Source: Candidatus Micrarchaeota archaeon
Lineage (GTDB): Archaea > Micrarchaeota > Micrarchaeia > Anstonellales > Bilamarchaeaceae
Length of the DNA: 50,152 bases
Direction of reading: 5' to 3'
NCBI GenBank assembly: GCA_032123335.1
Contig: JAQBFN010000042.1
Span: forward strand, 1 to 50,152
Shown here: positions 1-50,152 of the stretch, piece after piece
Layout of the letters: every line of letters starts with the position of its first letter
Numbering within the stretch: position 1 is the first letter of the stretch
The notes under the pieces: generated by a model
What the model was told of the DNA's origin: nothing
Seen by the model: the letters and a program-made list of their open reading frames with translations, nothing else
The model's database searches: none
Made by a program: the position numbers and the translations under genes

Positions 1-252
1 CTCTAGTTCCGGCACTGCATCTTTTGCTCCTGGGTTTGAGAGCCCGACTGCATTTATCATTCCCTGGTCATAGGTTACGATTACCGGGTTGGGGTGCCCC
101 TTGCGCTCATTTAGGCTAATTGATTTTGTTGTGACTGCGCCGGCTCCTGCTTTTGCGACTGCTGCAAGGGAAGAGCCAGTTACACCGAGAATTCCGGAAG
201 CAAGAACAGTGGGGTTCTTCAGCTTTACCCCTGCCAGTTCGGTAGATAACAT
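1..252 (-). CDS. pyrD: Dihydroorotate dehydrogenase, N-terminal 84 codons (runs off window start; absent from ORF track)
   Basis: Manual translation from ATG at 252: MLSTELAGVKLKNPTVLASGILG...GAGAVTTKSISLNERKGHPNP...GMINAVGLSNPG; matches class 1 DHOD motifs (NP..LASG, GAV.TKS, INAVGL.NPG). Confidence 0.92.
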   Translation of the reverse strand, partial: MLSTELAGVKLKNPTVLASGILGVTGSSLAAVAKAGAGAVTTKSISLNERKGHPNPVIVTYDQGMINAVGLSNPGAKDAVPELE

Positions 253-298
253 CGATAATTAGTGGGGGTGAATAATTTAAAAGAAAAGGGGTTGGGGG

Positions 299-1936
299 CT
301 AATATTCGCCGCCCATTGGCATTCCGCCTGGCCCGCCTGGGGGCATTCCGCCCCTGCCTCCCCTGGACGCGATAATATCGTCGATCCTGAGGATAAGGCG
401 GGTGGTTTCAGTAGCGGAGGAGAGTGCCTGGGTCTTTACCTTTAAGGGTTCAAGAACACCGAGCTCGGCCATGTCGGAGATTTCGCCCTTGAGGACGTTT
501 ACCCCGAAGCCTCCTCCCTGGCCATCTTTGTGCTTGTTCCTGAGGGAAACAAGTGCATCAATGGAATCCATTCCTGCATTCTCTGCAAGTGCTTTGGGAA
601 TGGACTCGAGGGATTCTGCATATGCCTGAATTGCGAGCTGCTCCCTGCCTCCGATTTCAATTGCATATTCGTTGAGGGCTGAAGAGAGTGACATCTCGAT
701 GCTTCCGCCTCCGGTTACGTACTTTCCTACTTCCACTGTGCTTGAAACTGCGCCGAGCGAGTCCTTTATCGCGCGCTCGACTTCGGAAACAACGTGGTCG
801 GTTCCGCCACGCACGAAAATGGTTACGGACTTGGGGTGCTTGCACTCGCGCACAAATACCATTGCTTCACCGGAAACCTTCTTCTCCTCTACAAGGCCTG
901 CGATTCCAAGATCTGTGTCTGCAAGCTCGGAGATGCTTGAGACAACTTGTGCGCCTGTTGCGCGTGCAAGCTTCTCCATGTCGGATTTCTTTACCCTGCG
1001 GACTGCAAGGATGCCTGCCTTTGCAAGGTAGTGCTGGGCAACATCATCAATTCCCTTCTGGCAAAAGAGTGCTGTTGCACCGGATGCCTTTACATTCTCG
1101 ACCATTTCCCTGAGCATCTTTTCCTCCTGCTTGAGGAATGCTTCGAGCTGGTCGGGGGAGGTAATCTCGATTTTTGCATCGGTTTCGGTCTTTTCAACTT
1201 CGAATGCGGCATCTACGAGCGCAACCTTTGCGCCCTTGAGGGACTTGGGCATGCCTGCGTTCACGACTTCCTTGTCCACAAGAACCCCGTTGATGAGCTC
1301 TGTGTCCATTACATCGCCTCCCGCCTTCTTCTCGATTTTGATGAAGTCGGTGTCTACGGAATATACCCCATCTTTCTTTTCTGCAACCTTGGTGATTGAA
1401 TCCACTACGAGTTCGGAAATCTTCTGCTTTTCCTGGTCGCTGCCGATTCCCTTGGAGCCCATGGAAACAAGTGCGATTTTAAGGAGAATATCCTTGTCTT
1501 CGGGAGTTACGTCCTTTCCGAGCTTTGCGAGGAGCTCTTCAGACCTTATTGCCGCAAGCTCGTAGCCCTTTATGATTGTGGTGGGGTGGATGGACTGGTC
1601 CAGGAGGTCGCCTGCCTTCTTGAGGAGGTTTCCTGCAATTACTACGGAAGTGGTTGTGCCATCGCCTACTTCCTTATCCTGGGTCTTTGCGATTTCCACC
1701 ATCAGCTTTGCTGCAGGGTGGTCAACGTTCATTTCCTCGAGGATGGTTGCACCGTCGTTTGTAATTACGATGTCGCCAAGCTCGGAAACAAGCATCTTGT
1801 CCATGCCCTTTGGGCCGAGGGTGGTCTTGATTATGTTTGCAACCGCATATCCAATTGCGATATTGATGCGCATCGCGTCCCTGCCGATGACACGGTTTGT
1901 GCCTTCGGACATTACTTCTCCGCTAACTTTCGTCAT
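299..1936 (-). CDS. ths: Thermosome subunit (group II chaperonin)
   Basis: [26 protein letters not shown] and C-terminal [11 protein letters not shown] tail. Start set at ATG 1936 ([12 protein letters not shown]) to fit the usual N-terminus; the upstream extension in the ORF track crosses AT-rich promoter-like DNA. Confidence 0.97.
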
Positions 1937-2044
1937 ATTTTTCACACTCCAATATAGTATTATCAAAATACGTGGTGTGATTAGTGCGGAGTAATCTTTA
2001 TAAACGTATTTTTGGGCGTTTCCGCGGGTTTTTGGCACAGACGG

Positions 2045-2554
2045 CTAATCTATGCGGGAGCGGTCCACGTTCGCGGACTCGAGGAAATAGTGGAGGGTAT
2101 AGGCTGCTGCGAATGCTCCGGTGGCGAGGAAGCTGGATTCCACGAAGCCTAAATGGGAGAGGATTAGGGAGTAGGTAAGGGCTGCGAAGACCATTGCGAG
2201 GAGGCTATGGAATGGGGGCTTGGAGGGGTCGAGGAAATCAAACAGGAATATGAATAGTATGAATAGTCCTACTAGGGCTGGGAGGAGGATGCTGCAATAG
2301 GGAATAGTAATGTAATAGCAGAGGGTGGAGGCCATCGTGAAAACGTAGGCGAAAAGGAGGGCGGCCATTATAATTAGTAAATATTTGAGGTATTTCCAGA
2401 CTGGGAAGAATAGGCGGTCGAGGTCCGGGAGGACTGAGCCGATCAGGATGCTTACTGCGCAAATGAGGATTGTGGAGGAGGGGGCACCCTGGAAGGCGAG
2501 GCCTAAGGAAAAGAGGACAATGAAGGCCACTGTAACTACTACCTTGGTGCTCAT
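2045..2554 (-). CDS. Multi-pass membrane protein, YdjM-like metal-dependent hydrolase family (tentative)
   Basis: About 5 hydrophobic helices with GSVLPDLD and PFHSL motifs resembling the LPDxD and THS motifs of that family. Start set at ATG 2554. Confidence 0.55.
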   Translation of the reverse strand: MSTKVVVTVAFIVLFSLGLAFQGAPSSTILICAVSILIGSVLPDLDRLFFPVWKYLKYLLIIMAALLFAYVFTMASTLCYYITIPYCSILLPALVGLFILFIFLFDFLDPSKPPFHSLLAMVFAALTYSLILSHLGFVESSFLATGAFAAAYTLHYFLESANVDRSRID

Positions 2555-2677
2555 GATAGGAAGGAAATAGAAAAGAGAAAATAAAAAGGATTGCCCGGAG
2601 CAAACCAAGAAGGTGGCGTAACGCGGGCTATGTTTTTATGAAATTTTTACCGCAGCTTAATGCAGCAGCAAAAAATT

Positions 2678-4066
2678 TCACATGTTGAAGTATTTCTCGA
2701 ACTCGTATGAGGTCGGGCGTGCGCTCTGCTCCTTGTGCTCCTCAATCTTGTCCTCAAGGTAGCTTTCAAGTATATCCGAAGAAAGGATTCCCTTCAGGAA
2801 CTTGTTGTCGGATTCAAGGGCAGTGATTGATTCGAGTATGTTACTCGGGAGCATCTTTGCACCTGCTTTCTTGAGTTCATCGTCGTCCATGTCAGCCATG
2901 TTGGAATCGATTGCCTTGCCCGGGTCCTTTTTGTTCTTGATGCCATCAAGGCCTGCGGCCACGACTACACCTGCTGCAAGGTGAGGGTTGGCTGAGGGGT
3001 CTGCAAGGCTGAAAATTAGTTTCTTGCCCTTGCGGTCGTTCCTCATTTCGTTTTCAACGCGCACTGCGGCAGAGGAGTTCCTTGTGCCCCAGGCTGCATA
3101 CTTCGGATCTGCTGCGAGCCTCTTGTATGAGTTTGTGTTGGGGTTGGTGAAAATCATCAACGCGGCTGCGTGGTCGAGAAGGCCTCCAATGAAGTAGCGG
3201 CCGGTCTGGCTTAATTGCGCATACTTGTCCGTGGAATCGTAGAATACGTTCTCGTCCTTTTTCCAGAGAGTAAAACCGGAAAGGAGCTGGTTTCCCTTCT
3301 CCCCAAGAATCGGGAGGGCCATGAACGTGGCCATGGAATTTGCAATGAATGCAAGGTTCCGGATTGTGAACTTGGTTGTCTGGATTGCATCGGCTGCATC
3401 TGCAAGCGAAAGCGGGGCGACTGCAATGGTCTGCTGGCCGCTTGTTGACCTTCCATGGTAGTGCTTGGTTATGATGTAGCGGAAGTTGTCCTCAATCACT
3501 TCGGAAACCTGGGTTCTTGCGCTGTAAAGCGTATCGAAAGGCTGCGCATAGTAGGCGCCCTTGGTGCTGTTCCAGAGTGGGGATGGGGACCAGGGGGCTT
3601 CCCTTGATTCAATCAGGCAATTGGGACCTCTTTGGGGGGTCATTTTGTCAACGGTTACGTTGTCCAGGATGTAGAAATCCAATTCTGAGGATGAAGTGAG
3701 GTCTGTGAAACCCATGGCCTTGGAATTTACAAGGGCACGTTCGGGAACGTAGCGGGGGTCCTTGAGGTACCTTTCCCCACCGGGGCTCACAACAACGTTG
3801 CAAATGATTCTCATTGTGCTGGGTTCCCAGGGAATCCTGCCGAATGTGTTTGCATCGGGCATCAGCACGAGCTCTCCTTCTTCAGCCCAGCCGAAAACTT
3901 CCTTGAGGTCTCCGCAGTAAATTCCTTTTGTGAATGAAGCGGTGTTGATTTCCCTCGCGTTTATGCTTGTTCTGTTCATCCTTCCTTCAACATCAAAAAA
4001 CTGGAGGTCAACCCACCTTATGTTGTTGGATGAGATATACTCAAAAACATCTTCTGGAGCAGCCAT
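2678..4066 (-). CDS. glnA: Glutamine synthetase type I homolog with degenerate active site
   Basis: Full-length GSI features (WVDLQFFD, LVLMPD, IPWE, ATFM, NSYKRL, ADPSANP) but most metal and catalytic ligands are substituted (see findings). Confidence 0.85.
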   Translation of the reverse strand: MAAPEDVFEYISSNNIRWVDLQFFDVEGRMNRTSINAREINTASFTKGIYCGDLKEVFGWAEEGELVLMPDANTFGRIPWEPSTMRIICNVVVSPGGERYLKDPRYVPERALVNSKAMGFTDLTSSSELDFYILDNVTVDKMTPQRGPNCLIESREAPWSPSPLWNSTKGAYYAQPFDTLYSARTQVSEVIEDNFRYIITKHYHGRSTSGQQTIAVAPLSLADAADAIQTTKFTIRNLAFIANSMATFMALPILGEKGNQLLSGFTLWKKDENVFYDSTDKYAQLSQTGRYFIGGLLDHAAALMIFTNPNTNSYKRLAADPKYAAWGTRNSSAAVRVENEMRNDRKGKKLIFSLADPSANPHLAAGVVVAAGLDGIKNKKDPGKAIDSNMADMDDDELKKAGAKMLPSNILESITALESDNKFLKGILSSDILESYLEDKIEEHKEQSARPTSYEFEKYFNM

Positions 4067-4163
4067 ATTGATTCACCGAGGTTATTAACAAGAATAGATA
4101 AATAAAGATTACTATTCTGGGGGCTGCTCAGATTTTTAACAAGTTGCCCCCAAATTAGGGGTT

Positions 4164-5033
4164 ATGAATTCGGATCTTAAGCTCAGTGGCGGGTTAGCGC
4201 AAATGCTGAAAGGGGGAGTAATCATGGATGTTGTTACTCCGGAGCATGCAACGCTTGCGGAGAAGGCTGGCGCGGTTGCGGTGATGGCGCTGGAAAGGGT
4301 GCCTGCGGATATCCGGGCGCATGGAGGCGTTGCGCGCATGTCTGACCCTAAGATGATTAAGGGGATTATGAGGGCTGTGAGCATACCTGTAATGGCGAAA
4401 GTGAGGATTGGGCACTTTGCTGAAGCGCAGGTGCTGCAGGCGCTTGGGGTGGATTATATCGATGAAAGTGAGGTGCTTACTCCTGCGGATTCGGAATTTC
4501 ACGTGGATAAAACGAAATTTGAGGTGCCGTTTGTATGCGGGGCGAGGAACCTTGGGGAAGCATTGAGGAGGATAGATGAGGGGGCTGCGATGATTCGGAC
4601 TAAGGGGGAAGCGGGGACCGGGAACATTGTGGAAGCGGTGAAGCATATACGTACTATTTCCAGGGAGCTTGGGGTGCTCAGGAACGAGAGGCCTGCGGAT
4701 GCTGCAGAAAGGATGCGGGTATCTGAGGCGCTTGTGCTGAAAACCATTGAGCAGGGGCGTGTTCCTGTTGTTAATTTTGCTGCGGGGGGAATTGCGACTC
4801 CTGCAGATGCATCGCTTTGCATGCAGCTTGGGTGCGATGGGGTGTTTGTGGGGTCAGGGATATTCAAATCATCTAATCCTGAAAAGATGGCCTGTGCGAT
4901 TGTGGATGCTGTTGCGCACTTTAATGATGCGAAAAGGATTGCGGAAGTTTCTGAGGGGCTTGGGGAAGCGATGAGGGGGCTGGAGATTTCTGAAATTCCT
5001 GAAGACCAGAGGCTTTCTGAGCGGGGAGTGTAA
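4164..5033 (+). CDS. pdxS: Pyridoxal 5'-phosphate synthase lyase subunit
   Basis: [69 protein letters not shown]. Confidence 0.98.
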
Positions 5034-5602
5034 TGAAGATTGGGGTTCTTGCGCTTCAGGGTGCGGTTTCTGAGCATGTTGGATATTTGGAGAGGACGAT
5101 GGGGAAGCTTGGAATTGGTGGGGAAGTTGTTGAAGTAAGAAGTAATCTTGAGCTTGAGGGATTGGATGGGCTGGTGATGCCCGGGGGGGAGAGCACTACG
5201 CTTTCGCTGCTTATGGAAAGGGAAGGGATGTTTGAAACACTGGGGGAGATTCCTAAAATATTCGGGACTTGTGCTGGGGCGATACTGCTTTCTAAGAATA
5301 TTCTTGAGCCAGTGAATGGGCAGAAATCGCTTGGGTTGGTTGATATTGGGATTTCCAGGAATGGGTATGGGCGGCAGTTGGAATCGTTTGAAGCCCCTCT
5401 TGAAACAACGCTTGGGAATTTGGAGGGGGTGTTCATCCGGGCTCCGGTGATTGAAAAGGTTGGGGAGGGGGTGGAGGTGCTTGCAACGCACAAAGGGAAG
5501 GCAGTTGCGGTGCAGCAGGGGAAGTATGTTGCGACAACATTCCATCCTGAATTGTCCGGTTCAACGCTGTTCCATGAGCACTTTCTGAAAATTGATAGGT
5601 AA
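5033..5602 (+). CDS. pdxT: Pyridoxal 5'-phosphate synthase glutaminase subunit
   Basis: IGVLALQG, PGGESTT, GTCAG, RNGYGRQLESFE, FIRAP, FHPEL; start overlaps the pdxS stop. Confidence 0.98.
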   Translation: MKIGVLALQGAVSEHVGYLERTMGKLGIGGEVVEVRSNLELEGLDGLVMPGGESTTLSLLMEREGMFETLGEIPKIFGTCAGAILLSKNILEPVNGQKSLGLVDIGISRNGYGRQLESFEAPLETTLGNLEGVFIRAPVIEKVGEGVEVLATHKGKAVAVQQGKYVATTFHPELSGSTLFHEHFLKIDR

Positions 5603-5633
5603 ATAAAGATTTCTGTGCAGAAGAATAGGTTAC

Positions 5634-5705
5634 GCCTTAGTAGCTCAGGGGGAGAGCACTCGGCTGAAGACCGAGGTGTCGGTGGTTCAAATCCGCCCTA
5701 AGGCA
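5634..5705 (+). tRNA. tRNA-Phe (GAA), no intron, CCA not encoded
   Basis: Acceptor stem GCCTTAG/CTAAGGC, D arm GCTC..GAGC, anticodon arm CTCGG-CTGAAGA-CCGAG, T loop GGTTCAAATCC. Confidence 0.96.
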
Positions 5706-5739
5706 CATATTTTTATACTTAGAACGAGTGAAATTAACA

Positions 5740-5823
5740 CTCCAAATGATGAGATGTACAACCGCTGAGCCTTCACCCTTTTGTGGTGCTGTGCGAGGAT
5801 GATGCCAACAGCGTCTGATGGAG
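5740..5823 (+). ncRNA. Box C/D methylation-guide sRNA
   Basis: Terminal stem CTCCA (5740-5744)/TGGAG (5819-5823); box C ATGATGA 5746-5752; 12-nt guide; D' CTGA 5765-5768; C' ATGATGC 5799-5805; 9-10 nt guide; box D CTGA 5815-5818; TTTATA box about 25 nt upstream. Confidence 0.8.
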
Positions 5824-5938
5824 CAACATTTCTGCTGAGTAAGACAACAAGACCGGAGTAATACGGTGTTTTTTGGTTCCGCTTTTTGCTTAGATTAACG
5901 CTCGTGTAAAAAGCGACCAACAGCGTCTGATGGAGCAA
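5805..5938 (+). repeat. 22-bp exact direct repeat CCAACAGCGTCTGATGGAGCAA (5805-5826 and 5917-5938)
   Basis: Read directly; the unit equals the 3' end of the C/D sRNA. Confidence 0.95.
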
Positions 5939-5992
5939 TACTTCTAGTGGATAAGAATAAAGGGGGGTGTTCTTCAGCTTTGTGAAGAAACA

Positions 5993-8900
5993 CTATTTCT
6001 TAGGCGGGATTGTAGAGGGGCCTCGTTCGGGCCTCTTGGGCTGGATTGACTTTCCCTCCCTTGCGGGCGGGGGTATCCTTAGCCTTTCCAGAACCCTTGC
6101 AGCTGCGAGTATTTGTTCAGAAGAAATTTCTTCAGTATGCATTGGGCCAAGCTCTTCCCTCATTTTCTTGAGTTTGCGTGCGGTTGAATTTGCTTCGCGG
6201 ATTCCTGCACGAACCTCTTCGAGCATTTCTAATCCTTTGCTTACTGTTTCTTCGTCCCACCATTCTGTTGACGCACCAAGTGCACAAACTATCGGGTGTT
6301 GTGGATCTGCAAGGGAATGAATAGTTTTTTCATCCACCAGGCCCCTTTCCCTAAGTTCAGCAAGAAGCACAAAGCTCTTCATTGAATTTTCTTTTTCTGA
6401 GTCAGGTTTGAGCCAGGTTCCTTCCAATGCTTCAACCATCCTCCTGAGACCGTGCTCAACAAGTATGTTTCGCACCTCTTTACTGGGGGTTTTGTCAAGA
6501 CGGCCATAGGTGCCAAGCATAAGGACATCAAGCAAGATTTGGGCTTCTGCCACCTGGTTTTGGGGCAGCCTGTCCGGGAGCTTCCTTGCTGCATCATAAT
6601 CGATATCAGGATCTGCCCTGGAAGCCCAGAGAAGCTCTGAAATTGATTTAAGGCCATGGTCAAAGAAGCCTTCCATGTCCCCGAATGTTCCCATGAATTC
6701 CAGGAAAAGGTCTGCTGATTCGGTAGAGCCCCGGCCATGCAGGAATTCGGTTATTACTGCCTCCTTGAGGAACCTGTATGGGATTGGGTCAGCGCCCGGT
6801 TCTTCAACTGGAGAGACTATCTCTGCCATTTTGTTCAGCTGGCCCCCAAAGAGGATTTGCTGGTAGGGCTTTTCAAGCGGAAGGGTCAGGCTTTCGGGCT
6901 CGGCTCCTTTAAGTTCATGGGCAGCCTGCATAGCATAGTGGACGTTTCCGGATAAAAGGAAGATGTCTATTGCCGAAAGTAGGAGGTCTGGATCTTTGCT
7001 GCTTAGCGCAGCATTGAACATACGTTCTGCTGATGGGCCTTCTGCGATCTCCAGGATTGTGTTGCGGATTTCCTCCTGGTCAAAGCGAGTGTATGCCTCC
7101 AGTAAAAGATACATGTCTTCTTCTGTAGGCTCTTCCATCCTGTCAGACGTTGTTCCAGAAAGAGTTTTGCAGAAATAGCTGAGTGCGTTATCAATTGTTG
7201 CCACCTCATCTTCAGCTGCGTTATCCCTGAACTTAAAGAACTGGTGGAGTGACTTGGGGTGCTGGAAGAACCTTAGTGTTGAGAGTACGGTATTCCTATC
7301 TGTAAGGAGTATTGTGTCTTCTTTTTCCAAATGGGCTGAAAGCTCATCCAGTTTTTCCGGGTGGTTCTGGAGTATTGCATCTGCAACCCTCTGCCTCACG
7401 ATTTCTGAAGTATGGTCATGTGCAAGGAAGACAATCAATCGCTCCGGGGTCATAAGTGAAGCTGCAACTTCTGCTGCACGGACTGCAACTTCCTTGGTTT
7501 CATCCTCAACAAGGCCAATAATCCTGTCTAAATATGTTTCCTGCATGGGGAGGAGATTAAGGGCGGCAAGTTTCACTTTATTGTTTTCTGAAGATAATGC
7601 GGTCAGGAGAGCATCGGTTTTTTCAGAAGAGTTTGGTGCTGCCTCAAGCGCATCGTATACATTGGACCTTACTGCCCTGGAGTGGTCTCCAGTGAGGGGC
7701 ACCAACAAGCCATACCTTCCGGTTTCCAAGAGAAGCCGGAGGGACTTATCTGAAATTCTTTTCATTCCCTCAATAGTGATGTTATCCGGATGATTCTCCC
7801 TTTTTGTTGCATCCAAAAGAATACTGGTTCCGTCCTCTCCAATATTAAGGAGGAAATCTGCAGCCATCTGGGAAACTGCCTCATCCATGCCAAGGCAGGG
7901 AACGAGCACGCGCTCTGCGTGTTCCTTTTCCCCTGAAGTGTACGCTGCATTCATTAGTTGGGTCAGGGAAATGAAGTTATTCTGGCGCTCAAACTCTTCA
8001 ACTGCGGCTGAAACTGCTTTGCAGTCAACCTCTTTACTGCGCATCTGCCTTGCAATCTCATACATGGAAAGGGTTGATGCTGTAGGGTCTTTTCCAAGAG
8101 AGGAAAACAGGTGTTCTGTCTCGATGTTTATAAGGAACTCCCCTGGATTTGCGAGAAGCGCTTCTCTTGCAAGTTCCCTGAGCTTGGGGTCCTTGTCATC
8201 AATAAATATGTTTGAAAGGCCTTCAATATTCTCCACTGCAGGGATTACTTCAACCTCGGAAAGGAAAAGCTGCAGCCTTTCCTTTGCTAAATCTGAAAGG
8301 GCTTCGTTTGGATGGTTCCTCATTCCATAAAGGATTGTGAATTCCTTTTCAGGGGGAATTGCAGAAAGGTCCATGTCAATAAGTGCCCTTTCTGCGGCAA
8401 TGGCAACTGCGGTGTTTTTGCTGTGGGATGCTTCAAGAATAAATTCTGCGTTCGTGTGGGTGAGCTCCCTTCTATGGAGGGCAGTTATTGCTGCTGCCTG
8501 CTTTTCAGGTTCCAGTTTAGGGAATGTATCCATGATCATGGTGTCGGTTTCCAATGCTTTTGATTGCTGAAGCACTACTGCCCATGCTGTGGTGTGTTCC
8601 TCCTCTTCTGAATCATGCAATCTTTGCAGTGCAAATTCAGCTGCAGCAGGAGAATCCATGTTCGAAATTGCTGCAGCGATTGAGATTTCCCTTTGTGATT
8701 CATCTCCGCGGCCAAGGTAGTGGAGGAATTCTTCTGCAATGCTTGCCTCCTCCTTGGTGTAGTATTCTTCAGAAGTGGATGGGAAAATGTTGCCAGGCAT
8801 TTGGCTTCTGTATGAATTGAGTGTATCAAGAAGGACTGAATCAATTCCTTCCGGGTTTGCCTCCCTTGAATGTTTCAGGTAATACATTAAGCTTTCCTGG

Positions 8901-11086
8901 GGAACATCCATATCTGAAATGGAGAGCAATATCCTGGAGAACCTGGCGTGGTGCTCGGGGGTTAGTGCATAAGAATTCAGCTCTCTGAGCGCAAGTTCTT
9001 GAGGAGTTATAACAGCATCAGGCTGGTCGCCCCCATACATCCCATAAATCCTGAACCGTTCTGCAAGAACATCAATTGCATAATCTTTTTCTGTTTCAGA
9101 ACCAAGGAGCAGCTTTTTCTCTATTACGGGGTTTGAGGTATTATGGGGTGCCGCTGCAAGGACAGAAACCAGGAGGCTGGAGTTCCTTCTAGAAGACCAG
9201 TTGTGGCCTGAAACGTGCGGTAATGAGAGTAATGCTGAAACTGCTTTTGTTGAGAGATTTGATTCCTCAAAGTTTGCAAGGGCTGCAAGCTCGAGTACTA
9301 ACTTCTGGGGGGATTCCTCATCTATTTCCAACAGTTTTAGGAGCTCGTATACTGCAAGCGCCCTTTCATGTATCGCAAGCTCTTCGGAAGCAATATCCTC
9401 TAGGTGCCCTCCTGCATCTTCAAGAACTGAGAATATCTTTGCTTCGGGCATGGCAAGGGATTCGGCGATTTCTTCTGCGTCCTCGTCGGTTGTCTCTCCT
9501 GCTTCATCTTCTTCAGGAGCCGGTCCAGGCGCTTGTTCCTGCTCTTTTGCTGTTCTAGGCTCTTCTGCCACCCTCACGCTTTCCAGGGGGTTCCATTCCA
9601 TTGCTTCGAGCTCTTCCCTGGTTACAAAGCCGATTCCATAGATATGAATAAGATCTGCTGGCTCTGCTTCAGGTTCAGATGAAAGCGATTCGGGCGGAGG
9701 AAGCTCTTCTTCCTGCTCTTCTGCTTCTTCAGGTTCTTCCACAGGTGCAGCAGGCTCTTCGCTAAGCGGGCCTCCAAAGAACACTGCTTCGTTTTCAGAG
9801 GTGTCTCCTTCCCCATAAAGGGAAATGAGCCTGTTTGCTATAATGTATTTTTCTTCATCTGCAGAGTCGAGTGCAACATCGTAGTATGCCACAACATTTG
9901 CTTCTACTTCCGGCTGTGCTGCAATTTGCTTTATCCTTTCCAAGAGGTCTTCCCGGGTCTGGGGAACGGAAAGGGATTTCTTTTTTACAAGAAACTCTCT
10001 TCCAATTGGGAGGAGAATCTTGCATGCGAGTATGTTCCTTGTGAGCGCATTTGCTTCGGAAACCTCTGCGTTGGCGATTACCATGGCAGAGTTGAGCAAT
10101 ACGTGTGGGGGCTGGCCTTTGAAGAATGAAAGGCCTATGGATTTGTGGTCTACTGGCTCTTCGGACTGGAGACGGGAAACCCAGGAGGTGGGTTCGAAGA
10201 GCAGTGTTCTTTCGATGTGCACTTTTGATTCTTCCTTGGGGGGCTGGAGGGCTGCCCTGAATTCAGCGTGGAGTTCCTTACGCGGACCACGCCTTTCTTT
10301 TTCGCTTATTTTGCGGATGCGCTTGTAAACCTCGAGCCCAAGGTTAGTAAGATTGTTTTCAGGATCCACTAGGTCTGTTTTAAGATCATCCAGAAATGCT
10401 GCCCTGAACTTGATTCCCCCTTCAAGGGAAACAGATGCTTCGAGTATGTTTGTGGTTGCAGCTGCCTTTTTCTTGGTATTTGGTGCGTCTTTGAGTGAGG
10501 AATGAAGGTAGCCAAACGCCCACATTTCCTTGTTTTCGTTGCCTTCTGATATGGTAAGGAGTTTTGAAATCCTTGATTTGGCACCGATTCCTGTAACGAA
10601 ACCTGCTGAAGGGGATTTGTATGTGATGGCCAATTCGCCCAACGCACATGCTGAAGATATTGGTCCCCCTATTTCTGCATCATCATAATAGCCATTAAAC
10701 TGGTTGATATAGCCAAATGTTTCCTGGCGGACACTCATCATTGATTTCCAGAGGGACTGGGACATTGCACCTTCCATAAGTATTGAATTAAGGTCACGCG
10801 CCAGTTGTTCGGCCTCATTCATTATTGTGGGGGCGGCAGCGAGGAGGATCTTGTATTTCTGCTCGGCTGCGAGGTCGGTGCCAGCACCTATTTTAGTGGT
10901 TTTGAGCGCCATTATTGCTTGCGCTGCCTTCTTTGTGTATCCATGCTTGAGAATTGTTTTCTTTGCCTTGTCCGCTGCGTCTGTGGATGCAGGTTTTCCG
11001 CCTTTCCAGGAGAAGTGGAGTTCCTTCAGAGCCTTGTCAAAATCTGGGGCATCTTCGAAGACCTTACCTTTACTATGACTAGTCAT
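5993..11086 (-). CDS. 1697-aa acidic alpha-helical protein with HEAT-like repeats, function unknown
   Basis: Long ORF with host-like codon bias; Glu/Pro-rich linker around aa 440-545; recurring HEAT-like units (VRSNVYDALE, VKLAALNLL, VAVRAAEVA, VRQRVADAI). Confidence 0.7.
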   Translation of the reverse strand: MTSHSKGKVFEDAPDFDKALKELHFSWKGGKPASTDAADKAKKTILKHGYTKKAAQAIMALKTTKIGAGTDLAAEQKYKILLAAAPTIMNEAEQLARDLNSILMEGAMSQSLWKSMMSVRQETFGYINQFNGYYDDAEIGGPISSACALGELAITYKSPSAGFVTGIGAKSRISKLLTISEGNENKEMWAFGYLHSSLKDAPNTKKKAAATTNILEASVSLEGGIKFRAAFLDDLKTDLVDPENNLTNLGLEVYKRIRKISEKERRGPRKELHAEFRAALQPPKEESKVHIERTLLFEPTSWVSRLQSEEPVDHKSIGLSFFKGQPPHVLLNSAMVIANAEVSEANALTRNILACKILLPIGREFLVKKKSLSVPQTREDLLERIKQIAAQPEVEANVVAYYDVALDSADEEKYIIANRLISLYGEGDTSENEAVFFGGPLSEEPAAPVEEPEEAEEQEEELPPPESLSSEPEAEPADLIHIYGIGFVTREELEAMEWNPLESVRVAEEPRTAKEQEQAPGPAPEEDEAGETTDEDAEEIAESLAMPEAKIFSVLEDAGGHLEDIASEELAIHERALAVYELLKLLEIDEESPQKLVLELAALANFEESNLSTKAVSALLSLPHVSGHNWSSRRNSSLLVSVLAAAPHNTSNPVIEKKLLLGSETEKDYAIDVLAERFRIYGMYGGDQPDAVITPQELALRELNSYALTPEHHARFSRILLSISDMDVPQESLMYYLKHSREANPEGIDSVLLDTLNSYRSQMPGNIFPSTSEEYYTKEEASIAEEFLHYLGRGDESQREISIAAAISNMDSPAAAEFALQRLHDSEEEEHTTAWAVVLQQSKALETDTMIMDTFPKLEPEKQAAAITALHRRELTHTNAEFILEASHSKNTAVAIAAERALIDMDLSAIPPEKEFTILYGMRNHPNEALSDLAKERLQLFLSEVEVIPAVENIEGLSNIFIDDKDPKLRELAREALLANPGEFLINIETEHLFSSLGKDPTASTLSMYEIARQMRSKEVDCKAVSAAVEEFERQNNFISLTQLMNAAYTSGEKEHAERVLVPCLGMDEAVSQMAADFLLNIGEDGTSILLDATKRENHPDNITIEGMKRISDKSLRLLLETGRYGLLVPLTGDHSRAVRSNVYDALEAAPNSSEKTDALLTALSSENNKVKLAALNLLPMQETYLDRIIGLVEDETKEVAVRAAEVAASLMTPERLIVFLAHDHTSEIVRQRVADAILQNHPEKLDELSAHLEKEDTILLTDRNTVLSTLRFFQHPKSLHQFFKFRDNAAEDEVATIDNALSYFCKTLSGTTSDRMEEPTEEDMYLLLEAYTRFDQEEIRNTILEIAEGPSAERMFNAALSSKDPDLLLSAIDIFLLSGNVHYAMQAAHELKGAEPESLTLPLEKPYQQILFGGQLNKMAEIVSPVEEPGADPIPYRFLKEAVITEFLHGRGSTESADLFLEFMGTFGDMEGFFDHGLKSISELLWASRADPDIDYDAARKLPDRLPQNQVAEAQILLDVLMLGTYGRLDKTPSKEVRNILVEHGLRRMVEALEGTWLKPDSEKENSMKSFVLLAELRERGLVDEKTIHSLADPQHPIVCALGASTEWWDEETVSKGLEMLEEVRAGIREANSTARKLKKMREELGPMHTEEISSEQILAAARVLERLRIPPPAREGKSIQPKRPERGPSTIPPKK

Positions 11087-11222
11087 AGTCTAGTATATGT
11101 GTCAGATTATGTTTATAAACCTATTGTAAAGTTGTTCAATGGACCACAGGCAGGATTTTGGGGTTTTTTGCGGTGGTTTAATTTATAAATTATTGGTGAG
11201 AATAGACGGTTGAGGTGTGCAA

Positions 11223-11966
11223 ATGAAAATTACTATGGAGGAAGCTCCGGCACTAAAGGATGCTATTGAAGCGGTTGTAAACCTTGTTGAAGAAGGTGTA
11301 TTTGAGATTGGGGAAGCTGGGCTGAGCCTAAAGGCAATGGACCCATCACAGATATCAATGGTTGCATTTAACATGCCAAAAAGCATGTTCAGTGAGTATG
11401 TTGTGGGGGACCACAAGAGAATTGGGGTGGATATTGGAAAGCTGGCAAGGGTGCTGGCAAGGGGAAACTCCGGGGAAAGCGTTGAGCTGGAAGTGGATGA
11501 AGGAAGGCTCAGCATTACGTTTAGGGGAAAGAAAAGGAAAAGGGAATTCAAGATTCCATTGCTGGACCTTGGGGAGGGACTGGAAAGGGAGCCCAAGATT
11601 GAGTACAAAAATAAGGTAGTTATCCGGGCGGATGCGCTCAGGGAAGTGCTGAAGGATGCAAAGCTAATCAGCACCCACATCAGCTTCGTGCTTGGAGGGA
11701 AAACCCTCAAGGTAGAGGTAAAGGGGGATGATGGGGAGATAAAGGAAGAATTCGAGAAAGAGGGAGATGAGTTGAAGGAGATTGTGGTGGAAGGGGAAGC
11801 AAGAGCCACATATCCGTTGAGCTACATGGAAGACATCATCAAGGGGAGCAAATCAGATACAGACATAACGCTCTATATCGAATCGGACAGGCCGCTAAAA
11901 GTGGAGTACAATATCGTGGGTGCGGATGCAAAATATTATCTTGCGCCAAGGATAGAGAACGTGTGA
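11223..11966 (+). CDS. pcn: DNA polymerase sliding clamp PCNA
   Basis: LKAMDPSQISMV and C-terminal YYLAPRIE; GAGGTG ribosome-binding site before ATG 11223. Confidence 0.96.
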   Translation: MKITMEEAPALKDAIEAVVNLVEEGVFEIGEAGLSLKAMDPSQISMVAFNMPKSMFSEYVVGDHKRIGVDIGKLARVLARGNSGESVELEVDEGRLSITFRGKKRKREFKIPLLDLGEGLEREPKIEYKNKVVIRADALREVLKDAKLISTHISFVLGGKTLKVEVKGDDGEIKEEFEKEGDELKEIVVEGEARATYPLSYMEDIIKGSKSDTDITLYIESDRPLKVEYNIVGADAKYYLAPRIENV

Positions 11967-12005
11967 ACGCCGGTTTTATAAAAGTGCGGAACGGAAAAGG
12001 CAGCT

Positions 12006-12305
12006 ATGCCAATGAAAACCGTAAAGACTCATATGGATTATTCTGAAGAGTCAGGCAGGATAGGGATGCTGATACGCATTATCTACTCTTTTGTGCTGCT
12101 TGCTGTTTTTGGAGTCCTTTATGCCACTGTGCTTCCGGTGCTGTGGGTGATACAGGCAGCAGGTATCCTGATTCTGGGGAAGCGGAATGAAACGATACAC
12201 CGGCTGCTGAAAACTGTTGTGCTGTATGGGTCAAGGACGAATTATTATGCATTCCTGCTTATAGATGAAAAGCCGCCTTTGATCCCTGAGATTGAAGAGA
12301 AGTAA
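12006..12305 (+). CDS. Small membrane protein, DUF4389-like
   Basis: Two hydrophobic segments followed by ILILGKRN..H..L...V.Y..R.NYY.FLL.DE.PP, typical of DUF4389. Confidence 0.7.
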   Translation: MPMKTVKTHMDYSEESGRIGMLIRIIYSFVLLAVFGVLYATVLPVLWVIQAAGILILGKRNETIHRLLKTVVLYGSRTNYYAFLLIDEKPPLIPEIEEK

Positions 12306-13553
12306 TCAGTTTCTGGACCGGGAAAAGAGTGCTGCAAAAACAAATGCGAGAGAAAGGGTGATTAGGGGGCAGGGCTCGCTTTCATCCTGCGGGGGCGTGT
12401 ACTCCTCTTCAGGCTCCCCATTAGAGGGGGTTCCCTTTACTATTGTGTGCTCCCCGGTGAGGGTTGTGCCCTGGACAGATATCTGGTAGGGGATGCTGTG
12501 GGAAAACCCGGACTCAAGATCTCCTGTGCTGAGATGGTAAGTGAGGGTTTCAGAGCCCTGGGGAGGGATTGTGAGGATTCGGGTATCCCTGGGGAGAATA
12601 AATTCGGGCATTGAAAGTTCATATGTGGGGGTTACGTACTGGCCTGTGGGGTTGTAGACCACAACCTTCAGGTCATCACCATAAAGGACACTGTGGATGA
12701 AAAGGATCTCTTCAAAGGACTGTTTTTCTGAGGTTTTTACTGTAACCGTGCTGTTGAATATGAATCCCTTTCCCCTTGCAACAAGGATGTCATATACGCC
12801 GCTTTGGTCGTATGAGTAGCTGGCTACAATGTGCCTTGCATCAAGTGCGCCTACCTCGCGGAAAGTGGGGTCTACGGGGACCCAGTTGCCGCCAACCTTG
12901 ACTTCTGCCCATGCGTGTGGCTGCCAGTCGTCTGCGAACGCATAGCCTGAAACAAAGCGGGTTTCAAATCCAAGGGAGCGCACCATGGAAATAAAGAGGT
13001 GGCTGTAGCCTACGCAAACGCCGCGGGGATCCTGGAAAACGGAGGTTGCGGGTGCAGGGTCACCCCAAAAAGAGAGATCATAGCTTATGTATTCGTGGGT
13101 CCAGTCTGCAAGTGCAGCAATTACTTCCAGCTCGGTTTCTTTTTCAGCGGAGAGGGATTTTGCAGCGGAAGAGATTGCATCATCCGGGTTGATGAGCCCT
13201 GTGCTCTCCATTTCGTGGGGCTCAAAAGGGGCGTTGGACTGGATGGTGATGGGATAGGATGAGCGGACGAGGGCAGTTGCTGTGATTATTTTTCCCCCGG
13301 TGAATTCCTCATCGTTGAAGATCACCCGGATTGTGCCATTGCTGTTTTCGAATTCTGCACCATCATCAGTCAGGTTTATCTGGAGGATTTTCTGGTGCTC
13401 ATTCTCAATGAGGAATGTGCCGTTGAGAGTTACATCTGTAATTGTTTCATTTGTGAAAAGGTACCAGGTTTTTTCTATCTCGACAACCACTTCTCCTGCG
13501 GAGAATGAGAATAATGGAAGGATAAAAAGTAAAATAAGGAAAAAGATTCTCAT
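12306..13553 (-). CDS. Secreted transglutaminase-like domain protein with C-terminal membrane anchor
   Basis: Signal peptide; GVCVGYSHLF, HAWAEV and WVPVDPT give a Cys-His-Asp triad; C-terminal hydrophobic tail. Confidence 0.88.
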   Translation of the reverse strand: MRIFFLILLFILPLFSFSAGEVVVEIEKTWYLFTNETITDVTLNGTFLIENEHQKILQINLTDDGAEFENSNGTIRVIFNDEEFTGGKIITATALVRSSYPITIQSNAPFEPHEMESTGLINPDDAISSAAKSLSAEKETELEVIAALADWTHEYISYDLSFWGDPAPATSVFQDPRGVCVGYSHLFISMVRSLGFETRFVSGYAFADDWQPHAWAEVKVGGNWVPVDPTFREVGALDARHIVASYSYDQSGVYDILVARGKGFIFNSTVTVKTSEKQSFEEILFIHSVLYGDDLKVVVYNPTGQYVTPTYELSMPEFILPRDTRILTIPPQGSETLTYHLSTGDLESGFSHSIPYQISVQGTTLTGEHTIVKGTPSNGEPEEEYTPPQDESEPCPLITLSLAFVFAALFSRSRN

Positions 13554-15874
13554 GCCTTTAATCGCCTCACGTGCTCCATGCGGCGCTTTATGAGGTCTTT
13601 GGTTCCGATGTCTTTCCTGTGCCAGAGCGGGCCCTTTACAAAAGACATTGCATCCTCAGCTGCCTTTTCTGCGTCCTCAAGCGTTTCTGCCTGGGCAACA
13701 AGAGCGGCTGTCCTGGAGGTGGTTGTGTAAACCGTCCCGTCCTTTTCATATACTGAGCCGAAATAGAGTTTAGTTCCTGTGTTCCAAAGGCCTTCTTTAT
13801 CTATGGAAATGGGCTGGTCGGCTTTGCCCTCGGTGGGGTAGCCTTCGGGAACGAGATACTTTACAACTGTGCAGTTGTTGCTGAAGCTGACGGGGATGAG
13901 CTTTCCTTCAGCCATTGAAAGGAAAACCTCTGAAAGCTGGGTTTTGAGAAGGGCAAGGACGTTCATTGCCTCGGGGTCTCCGAACCTTGCGTTGAATTCA
14001 ATTACCTTTATGCCGTTTTTTGTGAGCATGAACTGGCCATAGAGGATGCCCGTGAATGGGTTGCCTTCATTTTTCATTTCGGCCAGGGTTTTCTGCATTA
14101 TGCCCTTGGCTTCTTCCAGGTCTTTTTGCTCAAGGAATGGGAGGAGCTTGCCCGTGGAATAGCTTCCCATGCCCCCAGTATTTCCACATATGGCTACTCT
14201 TAGGTTCCTTCTAACAATTATGAAACCTGTAGAAACGGTGACACAACCAATATATCCTGAGTATTCGTAAGTGTGGATGTCCTTTTTACGAATAGATGTT
14301 TTTTGTTTTTTGTTTATTTCGATGGAATATACTGGTCTTGCTCGATATTCTTTGCCAGTTAGAGGACTAATCATTTTTTTTCGTTTATCGATTGTAACAA
14401 CCCCCACCTTTCCAATTTTTAGGATTAGTTCTTGAATACCGCCAATCAGTTGTTTTGAGTTTGTGTGGAACCGCATCTGCCCCCGATGAGTGCTCCCGTC
14501 TCCTAAATGGAATGTCTTGAGGAAACGTAGGATTTGTTCCTGTTTAGAATTTTTAATATAATCAGGCACGAATTTCTCATAGGATTTACCAAATCCACTC
14601 AAACATTCCATCAGTTGCCCTGAATTAATTCGGAACTTGTTGTCATTGTAGCTAACTTCAAATGGAAGTTTTTCTAGGATGTTTTTCATCTTTGAAAAGT
14701 TTTTGGATTTTTTAGTTTGGCAAATATAGGCCCGCTTTCCACCTGATTTAGAATTAGAAACATATCCTTCGGATAGAAATAAACCTAAAAATTCTATCCA
14801 ATCATCAAATTTTATTTTAATGGATTTGCTCTTTGGACCATATCGATTAGTGGATTTGGGCAGCGTAAAATATTTTCTTGAGGTGCCAATCCAATTGCCT
14901 GTTTGAGGAATGAATTTTTCCCCTTTCCAATTCTGAGCTTCAATAACTTGGAATTTGGAGTTTTTCCCCTTTCGGTTTTCCACCAACATTCTGTGATTAG
15001 GAGTGACAAGCAAGTCAATTTCTCGGTGTTTAAAATTAATCATTTTGCCTCGGTATTTTTTCCAATAAATCTCTTTTGGCTTCTCAAACCTTATTCTTTT
15101 GAATCTGGGCTGGAATATTGCAACAACATCTGTTTTTTTCAGGGCACCGAAGGTTTTCCAACCCTCAGTCGTAAGTATTTCCGTATCTTCTGAATAACAA
15201 TTCGGGCCGGAATCTCCTTCGAATGCGCGCTTGTGGTCCTGGACGGGGGGCATGAGCGCGAGGCTTGTGCCGTCGCAGAATGCCTGGAGGGTGAATTCCT
15301 CCCCATCCAATCGCTCCTCAATAAGCACGTTGCCGTCTTTTTCTATGAGCTCGGAGCAGTAATCAAGGATTTCCTGGTCGGATTTGAGGTGCTCGCCGGA
15401 AATTTTTACGCCTTTCCCCCCAGTAAGGCCAAGGGGCTTGATTGCAACATTCCCGATTTCGGAAATTGCTTCCTTTGCCTCATCAAGAGAGGATGCGATT
15501 TTGATTGCGGGGCATCCGGGGATTTCCTTTGTGCGCATGAGGTTGCGCGCATATCCTTTGTCCCATTCAATCATTGCGGCTTTTTTGAGGGGGGAGGCGC
15601 AGGGGATGCCCAAATCCGCGAAAGTGTCGGTTACTCCCTGGGCAAGAAGGCCATCGGGGCTTACAAATGCAACATCTATTCCCTTGGATTTTGCCCACTG
15701 GCCGACTACGGAAGAATCGGAGGGGTCATGGATAAGGAACTCCTCGGAAAGGGAGGCAATGCCCGGGTGCTTCTTGGGCATTATCGAATATAATGATGCG
15801 CTCTTTGAAAGCTGCTCGGCAATTATGTGCTCCCTGGCGCCTGTGCCTACAAGCAAAACTTTCATGTCAGTCAC
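13550..15874 (-). CDS. purD: Phosphoribosylamine-glycine ligase interrupted by an intein
   Basis: VLLVGTGAREH, IKPLGLTGGKGV, QDHKRAFEGD, GPN|TGGMG split by a 340-aa insert, EFNARFGDPE. Confidence 0.96.
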   Translation of the reverse strand: MTDMKVLLVGTGAREHIIAEQLSKSASLYSIMPKKHPGIASLSEEFLIHDPSDSSVVGQWAKSKGIDVAFVSPDGLLAQGVTDTFADLGIPCASPLKKAAMIEWDKGYARNLMRTKEIPGCPAIKIASSLDEAKEAISEIGNVAIKPLGLTGGKGVKISGEHLKSDQEILDYCSELIEKDGNVLIEERLDGEEFTLQAFCDGTSLALMPPVQDHKRAFEGDSGPNCYSEDTEILTTEGWKTFGALKKTDVVAIFQPRFKRIRFEKPKEIYWKKYRGKMINFKHREIDLLVTPNHRMLVENRKGKNSKFQVIEAQNWKGEKFIPQTGNWIGTSRKYFTLPKSTNRYGPKSKSIKIKFDDWIEFLGLFLSEGYVSNSKSGGKRAYICQTKKSKNFSKMKNILEKLPFEVSYNDNKFRINSGQLMECLSGFGKSYEKFVPDYIKNSKQEQILRFLKTFHLGDGSTHRGQMRFHTNSKQLIGGIQELILKIGKVGVVTIDKRKKMISPLTGKEYRARPVYSIEINKKQKTSIRKKDIHTYEYSGYIGCVTVSTGFIIVRRNLRVAICGNTGGMGSYSTGKLLPFLEQKDLEEAKGIMQKTLAEMKNEGNPFTGILYGQFMLTKNGIKVIEFNARFGDPEAMNVLALLKTQLSEVFLSMAEGKLIPVSFSNNCTVVKYLVPEGYPTEGKADQPISIDKEGLWNTGTKLYFGSVYEKDGTVYTTTSRTAALVAQAETLEDAEKAAEDAMSFVKGPLWHRKDIGTKDLIKRRMEHVRRLKA
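14180..15199 (-). mobile_element. 340-aa intein with LAGLIDADG homing endonuclease inside purD
   Basis: Starts with Cys (CYSEDTEILT), block B TPNH, two LAGLIDADG-like helices (FLGLFLSEG, FLKTFHLGDG), ends ...VAICGN before extein Thr; segment is visibly more AT-rich than its flanks. Confidence 0.93.
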
Positions 15875-16025
15875 CTTTGAATAGTTGGGAAAATGTTTTC
15901 ATGAATGTGGAAACAAATCCTGCCTCAGGCTCTTTTATGATTTCAAATGATTTGTATTTGGGGAAGTTCTTGACTACTGCGAAATTGTAAAGTTCCTTCC
16001 TCTTGGGAGTTTTTGGCGGCATTTG

Positions 16026-16724
16026 CTAGGACCTCCTCTTTATGTACCCGTTCTTTATGAGTTGATTGAGGCCTTCCTCAACACGGCCTACGGGAGTGGC
16101 ATTTATCTTGGAGAAATCATAGATATTGATTTCTCCATCGTGGGTCCTTATCCATTCAAAGAGGCGTTCCTGGAGAACTTCATCATTCACACCTTCCATC
16201 TTCTTGAGCTTTTCACCGAGCTCCTCGTTCCTGCGCTCAGCCTCTATCAGGATGCGGGCATTCTGCTCACTGGAGCGCACCAGGTCCTTGTACTTTTTAT
16301 CCAGGGAAACGTGCTTGGTCTTTAGGGTGTTTAGCTCGGAAATGGCTTCGAGCTTTTCCTTGTCCAGTGCATCGGAAAGGGAGTTCAGGAGTGCGTAGTA
16401 GAAGGGGTATACTGAGGAAACTGATACCTCATAGTGTGTTGCGATCATGCGGAAAAGGTTTAGTGAAAGCAGGCCCATTTCAAGGCTGCGGGCAACCCTC
16501 CTTTGGGGGGAAGGAAGCAGGTAGCGGATGAGGATTGATGTGGGGGCGAGCTCTATTTTGTAGAATAGGTATGGCTTGCCGGAGAGGTCTTCAGACTCTA
16601 CTTTTTCAACTACTAATGTGTCCTTGGTGTAGCTTATTTTGCTGAAACCAAGGGAGCCAAGCATGGGGGTAAGGTCCTTGAGGGGCTTGGTTCGTTTTGC
16701 CTTTATCTTGATTATCTCTTCCAT
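16026..16724 (-). CDS. Hypothetical protein with central coiled coil and probable C-terminal winged helix; last gene of the VirB-like operon
   Basis: Start overlaps the ATPase stop; heptad-rich middle; LFEWIRTHDGEINIYDFS...VEEGLNQLIKNGYIKR fits a wHTH pattern. Confidence 0.6.
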   Translation of the reverse strand: MEEIIKIKAKRTKPLKDLTPMLGSLGFSKISYTKDTLVVEKVESEDLSGKPYLFYKIELAPTSILIRYLLPSPQRRVARSLEMGLLSLNLFRMIATHYEVSVSSVYPFYYALLNSLSDALDKEKLEAISELNTLKTKHVSLDKKYKDLVRSSEQNARILIEAERRNEELGEKLKKMEGVNDEVLQERLFEWIRTHDGEINIYDFSKINATPVGRVEEGLNQLIKNGYIKRRS

Positions 16725-18166
16725 TATACTCCCTCCTCTTCCAGCTTGAGGTCAACAACCCCCTTGGTTGCGCGCCTCCGCCTTGTAAGCGAGAATACTT
16801 CCACTATGAACTTTTCTTCAACGCCCAGCTGGCGGAGGAAAGTCATGATGGAGGTGTGTGAGTATCCGAATTTTTCCAGGAGCGCAACGATGGCTGAGGC
16901 TTCAAGCACTCCATCTCCTCGGCCGAATTCAACCTTTACCAGGTTTATCTGCTCGTCCGTGAGGCCCAATTCATAAAGCATTCTTGAAAACTGTTCCCTT
17001 TCTACTTCGATCGTCATTTTGCCCACCTTTATGGTGTAAACGAAGAGGGGTTCCTCTCCATCTATTTTGTCAAGAAGAAATGTGTGAGCGCGCTCTGAGC
17101 GCTCTGAGAAAATCATGTTTACTGCGGCATCCCCAACTCCAAACGTGGAGATTGCATCATCGATGTACTGGGAATAGTTGAGTGAGTTGCGGATGTAATC
17201 CTTGTATTCGCGCAGCACCAGGCGGAGCACGAACATTGTGCCAACGTTTGAGATGATTGTCTTATGCATGTCGGTGGGGTTCTGGGACGCGACAATGAGG
17301 CTGAAATTATATTTTCGGCCTTCCCGGACAATTGTGATTACGTCGCTGCGGTCATCGTTTGCAATTTTCCAGGCCTCATCAACCACTACGAAAAGCTTGA
17401 TTCCCTTTGCTTCCTTGAGTTCCTCGCGCCTCATCCGTTCTTTCAGGAACTGGAGGATTGTGAGGCCTGTGAGGGAGCGCATTTCTTCTGTTGGGAGGGA
17501 GTGGAGGTCGATGCATACGAGGCCGGATTCTGCGAGCTTGTCCATCTCAAGCGTGGACTCGCGGGAGAAAAAATCGCTGCCTTCCACGAGAAAGGTTTTG
17601 AGGAGGCGGGATGCGTGCTTTTTCTTCTTTTTGTCAAGGAGCTTTACAAGGTCGAAAAGGGTTGGCTTCTTTACTTTCTCATAGACCTCTTCGAGCCCTT
17701 CCTCAATGTCATATTTTTCATCGGGGAAATTGTGAAGGTCGAGAAGGATTTCAAGTGCAGACATTATTTGCTTGATGCGCTCGGAAGCCTTGAGCCCGGC
17801 CAGGTCAAGGAGATTGAGGGATTCCCGCCCAAGGGAGATTACCCTACCTCCCGCCTGGCGCACCCAGCGGTTATATTCACCTGTCCAGTCCAGTATGATT
17901 GCGTTGGAATCCCATACAAGGGCGGCACGGGTTAGGAATGTTTTTACAAGGTAGGATTTTCCTGCGCCCGTAATTCCTACGATTGCGATATGGGAGTTGA
18001 TGAGCTTGTGGTAGTCCCAAAATACCGGGACGTTGAGCCAGCGGGTTTTCCCTATATATATTCCCTCGGTGGGGTCTGAAAGGAGGAGGGATGGCCTGGG
18101 CTCTGGGGGATGTGTTATGAAAAGGCGCTGTGCCATCTGGCTTGTAAGGTGTTCCCTCAATTCCAT
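16724..18166 (-). CDS. VirB4/HerA/CedB-like ATPase
   Basis: Walker A GITGAGKS, Walker B VVVDEAW, GRKYNFSLIVASQ arginine-finger region, IILD motif after the P-loop. Confidence 0.88.
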   Translation of the reverse strand: MELREHLTSQMAQRLFITHPPEPRPSLLLSDPTEGIYIGKTRWLNVPVFWDYHKLINSHIAIVGITGAGKSYLVKTFLTRAALVWDSNAIILDWTGEYNRWVRQAGGRVISLGRESLNLLDLAGLKASERIKQIMSALEILLDLHNFPDEKYDIEEGLEEVYEKVKKPTLFDLVKLLDKKKKKHASRLLKTFLVEGSDFFSRESTLEMDKLAESGLVCIDLHSLPTEEMRSLTGLTILQFLKERMRREELKEAKGIKLFVVVDEAWKIANDDRSDVITIVREGRKYNFSLIVASQNPTDMHKTIISNVGTMFVLRLVLREYKDYIRNSLNYSQYIDDAISTFGVGDAAVNMIFSERSERAHTFLLDKIDGEEPLFVYTIKVGKMTIEVEREQFSRMLYELGLTDEQINLVKVEFGRGDGVLEASAIVALLEKFGYSHTSIMTFLRQLGVEEKFIVEVFSLTRRRRATKGVVDLKLEEEGV

Positions 18167-18945
18167 CAGAACACCTCATCCCGCATCTGCTCTGTGTCCG
18201 CGGGGATGAAGTAGCTCCATTCAAAGCATTTTATCATGTCTGTGTCCAGGAGCTCAGTAACATCTGCGCCAAGTGTGGAAGAAATGATTGTGCGGGCTTC
18301 CTTAGCCTGCCGGCGCACCTTGGAAATTGCTTCCTCTTTTGTGACTCCAAATGCGGTGGTTTGGGCGAATGCGGTAATCTCAAGCGAGCGGTCTCCGTGT
18401 GTTATCCTTTCAAGGAGCCTGTTCCACATTGCAATCTCCCTGTCTATGCGGACGAGTTCCTCGCTGTTGGGTGGAAGGCGGCGGCGCTTGCTTTCTGCGG
18501 CGCTCCTCTTTGCCTTGATTTTGTCAATGTGCTTGGTAAGGTCAACAGAGGAGACCATAAGGGAAATCTTGAGGACATTTTTGAGGGAAGCGAGGGCTTT
18601 CTCGAAAGACTCAATCATGGAGGAGCGGTCACTGTCCCCCTTGTCTATCATGCTTTCATAAAATTTTATTTCCAGGAATTTGGACGCATAGAAACCGCCT
18701 CCGGTCCTCTTGGTGATGCAATCCCTGGTGGGGGGGATGTTGTAGCCTCCGCGAACTTCGATTATGTTTGTGGCGGTAGTGAAAAACGGGATTAGGATGT
18801 AGCCGTATTTCCATAGGAGTAGGGAAAGCGCAAAGAAAAACGATGCGACCAATGCAACTAATGCCTGTCCGCTGACAAAGGCGAAAAGGAGGCTGAGTAC
18901 TCCTCCGCCGAGTGCGGCAAATGTGACCATTCTGTTAGCTATCAT
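18166..18945 (-). CDS. Membrane-anchored protein resembling VirB3 plus the non-catalytic N-terminal half of VirB4
   Basis: Two N-terminal TM helices, then a soluble alpha/beta domain with a coiled-coil insert; translationally coupled to the ATPase. Confidence 0.5.
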   Translation of the reverse strand: MIANRMVTFAALGGGVLSLLFAFVSGQALVALVASFFFALSLLLWKYGYILIPFFTTATNIIEVRGGYNIPPTRDCITKRTGGGFYASKFLEIKFYESMIDKGDSDRSSMIESFEKALASLKNVLKISLMVSSVDLTKHIDKIKAKRSAAESKRRRLPPNSEELVRIDREIAMWNRLLERITHGDRSLEITAFAQTTAFGVTKEEAISKVRRQAKEARTIISSTLGADVTELLDTDMIKCFEWSYFIPADTEQMRDEVF

Positions 18946-19883
18946 AACATTCCCACCGAATAGAAGAATTCTCCTCCGAATATATCAGTTACTTCCTTTA
19001 TAAATATCAGGGTTATGATGATCGAGAATAGGGGGGCGATAAGGACGAAGATTGTGAGCGCAGATGTGGCGGTGGTGAGTTCCTGGATTGATGTGGTTAC
19101 TTCCCCTGTAAAGTCCATGCCTGCACTTGTGTTGGTCATGTTATCCAGTTTTCCTGCAATTGCATAGTTGTCGTTGAGGTCCAGGATGGGCGTGATTGTG
19201 TAATTGGTGTTATTGTTCATTGATTCCAATGAGGTGAGGGTTTCGTTGAGCACGGGCTGCGGGAAAACCATCACAAGAGAGGGGTAAAGGAGGTAAAGGC
19301 CGATTGAGAGGGCGATGAGGAAACCTCCCAGTTTTCTTGTGGAAAAGAATGCACGGAATACCAGGCCCAGGGGGAAGAAAAAGGTGAGCAGCTGGGGGCC
19401 AAAGAAGGAAAGAAGCTGGATGTGGACCTCTGAAACCAGGAGCAGCTGCTGGAGGATGAGAACCTGGGCTTCGAGTATCAGGGAAACTGAGGAAAGGTAT
19501 GCAAGGGGCTGGATTGTGAATGTGGAAAAATTGAGTACGAGTGACTGGTAGTAGGCAACGGTCTGGTGGAGGTGGAGGGTTTCTACCAGGAGGGAATAGA
19601 CGTTGGCTGAAACGCCTTCAAAAAGGCACTGGAGATTTTCGATTGCGTCGCCTGCACCACAGACTGTCCCGCTGACCATTTCCTTGCTTATTTCGGTGGC
19701 GGTGAGGGTGATTGTGGCATATGCGCCTACTAATGCGGCATTTATCATTGCCTGGATAAGCTCTTCCCGGCCGAAATACTCAACCTTATGGGAGCCTATG
19801 GCACGGCCCATGCCAATGAGAAGCCCAGATAACACTATAGACAGTGCAACTATCGTCCCGGCTATCGTAAGGTCCAGAGCCAT
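18942..19883 (-). CDS. Polytopic membrane protein, VirB6/CedA-like
   Basis: Several TM helices including FFFPLGLVFRAFFSTRKLGGFLIALSIGLYLLYP; Asn-rich external loop; lies between pilin-like and ATPase genes. Confidence 0.55.
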   Translation of the reverse strand: MALDLTIAGTIVALSIVLSGLLIGMGRAIGSHKVEYFGREELIQAMINAALVGAYATITLTATEISKEMVSGTVCGAGDAIENLQCLFEGVSANVYSLLVETLHLHQTVAYYQSLVLNFSTFTIQPLAYLSSVSLILEAQVLILQQLLLVSEVHIQLLSFFGPQLLTFFFPLGLVFRAFFSTRKLGGFLIALSIGLYLLYPSLVMVFPQPVLNETLTSLESMNNNTNYTITPILDLNDNYAIAGKLDNMTNTSAGMDFTGEVTTSIQELTTATSALTIFVLIAPLFSIIITLIFIKEVTDIFGGEFFYSVGML

Positions 19884-19887
19884 TTTT

Positions 19888-20133
19888 TCACTTGAAGAGG
19901 TTTGAGGATACTTCCTGTATCAGGTCCGCTGCCCCTAGGATAGCGGCTATCAGGATGCCCCCAACAACGATTGCGATTCCAGTGGTCTGCCATTTTCCGC
20001 GCGTTTCACCAGGCTGGAGCTGTGCAAAACCATAGAGCAAGCCACCAAGTATGATGAGGAGCATCGAAATCATAGTACCCGCAGACTTCAGTGTTTCTAG
20101 CCAACTTGAGAGAAGTGTTTCTACATATGCCAT
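19888..20133 (-). CDS. 81-aa two-helix pilin-like protein (VirB2/TrbC/CedA1-like)
   Basis: MAYVETLL...: two hydrophobic helices around a short basic loop (QPGETRGKW). Start set at ATG 20133, not the upstream alternative start in the ORF track. Confidence 0.65.
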   Translation of the reverse strand: MAYVETLLSSWLETLKSAGTMISMLLIILGGLLYGFAQLQPGETRGKWQTTGIAIVVGGILIAAILGAADLIQEVSSNLFK

Positions 20134-20219
20134 GACAAACTCCGATAAGACTAAAGAAGATAATATTAATAAACCTTTAGAAGATGTTTGTATAGGTTTA
20201 CTGAATTGGGTGTGTTGTT

Positions 20220-20987
20220 TTGGGAGTGAGGATAAAACTTGGGAAAAATGCGCAGGAGAGCGCAGTGCATTATCATCAGCTTGCAAAGAAAATCAGGAAA
20301 AAGGCTGAGGGGCTGGAGAAAGCGATAGTGGAAACCAAGAAGAACATAAAGAGGGCTGAGGGGAAGGAACGGGTGAAGAAAGAGAAGAAGGTAAGGATTG
20401 TGCGGGAAAAGGAGTGGTATGAAAGTTTTGGGTGGAGCGTTACCAATTCTGGAAAAATGATTTTGTTCGGGAGGAATGAAAAACAGAATGACATAGTTGT
20501 TGCAAGGCATATGGAAAAGGGGGATTTGTTCTTTCATGCGGATATCCGGGGAGGGTCTGCAACTATCCTGAAGGGGGGTGTTGGGGCTAAGCGGGAGGAT
20601 AGGGATTTTGCCGCGACCATTGCTGCAAGTTTTTCGAAAGCGTGGGTACGGGGTTTCAGCCAGGCGGATGCGTATTCTGTGGAGAAAGAACAGCTGAGCA
20701 AGCACGCAAAAAGCGGGGCTTCTGCGGGCGCCGGGGGATTCATGCTGGATGGAAAGCGGGACTGGCACAAGAATACGGCGCTTAAGATTAGGGTGGGGGT
20801 GGATGAAAAGGGTAGGGTAGCTGTGGGGGCAGAGAGCGCGGATTGGATGAAAATGAGTGTGTTGGTTGTGCCTGGAAAGAAAGCAAAGGGGGAAACCGGG
20901 AAGAAAATTGCGGGGCTTCTGGGGGTGGAGGAGAGTGAGGTTGTCCACGTTCTGCCATCGGGTTCTTTTGGTTTGGTTAAGGAATAG
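20220..20987 (+). CDS. Truncated NFACT/RqcH-family protein (coiled coil plus NFACT-R domain)
   Basis: KNAQESAVHYHQLAKK coiled coil, then WYESFGW...GRNEKQND...DLFFHADIRG.SATILK; no N-terminal NFACT-N/HhH domains; TTG start uncertain. Confidence 0.8.
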   Translation: MGVRIKLGKNAQESAVHYHQLAKKIRKKAEGLEKAIVETKKNIKRAEGKERVKKEKKVRIVREKEWYESFGWSVTNSGKMILFGRNEKQNDIVVARHMEKGDLFFHADIRGGSATILKGGVGAKREDRDFAATIAASFSKAWVRGFSQADAYSVEKEQLSKHAKSGASAGAGGFMLDGKRDWHKNTALKIRVGVDEKGRVAVGAESADWMKMSVLVVPGKKAKGETGKKIAGLLGVEESEVVHVLPSGSFGLVKE

Positions 20988-20995
20988 CTATGAAA

Positions 20996-21052
20996 CATTG
21001 TGAGACGAACCGGCCGCGGCCGGGTGTAATGAGTATTATTCGTCTCACGATG
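20996..21052. other. Three-way-junction inverted repeat (14-bp outer stem)
   Basis: CATTGTGAGACGAA (20996-21009) pairs with TTCGTCTCACGATG (21039-21052) with one G-U pair; encloses palindrome CCGGCCGCGGCCGG and a TAAT-GAGT-ATTA mini-hairpin. Confidence 0.7.
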
Positions 21053-21054
21053 GT

Positions 21055-21070
21055 TGTAACCATGGTTACA
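21055..21070. promoter_or_regulatory. Palindrome TGTAACCATGGTTACA, copy 1 (followed by CAA on + strand)
   Basis: Exact sequence; 13 nt upstream of a TTATAAA box in front of purF. Function inferred. Confidence 0.75.
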
Positions 21071-21126
21071 CAACCTATAAGCATTATAAAACTCTTATAT
21101 CCTAAAATGGGTATTCTGGTGGGCTA

Positions 21127-22518
21127 ATGTATGAGAAAAAAGAAGAGTGCGGCGTAGTGGCCGTTATCTCAAAAAACAAGAAGCCCGTGGCACCGCTTGT
21201 TTACCGGGGAATGCTTGGAGTCCAGCACAGGGGGCAGGATGCTGCAGGCATGGTTCTGTATGATGGCTCGTTCTACAAGAAAAAGGGGATGGGGCTTGTT
21301 TCTGAAATAATTGGTGATGAGGATACGGAACAGCAGCACTGGGCAGGGATTGCCCATACCCGCTACCCGACCACTGCAACTGCAACGATAAAGGATGTTC
21401 AGCCCTCCGTTTCAGGAAGCCTCGCTGTTGCGCACAATGGGCACATAGCGAATTATGGGGAGCTGCGCAAGGAGCTTGAAGAAAAAAAGTATGTGTTTGA
21501 AGGGACCGTTGATTCTGAGGCCATCCTTTACCTGCTTACGGATAAAATGCGGGAGGGTGCTTCCATAAAGGAAGCGGTGCTGTACACCATGGAGAAGTTG
21601 GATGGAGCTTACTCCGTGGTTGGGATTTACGACAGGAAACTGTTTATTTTCAGGGATCCGCATGCAATCCGCCCGCTTGTTTATGGGGAAAATGAGGAAT
21701 GTTTCATGTTTTGCTCTGAGTCAACCGGCCTTGACATGAATGGAATTCCCTATGTGGGCTCTGTGAACGCGGGGGAACTGATAATCGTTGAGGAGAATGG
21801 GGGGAGAACCAGTGAGATTCTGTTGGATATGGGAGCAAGGCACTGTATGTTTGAGTATGTTTACTTCTCAAGGCCGGATTCGGTGATAAACGACCGGCTC
21901 GTTGAGCAGGTGAGGAAGGAACTCGGGAAGCAGCTGGCCGTGGAAGCTCCTGTAGAAGCGGATTTGGTAATACCTGTTCCGGATACTGCAAGGAGTGCGG
22001 CCCTGGGTTTTGCACGGGCAACCGGAATTGAATATACTGAAGGGATAATCAAAAACCGCTATGTGGGAAGGACATTCATCATGCCTGACCAGGAAAGCAG
22101 GATAAAGGCAGTGCGGCTGAAGGTTAACCCGATAAGGAAGGTCATTGAAGGGAAACGGATCGTTGTTTTTGACGATAGTATTGTGCGTGGAACCACAATA
22201 AAAGAAGTGATGAAACTGTTGAGGGCGTGCAAGCCAAAGGAAATTCACCTCAGGATAACCTGCCCCCCGATAATTTCACCCTGTTTCTATGGGGTAGATA
22301 TGCCTACATTTGAGGAGTTAATTGCAAACAACAAAAACGTTGAAGAGATACGGGAATATTTGGGGGTAGATAGCCTCCACTACATATCCTTGGAGGGGTT
22401 GAAGAAGGTTGTGGGGGAGAAAAGCTGCCTTGCGTGTGTAACTGGGGACTACGTAACTGCTGCTGCAGAAAAGGAAGCAAAAAAACGGAGGAATCCAAAT
22501 GGCTGTCATAAATGTTGA
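21127..22518 (+). CDS. purF: Amidophosphoribosyltransferase
   Basis: EECGVV N-terminal nucleophile Cys after a short propeptide, QHRGQDAAG, HNGHIAN, CMFEYVYFSRPDS, VFDDSIVRGTT, Fe-S cysteines. Confidence 0.98.
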   Translation: MYEKKEECGVVAVISKNKKPVAPLVYRGMLGVQHRGQDAAGMVLYDGSFYKKKGMGLVSEIIGDEDTEQQHWAGIAHTRYPTTATATIKDVQPSVSGSLAVAHNGHIANYGELRKELEEKKYVFEGTVDSEAILYLLTDKMREGASIKEAVLYTMEKLDGAYSVVGIYDRKLFIFRDPHAIRPLVYGENEECFMFCSESTGLDMNGIPYVGSVNAGELIIVEENGGRTSEILLDMGARHCMFEYVYFSRPDSVINDRLVEQVRKELGKQLAVEAPVEADLVIPVPDTARSAALGFARATGIEYTEGIIKNRYVGRTFIMPDQESRIKAVRLKVNPIRKVIEGKRIVVFDDSIVRGTTIKEVMKLLRACKPKEIHLRITCPPIISPCFYGVDMPTFEELIANNKNVEEIREYLGVDSLHYISLEGLKKVVGEKSCLACVTGDYVTAAAEKEAKKRRNPNGCHKC

Positions 22519-24058
22519 TTTCAAAAAGCTGGAAAAAATGTGTGGGCATAGTGAAAAGAAAATTATAGATTGCCTTACTAATATTGGAATGCCGGTTGAA
22601 CCTGGGGAAGATGGCGGCTTGGTTGTTGAAGTTACGCCTAACAGGCCGGATTTGTTTTGTGTTGAGGGGATTTCAAGGGCAGTTCGCTCATATTATGATA
22701 ATGTTTTGCCGGAGTATAACGCAAAAAAATCAGAATACGTGCTTTCTGTTTCCCCAAAAACAGCAAACGTGCGGCCAGCAATCTGCGCAGCAGTAGTTAA
22801 GGGCCTTGAAATTGATGATGAATTGCTTCTGGACCTGATGCAGATGCAGGAAAAGCTGCATGACACGATTGGGCGGAAAAGAAAAAAGATTGCCGTTGGG
22901 ATTCATGATTTAGATAGGATTTCTGGGAAAATGGAGTATGTTGTTGCTTCCGATGAAAAATTTGTCCCGCTTGAAATGAAAGGGGAGGTGGATGTGTGGG
23001 GTGTGTTGAAGACGCACCCTAAGGGAATTGCCTTTGCACATTTGGTGGAAAAAGAAGCCGTTGTGATAAAAGATGTTGAGGGGATTATTTCCTTCCCACC
23101 CATAATAAACAGCGAACGGACGAGGGTGACCACAGAAACAAAAAATCTGTTTATAGACTCCACCGGAACCTCTGTTGAGGGGGTGAAAAAGGCGGTGAAC
23201 ATTATTGCAACTGCGCTTGCTGACAGGGGTGGGGAAGTGTATATTGTGAAGGTTGGGGATAGGAACTGCCCTGATTTTTCATACTCAAGTGTGAAAATTA
23301 ACCTCAAGGAAGCAAACCGGGTTCTTGGTTTGGAGTTAAGTGAAAAGGAAGCAGGAGATGCGCTCATGCGCATGGGTATTGGTGTGGATAAAGGTTTCGC
23401 CCGTGTGCCTCCATACCGTGCAGATGTTATTTCATTTACAGATATCCTGGAGGATATTGCAATCGGGCATGGGTATGAAAAAGTTGAGCCCACCCTCCCA
23501 ATGATTTCCACTGTTGGGGGTGGGAGTGAGGAAGAGGAACCAATCCATGATACCCTTACTGGAATGGGTTTCATGGAAATAAAAAATTACATTCTTACCA
23601 ATATGGAAAAACTCGAGGCGACGGGCAGGGGAAATGGTGCGCTTGGGATAAAAAATTCTGCATCTGAGGAATTTACTTACCTAAGAACAAGCCTGATCCC
23701 GGGAATTTTGGGCTGTTTTTCAACCAATAAGATGAGGGGCCTTCCGCAGATGTACTATGAGTTTGGGGAAGTGTATAATGAACGGGAATACAAAACAATT
23801 TGTTTTGGGTTAATGGGTGAGGGTGTTTCAATAACTGACTTGCAGCCCCACCTGCAAACACTGGTAAAGGAATTGGGGGGTATTTTGGTTTTAGAAGAAA
23901 CTGTGGATGCCTGTTTCATCAAAGGAAGGTGCGCAAAAATATTGGTTGGGGATAAGGAAATCGGGGTTATTGGCTCTGTGCACCCAGCAGTTTTGCAGAA
24001 ATTTGGCCTTGAGCACGCAGTTGTGCTTTGTGAAGTGAAGAAAGCTGGTTTGTTTTGA
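22499..24058 (+). CDS. pheT: Phenylalanine-tRNA ligase beta subunit (archaeal type)
   Basis: EVTPNRPDL, QEKLHDTIGRKRKKIAVGIHDLD, VPPYRADV...EDIAIGHGY, LRTSLIPG. Confidence 0.96.
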   Translation: MAVINVDFKKLEKMCGHSEKKIIDCLTNIGMPVEPGEDGGLVVEVTPNRPDLFCVEGISRAVRSYYDNVLPEYNAKKSEYVLSVSPKTANVRPAICAAVVKGLEIDDELLLDLMQMQEKLHDTIGRKRKKIAVGIHDLDRISGKMEYVVASDEKFVPLEMKGEVDVWGVLKTHPKGIAFAHLVEKEAVVIKDVEGIISFPPIINSERTRVTTETKNLFIDSTGTSVEGVKKAVNIIATALADRGGEVYIVKVGDRNCPDFSYSSVKINLKEANRVLGLELSEKEAGDALMRMGIGVDKGFARVPPYRADVISFTDILEDIAIGHGYEKVEPTLPMISTVGGGSEEEEPIHDTLTGMGFMEIKNYILTNMEKLEATGRGNGALGIKNSASEEFTYLRTSLIPGILGCFSTNKMRGLPQMYYEFGEVYNEREYKTICFGLMGEGVSITDLQPHLQTLVKELGGILVLEETVDACFIKGRCAKILVGDKEIGVIGSVHPAVLQKFGLEHAVVLCEVKKAGLF

Positions 24059-24077
24059 GGGGGGCGCGGGACCCCCC
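24059..24077. terminator. G6/C6 hairpin between convergent pheT and the 77-aa gene
   Basis: GGGGGG-CGCGGGA-CCCCCC immediately after the pheT stop; role inferred. Confidence 0.4.
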
Positions 24078-24084
24078 ATTTCCA

Positions 24085-24318
24085 CTATTCAAGCTCTTCG
24101 ATTGAGTTGGTTCGTATTTTATAGGCCACAACAAATTTATTAAAATCCTTGAAGAAACCATCCAGAATACGTTCCATGTCATCCGGTGCAACTAATACAG
24201 ATTTGGTCTTCCAAAAATATTGGTTATATCCGTTTTTGTTTAAATGATAATAAAAATTACGTTTAAGTCTGTTGTACTCTTGTACTGTTGATTTTAGATC
24301 ATATATATATACTAACAT
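24085..24318 (-). CDS. 77-aa Cas2/VapD-like ferredoxin-fold protein without CRISPR context
   Basis: LVYIYD strand with Asp, helix EYNRLKRNFYYHL, KTKSVL (cf. Cas2 VQxSVF), second helix, terminal strand; AT-rich gene. Confidence 0.55.
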   Translation of the reverse strand: MLVYIYDLKSTVQEYNRLKRNFYYHLNKNGYNQYFWKTKSVLVAPDDMERILDGFFKDFNKFVVAYKIRTNSIEELE

Positions 24319-24322
24319 ATCA

Positions 24323-24338
24323 TGTAACCATGGTTACA
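24323..24338. promoter_or_regulatory. Palindrome TGTAACCATGGTTACA, copy 2 (at the skew switch, 4 nt upstream of the 77-aa gene ATG)
   Basis: Exact sequence; extends to 18 bp (ATGTAACCATGGTTACAT); can be read as 11-6-11 ATATCATGTAA-CCATGG-TTACATATGTT (24317-24344). Confidence 0.75.
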
Positions 24339-24433
24339 TATGTTTTTAATTTTAACATTTGCGGAAAAGTAAGCCGAATAGTGGAAATGCACCCCCCTCA
24401 CTCTTTTAAACCGACTGAAGCATATTCAAAACA

Positions 24434-25915
24434 ATGAAGCTCCAGCCGAGGGAATACCAGCAAAACATCATAGAATCCATCCAAACCAATGGAAACACTT
24501 TAGTAGTTCTTCCAACGGGTTTGGGAAAAACCCTCATCGCCCTTAGCCTAATGGAAAAAACACCTGGAAAATGCCTTTTTCTCACTCCTACGAAACCACT
24601 GGCTAAACAACACGTTGAGACAATTGCAAATGTTTTAGGGAACGTGGTGGGGGGGTCGGTTTTGGTAACTGGGGAGACCACCCCAAAAAAGCGCGCTGGG
24701 CTCTATACTAACAGGGTGATCTCATCAACACCCCAAACAATACGAAATGACATAAACAAGGGAATTTTTCCAAAAGAGGAGGTTTCCCTTGTTGTTTTTG
24801 ATGAGGCCCATCGTGCGGTTGGGGACTATGCATATGTGCAGATAGCCAAAAAGCTTCCCGAAACGGCCAAAATCATCGCCCTCACAGCATCACCAGGGGG
24901 GGACAGGGCCAAGATAATGGAGGTGCTTGCAAACCTCAAAATAACCAATATAGAAATTAGGGCCTCCACTGACCCAGATGTTTCCCCATATGTAAAAAAG
25001 ATGAATTATAACTGGATTCCTGTCGAACTTAGTAATGAATACGCAGAAGCGCAGGCAATCCTTTCAACATACATCAAGAAACAAGTTGAACTCCTGAAGA
25101 ATCGGGGGATTCGCCCACAAATCCTCTCCAAACGGGCATTTCTTGCCCTGAGGCCCAAAATACTCAAGATAAAACACCCAACGAAATATCACCTGATCTA
25201 TCTGTACACCTGTCTGCTGCATACCCTGCACCTGCAGGAACTGCTTGAAACACAGGGAAAGGTCCCTGTTTTTAAATATCTTGAGAAACTCTCAAAATCT
25301 GATTCCAAATCAGCAAAAACAGTTAGCAACAGCACAGAAATAAGGAAAATCATGCAATTGTTGGAATCTTCAGATGACCACCCCAAAATGGAGAAGCTCT
25401 TTTCATTGCTTTCTACACTAAAGGGGAAGAAGCTGATAATTTTTGTGCAGTATAGGGACCAGATAACTGAAATCGTTTCTAAACTTGCCAAACAAGGGCA
25501 CACAGCACGCCCATTTATGGGCAAGAGGGACAATTTCACTAAAAAAATGCAGGAGGAAACCATGGACTCGTTCCGGGTGGGGGAGTTTGATGTGCTTGTT
25601 GCCAGCTCAATTGGTGAGGAGGGGCTGGACATCCCGGAAGTGGACTCAGTTATCTTCTACGAGCCAATCCCAAGTGAGATACGTTCTATCCAGCGCAGGG
25701 GCAGGGCAGGAAGGCTCAAGGAAGGCTCAGTTTATGTCCTCATGACAAAGGCCACAAGGGACGAGCATTATTTTTGGGCATCAAAAAAACGAGAGAAGAA
25801 AATGAAAGAGGTTTTGCTTTCCTTCCAGGAAAAATTCCACTCAGGGAAACCACTGAATCCAAAGCAAAAAAAGAAAAACACCTGGCAGAATACCTTAACT
25901 GAATTCATGGAATGA
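24434..25915 (+). CDS. Hef/FANCM-type SF2 helicase lacking the ERCC4 nuclease domain
   Basis: PREYQ, LPTGLGKT, FDEAH, LTASPG, EEGLDIPEVD, IQRRGRAGR; C-terminal PIP-like QNTLTEF. Confidence 0.92.
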   Translation: MKLQPREYQQNIIESIQTNGNTLVVLPTGLGKTLIALSLMEKTPGKCLFLTPTKPLAKQHVETIANVLGNVVGGSVLVTGETTPKKRAGLYTNRVISSTPQTIRNDINKGIFPKEEVSLVVFDEAHRAVGDYAYVQIAKKLPETAKIIALTASPGGDRAKIMEVLANLKITNIEIRASTDPDVSPYVKKMNYNWIPVELSNEYAEAQAILSTYIKKQVELLKNRGIRPQILSKRAFLALRPKILKIKHPTKYHLIYLYTCLLHTLHLQELLETQGKVPVFKYLEKLSKSDSKSAKTVSNSTEIRKIMQLLESSDDHPKMEKLFSLLSTLKGKKLIIFVQYRDQITEIVSKLAKQGHTARPFMGKRDNFTKKMQEETMDSFRVGEFDVLVASSIGEEGLDIPEVDSVIFYEPIPSEIRSIQRRGRAGRLKEGSVYVLMTKATRDEHYFWASKKREKKMKEVLLSFQEKFHSGKPLNPKQKKKNTWQNTLTEFME

Positions 25916-25916
25916 A

Positions 25917-28900
25917 CTAAATCTCCCGCTTAAGGCTCTTATACTTCTTTTCCTTTCCAGGCTTTTTGGGAAGCAGGTCTTTGGGGATATGGTCCCGTAG
26001 CAGGTATAGCGCAATTATCCCAAGCACAAGGAGCCCGGTGATTGCCAGCACAAGCAGGCCGTCCTGCTTCCTTTCAAAGGTTTGCAGCCTGCGGATTCCA
26101 TCCTCCAAGCTATTTATCGCGCGGGCGTATTCCCCCTTCCCTGCGTACATCCTGGCATTCTGTATCGCAGCGTTAACAAAGGCCGCATCTGTTTCTTCCA
26201 TCTCATCCTTTACTTCAGAATACAGGCTTTCAACATTCTCTTCCATTCGTTTTTCTTCATCTTCCAATAGCTTGATGGTGCCTTCCATCTCATCCACCAA
26301 CACATCAATATCTTCTATGGCGCCCTGGGGGTCGGTGGAGCCAGAAGCCTCTTTGAGCAGTTTACTGACTTCATTGGGTTTCATGGGGAATAGCCCTTCC
26401 AAGTGTGTTTCATCTGCCTCTTCATACTCCCTGGTGTAGGTTCCCAATAAATCGTAAGCACCATCTAACCTACTTTCCAATATTGCATTGTTTGTGGTAT
26501 CTGAGGCTGCAGCATTCTCCTTCAATTGCACCAGGGCATCCTCCGCCATTGAGATTGCGTAGAATGCACTCATGGCATCTTCGAAATCAAGGCTCCCTGA
26601 GAATTTGCTGTTTTTCTGTTCTATTTCTTCTACAGCCATTTCAACATCCTTATCCCCCACACCTGTTTCTGCCCAACTCTCTTTCACTTCCTTTTCCAGC
26701 TTCAGCAGTTCTTTTGAGATTTTTGTAAGCTCCCGTTTTTCCCAACCCATATCAAAACTTTCAAGGGGCCCGATAAGTGCCCCTGGCTCTACGCCTGTTT
26801 CCAAAGCGACAGTTAACTCCTCTAATCTAGAATCCATTTCCCTAACGAAGAGGTTGTCCAGCCCAAGCTCATGCGCCAGAGCTGTTGCTGCTCCAAGTGC
26901 ATCAACTTTCTCTTTAATCTGTTCCTTTAGTTTTTCATGTTTTTCCAGAACCTTGCTTTGTGTTTTTTCCCGGTTCTCCACAACACTCCTGAGCTCTTCC
27001 AGTTTTTGGTATGCCCCAATGTCCTCATCCATCAACAGGTGGTTTTTTGCTTCAGAGAGTATGGCTTCTTCTTCCGCAGTGAGGTTTTGCCCCGAATAGT
27101 AAATGACCTGCTGGTTCATGTACTCATCCAGGTCACTTATCTGGTATGTGACCCTTACTTTCGTTTCTTTTCCCTCAACCAGGCCATGGACTTTGAAGAA
27201 GACTGTGCTTTCCCCCATTGTTTTTTTGTCTGTTATCTTCTCCCCGGTATATCCAAACACATCTAATTTACTCAGGTCTTTTCCCTCTTCTATGCTGGAA
27301 TACGCTATGTAATCCAAATCCCTATTTGGTTCAAAATTGAAGAACAGCTCCACTTTGGTGGTTTGCCCGAGTGTGCTCATGAATGAAACAATCCGTTCCA
27401 CTTCATATGCATCATAATCATATGTTTCTATTTCGATTGTGTGGGCACCTTCTGCCAAGTTCATTGGGATTCCTGCACCGGCACTTTCTACCCTCAACCC
27501 ATTTACCAATATTTTATCTGATTCAAACTCTTCCCCCAAAATGAGCCCATCAACAGCACATTCACAATTTAGTTTAAGGGTCTGGGTTACTGTGGCCCCG
27601 CCTTCGCTATCCCCAAACGCAACCTCACCATAGTCCTTTGTTCTGCAGACCACCTCTTCTTTTTTGAATTCCAGGTGCACTGTTTCTCCTGCGCTTATCC
27701 CCATAAGGTAAATCGCTATCTTTCCCTTGGTTGGGGTTACCATGCGCACGCTATCGGTCCCATATACCACATCAATTTTCCTGAATTCAAAATCAGTTGA
27801 AACCTCTACTACGACATCTTCTGCAGAAAACTTGGTTGGATTGGTTACATCCACATACAAGTACACACCACTAGGTTCATCCAATACAGCTATCTCCCAA
27901 CTATGTTTTTCATCTACTATAATCGAACTCTCCACCAGGAGAATTTTCCTTCCCCACAGTTCCCCCTCTATTTCATCATATGCTTCGGACATCTCTTTCA
28001 ATTGTCCAAGTGCGCATGAGTAATCCAAGGAATCACCAGAATAACATTCCTCCAGCTGAAACCAACTTTCAAGGAAACCAAACGGCGCTCCCCCCAAAGA
28101 GAGATCTGATTTAAGCATTGCCCGTTTTTCCGGAAGGTATCCATATCTGTGCTCTGCTTTTTCCAGGATGCTTTCTTCAATATTCTCAATAATCTCAACG
28201 TAATTGGCAGGCCTTATGCTGTCTATCAGTTCCTTTTGTGCCCGTTCAGAGTGTGTATCTATTCCATCTGTTTCTGCATCTTTAAGGAAGCCGTCCAACC
28301 ACACCAGCTCCGCATCCAGGTATGCTTCAATGACCCCCTCCCCTTCTTTAGCAGCTTCAGTTGCCATGTTTGCATATTTGATGCATTTTCCATAGTTCTC
28401 AAATCTTCCCCCGAGCGTTCCCCCACCATCACCAGCCTTGCATGCAGAGCCAGCAGTTTCAAGCCGTTCCTTCCCGAGCGTCCCCATCTCAGTTTCCAAT
28501 TCCTTGGAAGTTTCAAGGTTTTCCCAGGCCTCTTCACCGTATTCCTCCACCACAGCCCCAGCCTCTTCAATAATTACGCTCTGTAGGATCAAGTCATACC
28601 CAGCAATTGCATTCCCACTGCCCAAGATGCAGTCTTTCAGCCATTTACTGTTTCCTTCATTAGCATTTTTGGCTTCTGCGTATGACTCATCAGCAACTTT
28701 CATCACATCTAAAATCTCTTCATAGGTTCCTTTTACGCCGAGGGCGCCGCTATTCCCCTTCCCATATGAACTCAAATAAATCTCATCCAGTTCCTCTTTC
28801 TGGATTTCTGAAAACTTCTTTTCTGCATCACCCTTCCGTTCCCCTGCATCTGCCCAGCTGTCTTCGCACAAATCCACAGTTTCATTATATGCGGTTTCAA

Positions 28901-29594
28901 TTCCCTGGACCTTTACTTCAAGTGCTGCAATTGCATCCCAGTGCTCGTGCATGCAGCCATAATACCAGGTAAATCTTGGGACGTCCTCCCATATTCCAGA
29001 GTACTCGCAGTTAACATCTTCCAGGGGCATTTCACAGTATTGGATGCTCCCCCCGATGTAATCATCATCACAGACGCCCGCATAGGCGATTTTTTCCTTC
29101 CATATTCCGAATTCAGATCGTTTTTCGTTAACGATTTTTGCATAACTTTCAAGTGAAAGAAGGGAGTGTTCAGAGCAGTTCTGCCAATTACCAGGATAGT
29201 TCCAGACGTCCCATCCGTGTTTCACAGGAATGAGGTCCTCCACAGAAATGCGGATCTCCCCAGCATGCTCCTTCCAGATGATTGCCTCTTTGATGTTCCC
29301 GTCGGTTGCCCCAACTTCCCCCAACTCTCCATCTATCCTTTCTAATTCAAGTTCTTCAAGGCTTTCTTGGAAATCAGGTATGGTTTGGTTTAGGGCACTT
29401 TCCATAAATTTATGCTCATCCGCTATCTGGGAACCGCTGGTGTCCAAGAAGAGGATGTTGAAGAAGCCGTATGCGTAAGGATTTTCCTCCACCCAGGTCT
29501 CATTTTCCCACGGCCTGGGATATTGCTCACTCGCGGCATAAGAGATACTTATTATCCCTACCAAAACAAATAGAATTAGGAATCGAGTTTCCAT
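25917..29594 (-). CDS. 1225-aa acidic type I membrane surface protein
   Basis: Signal peptide, Cys-containing helical N-terminal region, beta-rich middle, long coiled-coil stalk, C-terminal TM helix and basic tail. Confidence 0.75.
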   Translation of the reverse strand: METRFLILFVLVGIISISYAASEQYPRPWENETWVEENPYAYGFFNILFLDTSGSQIADEHKFMESALNQTIPDFQESLEELELERIDGELGEVGATDGNIKEAIIWKEHAGEIRISVEDLIPVKHGWDVWNYPGNWQNCSEHSLLSLESYAKIVNEKRSEFGIWKEKIAYAGVCDDDYIGGSIQYCEMPLEDVNCEYSGIWEDVPRFTWYYGCMHEHWDAIAALEVKVQGIETAYNETVDLCEDSWADAGERKGDAEKKFSEIQKEELDEIYLSSYGKGNSGALGVKGTYEEILDVMKVADESYAEAKNANEGNSKWLKDCILGSGNAIAGYDLILQSVIIEEAGAVVEEYGEEAWENLETSKELETEMGTLGKERLETAGSACKAGDGGGTLGGRFENYGKCIKYANMATEAAKEGEGVIEAYLDAELVWLDGFLKDAETDGIDTHSERAQKELIDSIRPANYVEIIENIEESILEKAEHRYGYLPEKRAMLKSDLSLGGAPFGFLESWFQLEECYSGDSLDYSCALGQLKEMSEAYDEIEGELWGRKILLVESSIIVDEKHSWEIAVLDEPSGVYLYVDVTNPTKFSAEDVVVEVSTDFEFRKIDVVYGTDSVRMVTPTKGKIAIYLMGISAGETVHLEFKKEEVVCRTKDYGEVAFGDSEGGATVTQTLKLNCECAVDGLILGEEFESDKILVNGLRVESAGAGIPMNLAEGAHTIEIETYDYDAYEVERIVSFMSTLGQTTKVELFFNFEPNRDLDYIAYSSIEEGKDLSKLDVFGYTGEKITDKKTMGESTVFFKVHGLVEGKETKVRVTYQISDLDEYMNQQVIYYSGQNLTAEEEAILSEAKNHLLMDEDIGAYQKLEELRSVVENREKTQSKVLEKHEKLKEQIKEKVDALGAATALAHELGLDNLFVREMDSRLEELTVALETGVEPGALIGPLESFDMGWEKRELTKISKELLKLEKEVKESWAETGVGDKDVEMAVEEIEQKNSKFSGSLDFEDAMSAFYAISMAEDALVQLKENAAASDTTNNAILESRLDGAYDLLGTYTREYEEADETHLEGLFPMKPNEVSKLLKEASGSTDPQGAIEDIDVLVDEMEGTIKLLEDEEKRMEENVESLYSEVKDEMEETDAAFVNAAIQNARMYAGKGEYARAINSLEDGIRRLQTFERKQDGLLVLAITGLLVLGIIALYLLRDHIPKDLLPKKPGKEKKYKSLKREI

Positions 29595-29642
29595 AGGTTA
29601 TTATCTCAATCCATATTTAATTTTTTTGCATTGCCCCAAAAC

Positions 29643-31112
29643 TCACTTTTTCTGGGCCCATTCCCGCACAAAGGAGGTTATGAGCCGCACGCCGCGTGCA
29701 CTTGGCCCCTTGGGGAGGTAGGCATTTGGGCTCTCCATCAGGTCTACACTTGCAATGTCCAGGTGTATCCAGGGAAGCCCTCCGGTGAACTCCTTGATGA
29801 ACATCCCCGCAGTTATCGTTCCCGCTTCTCCATGTTCGCTTCCAAGGTTCTTCACATCTGCAATATCACTTTTTATCATCTCAGAATACTCTTCCCAGAT
29901 TGGCAGGGGCCATACTCTCTCATAGGTTTCCTGGCCACACTTCTCAAACAGCCGCAGAGCACCATCGTCGGTGCCCATCATGCAGATCCCCTGCCTTCCA
30001 AGCACAATGTTCGCTGCACCGGTAAGGGTTGCAACATCTACAATCAGCTCGGGCTTTTTGGTTGCCGCATATGCAACAGAATCCGCCAGGCAGACTCTCC
30101 CTTCCGCATCAGTATTCAGGATTTCTATTGTTTTTCCGCTGAATGTTTTTACAACATCACCGGGGTTGGTGGCATTTCCATCAGGCATGTTTTCAGCCGC
30201 CCCGAATACCAGGGTCGCCTTCACAGGAACTTTTAATTCCGCAAGGGCACGCATAACACCCATAAGTACAAGGGCCCCGCTTTTATCATACTTCATGCTC
30301 GCCATTCCTTTTCCTGGTTTTAGTGAGATGCCTCCGCTGTCAAACGTAATTGCTTTTCCCACAAGCGCAATGTGGGGCAGCTTTTTCTCCCCATTGTATG
30401 ACATCCTGACCAGCACAGGGGGTTTGGCGCTTCCTTTCCCTACAGAGAGAATGCCCCCCATCCCTTTCTTTTCCAGTTCCCCCATGCTGTAAACCCTGCA
30501 GTCCATTCCATACTTTTTTGCAAGCAGGAGTGCTTCGTCTGCCATCCTTTGCGGGGTCATTACATTGGATGGTTCCAGGTCAAGCCTCCTTACATAGTTT
30601 TGGGAGTCAGCAAGTATGGCCCCTTCACGCACCCTCCGGGAGAAATCTTCTTCTGAAACAACAACCAGGTTTTTTACCTCTATTTTGCCGTTTTCTTCCT
30701 CATCTTCCTGGGTTTTGTATACGTCTAGCTTTAGTCCCTTAAGCACGAACCCTTCTACAAAGGCCTGGATAGCATCGCCATTGGACATTTCCATCCTTTC
30801 ATTAACCCAGAGGGCACATTTTTCCAATCCATTTTCTTTTGCGATTCCACGCGCCATTCCCCCCGCAAGCCGGAAATCCTCCATCTTGGCCTTTTCTTCC
30901 TTCCCAAGGCCAATGAGCATAAGGCGCCGGTAGGTTTTTTCCGGTGCGGGAAGAAGGTAGGACTTTCCCTTAGTTCCATCAAAATCTTTTTCAACTCCCG
31001 CTTCTTTTAGCATTTCAGCTGCCCAGGAAGGAATCCTTTTTTTCATGCAGGGAACGAAAAGAGCCTCTGCAGAAACCTCATCAAAGTTCTTTTTTTCAAA
31101 ATCTATTTTCAT
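29643..31112 (-). CDS. pepA: Leucyl aminopeptidase (peptidase M17)
   Basis: VGKAITFDSGGISLKP, MKYDKSGA, AENM, NTDAEGR, DVATLTGA, WIHLDIA. Start set at ATG 31112. Confidence 0.95.
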   Translation of the reverse strand: MKIDFEKKNFDEVSAEALFVPCMKKRIPSWAAEMLKEAGVEKDFDGTKGKSYLLPAPEKTYRRLMLIGLGKEEKAKMEDFRLAGGMARGIAKENGLEKCALWVNERMEMSNGDAIQAFVEGFVLKGLKLDVYKTQEDEEENGKIEVKNLVVVSEEDFSRRVREGAILADSQNYVRRLDLEPSNVMTPQRMADEALLLAKKYGMDCRVYSMGELEKKGMGGILSVGKGSAKPPVLVRMSYNGEKKLPHIALVGKAITFDSGGISLKPGKGMASMKYDKSGALVLMGVMRALAELKVPVKATLVFGAAENMPDGNATNPGDVVKTFSGKTIEILNTDAEGRVCLADSVAYAATKKPELIVDVATLTGAANIVLGRQGICMMGTDDGALRLFEKCGQETYERVWPLPIWEEYSEMIKSDIADVKNLGSEHGEAGTITAGMFIKEFTGGLPWIHLDIASVDLMESPNAYLPKGPSARGVRLITSFVREWAQKK

Positions 31113-31687
31113 TTTGATACACCCAGTTTCAAACGCAGCCATTCTAGTAATTCCAGATCGCGCAGATATCTTAATTTGTATAATCCAAGCACAGAGATCA
31201 CACTTAATGCTACTGTGGCAGGGATTACGAAATCCAGGTGCCCCGCCGGGAATCTAGGCAGGGTTCCTATTTCATAATCCACGAAATCATTTAGCAGGAA
31301 CCACGCAACCACCAGAAGCAGAATACGGGCATCTATCTTTTTTGGGACAATTATTAGGGAAGCGAGGACCATGAGTATGTGCCCCACAACCAAAATCGTC
31401 GTCTGCTTTACATACAAATCTGAAAAATAATACTCTGGGTACAATGCAAATATCATCAGCGTCCAGAGCCCATACTTTATGAGTCCGGCACCAGCAAGGA
31501 ACCGGAACGCATCACTTTTGATGTCCAGCAGCACAATAGCCAACAACAGAATAACGTACAATGGGCAATCCGGGATAAACACCCACAGGGCAGGATTGAA
31601 ATCAGGGAACATATTGCTGTAGCTCAGGTATCCGAAGAAGAATGAAATGAAGCACAAAAACAGGAAGATTGCCTTTATTAAATTCAT
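31109..31687 (-). CDS. DUF1405-like membrane protein
   Basis: WVFIPDCPLY, LIKYGLWT, GH and WFLLNDFVDY motifs with about 6 TM helices. Confidence 0.75.
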   Translation of the reverse strand: MNLIKAIFLFLCFISFFFGYLSYSNMFPDFNPALWVFIPDCPLYVILLLAIVLLDIKSDAFRFLAGAGLIKYGLWTLMIFALYPEYYFSDLYVKQTTILVVGHILMVLASLIIVPKKIDARILLLVVAWFLLNDFVDYEIGTLPRFPAGHLDFVIPATVALSVISVLGLYKLRYLRDLELLEWLRLKLGVSK

Positions 31688-32169
31688 TTTTTTTCACCAA
31701 TCTTAATCGGGTTTCCCTTTGCGAAATTATTTGCAGGAACATCTTTATCTACGAGTGCTGCAGCAGAAACCGTTGCGTTGTCCCCGATGCTCACCCCTGC
31801 GAGAACAGTGCTGTTTGCCCCAAGCATAACATTTTTCCCTATGCTTACCTTTCCTGTGCGCAGCTCACCTATCAGGTATTCGTGTGCGATTATCGTTGCG
31901 TTGTATCCTATAATTGAGTTTTCCCCTATTTCGATTAGCTCAGGATAGAATATGTCAAACATTGCAGCAAGCCCTATGGATGCGTCCTTTCCGATTTTCA
32001 TTCCCGTTAATCTAAGGAGGTCTTTTTTCAGTTCCATGCCAGGGAGGTACTTTGCACAATAAATCACCAGGAAATTGAAAACAACCCGGAGCGGATCCCG
32101 GTATTTCCATACATGCCGAAGGGAATTTTTGCCAGGTGTTTTTATGATTTCCAGCTTTCGCTTGCCCAT
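31684..32169 (-). CDS. Hexapeptide-repeat acyltransferase (YvoF-like)
   Basis: Left-handed beta-helix repeats: KIGKDASIG, EIGENSIIGYNATIIAHEY, SIGKNVMLGANSTVLAGVSIGDNATV. Confidence 0.88.
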   Translation of the reverse strand: MGKRKLEIIKTPGKNSLRHVWKYRDPLRVVFNFLVIYCAKYLPGMELKKDLLRLTGMKIGKDASIGLAAMFDIFYPELIEIGENSIIGYNATIIAHEYLIGELRTGKVSIGKNVMLGANSTVLAGVSIGDNATVSAAALVDKDVPANNFAKGNPIKIGEKK

Positions 32170-32175
32170 CTCCTT

Positions 32176-32955
32176 TCACCACTCCTGTTCTATGTAAGAG
32201 ACTGCATTTCTGAAGAGCGACAGCCCGCGGCCGGTTGAGCCTATTCCCCCTGCCCAGCAGGGGTGATTGGTCCTATGGTTATATGCTTCCGGATGAGGCA
32301 TAAGGCCGAAAATCTGGCCGCTCTTGTCGCATATGCCCGCTATGTTCATAACTGAGCCATTGGGGTTCCAGGGATACTTGCCCAGCCCTCCCCTGTCATC
32401 CACATACTGCATCACATGCAGTTCCTTCCCGGTTATCTCATTAAGGATTTCTTTGGTTGCCGGTATGAACCTCCCTTCCCCATGCCGTACGGGGAGGTCA
32501 ATCTCTGCGAGTTCCCTGGTGAATATGCACGGGGATTTCTGGTTTACGAGAAGCTTGACCCACCTGTCCTCAAATTTCCCGGATTCGTTGTAAGTTATTG
32601 TAACCTTCTGCTCAAAATCAGGTTCAGGGAGAAGGCCCATTTTCACAAGCACCTGGAACCCATTGCATATTCCCAACACGAGCTTTCCCTGGCTTATGAA
32701 ATCAAGAAGCTTTCCGCCTGCTTTGTACCTTAATCTATTGGAAAGCACTTTTCCAGAGCCAATATCGTCCCCAAAAGAGAACCCCCCCGGGATTACCAGG
32801 AAGTTATATTTGTCCAGGAGGGAAGGATTTTCCAGTATTTCGCTTGCATGCTTTATTTCAGCATTTCCCCCAACTGCAGTTATTGCATATGCAGTTTCAA
32901 CGGGGCAATTTATCCCATACCCATTAAGCACCAGCGCATTTGTTTTTCCTACCAT
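32176..32955 (-). CDS. purQ: FGAM synthase glutaminase subunit
   Basis: GYGINC, PGGFSFGDD, GICNGFQ, HGEG, IAGI, GLMPHPE catalytic triad. Confidence 0.97.
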   Translation of the reverse strand: MVGKTNALVLNGYGINCPVETAYAITAVGGNAEIKHASEILENPSLLDKYNFLVIPGGFSFGDDIGSGKVLSNRLRYKAGGKLLDFISQGKLVLGICNGFQVLVKMGLLPEPDFEQKVTITYNESGKFEDRWVKLLVNQKSPCIFTRELAEIDLPVRHGEGRFIPATKEILNEITGKELHVMQYVDDRGGLGKYPWNPNGSVMNIAGICDKSGQIFGLMPHPEAYNHRTNHPCWAGGIGSTGRGLSLFRNAVSYIEQEW

Positions 32956-35864
32956 TTCAATCCCCTCCTCCAGGAAATCTTCAGGTCTGAGGCGTCTTGG
33001 TTTACAACAGTCTTTCCTCCATGCCGTATAACCATGCGTTTGTCTCCCCTCACTCTCCCGACTTTCCTGAACACCGTGCCCGCCATTGTCTTTTCGAACT
33101 TGGTTTCATTCTCAGGTTTTACACTTACAACGAACCTTCCCGGGTCCTCTGAGAAAAGGAGGGCGTTCATATCATCCGTTTCTTTTTCGCAAAGGTCCAG
33201 GTCCAGGTCTGCGCCCCTGAGGTTTGCCATGGTGCACTCTGCAAGAGCTACGGCCAGGCCGCCATCCGAGATGTCGTGCGCAGAGCTGACCAGCCCCGCA
33301 GCAGTTGCCTTTGAAAGTGCAGCATAAAGCGGGATGTTTGCATCCAGGTCAACGGTTGGCATCCCATTTCCAACCCCTCCATAAAGCTTGTAGTATTCGC
33401 TTCCCCCGAGTTTCCCTACCGTTTTTCCAAGAACATAAACGATGTCCCCGGGTTCTTTGAAGTTTGCAGTCACTGCTTCCTCAACATCCTGTATTTTTCC
33501 TATTACTGTGACCAGGAGAGTTGGGTTTATGGCGTATTTCTGCCCGTTTACAGTATATTCATTTTTCATGCTGTCCTTCCCGGAGATGAGCGGGCACCCA
33601 TAGGCAACCGCTGCATCATGCAGTCCTTTCACGCACCTCACCAGCTGGGCGAGCTTATACTCTCCATCCGGGGTATTCTCTGACTTGATTGGGTCAGGCC
33701 AGGAGAAATTGTCCAGGCATGCCATGTATCCGAACATTGCTCCTGTTGCAAGGGCGTTCCTCACAGCCTCATCCAGTGAAAGCTGGGCCATATGGTAAGC
33801 ATCCTCAACCTGCCGCGGGCACAACCCGTGGCTTATCACCAGCCCCTCTTCCCAGTCCAGGATTGGCCTGAGCACCGCAGCATCGGAAGTGCTGTTGTTG
33901 CACATTATCGGCTTCACAACGCTTCCACCCTGCACTTCATGGTCATATTGCCGTATCACCCACTCCTTTGAGGCGATGTTTGGCTGCGCAAGCAGCTTTA
34001 TGAGAATGTCATTTGGGTCGCTGTCTGTAATGTGTGGCTCCGGGTGGAGCTTCTTTTCCCAGTTTGCCTTGAGCTTCAGCGCACCCATCCCTTCATGGAG
34101 GAATTGCATCATCAGGTAGCCAACCGTTTCTTCATTGTAGAGTATGTGGAAGTATCCGCTATCGGTAAAGGTCCCCACTATTGTGGCTTCAACATCGTGC
34201 TTTTTTGCAAGCTCTCTCAGCTCTTCCCAATTTTCCCTTGGGAGCGCCAGGGACATCCTTTCCTGGGATTCTGAGAGCAGGATTTCCCATGGGTCGAGCC
34301 CGGGGTATTTGAGTGGGCACTTGTCCAGGTAGATTTCGCACCCTCCCGAGAACTGCGCAAGCTCACCTATGCTGGAGGATAGCCCTCCCGCGCCATTGTC
34401 GGTTATTGCCTCAAAGAGCATCCTGTCCCTTGCCTCCAGGACAAGGTCAATTACTTTCTTTTCTGTTATTGCATCCCCGATTTGCACAACACTTGAGCTT
34501 ATTCCGGTAGTGAGTTCCTGTGAAGAGAATGTGGCGCCGTGTATCCCATCCTTTCCGATTCTTCCCCCAACCATTACTGCCAGGTAGCCGGGCTCGATTT
34601 TCTTTTCCGCAGTTGGCCGATCCCCAATCTTGTTTGGCATTATTCCTACAGTGCCTGCATAAACAAGGGGCCTTGCGGTGTAGCATTTCTCAAAAACAAC
34701 GGATCCGTTTACTGTGGGGATTCCTACGGGGTTTCCCCCGTCCCGGATTCCCCTGATTACTCCGGTTGCAATTCTCTTTGGGTGCATCACCCCTTCAGGG
34801 ATTTCTGTTTCGTCCAGGTACCCGAAGCAGAGCATGTCCATGTTTGCAATTGGTTTTGCACCAAGCCCGGTCCCGAGCACATCCCGGTTCACCCCCAGGA
34901 TGCCTGTTATTGCCCCCCCATAGGGGTCGAGTGCAGTTGGCGCGTTGTGCGTTTCAACTTTTACTGCAATATCGTGGTCCAGGTTGAACTTGATTATTCC
35001 TCCATTGTCTTTGAATACTGAAATCACATATGGCTTCATTGCTTTTTCTGTTGCCCCCTGCACATACGTTTTGAAAATGGATTTTATCTCCTCTACAACT
35101 TCCCCGTTTTCAGAATATTCAATATCCGCATTGAAGATTTTGTGCTTGCAGTGTTCGCTCCAGGACTGGGCAAGGGCTTCCAGCTCAACATCCGTTGCCT
35201 TGCCGTCCAATCCCACTTTTTTGCGGTGCTCAAGAACAGCACCTTGTTTGTAATATTCCTTTATGCCTTCCATCTCTTCTACGGAAAGCGCGAGGAGGCG
35301 CTCTTTGCTCATTTTCCCAAGTGCCTCGGCACCGATATCCAGGTTTATCTTTTCCACTGTGGGAGTGTGGTCCAGATCAACCTTTGCAGGGAAGGGCTCG
35401 AATTTGCTGTCCTTTGGGCCGTAAATCCTCCAGCGCTCTATTACTTTGTTCGCCAATAGCTTGTCAGCAAGCTCATCCAGCACATCCTCATCTTCAAAAT
35501 CTGCATCGATGTAAAATACACGCGAGTAGTATACGGGGTATTCCTGGCCCACTATGTCTGAAACTGCTCCTCCAGCAGTCCGGCCTACATTGTCTGTCAT
35601 CCCTGGGAGAAGCCCCACCTCCACCCTCCACATGTTTGGGTATGCGGGTTCTGAGAACGTGTATTCCTCAGCTATTTTGTCTGCGAAGAGCTCTTTGCCC
35701 AGCTTGCCCAGGTCTTCATCACTTAGCTCCGCATCTATAGTGTATGCCTTTGTAATCATGAGGTCTGCAACGTCTACTTTGAACAGGTTTTCTATTTCTT
35801 TTTTGAGAGGATACGAGGCAGGCTCCCGCAAACTGCCCTTTGGCTTGACTTCAATTCTTCGCAT
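32949..35864 (-). CDS. purL: FGAM synthase PurL, 971-aa form with N-terminal PurS-like domains
   Basis: AQSWSEHCKHKIF, KVETHNAPTALDPYGGAITG, GGRIGKDGIHGATFSS, DNGAGGL, ESQERM, SGKDS, HDISDGGL; GGTGGGA site before ATG 35864. Confidence 0.96.
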   Translation of the reverse strand: MRRIEVKPKGSLREPASYPLKKEIENLFKVDVADLMITKAYTIDAELSDEDLGKLGKELFADKIAEEYTFSEPAYPNMWRVEVGLLPGMTDNVGRTAGGAVSDIVGQEYPVYYSRVFYIDADFEDEDVLDELADKLLANKVIERWRIYGPKDSKFEPFPAKVDLDHTPTVEKINLDIGAEALGKMSKERLLALSVEEMEGIKEYYKQGAVLEHRKKVGLDGKATDVELEALAQSWSEHCKHKIFNADIEYSENGEVVEEIKSIFKTYVQGATEKAMKPYVISVFKDNGGIIKFNLDHDIAVKVETHNAPTALDPYGGAITGILGVNRDVLGTGLGAKPIANMDMLCFGYLDETEIPEGVMHPKRIATGVIRGIRDGGNPVGIPTVNGSVVFEKCYTARPLVYAGTVGIMPNKIGDRPTAEKKIEPGYLAVMVGGRIGKDGIHGATFSSQELTTGISSSVVQIGDAITEKKVIDLVLEARDRMLFEAITDNGAGGLSSSIGELAQFSGGCEIYLDKCPLKYPGLDPWEILLSESQERMSLALPRENWEELRELAKKHDVEATIVGTFTDSGYFHILYNEETVGYLMMQFLHEGMGALKLKANWEKKLHPEPHITDSDPNDILIKLLAQPNIASKEWVIRQYDHEVQGGSVVKPIMCNNSTSDAAVLRPILDWEEGLVISHGLCPRQVEDAYHMAQLSLDEAVRNALATGAMFGYMACLDNFSWPDPIKSENTPDGEYKLAQLVRCVKGLHDAAVAYGCPLISGKDSMKNEYTVNGQKYAINPTLLVTVIGKIQDVEEAVTANFKEPGDIVYVLGKTVGKLGGSEYYKLYGGVGNGMPTVDLDANIPLYAALSKATAAGLVSSAHDISDGGLAVALAECTMANLRGADLDLDLCEKETDDMNALLFSEDPGRFVVSVKPENETKFEKTMAGTVFRKVGRVRGDKRMVIRHGGKTVVNQDASDLKISWRRGLKW

Positions 35865-35935
35865 TAATCCCACCAATGTTGCGTTTACTCTGCGCCTAAA
35901 TTTATAATATTGCGTGCGCGCGTTCGCAGGTTTTG

Positions 35936-35951
35936 TGTAACCATGGTTACA
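35936..35951. promoter_or_regulatory. Palindrome TGTAACCATGGTTACA, copy 3 (followed by CAA on - strand)
   Basis: Exact sequence; upstream of the purL TATA box (35901-35907); overlaps the nreA stop codon. Confidence 0.75.
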
Positions 35952-37203
35952 TAAACTCAAGCAAATTCTTCTGCCCTATAACCCGGCTGCGCTTTGTGTA
36001 ATCAGAAACAGGCAGTCTCAGCCTTCCCGCAACCTCATCCACCGCCTCTTTCACTGAAGAATACATCTGCGGGTTCTCCATAGCATCCCGTGCGTTTTCC
36101 CTTACCTGGAAAACCCCCACAGGAACCTGGTATCCTTCATAAACCTCCCTTATCGCAACAACCCTTCCCTGCCTCCGTATCCTTTCCAGGAATTCCAGCA
36201 CAGCCAGCCTTACTGCATAATACGCCCCTGCCTGGGACACTGCATATTTGCTCCTTCCGTGAAATGGTTCGTACTCTCCACTTACTCTTGCTTCGCTCCC
36301 CACCAGGTTCCAGATTGTTTTCGGGCACCAGGCCTCAAAATTCTCAAATTCCCATGCTCCCGGGATAACCAGTATTTCATAATGGTTCGAGAAGGATTCG
36401 TGGCTGAAAACCCACACCTTGTTTAGCTGCTTGTATTCCCTCACCCTTTCCATAAGGTGCTTTCCCAGCATATCGTCGGTTGTGGTTATGCTCCACCGCG
36501 TAGGCACCATAATCCGGTTTTCAAGAACCCCCAGCTTCCCCACAGAAAGCACGTTTGTAATGTAGTAGTTGTCCAGCCCCCTGCCATACAGCTCAATGGC
36601 AGTATCCCTCGCCTTCCTTCCCTCTTCAATCAGCTCATCCACTTTCTTGGGTATCTTTGGGTTGTCGCATATCCTCACCCTCCTCATTGGTGCAGATGCC
36701 CCAGTGGGCTGGACAACCGAAGAAAACCTCATATCATACCTTGGCTTCCTTGAAAAATTGATTTCAATATCTACGGGTTTTACTGAAAGGGCAGCTTCCT
36801 GTGTTTCCTCCACGCTCCGTTTGTGGGGCCGTATCCCCCCAAACCTCCGTCCCTTTACCATCGCTGCCCGGTATTCAATGACTTTGTCATATCCCTCTTC
36901 GTAAATGTCCCGCATCCCTTTGTGGGTTTCCAGCGAAAGCACGGGCCCCCAGGAGACATTCGGGTAATTCGATGACCCCACAAATGCTTCGTTTGAAGCC
37001 CCAAACACATCCTGCTTTATTTCCCCGCTGAACCTGTGCTGAGCTTGTATCTTCTTCAAAACCGGGCAGTAGCCAAGGCCGCACAGGTTCTTGGTTCCTT
37101 TGCAGGTTACGCAATAATTATCAGGCTTCATTTCCCGCTCCCGCTTCCTTTTCGGTTTCCAGCTTAAAATATCTTTCAGCCCAGGTTTCCGGTGAGGGGA
37201 CAT
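35947..37203 (-). CDS. nreA: Archaeal DNA repair protein NreA
   Basis: CxxCKG..LCG..YCP zinc site, FGAS..FVG..NYP, VPTRWSITTTDD, YYAVRLAVLE.L, C-terminal PIP box QKNLLEF. Start could be 37131. Confidence 0.9.
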   Translation of the reverse strand: MSPHRKPGLKDILSWKPKRKREREMKPDNYCVTCKGTKNLCGLGYCPVLKKIQAQHRFSGEIKQDVFGASNEAFVGSSNYPNVSWGPVLSLETHKGMRDIYEEGYDKVIEYRAAMVKGRRFGGIRPHKRSVEETQEAALSVKPVDIEINFSRKPRYDMRFSSVVQPTGASAPMRRVRICDNPKIPKKVDELIEEGRKARDTAIELYGRGLDNYYITNVLSVGKLGVLENRIMVPTRWSITTTDDMLGKHLMERVREYKQLNKVWVFSHESFSNHYEILVIPGAWEFENFEAWCPKTIWNLVGSEARVSGEYEPFHGRSKYAVSQAGAYYAVRLAVLEFLERIRRQGRVVAIREVYEGYQVPVGVFQVRENARDAMENPQMYSSVKEAVDEVAGRLRLPVSDYTKRSRVIGQKNLLEFM

Positions 37204-37293
37204 ATCTAAATAAAACCCTTTGCCTCGCCCCACTTCAAAAACCTTTAAATACCTGATTTACCCCTAATTAGATCTACTCCTATGGTGGTCCTG

Positions 37294-38202
37294 ATGCCGA
37301 GAAAGCAGATGAAGAAAAAAGTACAGAAAAAGGCAAAAAAATCCTCAACGAAAACGCCTTCTAAAAGTAAAGCTAAGCCTAAAAAGAAGCTCAAGAAGTC
37401 AATTGCAAGGAAGGCAATCCGGAAAGCGGTTGCAAAGCGGGCAATAAATAAAGTAGCGACAAAAACCGCAAAGAACGTTGCTAAACCGAACGTTGCAAAG
37501 AAGGCAATAAAGAAAAAAACAGCAAGGAAAATGGCAGCCCGGAACAAGGTCACAAAAAAGAAAGCAACGAAGCCCAAAAAGAAACTGGTAAAAAAGAAAG
37601 TTGCAAAAAAGAAATTGGTGAAGGTGGCAGCCACTCCCAAGAATGCCCTGAAGCCAAAAATAAAGGAAAAGAAAGCAAAGGCCCCCCCAGCAGAAAAAGA
37701 GCTCAACCGCGCTGAAATCCGCAAGCTCCTTTCTGATTCCTATGCGCGCCACCTCATCGTTGAGTCTGGGGGCGAGCACGCACTCGAACTTGTGCGCGGC
37801 TTTTCCAACAATTCCAGCGATGAAGACATGTGCAAGAAGCTCAAGATAAAAATCAGCGATGTGCGCGCAACCCTGAACAAACTCCATTCTTTAGGCATTG
37901 TGGAGTATACCCGCCACAAGGATTCCGAAACCGGATGGTTTTCGTATTTCTGGTGCCTGAATGTTGACAAGATGAAGGGCTGGGTCAATGAACGGATTGA
38001 TGAAGAGCGCCGCAACCAGGATTTCAGCAGAGGGGAATACTATTTCTGCCCCAGCTGCGGAGGCGCAAGCATCCATGAATTTGTTTCTGCAGCTGATTTC
38101 GGGTTCAAGTGCCCGACCTGCAGCTCAGCGCTTGATTTCCTTTCTGAAGATAAGGCGGAGGAGCTCTTCCCAATGAAGGCGTTCAGGAAGCCCCACCTTT
38201 AA
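37294..38202 (+). CDS. tfe: Transcription factor E (alpha) with a Lys/Ala-rich N-terminal extension
   Basis: Winged helix (DVRATLNKLHSLGIVEY.R.KD.ETGWFSYFW) plus Zn ribbon (YFCPSC...FKCPTC); about 135 aa of K/A-rich sequence in front; GGTGG before ATG 37294. Confidence 0.9.
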   Translation: MPRKQMKKKVQKKAKKSSTKTPSKSKAKPKKKLKKSIARKAIRKAVAKRAINKVATKTAKNVAKPNVAKKAIKKKTARKMAARNKVTKKKATKPKKKLVKKKVAKKKLVKVAATPKNALKPKIKEKKAKAPPAEKELNRAEIRKLLSDSYARHLIVESGGEHALELVRGFSNNSSDEDMCKKLKIKISDVRATLNKLHSLGIVEYTRHKDSETGWFSYFWCLNVDKMKGWVNERIDEERRNQDFSRGEYYFCPSCGGASIHEFVSAADFGFKCPTCSSALDFLSEDKAEELFPMKAFRKPHL

Positions 38203-38228
38203 TTTTCTTCTTTATTTAAGGTATTTCC

Positions 38229-38879
38229 ATGAAAATGATTTTCGACAATGTTTTCGAGCACGAAGGCCGCATCCTTACTCGAAATATGGTTCCCGGCTTC
38301 AAGGTTTATGGAGAGAATCTGATTCGCGTAGAAGGAAAAGAATACCGCGCCTGGAATCCAAACAGGAGCAAGCTCTGCGCCGCAATCAAGAAAGGCTTGA
38401 AAAACAACCCGATCAAGCACGATTCTGTGGTTCTTTACCTTGGAGCTTCCACAGGCACGACCCCCTCCCATGTTTCCGATATTCTTACTGATGGCGGTCT
38501 GTATGCAGTTGAGGTCTCCGCACATTCCATGAAAAACCTCCTTCGTTTGTGCGAAAAACGCGAAAACCTGCTTCCGATTCTTGCAGATGCGCGCCAGCCC
38601 CAGACCTACAATGAGGTTGGGGAAGTTGACATTGTATATGAGGATGTTGCATCCCCAGAGCAGGCAGATATTCTCCTCAAGAACTGCCGCGCATTCCTGA
38701 AAGAAGGCGGCCATGCAATGATTGCAATCAAGTCACAGTGCATAGATGTTACCCAGAAACCTGAAGAAACATACAGGCAGGTAAAGGAAGAGCTTTCATC
38801 TGAGCTTGAGCTAATTGAGGAAATAAGCTTGGAACCCTTTGAGAAGGACCACCTATTTCTTGTTCTTAAGAAAAAGTGA
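38229..38879 (+). CDS. flpA: Fibrillarin-like rRNA/tRNA 2'-O-methyltransferase
   Basis: YRAWNPNRSKL, VLYLGASTGTTPSHVSDI, YAVE, DARQP, IKSQCIDVT, PFEKDH. Confidence 0.96.
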   Translation: MKMIFDNVFEHEGRILTRNMVPGFKVYGENLIRVEGKEYRAWNPNRSKLCAAIKKGLKNNPIKHDSVVLYLGASTGTTPSHVSDILTDGGLYAVEVSAHSMKNLLRLCEKRENLLPILADARQPQTYNEVGEVDIVYEDVASPEQADILLKNCRAFLKEGGHAMIAIKSQCIDVTQKPEETYRQVKEELSSELELIEEISLEPFEKDHLFLVLKKK

Positions 38880-40238
38880 ATACTCAGTAAACCTCTTCAA
38901 TGTTTTTACAGCAGAAGAAGGCGACCCATAGGTAGGAATTCCATAGCTGTCCAGCACCCTCCTGTTCTCTTTCGTGTATTCTCCCCCCACAGCAACAACA
39001 ATAATCGGTTTTTTCTTCTTGTCTGATTCCTTCACTAATATATCTATTATTCTTGAATCAACAGCCGGAGCCTGGAAAAGGATAATTACAATAATAGAAT
39101 CAATTTCCTTGTCCTCCATAAGGATTCTCAGTGATTTTCGATATGTATCCGTTCCAGAATCAGCAACAATATCCAAAGGATTCACAACATTCACATACTC
39201 CGGAAGCACCTTCTTCAGCTTCTTTGTTGTTTCCTTATTGAATTTTACAACCTCAAGCCCCTCCTCTTCCAGCGAATCTGCAGTAAGCACACCCAGCCCG
39301 CCTCCATCCGTAAGCACCGCAACCTTCTTTCCCTTAGGCCGCGCCTGGCTGAACATATTCGCAACATAGAACAAATCCACAACAGAATCCACTTCAATTG
39401 CCTTGCTCTGCCTGAATGCTGCCTGGTATGCCATGTAGTTCCCTGCAAGGTTACCTGTATGTGACATTGCAGCTTCCCCCGCTGCCTTGCTCTTCCCTGC
39501 CTTCAGCACAATCACAGGCTTCTTCTTATTTATCTTCTCCAGCATTTCCAGCAGTTTCGCCCCATCTTTGGTTCCTTCCAGATAAAGGAGGATCTGCTCT
39601 GTTTTCGGGTCTGCGCCAAAATACTCAAGAAGGTCCGCATCATTTATTGTAGTCCCGTTTCCGTAGGAAGCAAATTTCGCAAACCCAACCCCGTAATATG
39701 CAGCAAGGTCCGCAATGCAGGAGCCAACCGCCCCGCTCTGGGTGATAAGCGAGATTTCCCCAACCTTCGGTCGCCCGAATTTGTAGAACGGGAAGAAAAT
39801 ACTATCCACCCTCTTCTCAGGGTTCATTACCCCAAGGCAGTTTGGCCCGATCATTGCCATGTTGTACTTAAGCACAACTTTCTTCAGTTTTTCCTCCAGC
39901 TCAACGTTTCCGACTTCCCCAAAACCTGCAGACAGGACAACAATTCCTTTCACGCCATTCTTTCCACAGTCGTCTGCAATCGCAGGAACTATCTTGGAGG
40001 GCACCGCAAAAATTGCAAGGTCCACCTTTCCTTTTATCTTTTTGATATTTGGGTGGCATTTCAGCCCCAATAATTCCGTGTATTTTGGATTAATCGGGTA
40101 AATCTCTCCTTCATACCCCCCATCAACAAGATTTTTGAGTATCACATTCCCCAGCTTTGCCGGGTTGTCCGAGGCCCCGATAATTGCAATTGATTTCGGG
40201 TTGAAAACATACTTGAGATTTGCAATGTCTTTCCTCAT
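38853..40238 (-). CDS. acdA: ADP-forming acetate/acyl-CoA ligase alpha subunit
   Basis: NPKSIAIIGAS, YPINPK, GPNCLG, TQSGA, SHTG phospho-His, NPLDI. Confidence 0.92.
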   Translation of the reverse strand: MRKDIANLKYVFNPKSIAIIGASDNPAKLGNVILKNLVDGGYEGEIYPINPKYTELLGLKCHPNIKKIKGKVDLAIFAVPSKIVPAIADDCGKNGVKGIVVLSAGFGEVGNVELEEKLKKVVLKYNMAMIGPNCLGVMNPEKRVDSIFFPFYKFGRPKVGEISLITQSGAVGSCIADLAAYYGVGFAKFASYGNGTTINDADLLEYFGADPKTEQILLYLEGTKDGAKLLEMLEKINKKKPVIVLKAGKSKAAGEAAMSHTGNLAGNYMAYQAAFRQSKAIEVDSVVDLFYVANMFSQARPKGKKVAVLTDGGGLGVLTADSLEEEGLEVVKFNKETTKKLKKVLPEYVNVVNPLDIVADSGTDTYRKSLRILMEDKEIDSIIVIILFQAPAVDSRIIDILVKESDKKKKPIIVVAVGGEYTKENRRVLDSYGIPTYGSPSSAVKTLKRFTEYSLFLKNKK

Positions 40239-40867
40239 TTTCGGAACCTCACATCAACAATATCATACCCCTTCTCATCAAAGATTACGGGGTTCAGGTC
40301 CAGCTCTTTCATATCTTCTTTCACTATCATTTTGGAGGTCTTCACCATCAGGGAATAGAGTTCCTTCATGTTTATTGGCCGCATTCCCCTTACCCCGGTA
40401 AGCAGCGGGTGCGTCTGCAGCTCATCAATCATCTCCATAACATCCTGCTTGGTTATGGGGCAGATGCGCGCAGTCACGTCCTTGAACACTTCAACGTATA
40501 CGCCTCCCATCCCAAAGATAATCATGTGCCCAAATTGCGGGTCCTTTTTCCCCCCGATAATCAGCTCAATCCCTTTCCTGGCCATCTTCTGCACAAGCAC
40601 CCCGGTTACCCTGTGCTTTCCTGCGCCTTCCATAATATCTTCATATGCATGAACCAGTCTCTTTCCATCCCTTATGTCTATTTTCACTCCCCCAAAATCA
40701 GTTTTATGCGAAATCTCCGGAGAAACAACTTTCAGTACAACAGGATATCCTATCTCTTCAGCAATTTTCAGTGCCTGCGCCGGTGTTTTTGCCATTCCAT
40801 GGGGAAGCGGATGGATGCCATATTTCTGGAGCATCCTGAATTCAGGAAGGGCGGCTTTCTTCACCAT
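40235..40867 (-). CDS. acdB: ADP-forming acetate/acyl-CoA ligase beta subunit (ATP-grasp)
   Basis: GYPVVLKVVSPEISHKTDFGGV, DPQFGHMIIFGMGGVYVEVFKDV, ELDLNPV. Start set at ATG 40867. Confidence 0.92.
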   Translation of the reverse strand: MVKKAALPEFRMLQKYGIHPLPHGMAKTPAQALKIAEEIGYPVVLKVVSPEISHKTDFGGVKIDIRDGKRLVHAYEDIMEGAGKHRVTGVLVQKMARKGIELIIGGKKDPQFGHMIIFGMGGVYVEVFKDVTARICPITKQDVMEMIDELQTHPLLTGVRGMRPINMKELYSLMVKTSKMIVKEDMKELDLNPVIFDEKGYDIVDVRFRK

Positions 40868-40953
40868 AACCCAGCTTAATCCTATAATTAATTTAAAGTC
40901 GCCGGTGGCCCAGCCTACGTAGGATATTGGGAGGGGTGCCCGTAGGGAGTTTG

Positions 40954-40969
40954 TGTAACCATGGTTACA
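40954..40969. promoter_or_regulatory. Palindrome TGTAACCATGGTTACA, copy 4 (followed by CAA on - strand)
   Basis: Exact sequence in the divergent acdB/beta-CASP intergenic region; shares 22 bp (TTTGTGTAACCATGGTTACATA) with copy 3. Confidence 0.75.
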
Positions 40970-41022
40970 TACGCCGTCTGTCAACCCACACATATTAATC
41001 CTTTTTCACGGATATCCCTCCC

Positions 41023-42270
41023 ATGAGAATCAAGTGCCTAGGGGCCGGCCAGGAGGTGGGCAGAAGCTGTTTCATGGTAGAAACAGACCAGCGCACCCTC
41101 TTTGATTACGGCCTTAAAATCCACTCAACCCATAAAGCAACCAAGCAGGAAATGACTCCCTTCCCTTACCAGGAGAACATAGATGCAATGATTCTTTCCC
41201 ATGCCCACCTGGACCACAGCGGCTTCATACCCGAACTGTACACTCGCCCACCGGTCCATTGGTTCGGCACCCCGCCCACAAGGGAAATCGCTTCCCTTCT
41301 CTGGGCAGACTCCCTCAAGATAATGGGTGAGGATGCACCTTACCAGGAAATGCACATCAACCGCGCAGAGAACAGGTATACTCCTTTGGTTTATGAGCAG
41401 ACCCTGGCCCTTGGGAAAACAGACTACTCATTGCATGATGCAGGCCACATCCTTGGCTCAGCCATGATAAAGGCAAAATACCAAGGCAAAACCCTCCTTT
41501 ACTCCGGAGATTTCAAGAAAAGCGACACACGCATGCACAAAGGCGCGATTACCCCGGATGATGTGGATTACCTGATTCTTGAAAGCACCTACAGCAACCG
41601 GGAGCACCCCGAAAGGGAAGATTCTGAAAAGCAGCTAATCCACAAAATAGAGGAAACAATCGATGAAGGCGGCTCAGTTCTGCTCCCTGCATTTGCAGTA
41701 GGCCGCTCCCAGGAACTAATCTCCATCCTGCATGCCAACCTGCGCGGAATCCCCATATTCCTGGATGGAATGTCCAAGGCAGTAACCAACATGTACCTCA
41801 ACCACGATGACTACATAAAGGACCCAAAAACCTTCAGAGAGGCCGCCCATGAGACAATATTTGTAGGAAGTTCAAGGGACCGCAGGGATGCTACAAACGA
41901 GCCCAGCGTAATTGTTTCCACCGCAGGGATGATGGATGGCGGCCCGGCTTTAAGCTACCTCCAAAACCTCAGCCCCAACTCCAAACTTATCTTCACAGGA
42001 TACAATGTTGAAGGCACAAACGGATGGAGAATCCTCAACCAAAATAAGGTCATGATAGATGGCTATGAACTGGATGTTTCAGTCCCTGCAGAATACCTTG
42101 ATTTCAGTGCCCACGTTGGCCGCACAGGCCTGATTGATTTCGTAAAGAAAACCAACCCTGAAAAAGTAATCCTCAACCACGGAGACAACACCATTGCATT
42201 TGCAAACGAGCTCATCCACATGGGCTTTGATGCAGTTGCCCCTGCAAATGGGGACGTTATCGAGCTCTAA
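41023..42270 (+). CDS. Metallo-beta-lactamase beta-CASP ribonuclease (aCPSF2-like)
   Basis: GAGQEVGRSC, SHAHLDHSG, AGHILGSA, YSGDF, ESTYS, PAFAVGRSQE, FSAH, NHG. Confidence 0.9.
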   Translation: MRIKCLGAGQEVGRSCFMVETDQRTLFDYGLKIHSTHKATKQEMTPFPYQENIDAMILSHAHLDHSGFIPELYTRPPVHWFGTPPTREIASLLWADSLKIMGEDAPYQEMHINRAENRYTPLVYEQTLALGKTDYSLHDAGHILGSAMIKAKYQGKTLLYSGDFKKSDTRMHKGAITPDDVDYLILESTYSNREHPEREDSEKQLIHKIEETIDEGGSVLLPAFAVGRSQELISILHANLRGIPIFLDGMSKAVTNMYLNHDDYIKDPKTFREAAHETIFVGSSRDRRDATNEPSVIVSTAGMMDGGPALSYLQNLSPNSKLIFTGYNVEGTNGWRILNQNKVMIDGYELDVSVPAEYLDFSAHVGRTGLIDFVKKTNPEKVILNHGDNTIAFANELIHMGFDAVAPANGDVIEL

Positions 42271-42417
42271 CGCACGTTCCAGTTTTTCACTGCTAATGGG
42301 AGCAACCACCAGGGTATTTTTTTTGGAAAGAATAAGCGGAATCGCCTTCTTTTGAACCGAAGTCGGCCCAGGAAAGCGTTCCTTATAACGTTCTGAAATT
42401 GTTTTTTTCATGAACAT
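42271..42417 (-). pseudogene. N-terminal relic of an Lhr-like DEAD/DEAH helicase
   Basis: RFPGPTSVQKKAIPLILSKKNTLVVAPISSEKL resembles Q motif plus decayed Walker A (APTGSGKT); similarity stops at the end of the convergent beta-CASP gene. Confidence 0.65.
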
Positions 42418-43115
42418 TATGTTTGGAAGTCGGTTTTATCTTTAAGTGCAGCAAGCATGATGCCCTTCTTAGAAGTAAACTCGGTGATATCCTTGGTCTT
42501 AATGCTCATCCCTCGCTCTTTCAATGGGCTAGAAAGCGCTTCGCTTACTTCACTCACCAAATTCCTATCAAATGACTCTGAGCTAGGAGTCCCATAACCC
42601 ATTTTGACGGGCTCCGTAGTTTTTACATCTGCAGCCCCCGTCTTCATTTTTTTGTCAATTGTTTTTGCGGTGATAAGGACCGCGCTTATTCCTTCAGAGG
42701 CAGCCGTGCTCATCCGTTGTTTTATTTTTTCGTGGTCCAGTATCTTGTAGTCCCCCCCTTCTTCTCCACTGCCCTGTATGTCTTTCAATGTTTTTTTGCT
42801 ATACTTCACGTTGTACTCTCCAACCAGGAACTTGAAATCTTTGTCAACAGCATCGTAAAAGTTATCCAGTATCTCCTTCATTTTATTCAGAGCCTTCTCG
42901 TCCTTTGGGTCAATTGCCGCAATCTCTTCTGCAGCTTTCTGTTCCAGGGCAAACAGAGAATTCCCCATTGAATTTTGAAATGTACTCTCCATCCCGCAGT
43001 ATTGCTCATAGAGCTTTTCAGTAACTGTATTGACTGCAACCTGCCTTTCATTCCCAAGATCAAGTTCCCCTTTCTTTGCCTTTTTCTTTGGCACCAGAAT
43101 CGCTTTAGAACCCAT
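42417..43115 (-). CDS. Hypothetical protein
   Basis: About 232-aa charged helical ORF with AGGTG before ATG 43115; no family recognised. Confidence 0.6.
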   Translation of the reverse strand: MGSKAILVPKKKAKKGELDLGNERQVAVNTVTEKLYEQYCGMESTFQNSMGNSLFALEQKAAEEIAAIDPKDEKALNKMKEILDNFYDAVDKDFKFLVGEYNVKYSKKTLKDIQGSGEEGGDYKILDHEKIKQRMSTAASEGISAVLITAKTIDKKMKTGAADVKTTEPVKMGYGTPSSESFDRNLVSEVSEALSSPLKERGMSIKTKDITEFTSKKGIMLAALKDKTDFQT

Positions 43116-43192
43116 AATCATACACCTTTGGTCATCTCTCTTAGTAGTAGGAACACTCTTTATTTATAAAATATACGGTCGTTATAAGCCCC

Positions 43193-44761
43193 ATGAGGAA
43201 CCTCCTGCTGGCGCTCCTCTTAGCGACCACCCTGTCCCTTGCAGACGATGTAAGTATCGAAGGCGGCAATGTTTCTTATACGGATTTGGGCGGGCAGGAA
43301 TTAACCCGCTATTGGTCCGGAATAGTAGGATGGATGGACCCCCTCTCACCCGCAGACCCCAATGAAGCCATTTCCAACCAAACCGTGGGACCACCCGACC
43401 TTTTCTATACAAATTATCCCAATGGCACATACTACAATGAACCAATGATTGTTGTTTCCAACCGCATAAGCACCAAACCCTACCTTTCTGATGTCTATTC
43501 TCCGGTTGCAGCAGATTTTAACTCAACAGGCATGTTCAGCATCTTCAGTGCCTTCAGTGGCCTTAACTTCTCCTCCTTCTCAGACAGCCCGCTCGGAACC
43601 TTTGCAGCCCCATTCATAACTGCCCCCTGCCAGGTCGGTTCGCTAACCTACTCCTGTGCGTACATCTATCTCCAGAACAATTCTTTCCTAGGGGTGCTAA
43701 AATTCGACAATGGCACGCACGTAGAACCCATCTTCGTTACCAACATTTCCAGCGTTCTTGGCTACAACAGTACATATTTCGATTTCCAGTACATGGTCCC
43801 CAAACAAGACCACTACCTTTTCTATGTATATCCTGATGAGTGTGAAATAACTGTCTGGATTGACGGAGTGCAGACAGATGTTTTCCCAAAAACCGCAGTT
43901 CCCTACGATGTGGAGTTCTTGGTTACCCATGAAAACTCCACTACTCCCATTGACCATGCAAGAGTCCATGTAGTAGAGGTAAACGGGCGCAACCTCCTTT
44001 ACCCCAATCTTTACCCGGGAAGGAGCTACTCAGGCATAGGGGTAATGGAGACCAATGCCGCGGGGCAGGCAATCTATGCGCTTTCCCCTACCCGTTACAA
44101 CGTTCCGGATTCCTATGGCTATGAAGCATATGCAGTTGTAACAAGCCCTTCATACTGCAGGCTAAATCTTTCAATTGCTACATACAATGCACTCACCCCT
44201 ACCTACCGCACCTCCCTTGTGAACCCCGCATATGAAAGCCAGGTAAAGTCCTCAGTGCAGAACATGAACCAGCTTGCAACCATCGCAAGCAGCTGGATTT
44301 ATGCGGGCAAGTACCGTGACGCATCCGTAAACGTAACCACCGCAGGCGCGGTTACGGGCTCCCCCACACTCAAGGCAGGAGCCCCAAACATATTCAATAT
44401 AACCGTTACTGACGCAGGCAATCCTGTAACTGCCAATCTCACAGTCCAGGAAACAGATGGCTTCATAATTTTCGTCCCTCTCCAGCCCGACAAGCTTCTT
44501 TACAACGACACGGGTCCGTTCCCAAGCAACGAAACATTCATCCTTATCCCGACCCGCTACAACAACAATGCAAACCTCACAATCTTTGTTGAGTATGGCA
44601 CAAACGTAGCAAACCTCACATTCACAGTGGATTCCTTCATAGAGCCCCCAACGCCAGCAGAAGCGGACATGGACGCTGCTACAAACGCTTTAATAGCTTC
44701 TGCGCTACAGAACATCAATCAGGTGCTTTCCAACATTGGAAAGTCCATATCAACGGTGTGA
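43193..44761 (+). CDS. Secreted beta-rich surface glycoprotein (operon gene 1)
   Basis: Signal peptide, many N-x-S/T sequons, two copies of a domain also found in gene 2. Confidence 0.8.
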   Translation: MRNLLLALLLATTLSLADDVSIEGGNVSYTDLGGQELTRYWSGIVGWMDPLSPADPNEAISNQTVGPPDLFYTNYPNGTYYNEPMIVVSNRISTKPYLSDVYSPVAADFNSTGMFSIFSAFSGLNFSSFSDSPLGTFAAPFITAPCQVGSLTYSCAYIYLQNNSFLGVLKFDNGTHVEPIFVTNISSVLGYNSTYFDFQYMVPKQDHYLFYVYPDECEITVWIDGVQTDVFPKTAVPYDVEFLVTHENSTTPIDHARVHVVEVNGRNLLYPNLYPGRSYSGIGVMETNAAGQAIYALSPTRYNVPDSYGYEAYAVVTSPSYCRLNLSIATYNALTPTYRTSLVNPAYESQVKSSVQNMNQLATIASSWIYAGKYRDASVNVTTAGAVTGSPTLKAGAPNIFNITVTDAGNPVTANLTVQETDGFIIFVPLQPDKLLYNDTGPFPSNETFILIPTRYNNNANLTIFVEYGTNVANLTFTVDSFIEPPTPAEADMDAATNALIASALQNINQVLSNIGKSISTV

Positions 44762-44763
44762 TA

Positions 44764-46449
44764 ATGAAAAAAATAGCAATATTACTGTTTTGCCTTCCCC
44801 TCCTTTTCGCATCCGCAAGCATAGTGGATGCAAGCAACGTAACTACAAATGTTGAATCCTCTGCCGCCTTCAAGGTGTATGTGGACACATTCGGCAACAA
44901 CCCCGATTTCGCACTGGAGCTATGCAATGAAGGCCAGAAATACGTTGCCGCCGCCTACACTGCCAACGTAAGCGGCATCTGGGTGATGGTTCCCATCAGC
45001 AAAAACCTCACTGCAGGCTCCACCAGCACTCTTGTGCATACCTCCTTGGGTTCCGGTCCCTGCTATTACACTCCCGTCGACTCTTTTGCATTTTCACAGT
45101 TCCGTGATTTTACCCGCACTCCACCCGTATTCGTTTCAGCTTTCCCTGGCAGAATCCATGCTCTCATTTCTGATAATTCGGATGGAACAGGCTCCCCCGA
45201 CCTTGTCCCGGTAAATTATTCTGATGGCTGGCTGTTGGGGAGCTATGGGCTCACTCCAGTACCATTCTTTACCCAGGCAACCGGAGATGTCACCGTAAAC
45301 ATAAACTCAATCACCTTCCAGACAGAGCTGGGTGCAGTTACCCGTGGTCCGGGTGATTCAGAGTGGGGCCTTAACTCTTCCACCGGAAGAAGCATGCTAA
45401 TTGCCCTCTGTGATGATGATTTCGGGAATGAATGTGATGACGCAGTAATCGCGAACTCAACTGCAGACCTTCCCGCAGATCTTTCTGTGGTAGGCACAAT
45501 AAACGACCAGAATGTCCACCACCGCTATGTAGTTGTAGATGGTCTTGGGCAATACATCTGCATTGGCGCAAATCTTATAACCACGATCACCCCCAACCCA
45601 GGTTCGATTCCGTATGGAGGCACCAGCAACGTAACAATAACTGTTACCAACATAGGAAACGTTAACGTTACAACGGATTTCACCCTCCAGTTCAATGTTT
45701 CCGGCTCCTATACGGACAGCGTTAACTATGTCATAACCGAAGACCTTGCCGCAAATGGGGGCTCAACCACCAGGAATTATATTTTCAATGCAACCGGGCT
45801 CTCAGAAACAGTTCCCCTAAGCGCATATGCAGATTCCACAAACCAGATTGCGGAATGCTCCAAACTGGACAATTACGCAACAAGCTCCATAACGATAAGC
45901 CCGGTATGGTATCTCCACGTATGGATAGATGGCAACTACACCAATGAGTTCCCTGAATGGGGCCGCCCCTACAATGTAACATTTTACATAAACAATTCCA
46001 ACGGGGACAGCGTGCCAAACGCAAGGTACGAGATAATTGAAACCAACGGGCTGAATCCTTTCGTTCCCATTCAGGTTTGGAACGCTGGCACCCAGGGGAT
46101 GAGCAGCGCTTCAGTGGGAACCGCAACCGGGAATTCTTCAGGCCACCTTTCCATCGCCCTAATCCCCACCTGCAACAAATACTATGCCCCGGCCTCCCCA
46201 ATCAATCTTACTCCAATAATTGGAGATTATACAATCATAGTGCATGGCTACAATGGCGCCACCCAGCTTTCGTTTGCTTATAATGGAACAACTACTTCCA
46301 ACTACCCCTTGCTTGTACCCAACCGGAATTGTGTCGACCCTGGCTGGGTAAACGACAAGGAAATAATCAACAAGAACAGCTATGTCTTCGATATCTATGA
46401 CTGGATGTATGAGGTTTACTCCATCACCAAGAAGCTGGTGGTGCCCTAG
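44764..46449 (+). CDS. Secreted surface glycoprotein with CARDB-like domain (operon gene 2)
   Basis: Signal peptide; VTITVTNIG...AYADSTNQIAECSKLDN is CARDB-like; shares domains with genes 1 and 3. Confidence 0.8.
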   Translation: MKKIAILLFCLPLLFASASIVDASNVTTNVESSAAFKVYVDTFGNNPDFALELCNEGQKYVAAAYTANVSGIWVMVPISKNLTAGSTSTLVHTSLGSGPCYYTPVDSFAFSQFRDFTRTPPVFVSAFPGRIHALISDNSDGTGSPDLVPVNYSDGWLLGSYGLTPVPFFTQATGDVTVNINSITFQTELGAVTRGPGDSEWGLNSSTGRSMLIALCDDDFGNECDDAVIANSTADLPADLSVVGTINDQNVHHRYVVVDGLGQYICIGANLITTITPNPGSIPYGGTSNVTITVTNIGNVNVTTDFTLQFNVSGSYTDSVNYVITEDLAANGGSTTRNYIFNATGLSETVPLSAYADSTNQIAECSKLDNYATSSITISPVWYLHVWIDGNYTNEFPEWGRPYNVTFYINNSNGDSVPNARYEIIETNGLNPFVPIQVWNAGTQGMSSASVGTATGNSSGHLSIALIPTCNKYYAPASPINLTPIIGDYTIIVHGYNGATQLSFAYNGTTTSNYPLLVPNRNCVDPGWVNDKEIINKNSYVFDIYDWMYEVYSITKKLVVP

Positions 46450-48549
46450 ATGAAGAAAGCCCTTTTATTTCTTTTAGTGTTGTTTTCGTTTTCCTTCTCC
46501 TACTATTATCCATACATCGTTAATGCCAGTGACCACACCATAATGGCCCTTGTTTATGACGATGCATCCTTTTCCTATACAGACAATTCTTTAGAAAATC
46601 CGGATGCAGAACTAAGGCTCTGCGCAGATACTGCGGCCGAGCTCCAGAATAAATGGGTTTCCATGGCCTATGCGGACGGCACAAACCCTGGGGATTACAT
46701 TGAAATAACTCACTACCCGCTCCAGATAACTTCCGTTCCCCCAATCAATTGCGTATATCTTCCCCTTGACCTTTCAAGCTTCAAGGCATGGTATCCCTCC
46801 ATTCCATTCGTCTTTATTTCTGATTCCCAAGACCTTTCAAACCCTGAAAGGGTGAAGTTGATTCCTGAAAATGGCTGGCTTATAGGGAATTACACAATTA
46901 CTGAAACCCAGGTTGGCAATACCCTGAATATAACTGTAACTGCTGCCCTTGATGATGGGGGAGCACCGATTGTTCCCGATGTGGATTACCTTGTGGTCGG
47001 AATCCTTCCAAACAATGTGCTTGAAACACTTGACACTGCGATAACATCAATCAATGATCCGGTCCTGCTTTCACTTGGGAGCTATACTGGGGCCTACGTA
47101 ATCCACATAAACGGGATAGGGCCCGGAAACTTTACCCCGATAGTGGAGATCCTTTCTCCCCAGCCCATAACCTATACTTCAGGGCAAATTCCCTTTACCT
47201 ACACAATATACTCTTATTTCCCGATAGCTTCCTGCTGGTATGTGCTTGATGGGCAGACGGTAAACATGCCTGACTGCACAATTCCATATATCCTTAATGT
47301 AGGGGATGGTTCGCATACCCTTTTCCTTTATGCAAATGATACCACAGGGCAAGTGGGAGTTGATTCTGTTATTTTTTATGTCCAGAGTGAACCCCCGGTG
47401 CCCCCGCTCCCGAGCGGCCCCGGAGGCCCCCCCATAGGGATTCCCCCTGAAGTGCCTGTTGAGCCCCCGCCTTATGTTCCCCCCGCATACGAGTTTTTCT
47501 CCATAAATCCCGAAGACATCTGGATAATAATCAATTACCCTCTCCCAGGCGAAGCCGATTTTACCTTGTATTCCTCCACTCCGCTTGAAGACGTAAACTG
47601 CTTCATAAACGCAGACTTTTCAGAGTACACGCGCGTTGAGCTGGAAAGCACATCAATCCCAAGGAATTCAACAATTAGTGGCAAGATAATTGTGGAGATG
47701 CCCCCAACCGAAATCCTGGACTATGACGGGGACTACCAGGGCATGATCCAATGCGTAGGAAAAAACCAGGATGGTCCAAGCTTAATGCTCTCAACCTCAG
47801 CCAATATTTACCTGGAAATAAACAAGCCCTGGATTGAAATCGAGGAGGAAGTGCTCGGAGTGATGGTTGGTGAACAGGACTTCTTCACCCTGAACCTCAC
47901 AAACGTGGGCAATGGAACATCATACGTCTATGCACTAGACATACAACTTGAAGGCCCCCAGGAAGGGCTCTTCGCAGTGCTTACCACCCCCACCCCCATC
48001 AAGGTAGGGGAATCCAAGGAAGCCCTCCTCTTTATTTCCGTTCCTTCGGACTATGAGCCTGGAACATACTACATCCCAATACGCATCTACGAAAATAATC
48101 GCTTTGTGGGAGGCGGCACGTACGACCCTGATGGCCTCATAGGTGGAGGCATTATCAAGCTTGTCGTAGGCTATGATGCAGAAGGCCCCGTTTGCCGGTT
48201 CCCATTATTCCTTAATATATTTAGCTTCCCGGACATGTTCATCCCATGGCTCTTCATCTTCATACTGTTCCTTGCAAACTGGAGGCTTATCCAATGGAAG
48301 AAAGACCTTACCCAGTCCAGGAGGGTGCTGGTATCCGCAATCCCATTACTACTCGCGCTTCCGGGAATATGGATTCTTGAACCCTGCTTCATGATGAATG
48401 TTGCACTAGTCCAGTTCCTGGTTTTCCTTTACTTCTGGTGGAAGCACGAGAGCGAGAAGAGGCGGGAGTTCGAGGTTCCCCCCGAAGAAGGGGCTCTGCC
48501 TGAAGGTGAAGAGCCGGAAAACCCCCCAAGATATTCAAGGGAGAAATAA
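46450..48549 (+). CDS. Membrane-anchored surface protein with Ig-like domains and Pro-rich linker (operon gene 3)
   Basis: Signal peptide, Ig-like segment (PIVEILSPQ...HTLFLYANDTTG), PPVPPLPSGPGGPP linker, about 3 C-terminal TM helices. Confidence 0.8.
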   Translation: MKKALLFLLVLFSFSFSYYYPYIVNASDHTIMALVYDDASFSYTDNSLENPDAELRLCADTAAELQNKWVSMAYADGTNPGDYIEITHYPLQITSVPPINCVYLPLDLSSFKAWYPSIPFVFISDSQDLSNPERVKLIPENGWLIGNYTITETQVGNTLNITVTAALDDGGAPIVPDVDYLVVGILPNNVLETLDTAITSINDPVLLSLGSYTGAYVIHINGIGPGNFTPIVEILSPQPITYTSGQIPFTYTIYSYFPIASCWYVLDGQTVNMPDCTIPYILNVGDGSHTLFLYANDTTGQVGVDSVIFYVQSEPPVPPLPSGPGGPPIGIPPEVPVEPPPYVPPAYEFFSINPEDIWIIINYPLPGEADFTLYSSTPLEDVNCFINADFSEYTRVELESTSIPRNSTISGKIIVEMPPTEILDYDGDYQGMIQCVGKNQDGPSLMLSTSANIYLEINKPWIEIEEEVLGVMVGEQDFFTLNLTNVGNGTSYVYALDIQLEGPQEGLFAVLTTPTPIKVGESKEALLFISVPSDYEPGTYYIPIRIYENNRFVGGGTYDPDGLIGGGIIKLVVGYDAEGPVCRFPLFLNIFSFPDMFIPWLFIFILFLANWRLIQWKKDLTQSRRVLVSAIPLLLALPGIWILEPCFMMNVALVQFLVFLYFWWKHESEKRREFEVPPEEGALPEGEEPENPPRYSREK

Positions 48550-48550
48550 T

Positions 48551-49459
48551 CTATTTAGTGAGCACCCTTGCCCCATCCTCTTCTATGAGTATTGTATGCT
48601 CAGTCTGGGAAACCAGTCCGTTTCCCGCTTCCTTAAGCACTGGGTAAGCCTTGATTACCTGCATCCTGAGCATCTCCTTCAGCGCATTTTTCAAAAGAAG
48701 CTTTGACTTGAAATCCTTCAAAAGCCACCTTTCTGCAAAAGGCAGCATCCCGTAATTAGAGATTATGTGGTTCAGGAGTTTCCTGGACTCCCTCAGCCTC
48801 AGCCTTCCCGGCATGTAGAGGCTGAATATCTCCACCTGGTCCGTATCAGAAACAAATCCCTTTCCGTTTGTTGCAAATGGCTCTATCGCGTATATCTCCC
48901 CTGCTTGCAACTGATAGGGATCATCAGTTTTTATCGAAGGCACATCTATTCCAGTGTGCAGCAATCCTGTGCTTATCCTGTGCCCGGTCAGGTTCGCAAC
49001 CGGCTTGAATCCATACTCCTTTATCTTCGCCTCTATTGCTCCCCCAACCTCCCCAATAGTTACTCCAGCTTTCATTACCCCTATTGCGCTTTCCAGGGCC
49101 TTCTCAGAAGCTTCCACCAACTTCCCATTCTCCCCGCTCAAATCTATTGTATAAGCAGTATCTGAGATTGCCCCATTAATCTCAACCCCCAAATCAATCT
49201 TTACAACATCCCTCTCCCCGACTACTGACTTGTCCCCGAATTCCGGTGTGTAATGCGCAGCAATCTCATTAATAGAAACATTCACCGGGAATGCGGGCTC
49301 TCCCCCTTCCTCCTGTATCATCCCCTCTATTGTTTCTGCTATGTCCAGAAGCCCTTCCCCGATATTTATGAGCTGCTTGCTTTCTTCCCGTATGCGTGCC
49401 CCCATCTTTCCGGCTTCTTCGAACTCTTCGATGCTCGCCTCTGCTGCCTCTTCTTCCAT
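48551..49459 (-). CDS. map: Methionine aminopeptidase type II
   Basis: PAFPVNVSINEIAAHYTP, KIDLG, SDTAYT, LTGH, AIEPFAT, QTEHTI. Confidence 0.95.
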   Translation of the reverse strand: MEEEAAEASIEEFEEAGKMGARIREESKQLINIGEGLLDIAETIEGMIQEEGGEPAFPVNVSINEIAAHYTPEFGDKSVVGERDVVKIDLGVEINGAISDTAYTIDLSGENGKLVEASEKALESAIGVMKAGVTIGEVGGAIEAKIKEYGFKPVANLTGHRISTGLLHTGIDVPSIKTDDPYQLQAGEIYAIEPFATNGKGFVSDTDQVEIFSLYMPGRLRLRESRKLLNHIISNYGMLPFAERWLLKDFKSKLLLKNALKEMLRMQVIKAYPVLKEAGNGLVSQTEHTILIEEDGARVLTK

Positions 49460-49547
49460 TATTCAATTTAGCCTCAGAACCTTTAAATTCCTGCTCTCGT
49501 TCTCCCTTCTGACTATATTTATATTACTTTCCTTAGAAAGCCTATCC

Positions 49548-50152
49548 ATGGGGAGGTATACATTATTCCTAGGTCTATTGGTTTTCTTATGCGCACTTTC
49601 CAGCGCAGCCCATGTAGTTGTTAACTCAGCGGATTACCGCGATGTTGCTTCTGCAGCATTTTATGCAAACGTAGTCGGGGACACAGTAGACTATGTGTAT
49701 CCCAGCACAAACCTGCAGATGGCAGTGCTGCAGGTGGGGCCCACCGAGATACTCCTAATGGAGTCAGAAACAGTTCCCATCCATGCAAGCTACCAAAGTG
49801 CCCTCCAGAACAACGGTGCAACCATTTCTGAAAGAATGGTTTCTTCGGATCCCTTTTCCTTCAATCTTGAGCTCGCAGAAAAATCAGGAACAAGCTCATT
49901 CATCATATCTGATCCGGCATATAGCTACAACTTGGTAGTTCTCTTTCCGTATGCAAAGCATTCCGGCTCATATGTAATTTTTGCAACAAAGAAAAATGCG
50001 GGAGAAGTCTCGAATTTCCTCTCTTCCAAAGCTTCAGGTTCTGTTCTGGTGTATGGCACAGTAGACGATGAAGTTCTTAACACGCTTTCTTCTTCGGGTG
50101 TTGGTTATGAACAAATAGAGAATGGGGACAAATACCTGGATAACAATGAATT
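49548..50152 (+). CDS. Secreted protein, N-terminal part (runs off window end; absent from ORF track)
   Basis: Manual translation MGRYTLFLGLLVFLCALSSAAHVVVNSADYRDVASAAFYA... open to the window end; weak resemblance to cell-wall-binding repeat 2 units (PYA...VIF, I..GDKY..N). Confidence 0.65.
   Translation, partial: MGRYTLFLGLLVFLCALSSAAHVVVNSADYRDVASAAFYANVVGDTVDYVYPSTNLQMAVLQVGPTEILLMESETVPIHASYQSALQNNGATISERMVSSDPFSFNLELAEKSGTSSFIISDPAYSYNLVVLFPYAKHSGSYVIFATKKNAGEVSNFLSSKASGSVLVYGTVDDEVLNTLSSSGVGYEQIENGDKYLDNNE

Follow-up and report, generated by a model that had tools for sequence, protein, structure and literature searches.

A full-length glutamine synthetase homolog lacking key catalytic residues is maintained by purifying selection in Micrarchaeota

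The analyzed window is a stretch of 50,152 nucleotides from Candidatus Micrarchaeota archaeon (contig JAQBFN010000042.1, assembly GCA_032123335.1). Near its left end, on the minus strand, lies an open reading frame (2678-4066) that is open throughout and encodes a 462-aa protein with both domains of glutamine synthetase (GS), below called pseudo-GS. The following genes and elements were identified at the locus:

299..2038, minus strand: thermosome (Cpn60_TCP1; Pfam, 587 bits)
2045..2608, minus strand: small multi-pass membrane protein, downstream of pseudo-GS, with no Pfam family
2678..4066, minus strand: coding sequence of the GS-fold pseudoenzyme (P0001, 462 aa; from ORF, Pfam, AF2 and Foldseek)
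2690..3763, minus strand: GS catalytic-domain fold, aa 102-459, catalytically degenerate (Pfam PF00120)
3791..4024, minus strand: N-terminal beta-grasp domain, aa 15-92, with the Asp50-loop equivalent G52-D53-L54 (Pfam PF03951)
4098..4107, minus strand: putative TATA-like box CTTTATTTAT, 32-41 nt 5' of the ATG (sequence inspection; presumed promoter)
4164..5602, plus strand: pdxS and pdxT (glutamine-dependent PLP synthase; Pfam SOR_SNZ, SNO), divergent from pseudo-GS

The putative TATA-like box is situated in the 97-bp divergent spacer common to pseudo-GS and pdxS. In length and two-domain fold the protein is a class I GS (GSI): Gln-synt_N (PF03951) matches aa 15-92 with an E-value of 3.6e-10, and Gln-synt_C (PF00120) matches aa 102-459 with 1.3e-76 (258 bits), while the score against the GlnA equivalog TIGR00653, 332.9 bits, is under the cut-off of 429.15. 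The single-chain AF2 model (pLDDT 89.6, pTM 0.90) was matched by Foldseek to solved GSI dodecamers with TM of 0.85-0.91, PDB 7tfa and 8tge being among its structural neighbors. The C-terminal helix residues E455 and Y459 are conserved in the pseudo-GS clade as in canonical GS, and the protein is predicted to assemble as a GS-type ring oligomer.

Residues were mapped by HMMER alignment to the Salmonella GS (1f1h) and checked with MAFFT alignments; clade-wide counts refer to 132 pseudo-GS clade sequences. The degenerate motifs are as follows (Salmonella residue first):

3674..3691, minus strand: SSELDF, aa 126-131, equivalent of GPEPEF; E129 kept (E128), E131 replaced by D130
3428..3463, minus strand: HYHGRSTSGQQT, aa 202-213, equivalent of HHHEVATAGQNE; E212 replaced by G205, V213 by R206, E220 by T213
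3275..3295, minus strand: GNQLLSG, aa 258-264, equivalent of GSGMHCH; H269 replaced by L262, H271 by G264
3098..3127, minus strand: YKRLAADPKY, aa 314-323; R321 kept (R316), with a 3-aa deletion that removes the Glu327 flap
3008..3022, minus strand: KLIFS, aa 349-353, equivalent of RIEVR; E357 replaced by I351, R359 by S353

Thus four of the six metal ligands are lost (E212, E220, H269 and E357, now G205, T213, L262 and I351), and two are left, E129 as E128 and E131 as Asp (D130). Among the 132 clade members, 131 have E or D at position 131 and 131 have G at position 212, and H211 and Q218 are invariant. Just before GNQLLSG, N264 has been replaced by K257, this position being K or R in 113/132 members; the V213 position is Arg in 71% of the clade. 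The flap deletion takes out Y326/E327 (three residues), and the gap is present in 132/132 members in the MAFFT alignment. R321 and R344 are kept and R355 has become Lys, whereas R339 is kept by the HMMER alignment and is Ser by the MAFFT alignments. Position 321 is R or K in 131/132 members, and G265 is invariant. At the ammonium site, Y179 has been replaced by Ala and S53 is lost. The ATP-contact positions H271, R339, R344, R359 and F225 are variable within the clade, while some pocket residues do not vary across it.

As a control, 16 canonical GS genes of relatives retain all 22 sites examined, so the pattern of residue loss goes far beyond chance. Lacking four of its six metal ligands, the Glu327 flap, His271 and Arg359, the protein cannot make glutamine by the known ATP-dependent mechanism; judged from its residues, pseudo-GS is a full-size GS without the means of making glutamine and is predicted to be catalytically dead. 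The sequence-only reading had proposed a full-length GS pseudoenzyme, and the intact 462-aa frame, the two domains and the lost ligands and flap agree with it, as do its readings of SSELDF, YHGR...GQQT, GNQLLSG, YKRLAADPKY and KLIFS, all correct. Its assignment of FDGSS to YCGDL was slightly out of register: FDGSS aligns with G-D-L-K-E both by HMMER and by L-INS-i (with MAFFT --auto, the register moves by two), and Asp50 is probably retained as D53.

Purifying selection on pseudo-GS is as strong as on the neighboring real enzyme PdxS. By the NG86 method, dN/dS is 0.04 between the window gene and the ortholog L027 (dN 0.030, dS 0.75) and about 0.03-0.06 over other unsaturated pairs, compared with 0.07-0.09 for pdxS over the same genome pairs. 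Selection is equally strong in genomes with the degenerate copy alone. A decaying pseudogene is ruled out by the low dN/dS and the intact frames, a single in-frame TAG having been found among the orthologs, in one relative. The supposition that the gene is maintained by selection was borne out by this comparison of orthologs and by the presence of the gene throughout the family (see below). Constraint appears to have left the catalytic pocket and now to bear on the N-terminal helix, the loop region of the central channel and the C-terminal helices. The newly constrained regions are aa 1-15, 76-90, 136-165, 181-195 and 421-450, which, judging by the known structure of Salmonella GS, would lie on assembly or channel surfaces. 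Charge-based binding of nucleic acids was also considered and rejected, pI (median 5.65) and net charge being the same as in canonical GS.

The degenerate GS was found in 25/25 genomes of the GTDB family to which the source genome belongs (f1), and canonical GS in only 12/25. Among the 13 genomes without canonical GS are the source genome and six that are at least 90% complete; at the genus level, 7/8 genomes, again including the source genome, have none. The search for a second intact glnA suggested earlier gave no other Gln-synt_C gene in the source genome, whose assembly misses 13%. Where canonical GS is present in the family, it belongs to either of two GSI lineages (alpha or beta).

In the phylogenetic tree, the degenerate sequences form a single clade (100/99) that is distinct from the copies of GSI-alpha and GSI-beta carried by relatives. 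This clade, on a stem of length 0.64, branches within archaeal GSI beyond the canonical copies L101 and L095 of Micrarchaeota (100), and the partly degenerate L097 and L098 group with it (96). The order along the tree is canonical, then partly degenerate, then fully degenerate forms, and the genomes form a corresponding series: native copy only (G045, G046), native copy and a second GS (G041), partly degenerate and canonical copies (G042, G043), degenerate copy only (G044). All matches with at least 45% identity to pseudo-GS are from Micrarchaeota. Deeper degenerate clusters (33-43% identity) come from Anstonellales and Micrarchaeia, and even E131, G265 and R321 vary in them; therefore, a conserved ligand pocket cannot be the function shared by the entire radiation. 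The tree indicates a single, early loss of catalysis, in a branch of the archaeal GSI that is native to Micrarchaeota. In the likely course of events, a second GS assumed the catalytic role, the native GS was repurposed, and about half of the lineages subsequently lost the catalytic GS, though none lost the repurposed one.

Gene neighborhoods provided no consistent partner. The membrane-protein gene is directly downstream in 14 loci of a subclade with 57-100% identity and absent in more distant clade members, a divergent upstream PGM/PMM gene is particular to another subclade, and synteny limits the pdxST neighborhood to the genus of the source genome. An operon partner was therefore rejected, no neighbor being conserved clade-wide. 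The most recurrent neighbor is the thermosome, found within 4 kb in 17/56 non-redundant loci, in three arrangements and over a range of 45-100% identity; it does not adjoin canonical or partly degenerate native GS copies. The source genome encodes roughly 1,100 proteins, among them several glutamine users (PdxT, PurF, PurL/S and one class-I GATase), so the organism still needs glutamine, and GS, GOGAT and Amt were not found in it. The earlier description of the window as rich in glutamine-consuming genes holds loosely, as pdxT is adjacent and purF and purL/S are 17-30 kb away, the proximity of pdxST being a feature of the genus only. PII, the usual partner of archaeal GS, was rejected as a partner of pseudo-GS: PF00543 was absent from 41/41 genomes searched (the source genome and 40 relatives).

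Strong selection across the lineage, often on the sole copy, means that pseudo-GS must do another job. The explanation that we favor, with a probability of roughly 0.6, is that it is a dead descendant of the Micrarchaeota's own GSI, working as a non-catalytic oligomer that binds a partner or ligand. The selected function would be non-enzymatic, namely the binding of a partner protein and/or of a small anionic or amino-acid ligand. In the family-level clade, the residues of the amino-acid head-group site (E131 as D/E, G265, R321 as K/R) persist, and Lys and Arg (K257, R206) may now occupy the former places of the two metal ions.

A more specific proposal, tentative and on balance unlikely, is a small-molecule sensor: the metal-free pocket, opened by deletion of the flap, would bind glutamine, glutamate or another anionic metabolite and signal the state of nitrogen or of host supply to a partner, by analogy with feedback-inhibited GS and GlnR/TnrA. 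The conserved head-group positions of the family-level clade, the positive residues at metal-site positions and a source genome that lacks GS, GOGAT and Amt yet keeps glutamine-using enzymes are consistent with it; however, deeper members of the radiation have lost the head-group residues too, and PII is missing from every genome searched. A 2-oxoglutarate allosteric site has been described in archaeal GS (PMC10799026). Of its residues, pseudo-GS retains the aromatic one (W18) but has Asp20 in the place of Arg20, in a transitive alignment via the B. subtilis GS, and this site was tentatively rejected as a ligand site.

Doubtful in our view is a broader proposal, in which these symbionts could not do without pseudo-GS, a cage or scaffold specific to the phylum and more essential to them than glutamine synthesis itself. 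Its task would be either proteostasis, linked to the thermosome, or the sensing of host-supplied glutamine, to which it would couple purine, PLP and CTP synthesis. If true, pseudo-GS would be the first GS-fold pseudoenzyme from a prokaryote for which a non-metabolic role is defined.

It is also rather improbable that pseudo-GS is an enzyme with a new chemistry, acting on a glutamyl or some other substrate with a single metal or with none, for which E128/D130, H204, Q211, R316 and the new K257/R206 would be candidate residues. Very strong purifying selection and the invariant pocket residues are compatible with such an activity, and other GS-like enzymes have changed substrates (PMC8394153, PMC8998196). 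However, the ATP-contact positions vary within the clade, and scores against PuuA-like and GSIII models are far under the cut-offs. Moreover, all characterized GS-like ligases, to our knowledge, retain the metal and ATP residues.

Still less probable is a role in proteostasis, in which a GS-type oligomer would be a cage acting as a holdase, client or co-factor of the thermosome, convergent with lengsin. The recurrence of the thermosome in several arrangements over a wide range of identity, and beside the fully degenerate copies rather than the canonical or partly degenerate ones, would fit this role, but about 70% of loci have no thermosome linkage, no arrangement of the co-transcription type is conserved across subclades, and the linkage may be residual ancestral synteny. 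Finally, a regulatory or scaffold subunit co-assembling with an active GS, the hetero-oligomer envisaged in the sequence-only reading, is scarcely credible and is refuted for the source genome unless glnA lies in the missing part of the assembly: 12/25 family genomes do hold both copies, and the fold and C-terminal helix motifs would permit assembly of the GS type, but active GS is missing from 13 genomes of the family, the source genome among them, the canonical partners, where present, come from two different lineages, and selection does not relax in degenerate-only genomes.

Glutamine synthetase is among the oldest and most conserved enzymes, and we know of very few cases in which its fold has survived without its chemistry, lengsin being the textbook one. 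No description of the Micrarchaeota family was found in the literature on glutamine or glutamine synthetase in Micrarchaeota, Micrarchaeum, Mancarchaeum and ARMAN and on GS pseudoenzymes. In this archaeal lineage with very small genomes, the active GS has been dropped by about half of the members and the dead one never, which suggests that a non-catalytic function is selected more strongly than nitrogen assimilation itself. The series from canonical through partly and fully degenerate forms to a sole copy offers a tractable natural model for the origin of pseudoenzymes. Automatic annotation names the pseudo-GS genes 'glutamine synthetase', and metabolic reconstructions of Micrarchaeota probably err, for genomes such as the source genome, where they assign ammonium assimilation to these genes.

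The nearest active relatives of pseudo-GS are the archaeal GSI of Micrarchaeota (L095, 44% identity), followed at 36-40% by GSI of Sulfolobales, Nitrososphaeria, Methanoperedens and Freyarchaeota. Compared with canonical GSI, pseudo-GS keeps the NSYKR and DPxxNPYL...AGLDGI motifs, the C-terminal helix and the GSI-beta/TACK-type insertion with the S-x-E-A-x-W loop, but has no Glu327 flap, Y179, H271 or R359, and two of six metal ligands (one as Asp). The REAxWxPSP loop was rejected as a new motif, being mostly (S-x-E-A-x-W) inherited from canonical archaeal and beta-type GS.

Some GS paralogs are no longer glutamine synthetases and have become gamma-glutamyl-amine ligases (PMC8394153, PMC8998196, PMC13740247). 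These include PuuA, GlnA2-4 of Streptomyces and Mycobacterium, and GlnA-2 of Haloferax, all active, and, unlike them, pseudo-GS has no intact set of metal ligands. Its scores against ligase-family models are 190.7 bits for NF045547 (cut-off 650) and 176.5 for TIGR03105 (cut-off 469.6). A GS-derived gamma-glutamyl-amine ligase (PuuA, GlnA2-4, GMAS) was rejected, given the scores far under the cut-offs and the lost metal ligands.

GS oligomers can also act via protein contacts, as does the feedback-inhibited GS that partners GlnR/TnrA in Bacillus, or GS with GlnK/sP26 in Methanosarcina; unlike pseudo-GS, these are active enzymes. Lengsin, the vertebrate lens pseudoenzyme with a class I GS fold (PDB 2j9i), has lost catalysis and is kept for a non-enzymatic role, for which a structural, chaperone-like function has been proposed. 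Its sequence match to pseudo-GS is weak (E 4.5e-7). Like lengsin, pseudo-GS has the GS-I fold, has lost its catalytic residues and is retained by selection. Unlike lengsin, it has no N-terminal extension, it occurs in a prokaryotic symbiont whose genome is reduced, and the degenerate copy is a core gene in the Micrarchaeota family, often the sole GS-fold gene. As the Micrarchaeota clade nests within archaeal GSI, the tree points to an origin of pseudo-GS independent of lengsin, without common descent, and to a likeness between the two that is convergent.

The gene called pseudo-GS here, which encodes a glutamine synthetase (GS)-fold protein, lies in the window as follows:

2678-4066, (-) strand: pseudo-GS coding sequence, open frame of 462 codons with an ATG start

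The frame is free of interruptions, as the sequence-only reading had stated. Pfam domains Gln-synt_N and Gln-synt_C cover aa 15-92 and aa 102-459 (E 1.3e-76 for the latter), and TIGR00653, the NCBIfam GlnA equivalog, spans the whole protein with 332.9 bits, below its cut-off of 429.15. The AlphaFold2 model obtained from a family alignment of 54 sequences was confident (mean pLDDT 89.6, pTM 0.90), aa 140-180 being its least certain stretch. Its top Foldseek matches in the PDB were exclusively GSI dodecamers (E. coli, Salmonella, Synechocystis, M. tuberculosis, and Methanosarcina; TM 0.85-0.91, identity 27-31%), and pseudo-GS is thus predicted to be a complete GS-I protomer rather than a fragment.

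Catalytic sites were mapped by residue-by-residue alignment to Salmonella GS (1f1h), whose numbering is used for sites, and the mapping was redone by MAFFT with three sequence sets. Among the metal ligands, E129 is conserved (E128 of pseudo-GS), E131 is replaced by Asp (D130), and E212, E220, H269, and E357 correspond to G205, T213, L262, and I351, respectively. N264, H271, and R359 are replaced by K257, G264, and S353, Y179 by Ala, and the Y326/E327 flap is gone via a three-residue deletion; R321 and R344 are conserved. As a control, all 22 examined sites were conserved in each of 16 canonical GS genes from related genomes. The motif changes listed in the sequence-only reading are all real in these alignments, except that the register of FDGSS needs correcting: since it pairs with G-D-L-K-E of pseudo-GS in HMMER and L-INS-i (the MAFFT --auto register is off by two), the Asp50 equivalent is probably retained as D53. 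On these residues, the known mechanism of two-metal, ATP-dependent glutamine synthesis is excluded.

The pseudo-GS frame is the sole Gln-synt_C match in the source genome (1.04 Mb in 54 contigs, 87% complete); a second, intact glnA, envisaged earlier as a possible partner, was not found in this assembly. Glutamate dehydrogenase is encoded, and neither an ammonium transporter nor a real GOGAT was found in the source genome; PII was found in none of the 41 genomes searched (the source and 40 relatives). Glutamine-dependent enzymes include PdxT, adjoining pseudo-GS, PurF and a PurS-PurL fusion within the window, and one class-I amidotransferase encoded elsewhere in the genome. As these enzymes are kept and the single Gln-synt_C gene is degenerate, the organism requires glutamine but has no recognisable route to it, import from a host being the obvious supposition.

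GS copies were surveyed in 40 genomes of relatives, the PF00120 scores being ~230-290 bits for degenerate and ~300-466 bits for canonical copies. The degenerate form is present in all 25 genomes of the GTDB family (the source genome counted), alongside a canonical GS in just 12 and alone in 13; the latter take in seven of the eight genomes of the source genus and also six genomes at least 90% complete. The proposed hetero-oligomer with an active GS is therefore untenable for the source genome and half of the family, which lack an active subunit as partner. Where present beside a degenerate copy, canonical GS comes from either of two unrelated lineages. In the 132-sequence alignment of the degenerate clade, the E212 position is Gly in 131 members and the flap gap occurs in all 132; E220, H269, and E357 are retained in no member (~130), except that L051, a very divergent outlier, keeps E357.

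The Nei-Gojobori dN/dS ratio between pseudo-GS and its same-genus orthologue L027 is 0.04 (dN 0.030, dS 0.75), and the remaining unsaturated same-genus pairs give 0.03-0.06; for the adjacent enzyme gene pdxS, identical genome pairs give 0.07-0.09. The orthologue comparison thus agrees with the earlier suggestion of maintenance by selection, which is purifying. All degenerate copies have intact frames but one (L047, G010:C69), in which a single in-frame TAG occurs at about locus position 3360, minus frame, at the invariant Tyr291 (GR*CVGG); this genome also has a canonical GS. Sequencing error, a recent nonsense mutation, and read-through are all possible explanations of the TAG. Very probably, pseudo-GS has no GS chemistry left and is kept for a different function. 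In another genome, G009, two pseudo-GS matches have identical scores (C1:45386-46450 and C40:962-2026), reflecting either recent duplication or assembly redundancy.

The degenerate clade forms a monophyletic group (100/99) in the maximum likelihood tree and stands apart from both canonical GS kinds of Micrarchaeota, GSI-alpha-like and GSI-beta-like. In a scan of GTDB species representatives, all matches of at least 45% identity were from Micrarchaeota (with Bilamarchaeaceae, Anstonellales, and Micrarchaeales among the named groups); the 36-44% tier was fully canonical throughout and came from a few Micrarchaeota, plus Sulfolobales, Nitrososphaeria, Bathyarchaeota, Methanoperedens, and Freyarchaeota. 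The degenerate clade is rooted within the archaeal lineage of this canonical tier in a second tree, from a quick search with SH-aLRT support. Canonical Micrarchaeota L101 branches first, followed by canonical L095 (100*) and then by a group (96*) of the partly degenerate L097 and L098 and the main degenerate clade, whose stem is long (0.64, 100*). The ATP-binding arginines are conserved in L097 and L098, but E212, E220, and H269 are lost. Genome content matches this series: a native canonical GS gene alone (G045, G046), a native gene with a second canonical GS (G041), a partly degenerate gene with a canonical one (G042, G043), and a degenerate gene alone (G044). From the tree and gene counts we infer, as the simplest history, that a second GS would have freed the lineage's own glnA from catalysis; that the native gene would first have lost metal site n1 and His269, then the flap and ATP site; that it would have gained or retained another function; and that, so repurposed, it would have persisted after loss of the catalytic gene in about half of the family. 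Further, deeper degenerate clusters (33-47% identity) sharing the H-x-H-G signature were found among 1.84 billion cluster representatives; as these, where named, are Anstonellales or Micrarchaeia, the radiation is old and, as far as sampled, limited to this phylum.

Relative to canonical GS, conservation in the degenerate clade drops around catalytic elements and is higher in six stretches elsewhere.

Column conservation, non-redundant degenerate-clade set vs canonical GS (pseudo-GS numbering for aa ranges)
Around catalytic elements:
aa 46-60, Asp50 loop: 0.59 vs 0.74
aa 121-135, E129/E131: 0.63 vs 0.75
aa 196-225, E212/E220: 0.54-0.61 vs 0.65-0.76
aa 256-270, N264-H271: 0.64 vs 0.81
aa 316-360, flap, R339, R344, E357: 0.52-0.64 vs 0.68-0.80
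Elsewhere:
aa 1-15, N-terminal helix: 0.66 vs 0.37
aa 76-90: 0.78 vs 0.59
aa 136-165: 0.63-0.73 vs 0.46-0.58
aa 181-195: 0.73 vs 0.50
aa 286-300: 0.86 vs 0.73
aa 421-450: 0.58-0.71 vs 0.43-0.54

In the Salmonella GS structure, inter-ring and central-channel contacts are made by residues 137-170 and by the C-terminal helices; by analogy, the newly constrained regions would fall on these contacts. Residues of the alpha-amino-acid head group persist in the family-level clade (E or D at position 131, invariant G265, R or K at R321), and basic residues occupy former metal-site positions (264 is K/R in 113 of 132; V213 is replaced by Arg in 71%), which would fit a metal-free site for an anionic or amino-acid ligand. 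In the deeper clusters these residues are lost as well; therefore, the pocket cannot carry a function common to the whole radiation. In overall charge there is no change relative to canonical GS. At the position of Arg20 in the methanogen GS 2-oxoglutarate site, pseudo-GS has Asp by transitive alignment.

The gene order in the source genus is pyrD, thermosome, small membrane protein, pseudo-GS, with pdxS-pdxT diverging from the latter across a 97-bp spacer:

299-2038, (-) strand: thermosome gene, within 4 kb of pseudo-GS
2045-2608, (-) strand: small multi-pass membrane protein, no Pfam family, conserved GSxLPDLD motif
within the 97-bp pseudo-GS/pdxS spacer: TATA-like box, 32-41 nt ahead of the ATG

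For 77 pseudo-GS loci (56 non-redundant genes), every ORF up to 4 kb away was clustered. The most recurrent neighbour is the thermosome, found in 17 of the 56 non-redundant loci and in 7 of the 25 loci whose flanks both reach at least 3 kb; the loci with a thermosome cover 45-100% identity, in downstream tandem, convergent, and upstream tandem arrangements. No thermosome was found beside canonical or partly degenerate native GS copies. We take this proximity as a weak lead to proteostasis, not as evidence of an operon. A divergent PGM/PMM gene and the small membrane protein also recur, each limited to subclades; the latter lies 6-316 bp downstream on the same strand in 14 loci (57-100% identity subclade), where the two genes are probably co-transcribed. 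Elsewhere in the window, PurD (GARS_N, GARS_A, GARS_C; 13550-15898, (-) strand) has an inserted LAGLIDADG domain, which suggests an intein; 5993-11086 (-) encodes an acidic protein of 1697 aa with no clear domain, the syntenic position in locus L034 holding a far larger gene (2758 aa, faint HEAT_2 match); and 12306-13655 (-), 8 kb from pseudo-GS, encodes a transglutaminase-core protein (PF01841, 83 bits).

The best-supported reading, to which we give a probability of about 0.6, is that pseudo-GS is able to assemble into a non-catalytic GS-type oligomer and is under selection to bind a partner, a ligand, or both. An enzyme with new chemistry is a less likely reading with no positive support; the ATP contacts drift within the degenerate clade. 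Pseudo-GS does not fit among the GS-derived gamma-glutamyl-amine ligases, which are active enzymes (PMC8394153, PMC8998196, PMC13740247).

Complete GS units occur in tandem in two giant proteins: P0125 (4424 aa, Candidatus Auribacterota, MDX9701877.1) has six and P0146 (2757 aa) three. In P0125, the 16 tabulated C-domain catalytic sites from E129 to R359 are intact in all six units except E207, replaced by Arg, and Y179 aligns in only one unit; the protein may be a single-chain hexameric GS ring. P0152 (469 aa, Chloroflexota, MDA0364304.1), named 'type I glutamate--ammonia ligase', has ERREAASAGQAEI at the expected HHEVAxxGQxE, as well as E129R, E131Q, and H269R, and is a separate, partly degenerate GS outside archaea.

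Full-text literature searches found no description of the degenerate Micrarchaeota family, whose members are named 'glutamine synthetase', 'glutamine synthetase family protein', or 'hypothetical protein' in public records. Lengsin, the GS-fold pseudoenzyme of the vertebrate lens, is the nearest counterpart in kind; the likeness is one of convergence and not kinship, because the match to 2j9i is weak (E 4.5e-7) and the tree places the clade within archaeal GSI. Pseudo-GS adds a clear, phylum-wide, and evolutionarily well-resolved case to the GS-fold pseudoenzymes.

Follow-up and report, generated by a model that had tools for sequence, protein, structure and literature searches.

A candidate replication origin module with a central palindrome and a gene for a small Cas2/VapD-like protein in Micrarchaeota

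The 50,152-nt stretch of Micrarchaeota DNA analyzed here (the window) carries a gene for a 77-AA protein which, together with its TATA box and a perfect palindrome, is enclosed by two inverted ORB-like elements (AGTGGAAAT with a G-string). The best explanation of this arrangement, to which we give a probability of roughly 0.55, is an origin module combined with a 77-AA protein that acts as a dimeric palindrome binder, autorepressor and promoter regulator. Judged by its sequence, the module looks like a chromosomal replication origin with an inverted skew of the haloarchaeal type, and not like a terminus or a dif site; from the same features we infer Orc1 binding and origin activity. Coordinates of the features are collected in Table 1.

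Table 1. Sequence features of the module and further palindrome copies (positions in the window)
Feature	Position	Strand	Remarks
Palindrome copy	21055..21070		TATA box of purF (21127..22518, +) follows 12 nt downstream
GC-rich inverted repeat G6-CGCGGGA-C6	24059..24077		pheT stop (24056-24058) on one side, ORB core on the other
Downstream ORB-like element	24072..24090	-	GAATAGTGGAAAT directly followed by G-string GGGGGG; inverted partner of 24376-24398
77-AA Cas2-fold (predicted) gene	24085..24318	-	TAG stop (24085-24087) inside the left ORB-like core
Perfect palindrome TGTAACCATGGTTACA, 16 bp	24323..24338		18 bp at 24322-24339; 4 nt from the ATG of the 77-AA gene
Predicted promoter of the 77-AA gene	24343..24363	-	BRE-like CGCAAAT(G) at 24356-24363; TATA-like TTAAAATTAAAAA at 24343-24355
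Upstream ORB-like element	24376..24398	+	GAATAGTGGAAAT, GCA, then C-run; core points away from the AT-rich center
TATA-like box CTTTTAAACC of the Hef-like helicase gene	24403..24412	+	about 25 nt before the helicase ATG, leaderless layout
Hef-like SF2 helicase gene (DEAD/ResIII/Helicase_C, no nuclease domain)	24434..25915	+	conserved divergent neighbor of the module
Palindrome copy	35936..35951		upstream of the TATA box for the fused purS-purL gene (32949..about 35865, -)
Palindrome copy	40954..40969		22 nt upstream of the TATA box for a beta-CASP RNase (gene at 41023..42270, +)

The 77-AA gene and its promoter palindrome

The first-pass annotation had placed an AT-rich 77-AA gene 4 nt from a palindrome, and this was borne out: the ATG lies at 24318-24316 and the palindrome at 24323-24338, and the GC content of the gene is 30%, compared to 48% for the window. 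The AT-richest 250-bp stretch of the window begins at 24111, within the locus of this gene. We found 18 close homologues of the protein, all of 77-79 AA, and differences between their genes fall on codon positions 1, 2 and 3 in the proportion 1744/1029/3331; the gene is real and under purifying selection. It is present in 54 of 61 relatives, single-copy in every one, and in a survey of the phylum the protein was found in 101 of 251 Micrarchaeota genomes. Of the 40 genera of the order, 38 have the gene in single copy with its neighbors kept, and other families of the class have it too; within a large clade of Micrarchaeota it counts as a single-copy core gene. On one side it is flanked by pheT or a peptidase M17 gene and on the other by the gene for the Hef-like helicase. 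The protein family, which is specific to Micrarchaeota, is small and separate, with 71 clusters among 1.8 billion representatives. No match near threshold to a known RNA was obtained with Rfam in the region of the gene, and neither a CRISPR-like array nor other tandem repeats were observed near it in the window.

The palindrome at 24323 forms the central element of the ORB-flanked module and spans the predicted transcription start of the 77-AA gene, which, placed by the usual archaeal TATA-to-start distance, would fall about 7-9 nt before the ATG. Four exact copies are present in the window, compared to 0.02 matches to the 18-bp palindrome at up to 3 mismatches in the shuffled window. The genome of 1.04 Mb has 12 exact copies and none with 1-2 mismatches, and genomes of congeners have 8-19 copies. 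Conserved symmetry ends at 16-18 bp, the center is uniform inside a genome (CATG or TATA), and symmetric variants occur, such as TGTGAC...GTCACA in L019. The site had also been read as a 28-bp dif-like sequence. Xer-dif, however, is a unique 28-bp terminus site in which a 6-8-bp spacer separates two 11-bp arms, whereas the sequence found here is a perfect palindrome in 12 genomic copies, devoid of Xer-type arms or spacer, and the dif reading was given up.

Across about 30 genera TGTAAC-N4-GTTACA sits between the TATA box and the start of the 77-AA gene, in the order BRE/TATA, palindrome and ATG, the latter within 0-35 nt, and this includes relocated copies of the gene. The co-occurrence check proposed earlier gave a positive result: the palindrome is present in 71 of the 101 protein-positive and in 8 of the 150 protein-negative genomes of the phylum, counts that are confounded by phylogeny. 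One genome, G021, has the 77-AA gene and the right-hand ORB and no TGTAAC palindrome. The claim that the small protein recognizes the palindrome and represses its own gene is supported in outline by promoter position in about 30 genera, by the palindrome that accompanies the relocated gene in G099 and G120, and by the shared distribution.

Most palindromes are located 12-34 nt upstream of TATA boxes and are spread over many contigs. Genes with such upstream sites include purF, purL and purP, then priL, the PCNA gene, nreA and the Hef-like helicase gene, and some others. The purF site was observed also in G023, and purL sites in L002 and G023. In the window, the copy upstream of the purS-purL fusion falls at the 3′ end of nreA (35947..37233, -), and the one upstream of the beta-CASP RNase gene has a divergent ATP-grasp_5 gene on its other side. 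The idea of one gene with many sites holds in some lineages and fails in others.

ORB-like elements, strand skew and relocated genes

The core AGTGGAAAT is identical to the ORB core of P. furiosus (PMC1904270). With its G-string it fits also the Rfam-independent consensus TCCA-GAAAC...GGGGT. The 13-mer GAATAGTGGAAAT has three copies in 1.04 Mb, two of which are the inverted pair, 285 bp apart. Between the two cores the GC content drops to 30.5%, the lowest in the window, which has 47.8% overall. Read on the opposite strand, the C-run of the G6-CGCGGGA-C6 repeat is the left ORB's G-string. A true inverted repeat would have the G-run of the upstream ORB on the other strand than that observed in gene-containing modules. 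In most genomes the 77-AA gene sits within this tripartite arrangement of ORB-like element, AT-rich stretch with palindrome, and inverted ORB-like element. The ORB-like pair is conserved in most genera, and in G099 both cores are altered together, to TTCCGGTA and TACCGGAA. We found the AGTGGAAAT core also just upstream of orc1/cdc6 in G000 and G021. A further mark of an archaeal origin would be an adjacent initiator gene, orc1/cdc6 or whiP. Here orc1/cdc6 does not adjoin the module: it is on another contig in G000, and in nine genomes with both on one contig orc1 is located 19-240 kb from the 77-AA gene.

In four genomes the cumulative GC-skew maximum was found 0.1-20 kb from the module. It lies at about 24 kb, at the module, in the window, at 94.9 kb in G044 (module at 96.4 kb), at position 67,370 in G059 (module at 67,239) and at 846 kb in the complete genome G021 (module at 866 kb), where the minimum is half a genome away. 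By the rule derived from bacteria and Pyrococcus, a cumulative GC-skew maximum denotes the terminus. Haloarchaeal origins can sit at the skew maximum (PMC1868953), and the polarity of the module can therefore not be read as in bacteria. The orientation of genes in G021 (258+/317- to the left and 294+/264- to the right, p=0.009) fits an origin; the same test was not significant in the G044 contig or in the window. In G021 the distance of orc1 from the 77-AA gene is 95 kb and that from the skew maximum is 115 kb; the skew minimum is about 640 kb away from it.

Genus g35 separates the gene from the module. Here the 77-AA gene has been relocated, immediately upstream of a Rad50-like ATPase gene, and a gene-free ORB-palindrome-ORB module remains at the skew switch, with T-rich and A-rich arms on either side of the palindrome and with canonical polarity (left C-string and right G-string). 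In G059 the gene is at 268 kb, where the skew does not change, while the gene-free module lies at the switch, between convergent gene ends. The skew switch is marked by the module rather than by the 77-AA gene. In G099 and G120 the relocated gene retains its own palindrome between TATA box and ATG, and G099 has exactly two palindromes, one in the origin module and one in the promoter of the gene. The relocated gene lacks a palindrome in G049 and G059, where the palindrome remains at the gene-free module, from which it follows that autoregulation is dispensable.

Predicted fold of the 77-AA protein

The AlphaFold2 model of the protein (pLDDT 94.2) has the layout beta-alpha-beta-beta-alpha-beta, and its top Foldseek matches in the PDB were VapD and Cas2 proteins, the latter dominating the list, with probabilities of 0.9-0.99, TM scores of 0.5-0.64 and E values from 4e-3 to 0.1. 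A Cas2/VapD-like fold, as proposed in the first-pass annotation, is supported by this modeling. Membership in Cas2 found no confirmation in sequence profiles: searches of Pfam and NCBIfam gave nothing at E<=10, an HMM search of PDB sequences gave no match, and hhalign of the family against 30 Micrarchaeota Cas2 proteins gave a probability of 2.9% (P 0.016), with the alignment in register. The resemblance therefore stands for the fold and not for sequence profiles. The claim of orphan status was confirmed, with no CRISPR-like array in the window and no Cas1 or Cas2 Pfam match in the 1.04-Mb genome, where the PF09827 (CRISPR_Cas2) profile found nothing at E<=1. Among the 61 relatives 13 have cas1, which never adjoins the 77-AA gene; in G006 it is a genuine cas2 that adjoins cas1.

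Of 98 family members 94% have D7, which aligns with D8 of Cas2 at the end of strand 1, and S40, more than 90% conserved, is aligned in register with S31 of Cas2. Other residues conserved throughout the family are N16, K19, R20, Y23 and Y24 (helix 1), K39 and K67. By this alignment, conserved D7 and S40 would be no less fitting for a nuclease than for a regulator. We know of no Cas2-fold protein among the sequence-specific DNA-binding folds.

With the Cas2/VapD superfamily the protein shares a size of about 80 AA and the beta-alpha-beta-beta-alpha-beta ferredoxin fold, together with a hydrophobic strand 1 ending in Y-D, a basic helix 1, a K-S-V hairpin and a last strand with Y-K. Unlike Cas2, it has no significant sequence-profile match and no link to cas1 or CRISPR, and its gene is a single-copy core gene outside defense islands that has a conserved candidate operator and sits in an origin-like module. 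It differs also from VapD of the VapXD toxin-antitoxin system, which is paired with an antitoxin and is patchy or mobile, whereas the 77-AA gene has stable synteny and no conserved partner ORF. Neither the papillomavirus E2 nor the EBNA1 DNA-binding domain appeared in the Foldseek lists for PDB and BFVD (viral); a structural tie to these proteins was rejected and they are kept merely as an analogy of logic.

Proposed mechanism, alternatives and known systems

We propose that Orc1/Cdc6 would bind both ORBs, with the AT-rich center as the unwinding region, and that a dimer of the 77-AA protein would bind the palindrome. On its own promoter this would result in autorepression, as a protein bound between TATA box and transcription start would block recruitment of RNA polymerase. 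The same palindrome would place the protein in the middle of the origin; since the promoter palindrome is itself part of the putative origin, the 77-AA protein is the best candidate for an origin- and promoter-binding regulator, and probably it is this protein, rather than another factor, that binds the palindrome. In lineages with 8-19 exact copies it may act at the extra sites upstream of purine and replication/repair promoters, where a position 12-34 nt upstream of TATA would suit recruitment or modulation of TBP/TFB. We suggest tentatively, with somewhat less than even confidence, that a large Micrarchaeota clade has a three-part origin whose central palindrome, between the two Orc1 sites, is bound by a Cas2-fold protein encoded within it. 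Exapted as a sequence-specific factor for both origin and transcription, this protein would control its own synthesis and, in several lineages, a regulon of purine-synthesis and replisome genes. It would so couple initiation to the supply of nucleotides and be a second archaeal origin-recognition component.

An origin could instead contain a palindrome that is read by another DNA-binding protein, with the 77-AA gene just a regulated resident of the origin and its product a Cas2/VapD-type nuclease or RNase of replication or repair that perhaps works with the nuclease-less Hef-like helicase or with Rad50. We consider this unlikely, despite several observations in its favor: conservation of D7 and S40 above 90%, in register with D8 and S31 of Cas2; nucleases as best Foldseek matches; a conserved neighbor that is a Hef-like helicase devoid of Hef's nuclease domain; the position directly upstream of the Rad50-like ATPase gene in g35; and the palindrome kept at the origin without the gene in G049 and G059. 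However, the known biological role of Cas2 survives loss of its catalytic residues, and the conserved Asp is therefore no proof of catalysis. Genomes with one or two palindromes have these at the origin module and at the promoter of the 77-AA gene, as expected of a self-regulating origin binder, and no other gene tracks the palindrome. The sole nearby DNA-binder candidate examined, an RHH-like protein also of 77 AA (C46, 2539-2772, between two palindromes), was rejected: it is patchy and multi-copy (23 of 61 relatives, 0-8 copies) and is missing from congeners rich in palindromes.

The position at a skew maximum in four genomes would, by the bacterial and Pyrococcus convention, make the locus a terminus, and the palindromes, which crowd around it (4/12, 5/13, 4/9 and 4/12 sites), would then be Ter, matS or dif-like sites bound by the 77-AA protein. 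This appears improbable, since Orc1-type ORBs with G-strings flank the AT-rich center, the AGTGGAAAT core recurs at the orc1 promoter, haloarchaeal origins can occupy skew maxima, and in G021 orc1 lies near the pole of the module and not near the opposite one, where moreover a terminus at this pole would make genes mostly head-on. Nor is a dif site multi-copy as the palindrome is. The first-pass annotation had drawn a parallel with tus and rtp, genes that adjoin the sites they bind and are autoregulated. This analogy found no support, because perfectly palindromic sites have no polarity and are unable to serve as polar fork traps; most of them are upstream of TATA boxes, and the copy at the gene is in the ORB-flanked module. 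Its other suggestion was a VapD-like toxin or RNase integrated at a dif-like site in the manner of mobile DNA. Such a toxin, or a small mobile element bounded by terminal inverted repeats, is consistent with the VapD-like fold and with an AT-rich gene flanked by 12-13-bp inverted repeats, yet we give this reading hardly any credence. The gene is under purifying selection and single-copy, its synteny is conserved in 38 of the 40 genera of the order as well as in other families of the class, and neither an antitoxin-like partner nor an integrase or transposase is found at it. The supposed 'terminal repeats' are retained in g35 around a module without the gene and occur again at the orc1 promoter.

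Set beside known systems, the proposed origin module comes close to archaeal origins of the oriC1 type (Sulfolobus, Pyrococcus, Haloarcula), where Orc1/Cdc6 binds inverted ORBs with G-strings on either side of an AT-rich unwinding element. Common to both are inverted repeats in which GGGGG(T) comes after the core AGTGGAA(A/G)T, an AT-rich center, an extreme of nucleotide skew and an ORB motif also at the orc1 promoter. The left C-string and right G-string of H. hispanica oriC1 are arranged as in the g35 module, and the skew polarity is the same as in haloarchaea and opposite to that of Pyrococcus. Unlike these origins, the module is 19-240 kb from orc1/cdc6, has just two ORBs and a perfect 16-18-bp palindrome in its middle, and in most lineages has a protein-coding gene in one 'unwinding' arm. 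As to the regulatory logic, plasmid Rep proteins (pSC101, P1 RepA) bind an inverted repeat on their own promoter beside the origin, Caulobacter CtrA and bacterial DnaA have sites both in the origin and in a regulon, and papillomavirus E2 and EBNA1 bind as dimers to N4-spaced palindromes at origins. By analogy, the 77-AA gene would combine an origin-side location, a palindromic operator on its own promoter and reuse of the site at the origin and at other promoters; it differs from all of these in that its fold family is unrelated as far as tested and that the archaeal chromosome already has an Orc1/Cdc6 initiator. Tus-Ter, RTP and Xer-dif are likewise small site-specific systems at a replication pole, but the sites of Tus and RTP are asymmetric, opposed and polar, whereas those found here are perfect palindromes with ORB-like flanks, present in many copies at promoters.

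Our literature search found no paper on Micrarchaeota replication origins or on stand-alone Cas2-like proteins in DPANN, and to our knowledge replication control across the wider DPANN is largely unexplored. Micrarchaeota rely on their hosts for many metabolites. The module gives a concrete putative origin for a whole clade, recognizable by its paired ORBs, the palindrome in its center and the inverted polarity of the skew, and this can help in curating genomes, in estimating growth rates from read depth and in designing vectors. If the 77-AA protein does bind the palindrome, no earlier case would be known of a Cas2-type fold that works outside CRISPR as a site-specific regulator. The protein would also be a second sequence-specific origin component beside Orc1/Cdc6, tying initiation directly to purine synthesis and replisome genes. 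It would bear further on the ancestry of Cas2: CRISPR may have recruited a housekeeping module for DNA binding or cleavage, or the transfer may have gone the other way. Should the protein instead work as a nuclease together with the Hef-like helicase, the location of its gene within an origin would still be unusual. The TATA box and leaderless layout of that helicase gene recur in L001 and L002.

The Cas2-fold gene and its protein family

The 77-aa open reading frame is a real gene: its 18 close homologues (47–91% identity) are all 77–79 aa long, orthologues differ at the three codon positions in the numbers 1744/1029/3331, and its GC content is 30% against 48% for the contig, with the window's 250-bp GC minimum beginning inside it, at 24111. 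With the family profile, exactly one copy was found in 54 of 61 relatives and 38 of the 40 genera of the order. Such single-copy presence marks it as a core gene and speaks against a toxin or mobile cargo, the VapD-like alternative offered by the first-pass annotation. In an even sample of the phylum, 101 of 251 genomes carried the gene. When 1.84 billion representative proteins were searched exhaustively with an HMM, only 71 clusters came back, nearly all of 75–100 aa, and hence the family is small, clade-restricted and distinct from canonical Cas2. Among 98 members, Y4, D7, K19, R20, F22, Y23, Y24, S40, F56 and K67 are conserved in at least 90%, and N16, K39, E49, D53 and Y66 in more than 80%. 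The protein is small and basic, with a conserved N-x-x-K-R-x-x-Y-Y face on helix 1.

The AT-rich gene 4 nt from a palindrome, its Cas2/VapD-like fold and its orphan status, all put forward by the first-pass annotation, were confirmed. AlphaFold2 on the family alignment gave a beta-alpha-beta-beta-alpha-beta layout with pLDDT 94.2, and Foldseek against PDB placed Cas2 proteins on top (5g4d, 28% identity, E 4e-3; many others with prob 0.9–0.99 and TM ~0.6) and VapD lower in the same list. The profile searches gave no such agreement: there was no match in Pfam or NCBIfam, the family HMM found no PDB sequence, and hhalign against 30 genuine Micrarchaeota Cas2 proteins gave a weak match (prob 2.9%, P 0.016), in which D7~D8, N16~N15, K19~K18 and S40~S31 are in register. 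Membership in Cas2 is not confirmed by these sequence methods. No CRISPR-like array was found in the window and no Cas1 or Cas2 Pfam match in its genome; cas1, present in 13 of the 61 relatives, was beside the gene in none. The fold is similar to that of Cas2, but sequence and context set the protein apart from it, as the toxin–antitoxin tests do from VapD.

The divergent neighbour encodes a Hef-like SF2 helicase without the nuclease domain. Together with the ~1230-aa protein beyond, it is syntenic in distant relatives, and the opposite flank varies (pheT or peptidase M17). The window's 1225-aa version of that protein has no Pfam domain and is conserved beside the helicase in the distant relatives L001, L002 and G044. 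Replication, repair and purine genes abound in the 50 kb around the module described below.

Positions of features in the window and of cumulative GC-skew maxima in four genomes
Genome	Feature	Position	Strand	Remarks
window	PCNA gene	11217-11966	+	
window	purD	13550-15874	-	
window	purF	21127-22518	+	
window	ORB-like core, gene-downstream	24078-24090	-	GGGGGG directly after; contains the Cas2-fold gene's TAG stop
window	Cas2-fold gene	24085..24318	-	77-aa ORF, ATG start
window	perfect palindrome TGTAACCATGGTTACA	24323-24338 (18 bp: 24322-24339)	palindromic	4 nt from the Cas2-fold gene's ATG
window	ORB-like core, gene-upstream	24376-24388	+	then GCA and C-run
window	1225-aa protein	25917-29594	-	N-terminal signal-like segment, long acidic coiled-coil-rich body, C-terminal membrane anchor
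window	purQ and purS-L	32176-35865	-	
window	nreA	35947-37233	-	
window	skew maximum	~24 kb		Cas2-fold gene at 24.1-24.3 kb
G044 (another family)	skew maximum	94,940		Cas2-fold gene at 96,464
G021 (complete, 1.57 Mb)	skew maximum	845,914		Cas2-fold gene at 866,012
G059 (genus g35)	skew maximum	67,370		palindrome at 67,239

The ORB-like module: origin or terminus

The 13-mer GAATAGTGGAAAT has three copies in the genome, two of which form an inverted pair enclosing the Cas2-fold gene and its promoter; the stretch between these cores has 30.5% GC. The pair, resembling Orc1/Cdc6-type origin elements (ORBs), is conserved in most genera, with GGGGGTGyrT-TTCCACTAWT upstream of the gene and AWTAGTGGAArT-N0-3-GGGGGGTC downstream. 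A nine-base core AGTGGAAAT and a G-string are common to these elements and to ORB1 and ORB2 of P. furiosus (CCCCCAGAGTTTCATTTCCACTGGAA; PMC1904270); the general ORB consensus is TCCA-GAAAC then GGGGT (PMC4164010). The minimal functional oriC1 of Haloarcula hispanica has inverted ORBs, distal G-strings and an AT-rich centre (PMC3936714).

The same ORB-like core also immediately precedes the orc1/cdc6 start in the window's genome (contig C28, 3043-3055) and in G021 (at 960,039), which suggests Orc1 autoregulation. The single core at orc1/cdc6 in two genera reads ATTTCCACTAATC / TTCCACTATT. As neither a second ORB nor an AT-rich region accompanies orc1/cdc6 in these two genomes, orc1 does not seem to be located at an origin. 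The module agrees with the sequence-level definition of archaeal origins except for adjacency to orc1. Two features that it adds, a perfect palindrome at the centre and a protein-coding gene enclosed by the ORBs, have to our knowledge not been described.

The GC-skew switch is marked by the module and not by the gene, and genus g35 is decisive here. In two of its genomes, G049 and G059, the gene has been relocated to a row of aEF-1beta, Cas2-fold and Rad50-like genes, where no palindrome and no ORB were found, and the only palindrome of the genome sits in a gene-free module (C-string, TTCCACTATT, T-rich stretch, palindrome, A-rich stretch, AATAGCGGAA, G-string) with the 3′ end of a PRC-barrel gene on one side and a tRNA on the other. 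The skew maximum of G059 coincides with this module, and no switch occurs at its Cas2-fold gene, at 268 kb. In G099, of the same genus, both ORB cores changed together, to TTCCGGTAAT and ACCGGAA, and the genome carries exactly two palindromes: the gene-free module has one, and the other separates the TATA box from the ATG of the relocated gene. In G120, too, a palindrome remains on the ATG of the gene after its relocation. The palindrome therefore belongs to the module independently of the gene and, in addition, to the promoter of the gene. In g35 (L018, G049 C1, 694-3529; also L023) the gene is tightly flanked by aEF-1beta and, across a 10-nt gap, by a 763-aa Rad50/SMC-like ATPase, a possible hint at DNA repair or chromosome handling.

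We consider the module to be probably the chromosomal replication origin (probability about 0.8). The rule for bacteria and Pyrococcus places the terminus at the skew maximum, which would make the module locus a terminus. Against this stand the arrangement of the ORBs, the presence of an ORB core at the orc1 promoter and the position of orc1, which is 19–240 kb from the Cas2-fold gene in nine genomes and, in G021, 95 kb from it vs. ~640 kb from the opposite pole (skew minimum at 33 kb, half a genome from the maximum). Moreover, gene orientation in G021 (258+/317- left, 294+/264- right, p=0.009) is co-directional with replication from the module pole; the same test in shorter contigs was not significant. 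A terminus is accordingly an improbable reading. Haloarchaea have inverted skew polarity, with origins at maxima (PMC1868953), and the polarity of these Micrarchaeota appears to be inverted in the same manner (G021, G044 C1, G059 C1 and the window), which matters to anyone orienting or checking DPANN genomes by skew.

The palindrome and its candidate binder

The window holds four exact copies of the palindrome (21055, 24323, 35936 and 40954), and shuffles gave 0.02 matches to its 18-bp form at ≤3 mismatches. Over the whole 1.04-Mb genome there are 12 exact copies and none with one or two mismatches. Across ~30 genera, (A/T)TGTAAC-N4-GTTACA(T/A) stands 0–35 nt before the Cas2-fold gene start, downstream of a TATA-like box, and the palindrome at this gene is judged to be ancient. 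On the window's minus strand the order is CGCAAAT (BRE-like), GTTAAAATTAAAAAC (TATA-like), palindrome, GAT and ATG; from the usual archaeal TATA-to-start spacing, the transcription start is predicted inside the right half-site. A palindrome between TATA box and start would be a classical site for a repressor blocking RNA polymerase recruitment. Some of the variants keep the symmetry, for instance TGTGAC...GTCACA at L019, as expected of a dimeric binder.

The Cas2-fold protein is itself a candidate binder, and on balance we favour it, conditional on the rest. The expected co-occurrence of homologues with the palindrome was seen in the phylum sample (71 of 101 protein-positive vs. 8 of 150 protein-negative genomes), although it is phylogenetically confounded; four of those eight genomes come from families in which the protein is otherwise present, and a reversed-pattern control matches ~8% of genomes once. 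No other gene tracks the palindrome across the phylum. In minimal genomes (G099) the only sites are the origin module and the Cas2-fold promoter, a pattern that favours a self-regulating origin binder, and the small size, basic character and conserved helix 1 face of the protein point the same way. A single further candidate among small DNA binders is encoded near a site, and this RHH-like protein is patchy and multi-copy in relatives. Speaking against the Cas2-fold protein are the confounding, the conservation of the Cas2-like Asp and Ser and the Cas2 fold, for which we know of no role as a sequence reader; autoregulation is also dispensable, since the relocated gene in G049 and G059 has no palindrome. 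The Cas2-fold protein would act as a Rep/CtrA/DnaA-type factor with an origin site, an own-promoter site and a regulon, sharing the working logic of plasmid Rep, CtrA and DnaA but not belonging to those families; if true, such binding has a high upside.

Further palindromes and candidate target genes

In the window's genome, 10 of the 12 palindromes are in intergenic regions upstream of genes, and in nine gene–site pairings they lie 12–34 nt, often ~22 nt, upstream of a TATA-like box. The genes concerned are purF, purS-L, purP, priL, hisS, a Fic gene, and those for a beta-CASP RNase, GT2 glycosyltransferase, ferredoxin and the helicase/Cas2-fold pair. Targets recurring elsewhere are purL and purF (G023), purL (L002), PCNA (G024 and G044) and nreA (G044), and G024 also has pheT and an Lrp-like gene. 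Sites cluster within 2–30 kb of the Cas2-fold gene in four genomes (4/12, 5/13, 4/9 and 4/12).

Many genomes have a single palindrome, which in most of those with listed coordinates is at the Cas2-fold gene, and 7–19 copies occur in several unrelated lineages (g1, g13, g17, g18, g20, g31, f15 and f18). The four bases at the centre hardly vary within one genome, being CATG for g1 and g17 but TATA for g18, g20 and g31. At L026 (G026 C12, 1524-3809), the Cas2-fold gene is surrounded by four TATA-centred palindromes in 2.3 kb, and the three upstream ones fall within 530 bp, a local amplification of the site at an origin-like locus. At L024 (G020 C1) the family member is part of a 143-aa open frame whose A-rich, lysine-rich N-terminal extension could be real or a mis-set start; palindrome and ORB are ~150–215 nt upstream of the conserved domain.

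The other two palindromes of the window's genome lie between convergent gene ends, with no promoter there. One (C13, 12061-12076) is exactly between argH-like lyase and 5-formyl-THF cyclo-ligase genes and provides the TAA stop codons of both, and the other (C20, 12504) separates EF-2 from a methyltransferase-like gene. On C46 (2410-2906), two palindromes 481 bp apart flank a 77-aa RHH-like (antitoxin-type) gene and face the GT2 glycosyltransferase and ferredoxin genes.
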